Source of the DNA: a virus
Lineage: Duplodnaviria; Caudoviricetes
IMG/VR virus record: IMGVR_UViG_3300032226_000130
Coordinates: 1 to 36,471 of that record
Length of the DNA: 36,471 nt
Reading direction: 5' to 3' (one strand)
This document shows, in pieces, positions 1 to 36,471 of the stretch. The notes under the pieces were generated by a model that worked only from the letters and a program-made list of their open reading frames with translations, did no database searches and was not told the origin of the DNA. The stretch's first letter is position 1. Each line of letters begins with the position of its first letter. The translations under genes and the position numbers were made by a program.

Positions 1-36
1 ACTAAAGGCTTGATGAGCAGAGGCCCGATGGCATGA
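1..36 (+). CDS. 3' end of a small virion-module protein (partial, ...TKGLMSRGPMA*)
   Basis: Frame 1 is open from the window edge to TGA at 34-36, overlapping the next ATG (ATGA coupling at 33-36). Confidence 0.6.
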   Translation, partial: TKGLMSRGPMA

Positions 37-872
37 ACTACACCCAGCTTGTCACTGAGGTAAGCAATTATTGCGAGAACTCCTTCCCAACTGACGACAT
101 GAACACGTTCATCCGTCAAGCAGAGCAGCGCATCTACAACACTGCCCAGCCTGCTAATTTGCGGAAGAACGTGACAGGCTTTCTAACAACCGGTAATAAG
201 TACCTTGAGTGTCCATCTGATTTCTTATCTGTATATAGCCTTGCCGTATACCCGTACAACACCACAACCGCCACAGGAACGGCTGGTCAAAAGACGATTG
301 TGGTTGTGAGTACGACTGGTATTGCGGTAGGCCAACAGGTAACTGGTACTGGAATTGGCACTAATGCTTTGGTTAGAAGCATATCTGGCACCACGGTCAC
401 ATTAACAGTTGTTAATGTGGGAACTGTTTCTGGCGCTGTGGTGTTTCAGGGTGACTACTTGTATTTGCTCAATAAGGACGTTAACTTTATGCGTGAAGCG
501 TATCCTTTGACAGCGCAAGTAAGTGAGCCGCGCCACTATGCTATTTTTGGACCTCGGTCTGATAATGTGAACGAGTTGACATTCATCGTTGGCCCAACAC
601 CCAGCGCGGCCTATAACGCTGAGCTTCACTACAACTACTATCCTGAGTCTATTGTGACTGCCAATACGACTTGGCTGGGTGATAACTTTGATTCTGTGTT
701 GTTGTACGGCACGATCTGTGAAGCGCTTATGTACATGAAGGGCGAAGCGGATATGGTCAATCTTGCCAATCAGCGTTATGCTCAAGCGATTGCTCTGTAT
801 AAAAACTTGTCTGACGGCAAACAACGTGCTGATGCTTATCGTGATGGTCAGGTTAGGATCTCTGTATCATGA
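33..872 (+). CDS. Head-tail adaptor / tail tubular protein A-like with an inserted Thr/Gly/Val-rich beta domain
   Basis: 279 aa; helical N-terminus (FIRQAEQRIYN), YAIF..GPTP..Y..ELHY and LLYG..EA..YMKGE motifs typical of podophage adaptors; first gene of the tail module. Confidence 0.65.
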   Translation: MNYTQLVTEVSNYCENSFPTDDMNTFIRQAEQRIYNTAQPANLRKNVTGFLTTGNKYLECPSDFLSVYSLAVYPYNTTTATGTAGQKTIVVVSTTGIAVGQQVTGTGIGTNALVRSISGTTVTLTVVNVGTVSGAVVFQGDYLYLLNKDVNFMREAYPLTAQVSEPRHYAIFGPRSDNVNELTFIVGPTPSAAYNAELHYNYYPESIVTANTTWLGDNFDSVLLYGTICEALMYMKGEADMVNLANQRYAQAIALYKNLSDGKQRADAYRDGQVRISVS

Positions 873-1285
873 GTATTGTCCAAACCCAGACCACAAGTTT
901 TAAGGCCGAGCTGTATCAGGGCGTCCATGATCTTACGACTGACGTTATCAAGATTGCCTTGTATACGGCTAGTGCTGATTTAAATGAGGCAACCACAATT
1001 TATTCATCAACGAATGAAGTTGTGGCGAGTGGATATACAGCTGGTGGGAACATATTAACGCCGGTGACTGTTAGCTCATCTGGGTATACGGCTTTTGTAG
1101 GCTTTCCAAATACGTCTTGGACGGCAACATTGACGGCCAGGTGTGCTTTGATTTACAACGTAACTCAGGGTAACAAGGCTATTGCCGTGTTGGACTTTGG
1201 ATCTGACAAAACATCGACCACAACTTTCACAATCACAATGCCGGCCAATACGGCTTCAACGGCATTAATTCGTTCTTCTAATTAA
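869..1285 (+). CDS. Tail structural protein (beta-rich)
   Basis: 138 aa; ATGA-coupled; KIALYT, GYTAGG and ALIYN..AVLDFG motifs seen in phage tail accessory proteins. Confidence 0.6.
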   Translation: MSIVQTQTTSFKAELYQGVHDLTTDVIKIALYTASADLNEATTIYSSTNEVVASGYTAGGNILTPVTVSSSGYTAFVGFPNTSWTATLTARCALIYNVTQGNKAIAVLDFGSDKTSTTTFTITMPANTASTALIRSSN

Positions 1286-1294
1286 GGAGTCAAT

Positions 1295-1873
1295 ATGACC
1301 ACAGAAAAACTCAAAGTAACCGATCACATTTCTAGCGGTTTTATTGCCGGTACTAAATCGGGCGAAGAAGCTAAAGCTACAGGTGTTTACCACATTGAGT
1401 GCCACGATAAAGATGGTAACTTGAAGTGGTCTGCTGACTCCAAGAACTTGGTGGTTAACGCTGGTCTGGCTTACATGGCCGGTACTGCTCTTACGTCAGT
1501 AACCCAGATTACCACTTGGTACATTGGCCTGTATGGTGCTGGTGCGTCTAACACCCCTGCGGCTGGCGATACGATGGCTTCCCACGCTGGCTGGACTGAG
1601 GTAATCCCTTACAGCAACGCAACCCGTGTACAAGCTACATTTGTAACAGCAACGACTGCGAATCCTTCTGTGGTGACTAATGCGGCTTCTCCAGCTACGT
1701 TTAACATCAATGCGACTTCTACTGTGGGTGGTGCGTTCCTGACAAGCGGTAGCGCTAAGAATGGCACGACTGGCACATTGTTCTCAGCGGCTGACTTTAG
1801 TGCGCCCGGTGATCGTTCGGTTGTGTCTGGCGACATTATTTCTGTAACGTACACATTCAGCCTCGCTGCTTGA
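1295..1873 (+). CDS. Tail structural protein
   Basis: 192 aa; SD AAGGAG upstream; NLVVNAG...WYIGL...GTLFSA beta-rich fold in the structural operon. Confidence 0.6.
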   Translation: MTTEKLKVTDHISSGFIAGTKSGEEAKATGVYHIECHDKDGNLKWSADSKNLVVNAGLAYMAGTALTSVTQITTWYIGLYGAGASNTPAAGDTMASHAGWTEVIPYSNATRVQATFVTATTANPSVVTNAASPATFNINATSTVGGAFLTSGSAKNGTTGTLFSAADFSAPGDRSVVSGDIISVTYTFSLAA

Positions 1874-1880
1874 GGTCTAA

Positions 1881-2663
1881 ATGGCTGAAGGCGGCTGGGG
1901 TTCTGGCACATGGGGTCAGGCTGGCTGGGGTGATTCAGTCTATGACCGGAGTGTTGCTGAAACTGCGACAGGGACAGATGCCGACTCTTCAGTTGTTAGT
2001 GTAGTTTCTGCGGTTGATGAGACTGCCACTGGTTCTGATGCTATATCAAGTTTGGTGCAAGTTAATGCGGCGGTATCAGAGACAAGTACAGGATCAGACG
2101 CAATAAGCGCTTCTGCTACTTTTGTAGCAAGCTTGAGTGAATCTAGTACAGGAAGTGACGCGATAGATGCTATCCCGACATACGGGGTGACAGTAAGCGA
2201 AAGCGCGACAGTATCAGATAGCGATGAGGCGTTTGCCAACTTCTTAGGTCAGATTCTTGAGAGTGCAACGGGTACAGATGAGACAAGTTCAGCTTTCACA
2301 TTCTTAGCGTTTATTGTTGAGAGCGTGACGGGATCGGATGCGGTATCGAGCAATTTTGCTGTTAATGCATCGGTCAGTGAAGCGGCCAGTGGAAGTGATG
2401 AGATTAGTTCTATCCCGACATACGGGGTGTCAGTCAATGAGACTGCAACAGGAACTGATGTAGCGCAGGCGTTGGCTTTGTTTAGGGCTTCGGTTGTGGA
2501 GCTGGCAACGATATCGGATTTGATAGTTGGACGACCTTTGTGGGAAATTATTGATGACACGCAGACCGCAAACTGGCAAAATATCAACAATGTGCAGTCT
2601 TCGGGCTGGACGCAGATTGACGACACTCAAAGTGCTGGGTGGACTCAAATCGACACAAATTAG
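1881..2663 (+). CDS. Fibre/whisker-like structural protein with 10 x 20-aa repeats
   Basis: 260 aa; N-terminal GWGSGTWGQAGWG, ten VxE(T/S)ATG(S/T)D repeats of 20 aa, C-terminal 11-aa Trp repeats. Confidence 0.65.
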   Translation: MAEGGWGSGTWGQAGWGDSVYDRSVAETATGTDADSSVVSVVSAVDETATGSDAISSLVQVNAAVSETSTGSDAISASATFVASLSESSTGSDAIDAIPTYGVTVSESATVSDSDEAFANFLGQILESATGTDETSSAFTFLAFIVESVTGSDAVSSNFAVNASVSEAASGSDEISSIPTYGVSVNETATGTDVAQALALFRASVVELATISDLIVGRPLWEIIDDTQTANWQNINNVQSSGWTQIDDTQSAGWTQIDTN

Positions 2664-2672
2664 GAGCATTGA

Positions 2673-5600
2673 ATGACTACAGCATATACATCACTCTTAG
2701 GTCTGGCACTGCCAGTCACGGGCGAATTGAGCGGCACATGGGGCGACACTGTAAACAACTCCATTACATCTTTGCTCGATTCTGCGGTTGCCGGTACGAC
2801 TAATGTAAGCACTGATGCAGATGTAACACTGACCACAACCACAGGCGCAGCAAACACAGCCCGTGAAGCCATCCTCTTGTTCTCAGGTGCGCGTACAGCT
2901 CTGCGTACGGTTACAGCGCCAGCCCAGTCAAAGATTTATACAGTTATCAACGCCACCACAGGCGGTTTTTCTGTTAAGTTGGTAGGTGCTGGCCCAACGA
3001 CTGGCGTGACGATTGTTGCTGGTGAGTCTGCTGTTTGTGCATGGAACGGCTCTGACTTTGTGAAGGTGAGTAATACGGGCGGCACGGCTTCGTTCACCAA
3101 CGTTACTGTTACAGGCACAACCACTTTATCTGGCCTGACTGCTTCTACAGCATTGGCACTGGATGCAAGCAAAAACGTAGTGAGCGTAACGAATACAGGT
3201 ACAGGCAACAACGTCTTGTCTGCTTCGCCTACATTGACTGGTACTGTTGGTGGCGCAAGTTTAACTTTGAGTTCATTGACTTCAGGCCGCGTAACTTACG
3301 CAGGAGCATCTGGCCTTCTTCAAGACTCTGCAAACCTGTTGTACTCTGGTACTGACCTGACTGTTTATGGTCTTACAGTAGGCCGTGGTACAAATGCAAT
3401 TGCTACCAATACAGCGCTTGGTACTAATGCCTTGTCTGGCGCTAATTCAGGCACAGGAAGAAATACTGCTATTGGGTATTTGGCTGGAGTAGCTAATACA
3501 TCAGGAAGTGGGTTGACAGCGCTTGGTGCATTTGCTTTAACATCTAATACAACGGGAGCAGGTAATACAGGTGTTGGCGGCAATGACGGGTCAATTCAAG
3601 CCGCTTTGCAATCAAACACAACTGGTGGTAATAACACTGCTGTTGGTACTGGCGCTTTGCAGGCTAACACTACCGCTTCTAATAATACTGCTGTTGGCTA
3701 CCAAGCTGGAACTAGCAATGTTACAAATACCAATGGTGTGTTTGTTGGCTATCAGGCGGGTCTTAATTCCGTTGCTGATGGGAACACCGCTGTTGGTGCG
3801 AACGCTCTAAGATCAACTACTTCAGGCTCAACAAATGGTGCGTATGGAGTTGGCGCACTTCAAGCGAATACCACAGGACAAGCCAACGTAGCTGTTGGTG
3901 GGGCCAATGCGCTAAACTCCAACACAACTGGTTCAAATAATACGGCAATCGGTTCTCAAGCATTAACCGCAAATACCACAGCATCTAACAATACTGCTGT
4001 AGGTTACCAAGCGGGGTATAGCAACACTACTGGCGACATTCAAGTTTTTGGATATCAAGCTGGTTATTCAAACACAACTGGATTTGGTATAACTGCTGTT
4101 GGATATCAAACATTAAGAGCTAACACAACGGGTACATACAATACCGCTGTTGGTCAATTGGCTATGACCGCTAATACGACAGGAGCCGAAAATACCGCAG
4201 TTGGACAAAATGCCCTTGATTCAAACACAACAGGGAATAACAATACGGCTATGGGCAAAGAAGCCCTACAAGCCAATACATCTGCAAGCAACAACACTGC
4301 CGTGGGCTACCAAGCTGGTTATTCAAACGTAACAGGTACAGACGTTTCCTACTTTGGACGTAATGCTGGATACCAAAACACAGGTAGCTACAACACTGCA
4401 CTTGGTGCGGCGGCTTTGTATTCTTCTGGTGCTGGTGGCGCTAACGTGGCTGTTGGCGCTACTGCAATGTTCTTAAATACGTCTGGCTCAAACAACGTAG
4501 CCGTTGGTCTTGATTCATTGCGTAACAACACCACAGCATCATCCAACACTGCTGTAGGTTACCAAGCGGCATACAGCAACACCACAGGGACAGAAATTGT
4601 TGCTATTGGAAACCAAGCCGGATTTAGTAGTACTACAGGTGGTGCTTTAGTATTTGTTGGTTTATCTGCTGGTTATGCAAATACTACTGGATCACATAAC
4701 ATAGGCGCAGGTAGCAGTTCATTGCGATTTAATACAACGGGTGGCTACAATATTGCAATTGGAACACAAGCATTAGGTTCCAACACCACAGCATCAAACA
4801 ACACTGCTGTGGGTTATCAGGCGCTTTATAGCAACACCACAGCAGATGCCAGCACAGCCGTTGGTTATCAAGCCGCATTTTCTCAAACCACTGGCGCTTT
4901 ATACACAACTGCTGTTGGTTATCGAGCGCTTAATTCCAATACAAGTGGAACGGTAAATAATGCGTTTGGATTTAACGCATTAAGATTACATACAACAGGA
5001 ACAGCCAATAACGGTTTTGGTTCGTATGTAATGGAAAACACTACCACTGGATCCGCTAATACTGCCTTTGGTAGCGAGGCTCTTCGTTCCAACACTACTT
5101 CATCAGAATTGACCGCTTTTGGCGCTAACGCTGGACAAGCAAACACTTCAGGTCAACAAAATTCTTATTTTGGTAGAAGCGCAGGCACAGCCGTAACTAC
5201 AGGATGGGGAAATCTTTTAGTAGGTAACAGCACTGGTAATACGTTAACCACAGGTTCTGGTAATACGTTTATTGGTGGAACTGACGGAAGGTCTTACAAC
5301 CCTTGTGGTTCAGCAATGACTACTGGCTCTAACAACGTTATCCTTGGCGGCTACACAGGCAACCAAGGTGGCGTAGACATTCGCACGTCAAGTGGCAACA
5401 TTGTATTGTCTACTGGAAGTGGAACGCCTACCCTGTATTACTTATCATCAAGTACACAGTGGAATTTTGGTAATGGCACACAGAATTCTAACGTGACCAT
5501 AACAGACCAACGAGATAATATTGGTACGCTTACGGTTTCGAATTTAAGCGGCTCTTATACAGACTATTTGATTAACGCACAAACAAGCCGTGCCGCTGGA

Positions 5601-6065
5601 ACTTCTGCTGGGTTCTTTCGTGGTTTAGCTTCGGGCGGTGGTACAACAAACATTATTATTTATAACAACGGTAACATCGTAAATACCAACAACAGTTATG
5701 GCTCTATTTCAGACATCAAGCTGAAAGAAAACATTGCGGATGCAACACCAAAACTTGCTGGTTTGATGCAAGTCAGGGTGCGTAGTTACAACCTCAAAGG
5801 CGAATACGAGCAACACAAACAACTTGGTGTTATTGCTCAAGAGTTGGAAGCTATCTTCCCCGGAATGGTTGAAGAAACAATCGACACCGAAAAAGTCACG
5901 ACAACTGATGAAGACGGAAAAGAACACGTTGAGAATGTTCCAACTGGCACAACAACCAAGTCGGTGAAGTACAGCGTGTTTGTTCCAATGCTCATCAAGG
6001 CAATGCAAGAACAACAAGCAATCATTCTCTCTCTCAAGGCACGTTTGGATGCCGCTAACCTTTAA
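2673..6065 (+). CDS. Tail fibre / receptor-binding protein with C-terminal intramolecular chaperone (peptidase S74-like)
   Basis: 1130 aa; SD AGGAG; many ~14-aa NTAVGxxALxxNTTG repeats; C-terminal SDIKLKENI...GVIAQE...LIKAMQEQQ chaperone signature. Confidence 0.85.
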   Translation: MTTAYTSLLGLALPVTGELSGTWGDTVNNSITSLLDSAVAGTTNVSTDADVTLTTTTGAANTAREAILLFSGARTALRTVTAPAQSKIYTVINATTGGFSVKLVGAGPTTGVTIVAGESAVCAWNGSDFVKVSNTGGTASFTNVTVTGTTTLSGLTASTALALDASKNVVSVTNTGTGNNVLSASPTLTGTVGGASLTLSSLTSGRVTYAGASGLLQDSANLLYSGTDLTVYGLTVGRGTNAIATNTALGTNALSGANSGTGRNTAIGYLAGVANTSGSGLTALGAFALTSNTTGAGNTGVGGNDGSIQAALQSNTTGGNNTAVGTGALQANTTASNNTAVGYQAGTSNVTNTNGVFVGYQAGLNSVADGNTAVGANALRSTTSGSTNGAYGVGALQANTTGQANVAVGGANALNSNTTGSNNTAIGSQALTANTTASNNTAVGYQAGYSNTTGDIQVFGYQAGYSNTTGFGITAVGYQTLRANTTGTYNTAVGQLAMTANTTGAENTAVGQNALDSNTTGNNNTAMGKEALQANTSASNNTAVGYQAGYSNVTGTDVSYFGRNAGYQNTGSYNTALGAAALYSSGAGGANVAVGATAMFLNTSGSNNVAVGLDSLRNNTTASSNTAVGYQAAYSNTTGTEIVAIGNQAGFSSTTGGALVFVGLSAGYANTTGSHNIGAGSSSLRFNTTGGYNIAIGTQALGSNTTASNNTAVGYQALYSNTTADASTAVGYQAAFSQTTGALYTTAVGYRALNSNTSGTVNNAFGFNALRLHTTGTANNGFGSYVMENTTTGSANTAFGSEALRSNTTSSELTAFGANAGQANTSGQQNSYFGRSAGTAVTTGWGNLLVGNSTGNTLTTGSGNTFIGGTDGRSYNPCGSAMTTGSNNVILGGYTGNQGGVDIRTSSGNIVLSTGSGTPTLYYLSSSTQWNFGNGTQNSNVTITDQRDNIGTLTVSNLSGSYTDYLINAQTSRAAGTSAGFFRGLASGGGTTNIIIYNNGNIVNTNNSYGSISDIKLKENIADATPKLAGLMQVRVRSYNLKGEYEQHKQLGVIAQELEAIFPGMVEETIDTEKVTTTDEDGKEHVENVPTGTTTKSVKYSVFVPMLIKAMQEQQAIILSLKARLDAANL

Positions 6066-6074
6066 AGGAAAATC

Positions 6075-6290
6075 ATGACTATTGAAACACCAACACCAGA
6101 GGAAATTCAGAGGCACTTTAATGCCGCAATGGACTCAGTAAACCTGATTAACGCAGGAAAGCCAGAGCGTATGTCTGACGAAGACTGGGCTGACACTGTT
6201 GAAAGAAACCGTGAGCACCTCAAGATCATGTTGGCTAAAGACTTCTGGACAACAGAAAATCTTGCACCCCTGCAAGCCGCATCAGCATAA
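6075..6290 (+). CDS. Small tail-fibre-associated protein
   Basis: 71 aa; SD AAAGGA; directly after the fibre gene. Confidence 0.7.
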   Translation: MTIETPTPEEIQRHFNAAMDSVNLINAGKPERMSDEDWADTVERNREHLKIMLAKDFWTTENLAPLQAASA

Positions 6291-6318
6291 CGGGAAGCCA
6301 CCACCCGACCTTGGTGGC
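6291..6318 (+). other. Predicted H-type RNA pseudoknot in intergenic space
   Basis: S1 CGGG(6291-94)/CCCG(6304-07); S2 GCCACCA(6297-6303)/TGGTGGC(6312-18). Confidence 0.45.
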
Positions 6319-6335
6319 ACATTTTAGGAAACATC

Positions 6336-6563
6336 ATGGGAAAAAATGAAAAGACCCCTGTGACAATCGACGGCGTTGAGCACCAGTTTGAAGACCTGAC
6401 ACCCCAGCAGCAAGTGCTACTGAACCATGTCGCAGATTTAGATCGCAAACTTGACTCAGCAAGATTTAACGTAGATCAACTCACCGTGGGCCGCAACGCC
6501 TTCTTTGAGTTACTGAAGCAAGCGTTAGCACAGCCCGCTGTGTCTGATGTAGAACCTAAGTAA
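6336..6563 (+). CDS. Small coiled-coil protein, possibly a fibre assembly factor
   Basis: 75 aa; SD AGGA; VTIDGVE..FEDLT followed by a heptad pattern. Confidence 0.7.
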   Translation: MGKNEKTPVTIDGVEHQFEDLTPQQQVLLNHVADLDRKLDSARFNVDQLTVGRNAFFELLKQALAQPAVSDVEPK

Positions 6564-6571
6564 CCTTGTTT

Positions 6572-6587
6572 GGGGGCTTCGGCCCCC
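6572..6587 (+). terminator. GC hairpin with cUUCGg tetraloop (weak terminator or mRNA stabiliser)
   Basis: GGGGGC-TTCG-GCCCCC followed by an imperfect U-tract (GCTGTTT). Confidence 0.45.
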
Positions 6588-6624
6588 GCTGTTTGGTTAC
6601 TGGAATTTGTTTTGAGTTGTACCT

Positions 6625-7125
6625 ATGATTCCAATAGACCCTATAACAGCGTTAGAAGGACTACAGACTGCAATCAGCGTAGTCAAAAAGGCAAGCAAGG
6701 TCGCAAGTGATCTGGCTGGATTAGCGCCATCCATCGCTAAGCTCTTTGATGCAAAGAGCACCGCTACTAAGGCGATGCTTCAGGCAAAGCGTACAGGTGG
6801 TAAATCAAACCTTGGCGCGGCGCTACAGATTGAGATGGCCTTGGATGAGGCCAAGCGATTTGAAGAACAGTTAAAGATGCTGTTCATGCAGGCGGGTCGC
6901 ATAGACGTATGGAATGCGACCAAGGCTCGGCAGGCTGAGATGGACAGAGATGATGCCAGAGAAATGGCAGAGCTAAAGGCTGAAGAGAAGAAGCGCAAGG
7001 AAGCCGAGCGGGAACAGATGGAGTGGGCAGTTGGGATTGTCGTGATCGTGATGCTCTTAGGTGCTGTTGGCTGGGGGCTTAACGAGATGGCTGAACTGTG
7101 CGCCAAGACAGGGTGTGGTCGGTGA
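6625..7125 (+). CDS. Coiled-coil protein with C-terminal transmembrane helix
   Basis: 166 aa; charged helix, then WAVGIVVIVMLLGAVGWGL. Confidence 0.7.
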   Translation: MIPIDPITALEGLQTAISVVKKASKVASDLAGLAPSIAKLFDAKSTATKAMLQAKRTGGKSNLGAALQIEMALDEAKRFEEQLKMLFMQAGRIDVWNATKARQAEMDRDDAREMAELKAEEKKRKEAEREQMEWAVGIVVIVMLLGAVGWGLNEMAELCAKTGCGR

Positions 7126-7271
7126 ATGAGTACCAGAAACAGTTTGACCTCTTCCTTAAAGTCTTTGTCAGGCTGTGTGTGGCGTGGTGGGTGCTTGGCC
7201 TGCTCCAGTATCTGCCTGATGAGCTTGCAGAAAAAATCGTAAATAAACTTCTTGAAATGATTGGACTTTAA
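7122..7271 (+). CDS. Small membrane protein, 49 aa (not in the ORF track)
   Basis: GTG start overlapping the previous TGA (GTGA); MNEYQKQFDLFLKVFVRLCVAWWVLGLLQYLPDELAEKIVNKLLEMIGL*; its TAA abuts the next ATG. Confidence 0.65.
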   Translation: MNEYQKQFDLFLKVFVRLCVAWWVLGLLQYLPDELAEKIVNKLLEMIGL

Positions 7272-7787
7272 ATGCTGACACTACTCTCAACACTAATCTC
7301 TTTTCTAATGGGCGGCTTGCCCAAACTTTTGGAATTTTTCCAAGACCGTGCGGATAAGAAGCACGAGCTAAACCTTGCCCAGATGCAGATACAGCGTGAG
7401 TTGGAACTACGCAAAGCAGGCTTTGAAGCACAAGAGCGTATTGAGCATATCAAGTCAGAACAGCTTGAAACAGAGAGCGCGGCTAACACCAAGCAGATTT
7501 TGATTGGCGCTCAACAGGCTGAGATGCAGGCCATCTACGCCCACGATATGAGTTTAAACGAGGGTACTAGCGAGTGGATGAAGAACCTTCGCGCCTCTGT
7601 TCGCCCAGTCATTACATACGGCTTCTTCTTCCTGTTAGTGTTTGTAGATGTAGGCTTGTTTGCCTATGGCTGGAGCCGTGGTGTGCCGTTCTCCGAGTTA
7701 GCCGAGATGCTGTGGGATCCTGAAACCCAAGCGTTGTTTGCTTCCATCATTGCTTTCCACTTTGGTGGCCGGGCGTTTGGCAAATGA
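7272..7787 (+). CDS. Holin-like membrane protein
   Basis: 171 aa; N-terminal hydrophobic helix, coiled coil, LRASVRPVITY..TM..FHFGGR motif typical of 3TM-holin-like families; precedes the lysozyme. Confidence 0.6.
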   Translation: MLTLLSTLISFLMGGLPKLLEFFQDRADKKHELNLAQMQIQRELELRKAGFEAQERIEHIKSEQLETESAANTKQILIGAQQAEMQAIYAHDMSLNEGTSEWMKNLRASVRPVITYGFFFLLVFVDVGLFAYGWSRGVPFSELAEMLWDPETQALFASIIAFHFGGRAFGK

Positions 7788-8260
7788 AAATATCAGCCAA
7801 GTGCCTGCACATGATTCGTCATCACGAGGGCGTGAGGCAGAATCCCTATAAATGCCCAGCCAAGCTCTGGACTGTGGGCGTGGGGCACGTAATGTTCCCA
7901 GAGCAGGGCAAGCTCAAGATAGACCAACGGGATGCCTTTGTGCCCCCGCCAGAGGCTATGCGTAAACACTCAATGGAGGAAGTCGATGCAATACTTAGGG
8001 CAGACCTTGCTCGGTTTGAGAAAGGCGTGGCTACTTATTGTCCTGTGCCTCTTACTCAAGGACAGTTTGACGCACTGGTATCTTTTGCTTTCAATGTAGG
8101 ACTGGGCACTCTTCAGCGCTCTACTCTGCGTCAAAAGGTACTGCGTGGTGATATGGCCGGTGCAGCAGAAGAGTTGTTGAAATATTGCATGGCGGGGGGT
8201 AAAATTCTCAAAGGGCTACAGAATCGCCGTATTGACGAGCGGGCCGTGTTTCTATCCTAG
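7784..8260 (+). CDS. Endolysin, GH24 phage lysozyme
   Basis: HEG..YKCPAKLWTVGVGH (E-x8-C-x5-T triad), QFDALVSFAFNVGLG, GLQNRRIDE. Confidence 0.92.
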   Translation: MKISAKCLHMIRHHEGVRQNPYKCPAKLWTVGVGHVMFPEQGKLKIDQRDAFVPPPEAMRKHSMEEVDAILRADLARFEKGVATYCPVPLTQGQFDALVSFAFNVGLGTLQRSTLRQKVLRGDMAGAAEELLKYCMAGGKILKGLQNRRIDERAVFLS

Positions 8261-8268
8261 GACTGCCC

Positions 8269-10134
8269 ATGCTTAAGAAACTTCAACAGAAAGCCGGTGT
8301 AAACAGAGAAAACACTCGATACACAAACGAGAACGGCTACTATGTTTCCGATAAGATAAGGTTTCGTCAAGGTACGCCAGAGAAAATTGGAGGGTGGCAA
8401 CGCATTTCTTCTACAATATTCCAAGGAATCTGCCGGTCTTTGTGGAACTGGATAACTCTTGGGGGCCAGAACTTACTGAGCGTAGGCACTAATTTAAAGT
8501 ATTACATCGAGTCTGGTGGCGCGTATAACGACATCACCCCCTTACGCAAAGCCCCAGCAACCCTTGTTAACAACCCATTTGCAACAGTATCTGGCTCTAC
8601 CACTGTTACTGTGACCGATGCTACGGGTGGTTATATCAATGGTGACTTTGTAACCTTTAGCGGCGCAACAGCTGTTGCCGGACTAACCTTGAATGGGGAA
8701 TACCAACTCTCTACTATCGGTGCATCTACAACGACATATGAAATTACAGCGGCATCTGCGGCCAACGCAACAACTACGGGCGGTGGAGCGGCTGTTGTAG
8801 CGGCATACCAGATTAACGTTGGTACGCCATTTGCCATTCCTTTAGTGGGTTGGGGTGCTGGTGCTTGGGGTGCTGGTACATGGGGTATTGGTGCGGCATC
8901 AACCAACCAGATGCGTATCTGGAGTCAAGCTAACTTTGGTGATGATTTAATCTTTGCGCCTAATGGTGGCCAGATATACATCTGGCAGGCCAGTACATCA
9001 CTGACAACACGGGGTGTTTTGATCTCTAGTTTGCCTGGAGCTAACTCTGTTCCTACAGTCCAGAACTTAATTCTGATCTCTGACTCATCTCGGTTTGTTT
9101 TTGCGTTTGGTGCAAATGATTACGGCTCGGCTCAACAAAACCCAATGCTCATTCGCTGGTCTGATCAAGAGGATTACCTTGAGTGGTTTCCATCTGCAAC
9201 CAATCAGGCCAGTAGCTTACAGCTGTCTAGCGGATCTAAGATCGTAACGGCCTTACAGTCCCGCCAAGAGATATTGGTTTGGACAGATTCTGCTTTGTAT
9301 TCTATGCAGTACCAAGGCCCACCAGCTGTATGGGGCGCTCAGTTATTGGCTGATAACTTGTCTATTGCTGGTCCAAATGCTTGTGCCATTGCGTCTGGTG
9401 TGACTTATTGGATGGGTATTGATAAGTTCTACAAATACGATGGCCGTACACAGACGTTGCGTTGTGACTTAAGGCAGTTTATCTTCCAAGACATTAACTT
9501 GGAGCAAGCCGCACAGATCTTTGCATCTACCAACGAAGGTTTTAACGAAGTCTGGTTCTTTTACTGCTCGGCCAACTCGTTTACGATTGATAGGTACGTT
9601 ACCTATAACTACGCTGAAGATGTGTGGGCGTATGGAACAATGGCCCGTACAGCGTGGCTTGACTCTGCTTTGCGCCAGCACCCCATGGCGGCCACTTACA
9701 GCTACAACATTGTTTTTCATGAGCAGGGCACCGATGACAACGAGACTGCGACTACTCTGCCGATTAACGCAGTGATTGAGACTACCGAGTTTGACATTGA
9801 TGACGGCGATCACTTTGGGTTTGTTTGGCGTATCGTGCCCGACATTACATTCAGGGGATCCACTGCGGCCTCTCCCCAGGTCACGATGACGTTGATCCCG
9901 ATGCAGAACTCTGGTTCTGGTTATAACGATCCTATCTCTTTAGGTGGTAACTCAAACGCTACTGTAGTTCGTACAGCTACTGTGCCGATTGAAGAGTTCA
10001 CAGGTCAGGTATATGTCAGGGTGCGGGGCCGTCAGATGATTATGAAGGTGGAGTCTAACCAGCTGGGATGTGCATGGCAGTTAGGCAGCCCCCGTATTGA
10101 CATTCGCCAAGATGGCCGTAGAGGTAACTCATGA
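8269..10134 (+). CDS. Tail nozzle / stabilisation protein (tail tubular protein B / P22 gp10-like beta-propeller)
   Basis: 621 aa; RFRQG.PEKIGGW, IRWSDQED, FNEVWFFY..YNY.E..W and RVRGRQ motifs. Confidence 0.7.
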   Translation: MLKKLQQKAGVNRENTRYTNENGYYVSDKIRFRQGTPEKIGGWQRISSTIFQGICRSLWNWITLGGQNLLSVGTNLKYYIESGGAYNDITPLRKAPATLVNNPFATVSGSTTVTVTDATGGYINGDFVTFSGATAVAGLTLNGEYQLSTIGASTTTYEITAASAANATTTGGGAAVVAAYQINVGTPFAIPLVGWGAGAWGAGTWGIGAASTNQMRIWSQANFGDDLIFAPNGGQIYIWQASTSLTTRGVLISSLPGANSVPTVQNLILISDSSRFVFAFGANDYGSAQQNPMLIRWSDQEDYLEWFPSATNQASSLQLSSGSKIVTALQSRQEILVWTDSALYSMQYQGPPAVWGAQLLADNLSIAGPNACAIASGVTYWMGIDKFYKYDGRTQTLRCDLRQFIFQDINLEQAAQIFASTNEGFNEVWFFYCSANSFTIDRYVTYNYAEDVWAYGTMARTAWLDSALRQHPMAATYSYNIVFHEQGTDDNETATTLPINAVIETTEFDIDDGDHFGFVWRIVPDITFRGSTAASPQVTMTLIPMQNSGSGYNDPISLGGNSNATVVRTATVPIEEFTGQVYVRVRGRQMIMKVESNQLGCAWQLGSPRIDIRQDGRRGNS

Positions 10135-10478
10135 GTGTCATCATCACATCAGAGTTTGAGCTTCAGCGGGTGCAACCCCCTGCCCTGCCGTTTGCTACGC
10201 CGGTATATAACGAGCAGTACCAGAACCAACTCAATAACATTTTGCGTCTGTACTTTAACCGTTTAGAGAGCATACTTAATCAGCTTGACTCGGGCGCTTT
10301 CCAACCGCCTTTGACTAACTACACAGTGGCTACGTTACCCAGTGCGGCTACATCGGGTAAGGGTGCTCGGGCGTTTGTAACTGATGCTCTGGCCCCCGTG
10401 TTTGGAGCTACTGTAGCGACTGGCGGAGCGGTGGCTGTGCCCGTATACTCTGACGGAACGAATTGGAAGGTCGGATAA
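10131..10478 (+). CDS. Short tail appendage/adaptor protein
   Basis: 115 aa; helical NQLNNILRLYFNRL N-terminus and YTVATLPSA..VYSDGTNW fibre-knob-like C-terminus. Confidence 0.6.
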   Translation: MSVIITSEFELQRVQPPALPFATPVYNEQYQNQLNNILRLYFNRLESILNQLDSGAFQPPLTNYTVATLPSAATSGKGARAFVTDALAPVFGATVATGGAVAVPVYSDGTNWKVG

Positions 10479-10479
10479 T

Positions 10480-13400
10480 ATGTCTTGGACACCAGAATAC
10501 CCCGAATGGCCTGCGCCCAGACCTCAAGTTGATTACTTTGCTCAGCAGTCTGAAAATGGGTACGGCAATAGCTACATCCCTTCTGGGATTGCATCTTTAC
10601 CTATTCAGCAACCAGTTCCTGGACCAATATATCAACCAATAGCGCCTGAAGTTGATTACTACGCTCAGCAGTTTGGGAATTACTTTACGCCAACACTACC
10701 CGCTGCTCAGCCAATGGTTGAACCCGCTCCAGTGTTTGATCCCTTTAATAGTTCAAGCGGTATCATTGAAGATGTTGAAGAGCCGCTTGAAAGATTTGTG
10801 CAGGATGTTACTGAGCCGCTTCCATTCGCACCCCGTAATACAAAATCTGACATCATTGAAGATGTTGAAGAGCCGTTTAACTATGCTAAGGTTACTAACG
10901 ATAGACCAGCACCGCCATTACCCCAGACTGATCAGAATACGGGCGTGTTTGGTTTGCCTTCTTTGGAACAAGCCCAGCAAACGCAACAAACGCAACCAGC
11001 TCAGCCTGCTCAGCCAGTAGGACCAGACCCCAAAACAGTTGATTCACTCAAAAATCAAATCTTAGGTCAAGGTTTAACCGGTAAATGGACTGGTTCAGGT
11101 CACGGCTCTGCTGACGCTAACGCCGCTGACATGGCCAAGATTATGGCTGGCATTGGTATTACCGATATTAAGCAGTTTGGTAAAGTTCCTATTCTTGAAG
11201 AGGCCGTAGCGCAAAAAGGTTACAACGGTCAAGCCGCTCAACAAGATGAGGATGGTAACTATTTTATTGTTACTACTACTGGGTTTGATTATGAAGGCAA
11301 CCCAATTAACTCCAGACAAAGTGTAGACCCTAAAGACTTGCAAACTCTTTATGGTTCTTACCAGCCGATAACATCTAACCCAGACGAAGGCAGTTATTTT
11401 GTACCCGCTGATAAGTCCAATTTGGTCTTAAAAGATGGTGTGACGATGGTTAAGACCGGCGAAACTTTTGGTAACAAAGCCACAGGTCAAGCCGTTCCTA
11501 TTACATACAGCGAGCGTCAAAAAGGTGACTTCTTTGGTGGAACCTTTGCGGGTAAAGGTAATACTGGCTATGGTGTAAAGTTTGATTCTCAAGGTAATCC
11601 TATCTTTTACACGCAAGGTGCGTCATCTAATGACCTAGCGAACATGATGAAAGATTTTGGTCCATTGGGTCAGATTGCCATTGCGGCCGCTACTGGTGGA
11701 TTGTCTTTGCCAGCTCAGTTAGCCGCTAATGCCGGCATCCAGTTATTGGCCGGCGGTGATATTAAGGACATTCTCAAGGGTACAGCCCTATCTTATCTTG
11801 GTGGACAAGCTGGTAACTTGATCTCTGGGTCTAGTGGTATCACAGATTTGTTGGGGAAAACAGGGACAGACATTGCTGCACGAACCGCTCGGCAGTTTGT
11901 GGGTAGTGGGGGTAAGGCTGACCTTGAGCAAGCTTTGCTGGGTAATGTACTTAGTTCTGGCGTTAACAGTGTTATGGGTGAGGTGCCGGGATTAGATAAT
12001 CTCTCGCCAGTGGATAGAAGCCTAACATCAAATTTGATTGCGGCTGTTGCTACTGGTACGCCTATTGAGCAAGCTATACAGAATGCAATTGTAAGTAAAG
12101 CATCATCTGAGGTTAGTAACTCTGTTGCTCAAGCGCGCAATGCTCCATCAATTCCAGATGAGCAACCAAAGACTTACGAAGACTTGATGGCCGGTATCGT
12201 ACCTAGTACGCCTGATCGCCCAAGCACAGGGCCAAGCAACGATGAGATCTTGAAGCAGATAGGTTATGAGCCAGAGCCAACTACTGTTCAGCAAGAGCCC
12301 GCAAATATTGATCAGTTGTTGCGTTCATTACAGCCATACATTGAAAATCCGCCTGTTGATAACTTGATAAACCAAGCTGTCACAGATACACTTGGAACCA
12401 AGAATGCGGATGAGACCGCCACTGGAAGGGAAACAACCATGGATGATATTGATTTGAGTAGTTTAATGGGCAGTCTTGACGCTGGACCAGGCGCTGTCGA
12501 TTTATCTAACATAGACTTATCAAACTTACTTGCAGCAAATACTCCTACTGATAACTATCAATTCAATCCAGATGACTATAAAGATGCCTTTGCATCTGGT
12601 GAACTTTCAGATTTATTAGGTGATAGCTACAACTTTGATCCTAACCAATATGCAGATGCGTTTGCGTCCGGTGATAACCTTATGGGAAGCGGTCGTTATG
12701 AATCAAATTTAAATACTTCTCAACTTGAAAAGGGTTTTAATTTAGATGATGCCAAGGCTGCCGAGAGGGAAAGGGCTGACGAATACGATCCAACTGCCGC
12801 TCTTCCTCAATACGGCGTCCAAGATCTTGGCATTTCACAGACGATGATTGATGAGTTCAACAAGAACTATCAACCAGCTGGCGGTTTTGGCAGTCAATGG
12901 CAGACTGTTGGCACTAACAAAGTTATGGTCAATGATGATGGTACATCTACAATCCTTGACCCAACGACTGGCCAGAGTTCGTACTTAACACCAGCTCAAA
13001 CTGCGGCGTTAATTAAGAATGGCACCCTAAACACCAAATCTTCTGGTTATGTTGCGGCTACTGGAGGCACGGGATCAAGACCCGGCGGCTCTAGGCCTGC
13101 AACATCTACGGCTAAGAAAACAACAAAAACAGAAGGTTCAGGCGGCAACAAAGCCAACATGATTATGGCTTTGATGGCAATGATGGCCATGATGAATGAC
13201 AGAGGTAAAGGCTCATCTGGTTCGGGATCTGTTATCCCAGCTTTGCAAGCCAACCGTACACAGCTTCCATATTCTCGGCCTTCGCGTCCCGGAGCTGGTG
13301 GACAAAACTACTTCTCACCAACAACTTATACAGCCAAAGCGGCAGAAGGCGGTCTGATGGGTTTGGCCGGCGGCGGTATGTCTAGCCTTGGTGGATATTC

Positions 13401-13659
13401 CGATGGAGGCCGCTTACTTCGTGGTCCCGGTGATGGCGTATCTGATTCAATTCCTGCGACAATCGGTGGTAAACAACCAGCTCGATTAGCAGAAGGTGAG
13501 TTTGTTGTACCAGCAAGAATCGTTTCTGAACTAGGTAACGGCTCTACAAATGCAGGCGCTAAGAAGCTTTACGCCATGATGGACCGTGTCCAGAACAAGC
13601 GCCGCAAAACAAAGAACGTTGCGGCTGATACAAAAGCGCACAAAAATTTACCCGCATAA
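10480..13659 (+). CDS. Internal virion (ejection) protein 1
   Basis: 1059 aa; Pro/Gln-rich disorder, Gly/Ala hydrophobic segment, C-terminal AxGG...GPGDGVSDSIPA...LAEGEFVVPA domain; follows the nozzle gene. Confidence 0.6.
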   Translation: MSWTPEYPEWPAPRPQVDYFAQQSENGYGNSYIPSGIASLPIQQPVPGPIYQPIAPEVDYYAQQFGNYFTPTLPAAQPMVEPAPVFDPFNSSSGIIEDVEEPLERFVQDVTEPLPFAPRNTKSDIIEDVEEPFNYAKVTNDRPAPPLPQTDQNTGVFGLPSLEQAQQTQQTQPAQPAQPVGPDPKTVDSLKNQILGQGLTGKWTGSGHGSADANAADMAKIMAGIGITDIKQFGKVPILEEAVAQKGYNGQAAQQDEDGNYFIVTTTGFDYEGNPINSRQSVDPKDLQTLYGSYQPITSNPDEGSYFVPADKSNLVLKDGVTMVKTGETFGNKATGQAVPITYSERQKGDFFGGTFAGKGNTGYGVKFDSQGNPIFYTQGASSNDLANMMKDFGPLGQIAIAAATGGLSLPAQLAANAGIQLLAGGDIKDILKGTALSYLGGQAGNLISGSSGITDLLGKTGTDIAARTARQFVGSGGKADLEQALLGNVLSSGVNSVMGEVPGLDNLSPVDRSLTSNLIAAVATGTPIEQAIQNAIVSKASSEVSNSVAQARNAPSIPDEQPKTYEDLMAGIVPSTPDRPSTGPSNDEILKQIGYEPEPTTVQQEPANIDQLLRSLQPYIENPPVDNLINQAVTDTLGTKNADETATGRETTMDDIDLSSLMGSLDAGPGAVDLSNIDLSNLLAANTPTDNYQFNPDDYKDAFASGELSDLLGDSYNFDPNQYADAFASGDNLMGSGRYESNLNTSQLEKGFNLDDAKAAERERADEYDPTAALPQYGVQDLGISQTMIDEFNKNYQPAGGFGSQWQTVGTNKVMVNDDGTSTILDPTTGQSSYLTPAQTAALIKNGTLNTKSSGYVAATGGTGSRPGGSRPATSTAKKTTKTEGSGGNKANMIMALMAMMAMMNDRGKGSSGSGSVIPALQANRTQLPYSRPSRPGAGGQNYFSPTTYTAKAAEGGLMGLAGGGMSSLGGYSDGGRLLRGPGDGVSDSIPATIGGKQPARLAEGEFVVPARIVSELGNGSTNAGAKKLYAMMDRVQNKRRKTKNVAADTKAHKNLPA

Positions 13660-13668
13660 GGAGCTATT

Positions 13669-15309
13669 ATGGCCGGAGCAGTTTTACCAACAGGATCGAC
13701 AAACACCCAGGGCCTAGCTCCTTGGGCTGGTGATTACATTACCAATTATCTTGGCAAGGCTCAAGCTTTAGCTGAAAAAGGTTATGAGAAATTTCCAGAT
13801 GCACTTACAGCTGGTCCTTCTGATTTACAAAATAAGGCATTTCAAGGTCTTGGATCATTGACTGTTCCCGGAAGTATTGGTCAAGCGGCCACCACGGCTG
13901 GTGACATTGCGACCAAAGCTCAAAACATGGGGTACACACCAACCCAGTTTACAAGCCAGTTTAATGCGCCCGGTGCATACACACCTTCTAGCGGGCCTCA
14001 ATATAACCAACTAACTGCCAATACTGTATCTTCGCAGTTCAATGCTCCAAGCGCTTATCAGGGTGCCACATTTGATAATCAGTTCAAAGCACCAGAACAG
14101 TCTGAAGCTACTAAGTTTCAAAACCAATTCCAAGCTCCAGGTCAGTATCAGAACACAGCGTTTACGTCTGGCACGTTTGGCGGAGAGCAAGCTCAGCAGT
14201 ACATGAACCCGTACTTGCAAGCTTCGCTAAACCCTCAACTGGAAGAAGCTCGCCGTCAAGCACAGATTACCGAGCAACAAAATAAAGCGGCAATGACCCG
14301 TGCTGGTGCTTATGGTGGTGGCCGTAGTGCTATTCTTGCCGCCGAGAACCAACGTAACCTTGCATCTAACCTAGCCAATATCACTGGTAAGGGTTACGAC
14401 ACAGCGTTCCAAAACGCTATGAGTCAGTACAACCAAGACCAAGCTCGTAATATGCAAGCTCAACAAGCTTCTGAGCAGTCTAAACAGTTTGGTGCTGGCC
14501 AGTCTATGACTGCGGCTGACATGATGGCTAGATATGGTATGTCTGCCCAGCAAGCTCAAGAAGCGGCTCGTCAGTTCAATCAACAACAAGCCATGACTGG
14601 TGCTCAGTCTGCGGCTCAGTATGGTCTTGCAGGCCAGCAAGCTACTGAGGCTTCCCGTCAGTTTGGTGCAAACCTTGGATTACAAGCGGCTACGACAGCT
14701 GGTGCGCAGGGTTTACAGGCGGCTTTGGCTAACCAATCTGCTGGTCTTACTGCTGGTCAGGGCAACATCAATGCGGCCATGGAAGCGGCACGTCAGGCTG
14801 AAGCTTCACGCCAGTTCGGTGCTCAGCAGGGCATGACAGCGGCACAGCAAGCGGCTCAGTATGGCCAAGCGGCGCAGGCGGCTTCTGAGCAGTCTAGACA
14901 GTTTGGCGCTCAACAAGGTCTGGCTGGTTTGGACACAGCTCTTCGGGGTGCACAGCTTCAAGGTAACTTGGGAGCTACTCAAAATAGAACCGCCCTTGAT
15001 AATCTCAGTGCTCAGCTGGCCGCAGGAGCTACACAGCGCGGAATTACTGCTGAAGGTATTGCAGCGGATAGAGCTGAGTTTGAAGCAGAACGTCAGCTTC
15101 CATATCAACAAGTTCAGTTCATGCGCGACATGATCTCTGGACTGCCAACTGGATCGGTCACAAATACACCGGCAAACGTTACTGGTGTAGGTGCTTTGCT
15201 TTCTTCATTGGGTGGTGGTGCAGCGGCCGCCTCTGCGTTGGGATATAAAGACGTTGGTGAGTTATTAAAAGCGCTTGGTCTTGATTTAGGACCAAAAGAA
15301 CCTGTTTAA
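13669..15309 (+). CDS. Internal virion (ejection/DNA-transfer) protein 2
   Basis: 546 aa; SD AAGGAG; Gln/Ala-rich helical repeats, YMNPY..AGAYGGGR motif. Confidence 0.65.
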   Translation: MAGAVLPTGSTNTQGLAPWAGDYITNYLGKAQALAEKGYEKFPDALTAGPSDLQNKAFQGLGSLTVPGSIGQAATTAGDIATKAQNMGYTPTQFTSQFNAPGAYTPSSGPQYNQLTANTVSSQFNAPSAYQGATFDNQFKAPEQSEATKFQNQFQAPGQYQNTAFTSGTFGGEQAQQYMNPYLQASLNPQLEEARRQAQITEQQNKAAMTRAGAYGGGRSAILAAENQRNLASNLANITGKGYDTAFQNAMSQYNQDQARNMQAQQASEQSKQFGAGQSMTAADMMARYGMSAQQAQEAARQFNQQQAMTGAQSAAQYGLAGQQATEASRQFGANLGLQAATTAGAQGLQAALANQSAGLTAGQGNINAAMEAARQAEASRQFGAQQGMTAAQQAAQYGQAAQAASEQSRQFGAQQGLAGLDTALRGAQLQGNLGATQNRTALDNLSAQLAAGATQRGITAEGIAADRAEFEAERQLPYQQVQFMRDMISGLPTGSVTNTPANVTGVGALLSSLGGGAAAASALGYKDVGELLKALGLDLGPKEPV

Positions 15310-15320
15310 GAGTAAATAAA

Positions 15321-16877
15321 ATGAACCTCATCCAAATTCAAGAACATCTAAAGGATTTGCCTACACAGGCAATCATGGCGTATGCCAATGGGCAAAACCC
15401 ACAGGTGCCGCCGTACATGGCTTTGGGTGAAATGAACAGACGAAAGAACATGGAGCAACGAGCCGCGCAAGCTCCTAACTCTTCTGTTAAAGAGAAGCTA
15501 GAGGGCGAGCTGGCTCAGCAATTAGCTTTACCGGGCGTTGGTCAGGGCATGAACATGAGGATGAACCCAGAAGGTATGCCTGAACCCATGCCGGCCGTAC
15601 AGCCTCAAATGGCTCCTCAGATGCCTAAGATGCAGAACCCTCCTTTGGCTCAAAAGACGCCTCCCCAGCAGATGTCTCAGCCCGGTAGTATCCCTGCTGG
15701 CGCTCCCGGCATGGCTGATGGTGGACTGGCTACTTTGCCTGTTAATTCTGATATGTTTAACTACGCACCCGGCGGCATTGTTGCATTTGCTGATGAAGAC
15801 AATAACCAGTTGGTCTTGCCTCCAGGTACACCATATAGCTCTGAAGAGTCAGGCACTTATTCTTCTAATGAAGGTGGTGGTAAGACTCAAATGGATTTAG
15901 CTAATGAAATTCTAAAGAAACGTTTGCTTGGTCAAGTTGATCTGCCACAGCCTGTTGATAGAGATGTGGTTAGAGCAGAGGTACTTGCTAAGAGGCCAGA
16001 GCTTGCCGGTATTCTTAACAAGTTACCCGGTGAGGCTTTGGGTAAACTGGCTACAGAGCTTGAGTCACAGAATAAGTCTCAGCGTGATAGATTCCAAGAG
16101 GGAGAAGGCCGGCAAGGTCTTGCCGCTTTGTCTAACGCTTTGATTGCCGCTGGTGAAGCTACCCGTGGCCAGAAGGGCTTTGGCGGCATTGGCGCGGCTT
16201 TTGGTGGCTTTGGTAAGGCATATAACGCATCTACTGAGGCGGCTGAGCAAAGAGCCTCTAAACAGCAAGCCCTTGAACGCGCTCAAACCATTGAGACTAT
16301 GAAGCTCCAGTCAGACATTGAGCAGATGCAACGTGCGTTTGCTGAAGGTGACATTGATAAAGCCATGAAGTTTAAAGAGCAGATTGCTGCCCGTGAGGCT
16401 AAGATTGAAGAGATCAAAGGCACAGCCGCTAAAGACACTATTAGTAACTATATGACTCAACAGCAACGTGATGAGCAAGTGCGTCACAACAAAAAGGTTG
16501 AGGAGTATCAACTGGCACAGCAAAATATTGCCGCTGAACGTGCCAAGTATGAGCGTGAGAACAGGCCTACAGTTGAAGATAAGAACATACTTTCTGTCAT
16601 GTCTCGTTTAAATGCAGACCCAGATTACAGAGCCATGTTAAAGAAACGTGATAACTTCAGTCCGGGCGATCCCGAGTTTGAGGCAATCCAAGACGTTTTA
16701 GACTCGATGAGAGATGCGGCATTTGCAGATTTAAAACTCAAAGCTCCTACAAAGCGTGAAAGATTAAAATCTACAGCGCCACCTGAAGATACACGGTCAT
16801 TTTTAGATAAACTGTCTGGTAAACCGGCCCCGGGTAATTTCCCCGCCTTACCTCCTGGCTTTGTTCCCGTTAAATAA
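15321..16877 (+). CDS. Internal virion (ejection) protein 3
   Basis: 518 aa; MADGGLA/YAPGGIVAF motifs, Gly/Ala amphipathic segment, long coiled coil. Confidence 0.6.
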   Translation: MNLIQIQEHLKDLPTQAIMAYANGQNPQVPPYMALGEMNRRKNMEQRAAQAPNSSVKEKLEGELAQQLALPGVGQGMNMRMNPEGMPEPMPAVQPQMAPQMPKMQNPPLAQKTPPQQMSQPGSIPAGAPGMADGGLATLPVNSDMFNYAPGGIVAFADEDNNQLVLPPGTPYSSEESGTYSSNEGGGKTQMDLANEILKKRLLGQVDLPQPVDRDVVRAEVLAKRPELAGILNKLPGEALGKLATELESQNKSQRDRFQEGEGRQGLAALSNALIAAGEATRGQKGFGGIGAAFGGFGKAYNASTEAAEQRASKQQALERAQTIETMKLQSDIEQMQRAFAEGDIDKAMKFKEQIAAREAKIEEIKGTAAKDTISNYMTQQQRDEQVRHNKKVEEYQLAQQNIAAERAKYERENRPTVEDKNILSVMSRLNADPDYRAMLKKRDNFSPGDPEFEAIQDVLDSMRDAAFADLKLKAPTKRERLKSTAPPEDTRSFLDKLSGKPAPGNFPALPPGFVPVK

Positions 16878-16891
16878 TTTAGGATTTCATT

Positions 16892-19800
16892 ATGCAACGT
16901 GCCGTCAATCCTCAAACTGGGGAGGTGTTGTTCCTTGTTAATAACAAATGGACCGCTCCAGAGCAAACTGCTAAGAACGACAGAGGGGATACGGCATATC
17001 TAGTTGGTAATCAGTGGCAAATTGTAAAGAACGTTCCTCTTCCAGAGCCTACGCTCTCCCCTGAAGAGCAAGTGATGAGCGCCCCAGCTGAGCGTGGTAT
17101 TGCGTCTATAGTTCCACGCCCATCAACAGCTCCAAAACCGCCATCAGAGTTAGCTCCCGGAGAAGAGTTAGGCAAAGGCGCTGGCGCTGGCGTTATTGGT
17201 CTTAAGTCCATGTGGGAGAGCGCTGGCCTGATGAAAGACATTGGTGCCATGAGCACCGTTCAACAGCGCCAAGATCTATTTAACAAGATTGAAACTGGCC
17301 AGATCACAAGTACCGATCAATTGCGTGGCCTTGATGAAACAAGTGGTCAGGCTCGTTCATACCTTATGTCTGATCCAGCTACACGCGAGAAGTTGCGTGA
17401 GCGTAATGTTGGTGAGATCGGCCGCCGTACAGACTTTGTTAAAGCTTCTCTGGCTACGATTGATCAATATCAAAAAGATGCCCTAAAGTACAAAGGCCGT
17501 ACAACAGACTTAACAGATATTGAAGGCGCTAAAGACTTTGCTAACTGGGCGGCCTACAACATAGGCTCTGGTGCTGTTCAGTTAGCTCCTCTCATGATTG
17601 CCGCCGTTACGACTGGTGGTGCTGGCGTTGCCGCGCTTGGTCTTGGTATGGGCACCGGAGAAGCTATAAGCAACCGACTACAGTTCCTTGAAAAGCGGAT
17701 TAAAGATCTGCCTCCAGAACAAAAGGCCGCAGAAGTCATTGACTACATTAAGAAGACTGGTGACACATCACTGGCCGTTGGTGTTGTCAGCGGTGCTTTG
17801 GATGCAGTCCTAGGCCCAGCGGCTACTTTGGCTAAACGTGGATTGGGTGAAGTTGTTAAGGGTGAGACTCGCAAGGAAGCACTCAAGGCCGGCGTTAAAG
17901 AAATTCCCAAAGCAATGGGTCAAGAGTTTATTACTGGTGGAGCTCAAGAAGCTACCCAGCTTGGTGGTGCTTTGGCTGAACGTGAGATTGACGAGTTCTT
18001 TACAAAAGAGAATGCCAAGAAGATCCTCAATGCCGCCGCAGCTGAAGCCATAGCCGGTTCTATTGGTGGTGCCGCTACTACGGGAGCCCGTGTCTATGGT
18101 GCTGATCAAGCCATCAGGGCAAAAGAAAAGCGAGATACAGAGATCCAAGCACTTCAAGGCAGGATGTCTGAGCTTGATGAGCTTCTTAAGACTGTATATT
18201 CACAAGAACCCCCCCCTGCCGCAACAGAACCCGCAGCTCCTCCTGTTGCCCCAGTTGCTCCAGAAGGTGGTATTGCTGGGCTAATGCCAGAAGCCCCTCC
18301 CCCAGCACCGCCAGCTCCTCCCGCCGCGATTGTGGAGGACGAAGAAGCGCCATCCCAAGATATGGAGGCCATGCTCAGAGAAGCACTTGGAGCAACAGAA
18401 TCTGACACTAACACTGTTAGTGTGGGTAAACCCTTAGTTCCTACTGAAACACCCGTGGCTGAGCTTGATCAAGCGCAAGTTACAGCAATGACAGATGAGC
18501 AGTTAAAAGCTCAGATTAACAACATCAACTTGCGAGACAAGGAATATGAGCTTGTAAAGGCTGAGTTAGATAGCCGTCAGCAACCGCCATCTACCAAGCT
18601 AGTTCAAGAGGTTTTGCCAGAGCCTACAGCCAAAGAGCGCCCAAGTACGCCTGTGATTTACAACGCCATCATTGATGGTTATCAAGGTAACGCAGGCAAA
18701 CTGCCAAAAGAAACACTCACTTGGATGACTGATAACGGTCTGATCAAGGGTGGAAGCACGACACCTCTGGGTCAGCGTTTGATGGACACTGTCAAGCAAG
18801 CTGAAGACGCATACAAGAGCTCTCAGGGTGTGGATGTCCTTGAGGCTATGCAGCGCGGTGAGCCAATGCCGATTCGTAAGTCCATGAGTATGGATCAGGT
18901 AGACGAAGTCGTTGATAAGTTCCTTGCGGCCAATAAGCCTAAGATTGCTCCCAAGCCAGCCCCTGCCGCGCCAGCTGTCAATCCTAAAGTGCAGGATCTC
19001 TTGGAGTTGGAGAACCAGAGCAGGGAAAACAGAGGTCAGAAGTTAATGACTTACGCGCAAGCGGAGAAGATGGTCAATGACGATGTTGAGAATAACCTTG
19101 AGTTTGGTGACTTTGATTTTTCTGTAAAGCAGTTAACTGAAGAAGCTAGAAACAGACTGAAGTTTGATTCAGAGATAACAGCCCCATCCACTAGAGTCAA
19201 CATCTCGAAGACCGGAGAGATGTTGCGGGGCAAACCTTTTACGCCTGATGAGTTTGATAAGAAGGCTATTGAGATTTACAAACAGATTAAAGCGGCTAAT
19301 CCTGACGCTGACGTAGATGAACAAATAGCTAACCCCAATAGATTCCATCCTGTTAAGGAAGAAGCAAACAGCAAAGGCATCAAGATTGGTGATTTGGTTT
19401 ACAGAAAAGGCGAGTCAGAGCCTGACATTGTCACTACTGTTTACAACGATAGGGTTAAATTAACTGACAGGAAGACTGGCAATAGTGGCTTTGAAAACAT
19501 TGACCTTGTCAGCAAAGAGCCAATCCCATACGACTATAAGTTTAACTTTGGCTATGGTGACATTGAAGTCAATGTTAATGAGTGGAACAACAACAAAAAC
19601 CAATGGCAGTTCAGTATGTATGGCCCTGGAGCCAGTGATACTGGGTTCCGTTCTGAGCTGGGCATTCAGTTCAAAGGTACGCCCGGAACAAAAGAATTTG
19701 ACAACTTTGTTGAAGCCATTGTTAGCAGAAGCACGGCAGACCGCCCTCAACAGATAGCCAAAGCAAAGAAAGAAGCCGAAAAGAACATGACTCCTGAACA

Positions 19801-22800
19801 GCGCAAACAGCGCAGGGAGCAAGAATCAGCGGCTGATAAAGAACGCCTAGCAAAAGAGTCTGCTGAGAGCGAAGAAAGAACCAAGGCAAGGAATGAGCTG
19901 CTGGGTGAAATTCAGGAGCACATGAAGAAAAACAAGATTGGCATCTACTCGCCAATGCCTTCGCTAAAAACAGCGATGGAAACAATTGAAAAGCTTAAGA
20001 AGGGTAACAAGACTGACCCCCGAGCTGAAGGCTGGATGAAAGGTCAAGGCATCATTTGGACGCCTGAAAAGAATCCGCAGTTCACCCGTATGGGTAAGAG
20101 GTTTGTGCAAGAGGTGTACAAACTTAACCAGAAGTTGACTGAAGAGCAACGTGCTTCTGGCACTGAGGACGCTACTGTACTTAAGGCCGCTGTAGACAAA
20201 GCCAACGCCATCACTGAAAAAGAGCGTAAGAAAGCTATTGCTGACAAACAGAAGGCAATTGAAGCCCAGAACATTGACAAAGCCAAGATAGAGCAAGCTG
20301 ACCAAGACATTGAAAAAGCCTTGGGTGATTTGGCTATGCTGATTACAAAGGGCACACGCCTGAACATGATGCCAGAGGATGAGCAAAAGCTCATGCCTAT
20401 TCTGACCACATTGATGGATGCGTCATTCCGCAAAGGTTACTACAAGTTTAAGGAAGCCGCCCGTTATGTGATGGATCTGATCCGTTCACAGTTGGGTCAT
20501 GACTTTGCTGATGAGATCACTTTGGATCAGCTCCAAGGTGCATACATTGGTATGGCCGGTAGATACCAAGACCAAGGCGCAAGCTCCAAGAAAGAAGTTA
20601 TTGCAATTGAGTCTTTGTCAGAGATTGACGAAGTTGCTGGTGAAATAGAAGTTGGTGAGGTTGATATTAATAACCCATCTGAGCAATTTGAAGTAGCTCA
20701 GAACCTTGCACAATTCTTCATGGAAGATGGCGAGTTTGCCAACATCAATGAAGCTCGCAAGATGATTGCCGATATGACTGGGCAAGACATCAAGCCGGGC
20801 ACTAAAGAATCCAAAATGGCAGATGAAGCCATTGAGGCTGGTGTAGTCATGGCCGCGCGCAACATTGTAGATGCTGGCCGTCAAGACAAACTTACCAGTG
20901 CACAGATCTATGACAAGTTGGTTGATCTCTATGAGCGCCAGCCAAACCTAAGTGGCCGTAGTTCTACTAGTATTGCCCAGCAAGCCTACTCTACCCCTGC
21001 ACCATTGGCTTATGTAGCCTCTGAGCTGGCTGGCATCAATAACAGCACAGTGGTGTACGAGCCTACAGCTGGTAACGGGATGCTGTTGATTGGTGCTACT
21101 GAAGACAACATCATTGCCAATGAGTTAAACAAAGACCGCTATGAGATGCTTTCACGCATCCTAGAAGGCTCTGAGATTGGTAATGAAAACGCGCTTGACT
21201 CTAACGTTAAGGGGGCTGACTTTGATGTCGTGATTGAGAACCCTCCTTTTGGCAAAGCTGGAAACATCAGCGACATTGATCACGCTATTGCAATGCACTC
21301 TCTTGAGGGTATGAAAGATGACGGCCGTGCTGTCTTGATCTTGGGTGGTGTACAGGCCAACACAGAGGAAGGCCGCCGTGAGGGCTATCGCGGTAAGGCT
21401 AAACGTGAGTTCTACTTCCGACTCTATAACCAATACAACGTTGTTGACCACTTTACAGCTGGCGGCAATATGTATGCAAAGCAGGGCACAACGTACCCTG
21501 TAGACGTCATTGTCATTGATGGCGTAGGCAAATCTAAACGTGGTTTACCGGCAGCTGATCTGCCTCAGTTGATCACATCTTACGAACAATTGAAGGAGAA
21601 GCTAAATGATCGCATGGTATCCCGAGGAGATCGTGGCACCGCCGGAACTGACGTCAGTGCTGGTACCGAAGGGCGAGCTGAGCCAGAAGGAGTGGATCGA
21701 GGCGCTGTCGGAGAGGGTAAGCAACCTAGCGGAGAAAGAAGAAGACCCGCTGGAGGCGGCGAACGAGGCGTGTCGGAATCTGAGTCTACCGGAGGTGGAC
21801 AACGCGAACCAGCTGGGGGACGCGCTGGTGAAGTACAACCTAGACCTACTGACGAATCTAAACGTGGTGCAGAAGGAAGACCCGTTTCCAGCGAAGGTAA
21901 GCGAGGAGAAGCCGGCGGCAAGGCAGGCTCTGAAGGACGTAAGCCTAGCGAACTGGGTGGAGTTAGCGTTGTCTCAGGTAAGCGTGTCGAGTCTGGATTA
22001 ACAGAGCGCGGCAAGCAGGAAGAAGAAACAGCCAATCAGGTTTCTTATAAGCCTCACTCACAGGCCACCGCTATTGGTACATTGGTTCCAAAAGCTATGG
22101 CACAGGCTATTGAAGATTCAATTTCCCGTGTTGAATCTGAAGTTGGAAACATTGATGAGTTTGTTGCTGAACAGCTTGACATGGACCCAGAAACCCTGCG
22201 CGAGCAGTTCTCTGCTGAACAGATTGACGCATTGGTTTTGGCTATTCGTAATGCTGAAACTGGCAAGGGCTTCATCATTGGCGATCAGACTGGTATTGGT
22301 AAAGGCCGTGTCGTTGCAGCCATGATTAAGTACGCGCTTAACACTGGCAAGATCCCAATCTTTGTTACTGAAAAGCCTAACTTGTACTCGGACATGATTC
22401 GAGACTTAGACGATATTGGCATGACAGATCAACTTGGCTTAGACACAGCCAAACCCAAGATCTTCATGACCAATAGCAGTGAGTCAGTTCCATACACCTT
22501 GATTCGTACTGTCAAAGGCGAACCAGTTGAAAACAATCTGATGCTCAAGCCAGCCAAGTCTTCTGGGCTTGATGAAGTCATGAAGCAGATGGTTAAGAAT
22601 GACAGTTTAGGTAACTACAAGGTTATCTTTACAACATATAGCCAGCTGCAGAGCGTTAAAGGTAAACCCACAGAGCGTCAAAACTTTATCAAGCACTTCG
22701 GTGCTGGTAACTACATGATCTTTGACGAGAGCCATAACGCTGGTGGTGCTGGTGTTGAGCCTGCTAAAGCTGAGAAAGAAGCCGGCGTCAACATTGGCCA

Positions 22801-25800
22801 AGGTCGTTCTGGTTTTGTGCGTAACTTGGTTAAAGAAGCTGACGGCACATTCTTCTCATCGGCTACATACGCTAAGCGTCCTGATGTGATGGACCTGTAC
22901 TCAAGTACAGATATGAAGTTGGCTGTGGATAACATTACCCAGCTGTCTGACGCGATCAAGGCTGGCGGTATTCCTATGCAACAGACCGTAGCAAATATGC
23001 TGACCCAAGCAGGCCAGTACATTCGCCGCGAGCGTACCTTTGCAGGGGTGTCATACAACACACAGGAAACCAAGGTAGACAAAGATACGGCTGAGAACAT
23101 GGCTACGTCTATGCGTGACATCCTTGCTTTTTCACGCGAAAAGGAAGTTGTTGTTAAGCGCTTGCAGAAATCTTTAGACACTCAAGGAGCCCGTGCTGGT
23201 GCAGTAACCGAGAAGACCACAGTTCAAAGTGCAAACTTTGGCTCAATCATGCACAACTTGATTGACCAGATGCTGTTGTCATTGAAGTCCCAAGACTCTG
23301 TGCGTCATGCTATTGAACGCTTAAAAGCTGGTGAGAAGGTCGTTATGACTGTGTCCAACACCATGGGCTCATTCTTGCAAAGCTATGCAGATGACATGGA
23401 TCTTAAAGTTGGTGATGCTGTTAATTTGTCATTTGCTGATCTGTATATTCGTTACTTAGAAAAGCAGCGGATGGTCAAGATCACAAAGCCGGGCGGCAAG
23501 AAAGAAGATTACCGTCTGACCGATGCAGATTTAGGTGAGAACTTGGCCAGCCGTTACTACGAGATCCTTGATTTCATTCGTGGTGCAGGCTTTGGTTCTG
23601 CCCCTATTTCTCCGATTGACTATATGCACAGCGAGTTGCGTAAGGCTGGATACAAGACTGAAGAGATCACAGGCCGTACAGTTACGCTGAACTATGAGAG
23701 TGGCAAACCTATATTGACCACACGTTCTGCCAACATCAAGCAACGGGTTAACGCTGTTAAAGCGTTTAATGCTGGGGACACTGACGTCATTATCTTGAAC
23801 CAAGCTGGCTCTACTGGTTTGTCGCTCCATGCTTCTAACAAGTTTAAAGACCAGCGCAAGCGTCACATGATCATTGTTCAGGCTGAGAAGAACATTGACA
23901 CCCATATGCAGATGCTTGGCCGTGTGCTTCGTACAGGTCAGGTTGTGAAGCCAGCTTACTCACAGATGATGGCTGACATTCCTGCTGAGATGCGTCCTGC
24001 CGCTGTTTTGCTTAAGAAGATGGCGTCCCTAAGTGCTAATACTACAGCTTCTCGTAAGTCAGCCGTGTCAGCCGAGGGTGCTGTTGACTTCATGAACGAT
24101 TACGGTGGCCAAGTCGCACAGGAATACTTGCGTGATAACCCAGGCATCCATGCAGAATTGGGTGGCAATAAGCTACTTCAAGTTAAGGAAAACACAAACG
24201 AAGCAAGCGAAGAAGATATTCGCAAGCTGACTGGCTACATACCAATCCTGCCAATCAAACAGCAGGAAGAAGTCTATAAAGACCTTATCGAGCGTTACAA
24301 AGATTTGATTGAACGTGAAGACAGCATGGGCTCCAATAAGTTGGAAGCCAAAGCTCAAGACTTGGATGCTCAGACTATTAGCTCTGTTGCGATTACCGAA
24401 GACAAAGGTGAGCCTTCTATCTTTGCCCAGCCTGCTTACATGGAAAAGGTTGATGTCAGACGCACGGTTAGACCTTATTCTAGGCAAGAAGTAAAAGACC
24501 AAGTTGCAGAAGCATTAAATGGTAAATCTGCTGTTGATTACTCTGATGATCTAAAACGTAGCATCAGAGAGCCATTTAAAGATTACTTTGATGAACGTAT
24601 TGCTGATGCAAAAGAGTCTGGTGCAGATGAAGTAAAACTTACAGCAATCAGATCTCAATTAACAGCTGACGCTGAAAAGATCAAATCCATTTTGGATACT
24701 TATCGTTTAGGTACGCCTGTTTCTATTAAGAATGCCAATGGTGTGTTTGTCTATGGTGTTGTAACTGACATCAAACACAAAGGTAAGACCAAGAGCCCAG
24801 TAGCAGGATCAGACTGGAAGATGACGCTGGCGCTGGCTAATGGTGATGCCAAGTCATTACCGTTGACTTTCTCTCAGATTGGCGGATCTTACACTTTGGA
24901 AGAACAGGGTCAGATTCAGTATCTCAATCCAGAGACATTGCAAAACGAACTAATCCCTCTGTATGAGTTGTTTGACCGTGGTGCTACTGTACGCCGTGAG
25001 AAGCGTTGGATGGTGACTGGCAACATCTTGTCTGGTTTTGCAGAAGTCAACAACATGGGTACGATCCTGTCGTACACCAAGAACGATGGTACGACTGGCC
25101 AAGGCATCTTGATGCCACGCACATTTGACTTTGAAAAAGAAAAGAAAAACGCTCCAGTCAAACTCAAAACATACGCTGACGTTAAGCAATTCTTTGATAA
25201 GTTTGGCCGAGGTGCAATCATCTCTACGCCAGACGAAGTATTGCGCATTCGAAGTGAGGGCTATGACAACTTGAAGTTTGTTACTTCTAGCTCCAAGCGC
25301 GAAGGTGGTACGTTCTTCTTAGATACAAACCTAACTGGGATCATTGGCGACTTCTTTAAGACCGGCTCGCTCATGACTGCTCGCAGCTCTGATGAAGCTA
25401 GGAACAGAAAAGCAATTGAGTACATCCTGAATGAACGTCAGGACTCATTGATTGCCGCTTCTAACAAAGAAGAAGCGCGTGAGATGTTCGCGCCTAAAGA
25501 CATCCCGTTGTCCAGCATTAAGTTTAACAACGAGAGGTTGAGCATCAATCCGGCCATGAATATTGCAATGGATCGTGAAGCTTTGATCCGTAAATATCAG
25601 GCAGTGCGTCAGAAGAGCGCGGCCATCTCTGCTAAGTTTGCCAAGGGTGAGGCAGGACTGGATGAGCAAAAGGCTTTGACGTTCCTTAAACAGTCTGCCA
25701 ATGACCTAAAAGAAGACATCAAAGACACCAAGCCAGCAGGCCGTCTTGCTAAGAACTTCTTTGCCAAGGCTACTGCTGACTGGAACAAAGACCTAATCAG

Positions 25801-28800
25801 CGATGACGTTTATGACGTTATCAGAACTTTGCATGACAAGTACCCAGAAGTCTTGGAAGGCCTGCAGTTTTCTATTAAGAAACAGCCAGAAGGTAAGGAC
25901 GTAATTGGAGACTTCTTCCCCTTCCCACGCATTGTGCGTTTGTACAAGGGTACAACTGGTGTAGTTGATCCAGAGGCTATCCGCCATGAGATCGTTCACA
26001 GTCTTGAGCAGATGATGGAAGCCCCAGCCGTGCGAGCTTTGGTTGATGACTGGTCTGATAAGTTGGGTGCGGCCATCAAAGCCGAGAAGTCAGCTGCCGG
26101 CCAGAAGTACTTCCGTAATGTGTTGGAGATGCTTAATAGCCCAAGTTTGGAAACCTATCAAACGGCCATTGATTCCATGCCATCAATGAACTATTACCAG
26201 TATCTGAACCCCTCAGAGTATTGGGCTGTTAACGCTGAGAAGCTGATGGCGCGTAAGCTGGGCACAGGCTGGGACAAGTTTGTCTTGGCGGCCAAGCGTT
26301 TGTTTGAAGGTCTGAAGTTCATGTTTGGTTTTGATAACCGTTACATTGTTCAGAGAACATTCAACGACATCATGAACAGCCGTCAAGAGCGTTTCCATAC
26401 ACGTTCTTTAAATAACTACATCACAAAGGAATCCATCCCCTTGTCCAATATGGTCAAGAACTACAAGGGTGGAGCTGGCGCGTTGGCTACATGGGAATCA
26501 GCAGAAGACACTAGCCTTGCCAAGTTCCAGTACCAGATCGTTGACAAGCAAGTTGATACGCGCATGGTGGTTAAGTCCATCACCGAGCAGATTGGTGACA
26601 TCCGAGATCAGCACGATCCATCTTTGCAGGAAACCCTGTATCACAGTGCTAAATCTAGCAAAATCCAAGACTTCTTAAAAGACAATCTGCGTCCATTTGT
26701 TGAGCAGATGCGTAAGATGGGTGTGGAGTATCGTGACTTTGAGCACTATCTCCATATGCGTCATGCCAAGATTCGCAATCACATTGTGGCCAAGCGTAAC
26801 CCAACCATGCCAGACGGTGGTTCGGGCATCTTTAACCAAGAGGTGGACGATTACTTTGCCGGTAAAGACAATTCAAAGCTAACGCCAGCTGATGAGGCCA
26901 AGTACAAAGAGTTGGCTAAGACAGTAGATAACTGGGTTGAAGAGACTCAAGACTTGCTGATCTCTTATGGACTTGAGAAACCAGAGACTATTGCCGCATG
27001 GCGTGAGAAGCTCCCCTTCTATGTTCCTTTGAAGCGTGATCCAGATGAGCTGGACTACGTGACTCCAGGTTCTGGTTTGGGTCAGGGCTTTGCAACCCGT
27101 GGTAACTTTTCCAAGACTGCAACCGGATCGTACAAAACTGTTGTTGACGTCTTAGCCAACATCGCTCTCCAGCGTGAGGCGGCGATTATCCGTGGTGAGA
27201 AGGCCAAGGTAGGCCGTGCTCTGTATGCGTTGGCCATCCAGAATCCCAATCCTAACTTCTGGAAGCCCGTCAACCCTGACGCTATTCGCAATAAGAAGAA
27301 GCTCAAGGAGGAGATGGCCAGCTTTAACCTGACAGTGGCTGAAGCTGATGCTTTGTTTGCAGAGCCACCTTCTCCACGTATTGATCCAGCTACTGGGTTG
27401 GTGGAGTACAAGGTCAACCCTGCGCTGCGGAACTCACCTAACGTATTTGCCGTGCGTGTCAATGGCGAAGACCGATTCATCTTCTTTAATCCCGGCGAGC
27501 CCCGTGCCAAGCGCATGGCTGAAGCCTTGAAGAACTTGGATGCCAATCAGCTAGAGGGTTATTTAGGTACTGTGGCTGAAGCGACCCGCCTGATCGCGGC
27601 CATGAACACCCAGTACAACCCTGTATTTGGTGCATGGAACTTTGTGCGAGATGTCTTTGGCGGCACCATTAACTTGGCCAGCACAGAGATCAAAGATAAA
27701 AAGATGCAAGTATTGGCTGGCTCTATCCCAGCTCTGCGCGCAATCTTTACTGATCTGCGTGGTATGAAAGAGTCTTACGCTGGCATTGTCAGTGACCCAA
27801 ATCAAAAAGAATGGATTGAGCTGTGGAAACAGTTTAGAGAGATCGGCGGTATCACTGGTTACAGTGAGCAGTTCAGTCGTGCAAAAGACAAGGCATCTAT
27901 TGTTGAGCGTGAGATGGCTCGCTTGGATCGCGGTAATGCACGTAGAAAAGCTGATGCTGTCCTAGACTGGCTGTCTGACTACAACGATGCGATGGAAAAT
28001 GCCGTGCGTCTGTCTGCCTTTAAGGCCGGACTAGACAAAGGCATGACACCCCAACGTGCCGCTTTTTTGGCCAAGAACCTGACTGTTAACTTTAACAAGA
28101 AGGGTCAAGCCACTGCAAATGCCAATGCCTTGTATGCGTTCTTCAATGCTCGCGTCCAAGGCACAACCCGCATGATGGAAGTGCTAGTTCAGAACAAAGA
28201 CGGCAAGTTCACAATGACTGGCGTTGGCAAGAAAATAATTGCTGGCGGTATGTTGCTCGGTACAGTGCAGGCTTTGGCTTTATTGGCGGCAGGCTTTGAT
28301 GGCGATGAGCCACCAGACTTCCTCAAAGATAAGAATTTGATCCTGCCTACCTTTGGTATTGGTGGTGAGAAAAAGTACCTAATCGTCCCGATGCCTTTGG
28401 GCTGGAACTTGTTCCCCAACATTGGCCGTGAGCTGACTGAGTATGTCTTGATTAACTCTGGTCAGATGAAGGGCAGACGCAAGATTACCCAGACAATTAC
28501 CAACATTGCAGCTCAAGTGGCTGATATGTTTAACCCGTTAGGCGCTGGTGGCATTGGTAATATGGTTATGCCAACCATCATTGACCCAGTTTTCAATGTG
28601 CTTGTAACAAACAAAGATGCGTTTGGCCGTCCAATCTCACGGGAAAACCGCGAAACAAATCCGACTCCAGGTTGGGAGCGTAGCCGTGATAACGCTACTA
28701 GCTTGAGTAAAGCTTTGGCTTACGGCATAAATTACTTAACTGGCGGGGGTGAATATGGTATTGGTTTGGTTAGCCCAACAGCTGACCAGCTGGACTACAT

Positions 28801-29236
28801 CGCTCGCGAGTATGCTGGTGGTGTTGGCCGTGAGATCACCAAGGCCGTTCGCTATGTGGCCAATAAGGCTACTGGAGAAGAGATCCCAGCTTACTCAGTA
28901 CCGATTGCCGGCAAGCTGTATGGTGAGCTCGATTCACCTTCTGCTGTGGCTGATAAGTTCTACAAGAACGTCAAGGCCATGGCTGAGCATGAGGGTGCTA
29001 TCAAGCGAATCAAAGAGCGTAAGGGTGATGTAAACGACTATCGCAAGGAAAACAAAGAAGCGACAGTCAGGCTCATTAACCGTGCTAACTACGTTGAGAA
29101 TGAGGTTGCTAGGTACAACCGAGAGATTCGCGCTATGTATAAAAAAGAAGAGCCCGAGAAGAACATCAAAGCTAAAAAAGAAAAGCGTGATGCCCTGATG
29201 AAATCGTATAACGAAGAAGTTAGACGGGCCCAATAA
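16892..29236 (+). CDS. Giant DarB-like polyvalent virion protein: amino-MTase + Strawberry-notch SF2 helicase + zincin metallopeptidase + LPD38-like C-terminus
   Basis: 4114 aa; YSTP (~20985), VYEPTAGNG (~21055), ENPPFG (~21240), GDQTGIGKGR (~22280), FDESH (~22725), SAT (~22860), AGSTGLSLHA (~23805), QMLGRVLRTGQ (~23910), HEIVH..SEYWA (~25985-26227), LYAFFNA..QG/PMPLGW C-terminal region. Confidence 0.85.
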   Translation: MQRAVNPQTGEVLFLVNNKWTAPEQTAKNDRGDTAYLVGNQWQIVKNVPLPEPTLSPEEQVMSAPAERGIASIVPRPSTAPKPPSELAPGEELGKGAGAGVIGLKSMWESAGLMKDIGAMSTVQQRQDLFNKIETGQITSTDQLRGLDETSGQARSYLMSDPATREKLRERNVGEIGRRTDFVKASLATIDQYQKDALKYKGRTTDLTDIEGAKDFANWAAYNIGSGAVQLAPLMIAAVTTGGAGVAALGLGMGTGEAISNRLQFLEKRIKDLPPEQKAAEVIDYIKKTGDTSLAVGVVSGALDAVLGPAATLAKRGLGEVVKGETRKEALKAGVKEIPKAMGQEFITGGAQEATQLGGALAEREIDEFFTKENAKKILNAAAAEAIAGSIGGAATTGARVYGADQAIRAKEKRDTEIQALQGRMSELDELLKTVYSQEPPPAATEPAAPPVAPVAPEGGIAGLMPEAPPPAPPAPPAAIVEDEEAPSQDMEAMLREALGATESDTNTVSVGKPLVPTETPVAELDQAQVTAMTDEQLKAQINNINLRDKEYELVKAELDSRQQPPSTKLVQEVLPEPTAKERPSTPVIYNAIIDGYQGNAGKLPKETLTWMTDNGLIKGGSTTPLGQRLMDTVKQAEDAYKSSQGVDVLEAMQRGEPMPIRKSMSMDQVDEVVDKFLAANKPKIAPKPAPAAPAVNPKVQDLLELENQSRENRGQKLMTYAQAEKMVNDDVENNLEFGDFDFSVKQLTEEARNRLKFDSEITAPSTRVNISKTGEMLRGKPFTPDEFDKKAIEIYKQIKAANPDADVDEQIANPNRFHPVKEEANSKGIKIGDLVYRKGESEPDIVTTVYNDRVKLTDRKTGNSGFENIDLVSKEPIPYDYKFNFGYGDIEVNVNEWNNNKNQWQFSMYGPGASDTGFRSELGIQFKGTPGTKEFDNFVEAIVSRSTADRPQQIAKAKKEAEKNMTPEQRKQRREQESAADKERLAKESAESEERTKARNELLGEIQEHMKKNKIGIYSPMPSLKTAMETIEKLKKGNKTDPRAEGWMKGQGIIWTPEKNPQFTRMGKRFVQEVYKLNQKLTEEQRASGTEDATVLKAAVDKANAITEKERKKAIADKQKAIEAQNIDKAKIEQADQDIEKALGDLAMLITKGTRLNMMPEDEQKLMPILTTLMDASFRKGYYKFKEAARYVMDLIRSQLGHDFADEITLDQLQGAYIGMAGRYQDQGASSKKEVIAIESLSEIDEVAGEIEVGEVDINNPSEQFEVAQNLAQFFMEDGEFANINEARKMIADMTGQDIKPGTKESKMADEAIEAGVVMAARNIVDAGRQDKLTSAQIYDKLVDLYERQPNLSGRSSTSIAQQAYSTPAPLAYVASELAGINNSTVVYEPTAGNGMLLIGATEDNIIANELNKDRYEMLSRILEGSEIGNENALDSNVKGADFDVVIENPPFGKAGNISDIDHAIAMHSLEGMKDDGRAVLILGGVQANTEEGRREGYRGKAKREFYFRLYNQYNVVDHFTAGGNMYAKQGTTYPVDVIVIDGVGKSKRGLPAADLPQLITSYEQLKEKLNDRMVSRGDRGTAGTDVSAGTEGRAEPEGVDRGAVGEGKQPSGERRRPAGGGERGVSESESTGGGQREPAGGRAGEVQPRPTDESKRGAEGRPVSSEGKRGEAGGKAGSEGRKPSELGGVSVVSGKRVESGLTERGKQEEETANQVSYKPHSQATAIGTLVPKAMAQAIEDSISRVESEVGNIDEFVAEQLDMDPETLREQFSAEQIDALVLAIRNAETGKGFIIGDQTGIGKGRVVAAMIKYALNTGKIPIFVTEKPNLYSDMIRDLDDIGMTDQLGLDTAKPKIFMTNSSESVPYTLIRTVKGEPVENNLMLKPAKSSGLDEVMKQMVKNDSLGNYKVIFTTYSQLQSVKGKPTERQNFIKHFGAGNYMIFDESHNAGGAGVEPAKAEKEAGVNIGQGRSGFVRNLVKEADGTFFSSATYAKRPDVMDLYSSTDMKLAVDNITQLSDAIKAGGIPMQQTVANMLTQAGQYIRRERTFAGVSYNTQETKVDKDTAENMATSMRDILAFSREKEVVVKRLQKSLDTQGARAGAVTEKTTVQSANFGSIMHNLIDQMLLSLKSQDSVRHAIERLKAGEKVVMTVSNTMGSFLQSYADDMDLKVGDAVNLSFADLYIRYLEKQRMVKITKPGGKKEDYRLTDADLGENLASRYYEILDFIRGAGFGSAPISPIDYMHSELRKAGYKTEEITGRTVTLNYESGKPILTTRSANIKQRVNAVKAFNAGDTDVIILNQAGSTGLSLHASNKFKDQRKRHMIIVQAEKNIDTHMQMLGRVLRTGQVVKPAYSQMMADIPAEMRPAAVLLKKMASLSANTTASRKSAVSAEGAVDFMNDYGGQVAQEYLRDNPGIHAELGGNKLLQVKENTNEASEEDIRKLTGYIPILPIKQQEEVYKDLIERYKDLIEREDSMGSNKLEAKAQDLDAQTISSVAITEDKGEPSIFAQPAYMEKVDVRRTVRPYSRQEVKDQVAEALNGKSAVDYSDDLKRSIREPFKDYFDERIADAKESGADEVKLTAIRSQLTADAEKIKSILDTYRLGTPVSIKNANGVFVYGVVTDIKHKGKTKSPVAGSDWKMTLALANGDAKSLPLTFSQIGGSYTLEEQGQIQYLNPETLQNELIPLYELFDRGATVRREKRWMVTGNILSGFAEVNNMGTILSYTKNDGTTGQGILMPRTFDFEKEKKNAPVKLKTYADVKQFFDKFGRGAIISTPDEVLRIRSEGYDNLKFVTSSSKREGGTFFLDTNLTGIIGDFFKTGSLMTARSSDEARNRKAIEYILNERQDSLIAASNKEEAREMFAPKDIPLSSIKFNNERLSINPAMNIAMDREALIRKYQAVRQKSAAISAKFAKGEAGLDEQKALTFLKQSANDLKEDIKDTKPAGRLAKNFFAKATADWNKDLISDDVYDVIRTLHDKYPEVLEGLQFSIKKQPEGKDVIGDFFPFPRIVRLYKGTTGVVDPEAIRHEIVHSLEQMMEAPAVRALVDDWSDKLGAAIKAEKSAAGQKYFRNVLEMLNSPSLETYQTAIDSMPSMNYYQYLNPSEYWAVNAEKLMARKLGTGWDKFVLAAKRLFEGLKFMFGFDNRYIVQRTFNDIMNSRQERFHTRSLNNYITKESIPLSNMVKNYKGGAGALATWESAEDTSLAKFQYQIVDKQVDTRMVVKSITEQIGDIRDQHDPSLQETLYHSAKSSKIQDFLKDNLRPFVEQMRKMGVEYRDFEHYLHMRHAKIRNHIVAKRNPTMPDGGSGIFNQEVDDYFAGKDNSKLTPADEAKYKELAKTVDNWVEETQDLLISYGLEKPETIAAWREKLPFYVPLKRDPDELDYVTPGSGLGQGFATRGNFSKTATGSYKTVVDVLANIALQREAAIIRGEKAKVGRALYALAIQNPNPNFWKPVNPDAIRNKKKLKEEMASFNLTVAEADALFAEPPSPRIDPATGLVEYKVNPALRNSPNVFAVRVNGEDRFIFFNPGEPRAKRMAEALKNLDANQLEGYLGTVAEATRLIAAMNTQYNPVFGAWNFVRDVFGGTINLASTEIKDKKMQVLAGSIPALRAIFTDLRGMKESYAGIVSDPNQKEWIELWKQFREIGGITGYSEQFSRAKDKASIVEREMARLDRGNARRKADAVLDWLSDYNDAMENAVRLSAFKAGLDKGMTPQRAAFLAKNLTVNFNKKGQATANANALYAFFNARVQGTTRMMEVLVQNKDGKFTMTGVGKKIIAGGMLLGTVQALALLAAGFDGDEPPDFLKDKNLILPTFGIGGEKKYLIVPMPLGWNLFPNIGRELTEYVLINSGQMKGRRKITQTITNIAAQVADMFNPLGAGGIGNMVMPTIIDPVFNVLVTNKDAFGRPISRENRETNPTPGWERSRDNATSLSKALAYGINYLTGGGEYGIGLVSPTADQLDYIAREYAGGVGREITKAVRYVANKATGEEIPAYSVPIAGKLYGELDSPSAVADKFYKNVKAMAEHEGAIKRIKERKGDVNDYRKENKEATVRLINRANYVENEVARYNREIRAMYKKEEPEKNIKAKKEKRDALMKSYNEEVRRAQ
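18405..18423. promoter_or_regulatory. Perfect palindrome ACACTAACA-C-TGTTAGTGT inside the giant gene
   Basis: 9-bp arms; 18403-18420 is identical to 34494-34511. Confidence 0.45.
21606..22001 (+). CDS. Nested overlapping gene (+1 frame inside the giant ORF), acidic helical 131-aa protein
   Basis: SD AAGGAG at 21593-98, 7 nt before ATG; protein-like composition; the host frame here becomes a G/R/E linker rich in GGA/CGA/AGA codons. Confidence 0.7.
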   Translation: MIAWYPEEIVAPPELTSVLVPKGELSQKEWIEALSERVSNLAEKEEDPLEAANEACRNLSLPEVDNANQLGDALVKYNLDLLTNLNVVQKEDPFPAKVSEEKPAARQALKDVSLANWVELALSQVSVSSLD

Positions 29237-29507
29237 GCCCCTTCTCAAAGAATAAACCCAGAGTTTTGCGATGTGCCTCCTCCCACATCTCAACTCTCTG
29301 GGCTTTATCCATCTTAGAGCCTTGGTCTAAGTCACTGTGGCACCTAAAACACAAGGACGCGATTCGGTAATCGTGAGCCTTGAGTCCTCGGCCTTTGCCA
29401 TCTCTGAGCTGGTTGCTGTGTGCGGCCACGACAGTACCGTCATTCGCTCCGCAGTGTTGGCACGGAATCGTCCTCGCCATCTCCAACATCTTCTTGTTCC
29501 GATACAT
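29220..29507 (-). CDS. YbcO/DUF1364-like His-Me finger putative nuclease
   Basis: PCQHCG..TVVAAHSN..GKGRGLKAHD..LCFRCH motifs. Confidence 0.7.
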   Translation of the reverse strand: MYRNKKMLEMARTIPCQHCGANDGTVVAAHSNQLRDGKGRGLKAHDYRIASLCFRCHSDLDQGSKMDKAQRVEMWEEAHRKTLGLFFEKGLIGPV

Positions 29508-29649
29508 CGCGAATCCTAGGGTTGTTTATACAGTCTGCACACTTCCACCTATTGTGCCGTGAATCTATTATCTTTCCACCGTCCAGTGGCTTGGGGTGTT
29601 CACAAGTAGCGCAGAACCTTCTACCCCAGCTCTTCAGATTTTCTAACAT
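29440..29649 (-). CDS. Small zinc-finger protein
   Basis: 69 aa; CATC...WKCADC; overlaps both neighbours. Confidence 0.55.
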   Translation of the reverse strand: MLENLKSWGRRFCATCEHPKPLDGGKIIDSRHNRWKCADCINNPRIRDVSEQEDVGDGEDDSVPTLRSE

Positions 29650-29830
29650 TGCGTTTCCTTTTTTTTATGGCAGCCAGTCCTTCTGCCGGCTCATTGTTTC
29701 GGGCTTCTAACCATTGATTGGCAATCTCATGGGCTTCCTCGGCCAAGTTCTGACTATCCCTCTCACTGATAATGAGAGCGGCCAAGATAAACATAGACGC
29801 CAGATCACGAAGATTGGTGTCATGCTCCAT
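29621..29830 (-). CDS. Hypothetical protein (LRDLA..A.EIA..W.EAR family)
   Basis: 69 aa; TGATG coupling; resembles the LRDYFA family at 35748. Confidence 0.65.
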   Translation of the reverse strand: MEHDTNLRDLASMFILAALIISERDSQNLAEEAHEIANQWLEARNNEPAEGLAAIKKRKRNVRKSEELG

Positions 29831-30057
29831 CAGTGAACCTCAGTATCTTTGCGTTCTCTTCGGGCGCTTCTTAGTGAATCACGAAAGGCCTCGACAGCTT
29901 TTTCTTCGTCATCCATCTCCAGCTCCACAAGCAACTCGCACAACAGCCTACTTAACACAATCACTGGAACGATCACATCATCACACTTGGTGTTCATCAT
30001 GGCAGTGCTTATAGCTTTTGCCATGTCATTTAATTGATCGGTAATATCGTCCATCAC
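29830..30057 (-). CDS. Hypothetical protein
   Basis: 75 aa; stop/start-coupled within the leftward operon. Confidence 0.65.
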   Translation of the reverse strand: MMDDITDQLNDMAKAISTAMMNTKCDDVIVPVIVLSRLLCELLVELEMDDEEKAVEAFRDSLRSARRERKDTEVH

Positions 30058-30326
30058 ATCTCCAGTTCTTTGATTTGATCGGCCAGCACATCGGCCAAGT
30101 ACTTACCGCGAACGGCAATGTGCTCAATCTCTTTAATAGTGTCGATCTCTTTGATGCAATCTTTCAGCGCTTTGTTATATCCTGACTTGAAAGTATCGTC
30201 ACCATCAACGATCATGCAAATAGCGTCCCGCACCATTGATGATGCTTTACGCTGTTTGGCCAGCTCCTTAATTTTGTCGTGATACTCAACGGGTAAGTAG
30301 ACGCTGTAAGGGATAAGTTTCTTCAT
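30054..30326 (-). CDS. Ribbon-helix-helix (CopG/Arc-like) DNA-binding protein
   Basis: Start reassigned to ATG 30326 (SD GGAGG, ATGA coupling); YSVYLPVEYHDKIKELAK..SSMVRDAI fits the RHH pattern. Confidence 0.6.
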   Translation of the reverse strand: MKKLIPYSVYLPVEYHDKIKELAKQRKASSMVRDAICMIVDGDDTFKSGYNKALKDCIKEIDTIKEIEHIAVRGKYLADVLADQIKELEM

Positions 30327-30745
30327 GCTTTCCTCCAAGCTTCGAAGCTAGTTCGTAATTGGTTAAATAAATGACGGGCTTCTTCGTTGGTTTTCAGCTC
30401 TTTGCGAGACTCTATGTCCAAGTAGGATGAGATCCAACTGGCACAAGCCTTCTCGTTCTTCTCCATCAGCCACTCTTTTTGGTGTAGCCACTCCCAAAAC
30501 TCTGGGTCACGGCACAGAATGCCGGCCAGCTTCACCGCATGATCGCCTGGAAACTCATGTTCGCGGTTCATCGGTTGTTCATCATCACCCAGACGCACCA
30601 TCACAACAACGTAGCGCGAGCCTACAAAGTCGCGCATGAGATCGTTGTGCAGCTCGTCAGGGTGGACAGCCAAAGACAGCATATAGCCGTCCTTGGATTG
30701 CTTAAGCCCCGTCTTAATTGCTTCGAACTGGATTGGATCTGACAA
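30323..30745 (-). CDS. Conserved phage hypothetical protein (AGILCRDPEFWEWL motif)
   Basis: Probable TTG start at 30745 after SD GGAG; 140 aa. Confidence 0.65.
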   Translation of the reverse strand: MSDPIQFEAIKTGLKQSKDGYMLSLAVHPDELHNDLMRDFVGSRYVVVMVRLGDDEQPMNREHEFPGDHAVKLAGILCRDPEFWEWLHQKEWLMEKNEKACASWISSYLDIESRKELKTNEEARHLFNQLRTSFEAWRKA

Positions 30746-30941
30746 TTTTTGTCTCCAAGTATTCAATGACGCCCATGGACATGGTCAACTGCTCTTCCAG
30801 CTTGCCAATCTGATCTTCAAGGTTGGCAATCTTTACTTCCAGCTTTTCTTCGTTGCCGTATTGAGCGCAAATAACATCGTTAAGGTTCTTACAAACCCTC
30901 TCCCATTCCCTCATGGTCTTTGGTTTGGCTGATTTATTCAT
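30714..30941 (-). CDS. Small coiled-coil protein
   Basis: Start reassigned to ATG 30941, overlapping the SSB stop; LEVKIANLEDQIGKLEEQL heptads. Confidence 0.6.
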   Translation of the reverse strand: MNKSAKPKTMREWERVCKNLNDVICAQYGNEEKLEVKIANLEDQIGKLEEQLTMSMGVIEYLETKIVRSNPVRSN

Positions 30942-31197
30942 CCCATGGGTCCTTCGCGCTAGAGGCCGCAGGGGCATCCTTCTTGTAGCTGTCGTACTGC
31001 AAGCTAACCTTGCGTTTGCCGTCTTTATCCTTACCCAGCCATGCACTGAGCTTGATCACAATGTGATCTGACTCTGCGTTTTCCAGTAGATCTTTAACCA
31101 AGTCCAGCTCAAGCTTGATATCGCCCTTCATGTCTGGTTGTGCGTCTGTTGTCTTGTAGCCGTTGTTCCACAAAGTACCGCGATTTGGATAGTCCAT
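30934..31197 (-). CDS. Putative single-stranded DNA-binding protein
   Basis: 87 aa; G.LW.N..K...QPD..G.I...LSAW motif, acidic-aromatic tail (DPWDE), adjacent to ERF. Confidence 0.65.
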   Translation of the reverse strand: MDYPNRGTLWNNGYKTTDAQPDMKGDIKLELDLVKDLLENAESDHIVIKLSAWLGKDKDGKRKVSLQYDSYKKDAPAASSAKDPWDE

Positions 31198-31207
31198 TAT
31201 TTACTCC

Positions 31208-31912
31208 TTAAAAAAATGATCGTTTAGCGTTTGCAAAGGTATCCATGACATCTGCATAGACGGCTGGGTTCACCTCTTTGAGCTTTCCATATAAAGGCTT
31301 GTTCACTTGGAACATCTCTTTGAGCTGGTCGGCACTGGTGGCCATGCTGACTTTAAGCTTGGTTGCTTCAACCAACATATCAACCCATGACTCGTCTGTT
31401 GGCGCATCAATTAGGATGGTCCAAGCGGCTGGCTCAACGTGCTGGGGTGGAATGGGGTCTACTCGGCCTTTAACGTGCTTTGTAGGCGGTTTTAGAGGTT
31501 GGACAGGGCTTGGCTTGGGTTCTGCCTTCGGAGCTTCTACAGGAGGCGCTGAATCAATGGGGTCATGTTCGGTGAGCTCCATGGCTGCCATCCAAAGGTA
31601 GCGGCGTTGGTAACTCAAAGAGGCGCCCAAATTTTGGATGGGGTGAGCGCCTTTGAGGTTGGCCTCTGCCATTGGCGAAGTGATCACAATGACTGTGCCA
31701 TCTTCTACATCGGTGATGCACAGCTGGGCATACTCGGTGTTAAATGACACAACACCGCACAGACCAAGCTCGTTAAAGATGTTCTGAACGTGAGGGATAA
31801 AGTCACCCAGTTCAAAGTATGAGTAGCCGGCAAACTTGTTTAGGCCAGACTTCTTCATCTCAGTGTTTTGAAGCTTGACCCGAGCGGCCATGAGTTTTTT
31901 GTGTACAGACAT
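31208..31912 (-). CDS. erf: ERF-family single-strand annealing protein
   Basis: KKSGLNKFAGYSYFELGD and IQNLGASLSYQRRY (ERF GSxxSYxRRY-type motif). Confidence 0.85.
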   Translation of the reverse strand: MSVHKKLMAARVKLQNTEMKKSGLNKFAGYSYFELGDFIPHVQNIFNELGLCGVVSFNTEYAQLCITDVEDGTVIVITSPMAEANLKGAHPIQNLGASLSYQRRYLWMAAMELTEHDPIDSAPPVEAPKAEPKPSPVQPLKPPTKHVKGRVDPIPPQHVEPAAWTILIDAPTDESWVDMLVEATKLKVSMATSADQLKEMFQVNKPLYGKLKEVNPAVYADVMDTFANAKRSFF

Positions 31913-31914
31913 GA

Positions 31915-32151
31915 TTATGGGTTTCTTTCGTTAATTAAGCCGTGAGCTCCGCGCGACCACAGAAGCGCTGTGACTTGGACGGCGCCTTTGGTTATAAGTT
32001 CTGAGGCCGAATAGATATCCATGTTTTGCTTTGGATATCCTGGTCCGACATACACAGATTCATTCCTGTAGTGCGGAACATAAACTATGTTGTTAATCTT
32101 AAAGGCCTTTTGCGCGATCAATGGCGCTGACCCCATTTCGTTTTCTTTCAT
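31915..32151 (-). CDS. Hypothetical protein
   Basis: 78 aa; strong SD AAAGGAGG. Confidence 0.65.
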   Translation of the reverse strand: MKENEMGSAPLIAQKAFKINNIVYVPHYRNESVYVGPGYPKQNMDIYSASELITKGAVQVTALLWSRGAHGLINERNP

Positions 32152-33033
32152 TTATTCCTCCTTTGTTGATAAATACTCTTTGTATTGATTACAGTAGGCG
32201 TTCACAGAGCAGAAGTTCGCGCATCGCGTTCTCTCACCCTGTCTAACTTCTATCTCGTAATCCTTTCCATACTCAGCCACTTTGGCTTGAGCTTCCTCAT
32301 CAGTAGCGCAAACATTCCTAGCTTTGACGCCGCCAATCTTTTTAACCGCATATGTTGTTGGCTTCTCCCACATTTCATCGGGAGTGCATGGCGGTAGTTC
32401 ATCTCCTGTCTCCAAGTCAAATAGAGCGTTGGAGTGTTCTTTGATTCGTTTCTGAATGAAGGCTTCGCGCTCTTCCATTGGCCACAACTGGATCGGGATC
32501 ACCTTGATCGGTGCATCGGGATAGCCGGCCTTGATGCCTGCATCTCTGCGTGACCAGTCGCGGATGATAGCCACGATCTCAAGCTTGGAAACCTTGGTCT
32601 TCTTAACGTGCTCCACAAGCCAAGCGTAGATGTTGAGCTGATACTCCCAGTCAATCTTCTCATTCATCACAGACCATGCGCCCGTAGTCTTGTAGTCGTT
32701 GATGGTGACTGTGCCGTCCTCATTAACAATCTGAAGATCAATAGCACCAGAGATAGACCAGCCATCAATGTTAGCGTGTAGGCGCTCTTCGATCAGGTGG
32801 TTCTCGTCCTTGCCGTGCTCCAAGACGCCATGAATGGCCGTGCCAAAGATAGACCAAACCATCTCTGTAACGTCTGTCTCGATCTTGTCTTCGTGTAGCT
32901 TGCGTAGCTGTACGATGCGCGGTGAGTTCAGCAGCTCTGTCGCTGATATGTTTGCCTTACCCTTAGAGTAAGTCGGACGCTTCATAATGTTTACGAAAGT
33001 TTGGGGTAGGTTGTATTTGTTTGTGATGATCAT
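32152..33033 (-). CDS. PD-(D/E)xK exonuclease (Cas4/RecB-like), recombination partner of ERF
   Basis: FGTAIH, EERL, ISGAID, INDYKTT, QLNIY, C-terminal RC..FC..YC. Confidence 0.8.
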   Translation of the reverse strand: MIITNKYNLPQTFVNIMKRPTYSKGKANISATELLNSPRIVQLRKLHEDKIETDVTEMVWSIFGTAIHGVLEHGKDENHLIEERLHANIDGWSISGAIDLQIVNEDGTVTINDYKTTGAWSVMNEKIDWEYQLNIYAWLVEHVKKTKVSKLEIVAIIRDWSRRDAGIKAGYPDAPIKVIPIQLWPMEEREAFIQKRIKEHSNALFDLETGDELPPCTPDEMWEKPTTYAVKKIGGVKARNVCATDEEAQAKVAEYGKDYEIEVRQGERTRCANFCSVNAYCNQYKEYLSTKEE

Positions 33034-33557
33034 TTGTTTTCCAAATAGTTAATGAAGTCAATCAGTGCCCAGCCGCTAACCATGGTCTTCATCATGATCT
33101 GATTGGTTTTAGTGGACATTCTTCCTTCAACCTCAAAGGTAGAGAGCCGGCCTTCTGCAACGTGGCGGTTTAGCTCGTTGCTTGTTATGTTCAAAATTTG
33201 TCTAACATCATTGAGCTTGTATGCCAATTGGTGCTCTACATACCTTTGAACCAACTTAAACTTCTCTGCCATTGCAAGCTGGGTAATCCTCTTTTGCTCT
33301 TTCTCTTCCTTTTCAATCTCGGCCACGGTCTTACGCGAGGCTATGTTGAACTTGGGATTCTCTGATTTGATTGCCTTTCTCTCTGCGGCCAGCGCTTCTT
33401 CGCGTGTTGGAAAGTGCTCAATCGTTACGTTTGTGATGCCATAAAACCAACCTGAGTGATCCTTATGCTGGCTCAAGCGGTTAAACGTGCTTAGAGATAT
33501 GCCAACATAGAGCAAGTTATTATCCTTGTCAAAATGTCTGTAGAGCTGGGTGGTCAT
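33030..33557 (-). CDS. GIY-YIG nuclease with C-terminal HTH-like domain
   Basis: LYRHF..LLYVGIS..RL.QH..E..AI..ENPKFN; C-terminal YKLNDVRQILNITSNELNRHVAEGRL. Confidence 0.75.
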   Translation of the reverse strand: MTTQLYRHFDKDNNLLYVGISLSTFNRLSQHKDHSGWFYGITNVTIEHFPTREEALAAERKAIKSENPKFNIASRKTVAEIEKEEKEQKRITQLAMAEKFKLVQRYVEHQLAYKLNDVRQILNITSNELNRHVAEGRLSTFEVEGRMSTKTNQIMMKTMVSGWALIDFINYLENK

Positions 33558-33889
33558 TTTGGTAACGGCCTTTTAAGTTCAAATCCAAATATAGCCAGCT
33601 GCTCTTTCAGTTGTTTAAGTGAAACGTGAGAGAAGTTTGGAATTCTCATCATGTCTCTTTCAGTTCTTTGAATTAATTCACGTACTGTGGTTATGTTTTC
33701 GGCTATAAAAACATTCCTTATTCTTCTTGAAACACCCAGTCGGTCAACAGGAAGATCCGGGCCCAAGATTTTGTGACCAAGTCTTTCTGCCGTATCGCTA
33801 GGCAGACTACAAATCCAACAGTCGTTGTACAGCTGCACAAAACAAATTGTGATGTCTTCCACCTTAAACGAGAACTCTCTTCTTTGCAT
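33554..33889 (-). CDS. RNA polymerase alpha-subunit CTD-like protein
   Basis: PVDRLGVSRRIRN..AENI.TV.EL.QRTE.D.MRIPNF...SL aligns by eye to the RpoA CTD ([40 protein letters not shown]). Confidence 0.8.
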   Translation of the reverse strand: MQRREFSFKVEDITICFVQLYNDCWICSLPSDTAERLGHKILGPDLPVDRLGVSRRIRNVFIAENITTVRELIQRTERDMMRIPNFSHVSLKQLKEQLAIFGFELKRPLPK

Positions 33890-33911
33890 TTAACTCTCCT
33901 TTGGTTATAAT
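33884..33911 (+). promoter_or_regulatory. Possible rightward sigma70 promoter for ruvC
   Basis: TTGCAT-N16-TATAAT. Confidence 0.35.
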
Positions 33912-33920
33912 CGGCAACAC

Positions 33921-33950
33921 ATTGTACCCACATAAACTCATGTCTTGCAA
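33921..33950 (-). promoter_or_regulatory. Leftward sigma70 promoter of the early operon
   Basis: Minus strand TTGCAA-N18-TACAAT, upstream of SD AAAGGAG of the alpha-CTD gene. Confidence 0.55.
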
Positions 33951-33967
33951 TACCTTGAAAGAAAAAT

Positions 33968-34429
33968 ATGTTGAAAATTGGAATAGACCCCGGCCTGTCA
34001 GGTGCAATCGTCATCATGGAGGACAACACTCCAGTTGAGTGGTGCAGGATGCCGACAATGAAAACAGGCTCGGCCAATCGTGTGAATGCATCGGCGCTTG
34101 CTGCTTTTATTCGGCCATTAATCTATGGTGAAGAGATCAAAGCGTATGTAGAGCTGGTGAGCAGTATGCCTGGGCAAGGTGTTGCCTCGATGTTCTCATT
34201 TGGGCATTCGGCCGGCGTGATCCAAGGTGTGCTGGGTGCGTTTGAGATCCCTGTGACGATGGTGACACCCAGTCAATGGAAGAAGCGCGCGGGTCTTACT
34301 GGTCAGGATAAGGATGCATCAAGGACATTGGCCATACAGACATGGCCTGACTGGCGAGAGCTGGATAAGAAGGGAGCTGGCCAAGCGTATGCAGATGCAG
34401 CATTCATTGCGTTTTATGGTGTAGAATAA
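33968..34429 (+). CDS. ruvC: RuvC-like Holliday junction resolvase
   Basis: IGIDPG.SGA, VE.V..MPGQG..SMFSFG, VTPSQWKK, ADAAFIA. Confidence 0.85.
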   Translation: MLKIGIDPGLSGAIVIMEDNTPVEWCRMPTMKTGSANRVNASALAAFIRPLIYGEEIKAYVELVSSMPGQGVASMFSFGHSAGVIQGVLGAFEIPVTMVTPSQWKKRAGLTGQDKDASRTLAIQTWPDWRELDKKGAGQAYADAAFIAFYGVE

Positions 34430-34463
34430 ACACCGGCAATGCAGTTGCCTCTCTCCTTTGTTT

Positions 34464-34494
34464 ATCCCCGAGCTAACCCTTGGGGATTTTTTTT
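34464..34494 (+). terminator. Rho-independent terminator after ruvC
   Basis: ATCCCCGAG-CTAACC-CTTGGGGAT stem followed by a T run to 34494. Confidence 0.8.
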
Positions 34495-34498
34495 GACA

Positions 34499-34511
34499 CT
34501 AACACTGTTAG
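34499..34511. promoter_or_regulatory. 13-bp palindrome CTAACA-C-TGTTAG upstream of the ncRNA promoter (putative operator)
   Basis: Perfect palindrome, also present at 18408-18420. Confidence 0.45.
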
Positions 34512-34536
34512 AGTGAAAATATTTTTATAAAAGGTG

Positions 34537-34567
34537 TTGACAAACTACATTTGTTCGTGTTTATAAT
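34537..34567 (+). promoter_or_regulatory. sigma70 promoter driving the non-coding region
   Basis: Consensus TTGACA-N19-TATAAT (long spacer) with an AT-rich upstream element. Confidence 0.65.
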
Positions 34568-34574
34568 TGTGTAT

Positions 34575-35035
34575 CAGCGGCTTGGTAACCCGTTGTAGTT
34601 CTGTAAAACGACACCCCGAACCCTTATTGAAGGAGCGGGCTTCGTCAAAGCTAGGATGTCCTGTTACAGCAGGCTCTTATGCGGCAACCAAGCCTAAAGC
34701 TCGTATCTTTCAATAAGGGTTTTTTGCTTTTTGCGGCCACTCGTCAGAGCGCGTTAGCTGATGGCCTGTATGGGCTGAACTCAAGAAACACAGAACCTCG
34801 GTGTGACCCGCACCTCCAAGTAGAGTAATCGAACGGAATAAACAAGGTAGTCGTAAAGACACATACCCTAGTACGCTGGGAGTTGATCGTTAAGGATGGT
34901 GAAAACTGACCTTATCGGGATTCCAGGGGAGGGCGGCTTGGCTGGCCGATAGTTCACTAACACTGGACATAGCACCTTGATAAAGAGTCGTTGGCCCCCT
35001 GTGAGGGAGGGAGGGTCAACGGGTAAGAGGGAGTT
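34575..35035 (+). ncRNA. Putative large structured RNA with a C4/CI-like 5' module
   Basis: No ORF of 60 aa or more; continuous hairpins with GAAA, GUGA and UACG loops, a 24-bp stem plus U-tract, and internal complementary boxes. Confidence 0.55.
34619..34731 (+). terminator. Long stem + U-tract (attenuator-like; closes the C4/CI-like RNA)
   Basis: AACCCTTATTGAAGGA-GCGGGCTT pairs with AAGCTCGT-A-TCTTTCAATAAGGGTT, followed by TTTTGCTTTT. Confidence 0.6.
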
Positions 35036-35053
35036 TAGTTGGTAACATAACAG

Positions 35054-35083
35054 TTGACTTGTGATTTATTCATGAGTTATATT
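35054..35083 (+). promoter_or_regulatory. sigma70 promoter for the mini-gene cluster
   Basis: TTGACT-N18-TATATT, followed by SD AGGAGGT at 35092-98. Confidence 0.55.
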
Positions 35084-35102
35084 CTTAACACAGGAGGTAG
35101 GT

Positions 35103-35267
35103 ATGAACGATACGACAAAGCGTTTTCCACGCACGATGAACGAAGCGTTTAACTGTGAGAGCGATCCCATCAGTGGACCATATGGTAAAGAGCCATTCTG
35201 GCCTGTTGTTGTCATTGCGATACTGGTAGTTATTGTTGGGATTGTTTTGTTCTGGAGTCGCGTATGA
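35103..35267 (+). CDS. Small membrane protein, 54 aa (not in the ORF track)
   Basis: Perfect SD; MNDTTKRFPRTMNEAF...FWPVVVIAILVVIVGIVLFWSRV*; ATGA-coupled to the next gene. Confidence 0.75.
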   Translation: MNDTTKRFPRTMNEAFNCESDPISGPYGKEPFWPVVVIAILVVIVGIVLFWSRV

Positions 35268-35500
35268 CACAAGATGAAGCAACGGCATTGTTGCAACGAA
35301 TTTTTGCGGTAAACGAACAGATTGTCAGGCAGAACCATGAAATTATGTCGGTGCTAATGAATCCACGCATCACCAAAGACGCAAGCAAAGACTGGAAAGC
35401 ATTGACTGCCGATGAAGTTAAAAACATTGTTGCTAACGCTCAAACAACAGAGTGGGCTGTATTGATGGCTGATTCAACTATTAAGGCAAAAAACACATGA
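35264..35500 (+). CDS. Hypothetical protein (WxxLTxxE module)
   Basis: 78 aa; ATGA coupling at both ends. Confidence 0.7.
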   Translation: MTQDEATALLQRIFAVNEQIVRQNHEIMSVLMNPRITKDASKDWKALTADEVKNIVANAQTTEWAVLMADSTIKAKNT

Positions 35501-35751
35501 CACAAGATGAAATCATTAAGATGGCTAGACAGGCTAAGGCTATACCAATACACAAAGACTTTAATCAGTTGGCACTAATTGGAATTGAAAACATTGAAGC
35601 CTTTGCCAAGCTAGTAGCACAAAATGACCAAAAAGAAATAGAACGGTTACGCGCTTTGTGTTACGAAATGTTGAGCGAACTTTATGCGTATCGCGCATCT
35701 AAACATTTAAAAGATGTAACTGCCACCATCCGAGCAAGGGGACAAGCATGA
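35497..35751 (+). CDS. Hypothetical protein (FAKLVA...IRARG module)
   Basis: 84 aa; ATGA coupling. Confidence 0.7.
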   Translation: MTQDEIIKMARQAKAIPIHKDFNQLALIGIENIEAFAKLVAQNDQKEIERLRALCYEMLSELYAYRASKHLKDVTATIRARGQA

Positions 35752-35984
35752 AAGCATTTCCAACACCCACATTTAGCATTAACGATGAAGCGCGTGTTAC
35801 AGCTGTAGGCGGTGAAGGCGGCATGGATCTAAGAGATTACTTTGCCATTAGGATTGTGACGCCTTTGATTGAAAGCTTTTTATCGAAGGATCTTCATCTA
35901 ACTGATGACAGCTGGATGGAGGGACTAAGTTATGACGCATACAGAATGGCAGATGAGATGATCAAAGAGAGGGCTAGAAAATGA
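35748..35984 (+). CDS. Conserved phage protein (AFP..GMxLRDYFA..AY.MAD.M family)
   Basis: 78 aa; motif widespread in phage early regions. Confidence 0.75.
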   Translation: MKAFPTPTFSINDEARVTAVGGEGGMDLRDYFAIRIVTPLIESFLSKDLHLTDDSWMEGLSYDAYRMADEMIKERARK

Positions 35985-36256
35985 TTCGTACAGATGAAGA
36001 CGATGAGTTTGACCGCATAGCGCGTGAGAACGCTTTGCGTGAAGTATATAGGCTCGGACAAGAAATAGAAGAGAGTGGTCAACCATACCATTGGGAATCC
36101 GATGCCATCAAAGCCGCCGTGCTAATTGAGCGTGAGGAATGTGCAAAGTTGGCAGAACAGCGATTGAATTGGGGTACTGCCTTTGCCATCCGAGCAAGGA
36201 GCGACATATCATCAAAACGTGTCGATACAAGTGGAGAACATAAACATGATAATTAA
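35981..36256 (+). CDS. Hypothetical protein (DEDDEF..EREECAK..AIRAR modules)
   Basis: 91 aa; ATGA coupling. Confidence 0.7.
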   Translation: MIRTDEDDEFDRIARENALREVYRLGQEIEESGQPYHWESDAIKAAVLIEREECAKLAEQRLNWGTAFAIRARSDISSKRVDTSGEHKHDN

Positions 36257-36471
36257 ACGCAACATGGCTGTTGACAGCCTGACCAAAGTCTGCGAGGAAA
36301 GTCTTGCATTAATTAAAGAATTGATCGAGGCCGACAACGCTGTATATGGCAAAGGCTTTGAAGATGGAATGGCAGCACAGGCCAAGATTCAGCAAACACT
36401 GAGACCTTGGGTTGACTTAACCAATGAGGAACTAACAGATTTGTTTTACAACAAAAATTTAGGCCAAGAAA
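36246..36471 (+). CDS. Hypothetical protein (partial; WVDLTNEE module)
   Basis: SD GGAG, ATG at 36246, open to the window end. Confidence 0.65.
   Translation, partial: MIIKRNMAVDSLTKVCEESLALIKELIEADNAVYGKGFEDGMAAQAKIQQTLRPWVDLTNEELTDLFYNKNLGQE

Follow-up and report, generated by a model that had tools for sequence, protein, structure and literature searches.

An acidic protein encoded out of frame in the methyltransferase-helicase linker of a giant phage protein and its relatives

The linker between the adenine methyltransferase and the SNF2-type helicase of a giant phage protein overlaps a second, out-of-frame reading frame, which comparison of related sequences confirms as a real and widespread embedded gene. 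It was found in a partial phage record of 36,471 bases, estimated to be 55% complete, which constitutes the window, that is, the whole stretch of DNA analysed. We propose, with a probability of about 45%, that the nested product is a putative partner of the methyltransferase-SNF2 module, which it would restrain or chaperone in the producing cell, remaining in the cytoplasm there when the enzyme is transferred.

The host gene (16892..29236, on the plus strand, as are all features described here) is the final gene of a virion-structure operon and encodes a giant polyvalent protein of 4114 residues that contains no cysteine. A promoter and terminator scan gave signal at chance level. An N-terminal helical domain and the adenine methyltransferase, with its EPTAGNG and NPPF motifs, together extend over residues 1264-1571 (20681..21604). 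The methyltransferase displays high pLDDT in the model, matches PHROG DNA methyltransferases at residues 1360-1487 and is recognised by the PADLOC MTase_II model. At the LPD36 site N-terminal to it no Pfam LPD36 match was obtained, and a four-helix domain is predicted there. The first lobe of the Strawberry-notch SNF2-type ATPase (22199..23092; AAA_34, PF13872, E 2.7e-22) carries the motifs GDQTGIGKGR and DESH and gives fold matches to SWI2/SNF2 remodelers (best E 3.5e-12). It is followed by the helicase C-terminal lobe (23663..24334; Helicase_C_4, PF13871, E 7.2e-23) and by an LPD38 polyvalent-protein domain (28304..28906; PF18857, E 2e-33). The giant presents the fusion of an NPP(Y/F) adenine methyltransferase, here with NPPF, to a SWI2/SNF2-related ATPase, and it is a DarB-like methyltransferase-helicase dyad and likely an ejected virion protein. 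Both enzyme domains are modelled confidently without the nested protein. Between these two well-folded parts, the host-frame linker (residues 1575-1685; 21614..21946) is predicted to be disordered (pLDDT below 50, model residues 312-422) and falls inside the span of the nested gene. Comparison of identities delimits a hypervariable segment within the methyltransferase (residues about 1424-1503; 21161..21400), which retains only 39-65% identity in pairs that are 79-100% alike across most of the linker and helicase. This segment, a candidate specificity region, is exchanged between phages independently of the nested gene.

The nested gene (21606..22001) displays the anatomy described in the first-pass annotation. 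A Shine-Dalgarno (SD) sequence, AAGGAG (21593..21598), is followed by a 7-nt spacer, an ATG at 21606, 131 codons and a TAA at 21999-22001, in the +1 frame of the ORF at 16892-29236 and in the linker between the adenine methyltransferase and Strawberry-notch helicase domains. The duplex energy of this SD is -8.8, compared with -4.0 at the start of the giant gene itself. The product contains 24 Asp and Glu and 11 Lys and Arg, as counted originally, a net excess of 13 acidic residues in 131 that is moderate rather than extreme, and it has no histidine. The reported compositional signature of the overlap was also recovered. Over the interval the host frame is of low complexity (32 Gly, 17 Arg, 17 Glu, 14 Ser and 8 Pro among 133 residues), GGA supplies 14 of its 32 glycine codons (23 of 295 outside), and CGA plus AGA account for 10 of 17 arginine codons against 36 of 210 elsewhere in the gene, while T occupies only 8% of third positions in the nested codons. 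No other +1 stretch between stops in the giant gene is as long as the nested ORF, the runner-up having 107 codons. Its length alone is no proof of a gene, since 20.5% of 20,000 random re-encodings of the host linker, using the gene's own codon usage, also leave the +1 frame open. Conversely, random re-encoding of the nested protein with ordinary codon usage introduced a mean of 12 stops into the host frame, which was open in 0 of 20,000 trials, indicating that both frames are being maintained.

The evidence beyond chance is therefore conservation, comprising relatives, retention in viral loci, purifying selection and the keeping of both frames. The nested product matches 69 database proteins at 52-98% identity, of which 64 are 129-133 residues long, and a profile search extended the family to 106 clusters at 50% identity. 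Among 43 related viral loci, which were picked with nested-frame patterns, 42 begin with ATG, span 129-134 codons and have a host frame that stays open over more than 1700 codons; the 43rd ends at a contig edge. Inner-frame purifying selection is apparent from a dN/dS of 0.30-0.46 in the nested frame, whereas the host frame of the same stretch gives 1.2-1.6 (pooled pairwise over 35 distinct loci, the pairs not being independent), and the host-frame value above 1 is expected from the overlap and does not indicate positive selection. The most variable base inside the overlap is the nested third position (0.39 versus 0.30 and 0.22), while in the flanking DNA the third position of host codons varies most. 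Among 100 diverse rows, Trp-4, Pro-6, Leu-34, Arg-37 and Trp-117 are retained in 90% or more. RNA runs yielded only short contigs from relatives, covering 5-12% of words, and no evidence of expression. The proposed dual-coding signature (two open frames, an SD and selection on the inner frame) thus belongs to a real, conserved and acidic nested gene.

To avoid selecting on the inner frame, loci were also fetched through the helicase, which gave 222 viral and 442 genome matches; the best 80 of each set were used, along with two annotated phages. Nine of these 162 loci had insufficient upstream DNA, leaving 153 usable, 147 of them fused. Of the 147 fused genes, 115 have a +1 ORF that begins where the methyltransferase ends and runs for 80 codons or more, and 111 of the 115 match family profiles. 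An iterated profile gathered 93 of the 115 candidates and no reversed decoys. As the surveyed loci are redundant, they were reduced to 97 distinct junctions, in 85 of which the nested start lies 5-6 codons past the methyltransferase end. An SD of -4 kcal/mol or stronger precedes 92 of the 97, against 171 of 1453 control +1 ATGs (12%), and 44 of 49 when distant loci alone are considered; it is retained even though the host residues over the SD site vary. Short forms of 90-105 residues, which retain only the helical core, match the long form (probability 94%, E 1.5e-7), and the product is net acidic in 111 of 112 nested loci. Ribosomes are unlikely to reach the inner frame mainly by a +1 frameshift out of the methyltransferase, because SD spacing is standard and, in 45 of 97 junctions, an in-frame stop lies immediately before the ATG. 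The remaining 6 of the 153 loci are split or broken and contain no nested gene; two of them, L143 and L197, seem to carry frameshifts and not to be true splits. Nor was an ancestral arrangement found in which methyltransferase, small gene and helicase are three separate genes, the profile giving no match between the parts in the six non-fused loci or in L223.

In a helicase tree of 77 rows (FastTree, midpoint root), one clade of 63 rows (support 90) carries the nested gene throughout and spans Pseudomonadota, Cyanobacteriota, Thermodesulfobacteriota, Verrucomicrobiota and others. The nested gene is absent from 32 of the 147 fused genes, mostly from Bacteroidota and including an Acinetobacter phage. 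These homologs retain a recognisable methyltransferase, and a profile search of the remainder of five genomes with a nested-free enzyme, all of them incomplete assemblies, gave no match. Together with the six non-fused loci and P1 DarB, which also lack the nested gene, these cases suggest that the DarB-like enzyme type is not always in need of a partner. The earlier expectation that other Gly/Arg-rich linkers hide comparable genes holds for the 115 fused homologs and does not extend to P1 DarB. All 26 nested-free linkers counted are net acidic in the host frame, which fits an acidic function supplied there in cis; the parallel is weak, as acidic in-frame linkers are common in general. The cultured phage BS-TP4, placed near the Bacteroidota branch, has an acidic ORF at the same position with no SD and with homology that is not significant (E 0.069 and 0.033); the accessible text of the BS-TP4 paper does not mention this ORF (PMC12694917).

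AlphaFold2 predicts a small alpha/beta fold for the nested protein (pLDDT 88.6, pTM 0.82), so that, in the models, the inner product is folded and the outer linker disordered. No family match was obtained in Pfam, PADLOC or the ESM Atlas, and PHROGs searched with 100 family members returned nothing but one match at E 0.009. The PDB sequence search reached E 0.22 at best, Foldseek E 1.2 against the PDB and E 0.94 against BFVD, and VIA-align a best Z of 3.2 (rmsd of 4.1 over 82 residues), none of them significant. Several winged-helix rows appeared in VIA-align at Z 2-3 and were not counted as matches. With no significant match in these fold and family searches, homology does not indicate a function, and the lack of a significant fold match is no proof of a new fold. 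Mutual-information covariation over 57 paired rows (Neff 45) revealed no enrichment for any host domain. In the close set, Spearman rho for the nested protein was higher with the methyltransferase (0.78) than with the helicase (0.61), whereas the overall values were 0.57 and 0.63, respectively, so that neither domain stands out clearly as the one it tracks.

The nested gene is not confined to phages. Seven loci were inspected from among 695 plasmid records with a match, and four carry it, including plasmid pAQ6 of the cyanobacterium Picosynechococcus PCC 7002, where it is unannotated and lies within SYNPCC7002_RS15125 (L218:6698-7204). These copies were reached through the host gene, a tblastn search of the query nested protein against plasmids giving no match. 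In Gloeobacter pGMOR1, RefSeq calls the nested protein (WP_230844304.1) and cuts the methyltransferase part off the host, so the statement that standard gene callers would miss such a gene is not always correct. The cyanobacterial plasmid enzymes that carry the nested gene are roughly 2000 residues long and their neighbours are not virion genes. The gene consequently goes with the enzyme module and not with capsids, and the initial suggestion that its product silences the enzyme until packaging fails as a general role. Cysteine content bears on the fate of the product in phages. Related host giants contain 3 cysteines in 105,843 residues, 29 of 32 having none, whereas the nested protein has 1-3 cysteines in all 32. 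Cysteine loss has been described, in the accessible part of the report, as a feature of ejected phage proteins (PMC11445570), and the contrast in composition hints that the nested protein is not ejected. The plasmid enzymes are not cysteine-free (3-13 Cys).

Copies outside the overlap were also identified. The nested protein is separable from its host gene, contrary to the initial view of the pair as genetically inseparable (L217 and L231). Lengths of at least 200 residues are recorded for 27 of the 106 cluster representatives, some of which may be gene-caller extensions. Eleven proteins form a fusion family with a common conserved C-terminal part of about 200 residues (25-45% identity); none was found in viral contigs and only one in metagenome contigs. 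Three long homologs have a common N-terminal part, and T5orf172 or ankyrin domains occur in isolated cases. The fusion L217, seen at the DNA level, displays 16 stops in the former host frame and 44% T at third positions, and no methyltransferase or helicase is apparent among the ORFs of its 5-kb contig. A free copy (G341:C1:488781-489149; E 3e-5, and E 7e-9 in a second search) was found among 401 related genomes. An HNH gene precedes it, and the surrounding element, which also has genes for an integrase and a Toprim/DUF3987 protein, is inserted beside the tmRNA gene; no methyltransferase or helicase was found within 19.9 kb. Its former host frame is still open, suggesting a recent escape. Free and fused copies with neither enzyme nearby indicate that the target may be other than the enzyme, and two contexts outside the overlap are too few for claiming a defence role.

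In the proposed mechanism, one stretch of linker DNA would encode two proteins, the spacer of the giant and an acidic 131-residue +1-frame protein with its own ribosome-binding site. The inner protein would be translated off the giant's mRNA, probably in excess because its SD is stronger than that of the giant gene. It may act on the methyltransferase-SNF2 module, since the nested gene travels with this module in both phage giants and plasmid enzymes, and, being acidic, it would cover a basic DNA-binding surface, as inhibitor or chaperone. While the cysteine-free giant is packaged and ejected, the inner protein would stay in the cytoplasm, and enzyme activity would begin only in the next cell, on the DNA entering it. 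The methylase-helicase dyad has been proposed to methylate injected DNA, according to the accessible text of that study (PMC5512222). Nesting would guarantee that the enzyme gene is neither moved nor expressed without its brake.

Several other roles can be weighed against a cytoplasmic partner. The product could be an independent effector on a host target, such as an acidic inhibitor of a restriction or defence enzyme, nested for co-expression and co-transfer with the anti-restriction enzyme. Acidity in nearly all nested loci would fit such an effector, as would persistence of the domain outside the overlap, in the eleven fusion proteins, in L217 despite its stops and in the integrative element. 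It is rather unlikely, however, as the same site is held across phyla with differing defence enzymes, the cysteines hint at non-ejection, and the phage copies lie in a late structural operon, whereas anti-defence proteins are required early or inside the virion. Another candidate is an essential second methyltransferase subunit, a structural or specificity element supplied in trans. This has a precedent in the beta chain of M.EcoHK31I, whose coding sequence, according to the accessible text, lies entirely inside the alpha gene in a different frame and whose presence is required for activity (PMC2836561), and the nested start lies exactly where the catalytic domain ends. A specificity subunit is nevertheless disfavoured, because the methyltransferase's own hypervariable segment is swapped while the nested protein remains about 89-99% identical, the opposite of the expected behaviour. 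As the methyltransferase domain is also modelled confidently alone, stays recognisable in homologs that lack the nested gene, and would be poorly served in DNA recognition by an acidic surface, a subunit of either kind is unlikely. P1 Ulx is thought to help load DarB, and a similar adaptor escorting the giant into the capsid or transfer machinery would be consistent with co-translation off one mRNA, the late operon and the strong SD. Its presence in plasmid enzymes among non-virion neighbours, the failure of Ulx to match the family profile and the survival of nothing but the helical core in the short variants make an adaptor improbable.

Ribosomes entering the inner frame might tune the output of the giant, the peptide itself being irrelevant, and the conserved, very strong internal SD would suit such translational control. 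Selection acts at the amino-acid level, though, as seen in the inner-frame dN/dS and in the five near-invariant residues, the predicted fold is confident and copies survive outside the overlap, all of which render purely translational control very improbable. Equally hard to credit is a selfish homing insert, or an ORF that is open by chance and has no coding role. An out-of-frame HNH gene of the ShiLan type does occur in a phage methylase gene (PMC11855218, accessible part), and a Gly/Arg-rich linker readily leaves the +1 frame open, in the 20% of re-encodings noted above. Against this, the nested protein has no nuclease family match, its presence in the 63-row clade is unbroken and not patchy, and SD, start position, length and residues are all conserved, so that both versions are already largely refuted.

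If the cytoplasmic partner is generalised, mobile elements may hide inhibitors of their DNA-modifying motors in the motors' own linkers, keeping the enzyme inactive in the donor so that it is armed only after ejection or transfer; bacteria and satellite-like elements may repeatedly have taken such inhibitors out of the overlap, as free copies and in-frame fusions, and may use them to disarm or sense an incoming anti-restriction enzyme. This extension is speculative and we consider it doubtful; reuse of a lifted-out inhibitor, if true, would represent a new kind of counter-counter-defence. Irrespective of function, the low-complexity linker of a giant phage or plasmid protein can reflect the presence of a second gene in the same DNA, and deleting, recoding or cloning DarB-like genes that contain the nested gene alters two proteins together. 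The nested gene also provides a testable handle on how methylase-helicase anti-restriction enzymes spare the producer's own DNA, and the copy on pAQ6 in the model cyanobacterium PCC 7002 makes a test practical.

Small genes fully embedded out of frame are exemplified by Rz1 in Rz of phage lambda, where Rz1 works together with its host gene, and by comS in srfAB; the embedding is alike, while the proteins and functions are unrelated to those described here. Ocr- and ArdA-type DNA mimics are small, strongly acidic proteins with carboxylates spaced like DNA phosphates. The nested protein resembles them in being small and acidic, to a moderate rather than extreme degree, and its fold searches gave no significant row. 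The giant shares with the DarB-like dyad the order of adenine methyltransferase and SF2/SNF2 ATPase, plus LPD38, within a virion operon (PMC5512222, accessible text). It differs in that its ATPase is of the rarer Strawberry-notch type and in that P1 darB contains no matching nested ORF; neither "overlap" nor "frameshift" occurs in the main text of that paper. M.EcoHK31I is similar in encoding a second protein out of frame inside a DNA methyltransferase gene. In M.EcoHK31I, however, the enzyme is a C5 methyltransferase and, in the portion of the source available, beta supplies its missing motif IX, whereas here an NPPF-type adenine methyltransferase is fused to a SNF2 ATPase, the overlap covers an interdomain linker just past the catalytic domain, and the partner role is putative. 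Membership of the M.EcoHK31I type was rejected, the host being an NPPF adenine enzyme and not a C5-cytosine methyltransferase lacking motif IX. ShiLan, described in the accessible text as a hidden HNH endonuclease of actinophage methylases, patchy in distribution as a homing nuclease and with no SD, also lies out of frame in a phage methylase, and its open host frame likewise reads as a loop or linker (PMC11855218). A ShiLan-type HNH identity was rejected, given that the nested protein has no Pfam or PADLOC match and no histidine and that every row of the 63-row clade carries the gene. Nested genes in methyltransferase genes are thus known from M.EcoHK31I and ShiLan, while for the family reported here we found no published description in a search of largely open-access literature. 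Unlike ShiLan, the nested gene is preceded by a strong SD, matches no nuclease and is inherited without gaps throughout a clade of several phyla, and an unannotated family of 106 clusters with no recognised fold, fully embedded across several bacterial phyla, represents an unusual depth of conservation for a nested gene.

The linker between the methyltransferase and the helicase of the giant gene is an insertion hotspot. In Bacteroidota homologs devoid of the nested gene, this linker at times has folded domains of 90-250 aa inserted in frame (loci L186, L201, L203, L206, L210 and L213), which look MutS-I-like by eye. Other linkers (loci L123, L124, L127, L133, L140, L141, L150, L152, L154, L176 and L214) display an additional in-frame segment of 130-200 aa, which comes after the nested gene and before the helicase and is of helical appearance in the cases read. 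Where methyltransferase and helicase are encoded by separate genes (L174, L180, L196 and L198), the proteins often terminate in a similar short helix rich in E, A, K, R and L, which is possibly a shared targeting tag. Upstream, a hypervariable segment at window positions 21161-21400, 3' of the NPPF motif of the methyltransferase, is swapped among phages that are near-identical elsewhere, and this swapping suggests a cassette-like switching of methylation specificity.

In the Gloeobacter plasmid pGMOR1 (L219:5713-11652), RefSeq calls the nested protein as WP_230844304.1 and places the helicase start after it, leaving out the in-frame methyltransferase. The host frame is nevertheless open throughout this interval. 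Around the nested gene of the window, a further +1 ORF of 83 aa from TTG (22074-22325, within a 107-codon open stretch 3' of the nested gene) and an antisense ORF of 151 aa covering the linker (21580-22035, minus strand) look like shadows.

Copies of the nested gene also occur outside the overlap. A free-standing copy (L231:9782-10150, equivalent to G341:C1:488781-489149 on its genome contig) follows an HNH gene; both belong to an element integrated beside the tmRNA gene, together with integrase, Toprim/DUF3987 and YafQ-type genes. The viral record L232 contains the same protein. The gene upstream of this copy presents a weak match (E 0.009) to the N-terminal part of the fusion protein P0076. 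In a fusion family of ~330 aa, comprising the product of L217:1613-2683 and database proteins P0093, P0097, P0101, P0105, P0117, P0121, P0127, P0131 and P0141-P0143, the nested domain is N-terminal and is followed by an unclassified domain of ~200 aa, for which no Pfam, PADLOC or Atlas match was identified in the members searched. One database protein, P0068, joins the methyltransferase C-terminus in frame with most of the nested protein, a junction that is probably an assembly or deletion artefact.

Elsewhere in the window, a small phage gene at 33554-33889 (minus strand) matches Pfam PF03118, the C-terminal domain of the RNA polymerase alpha subunit, at E 2e-12 and is adjoined by GIY-YIG, PD-(D/E)XK and ERF genes. 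Four successive large ORFs of 1059, 546, 518 and 4114 aa (window 10480-16877 and, for the giant gene, 16892-29236) contain no cysteine, the first three being without a Pfam or PHROG match. The four products are probably the ejected proteins, and the run of cysteine-free ORFs resembles the ejection operon of N4-like phages.
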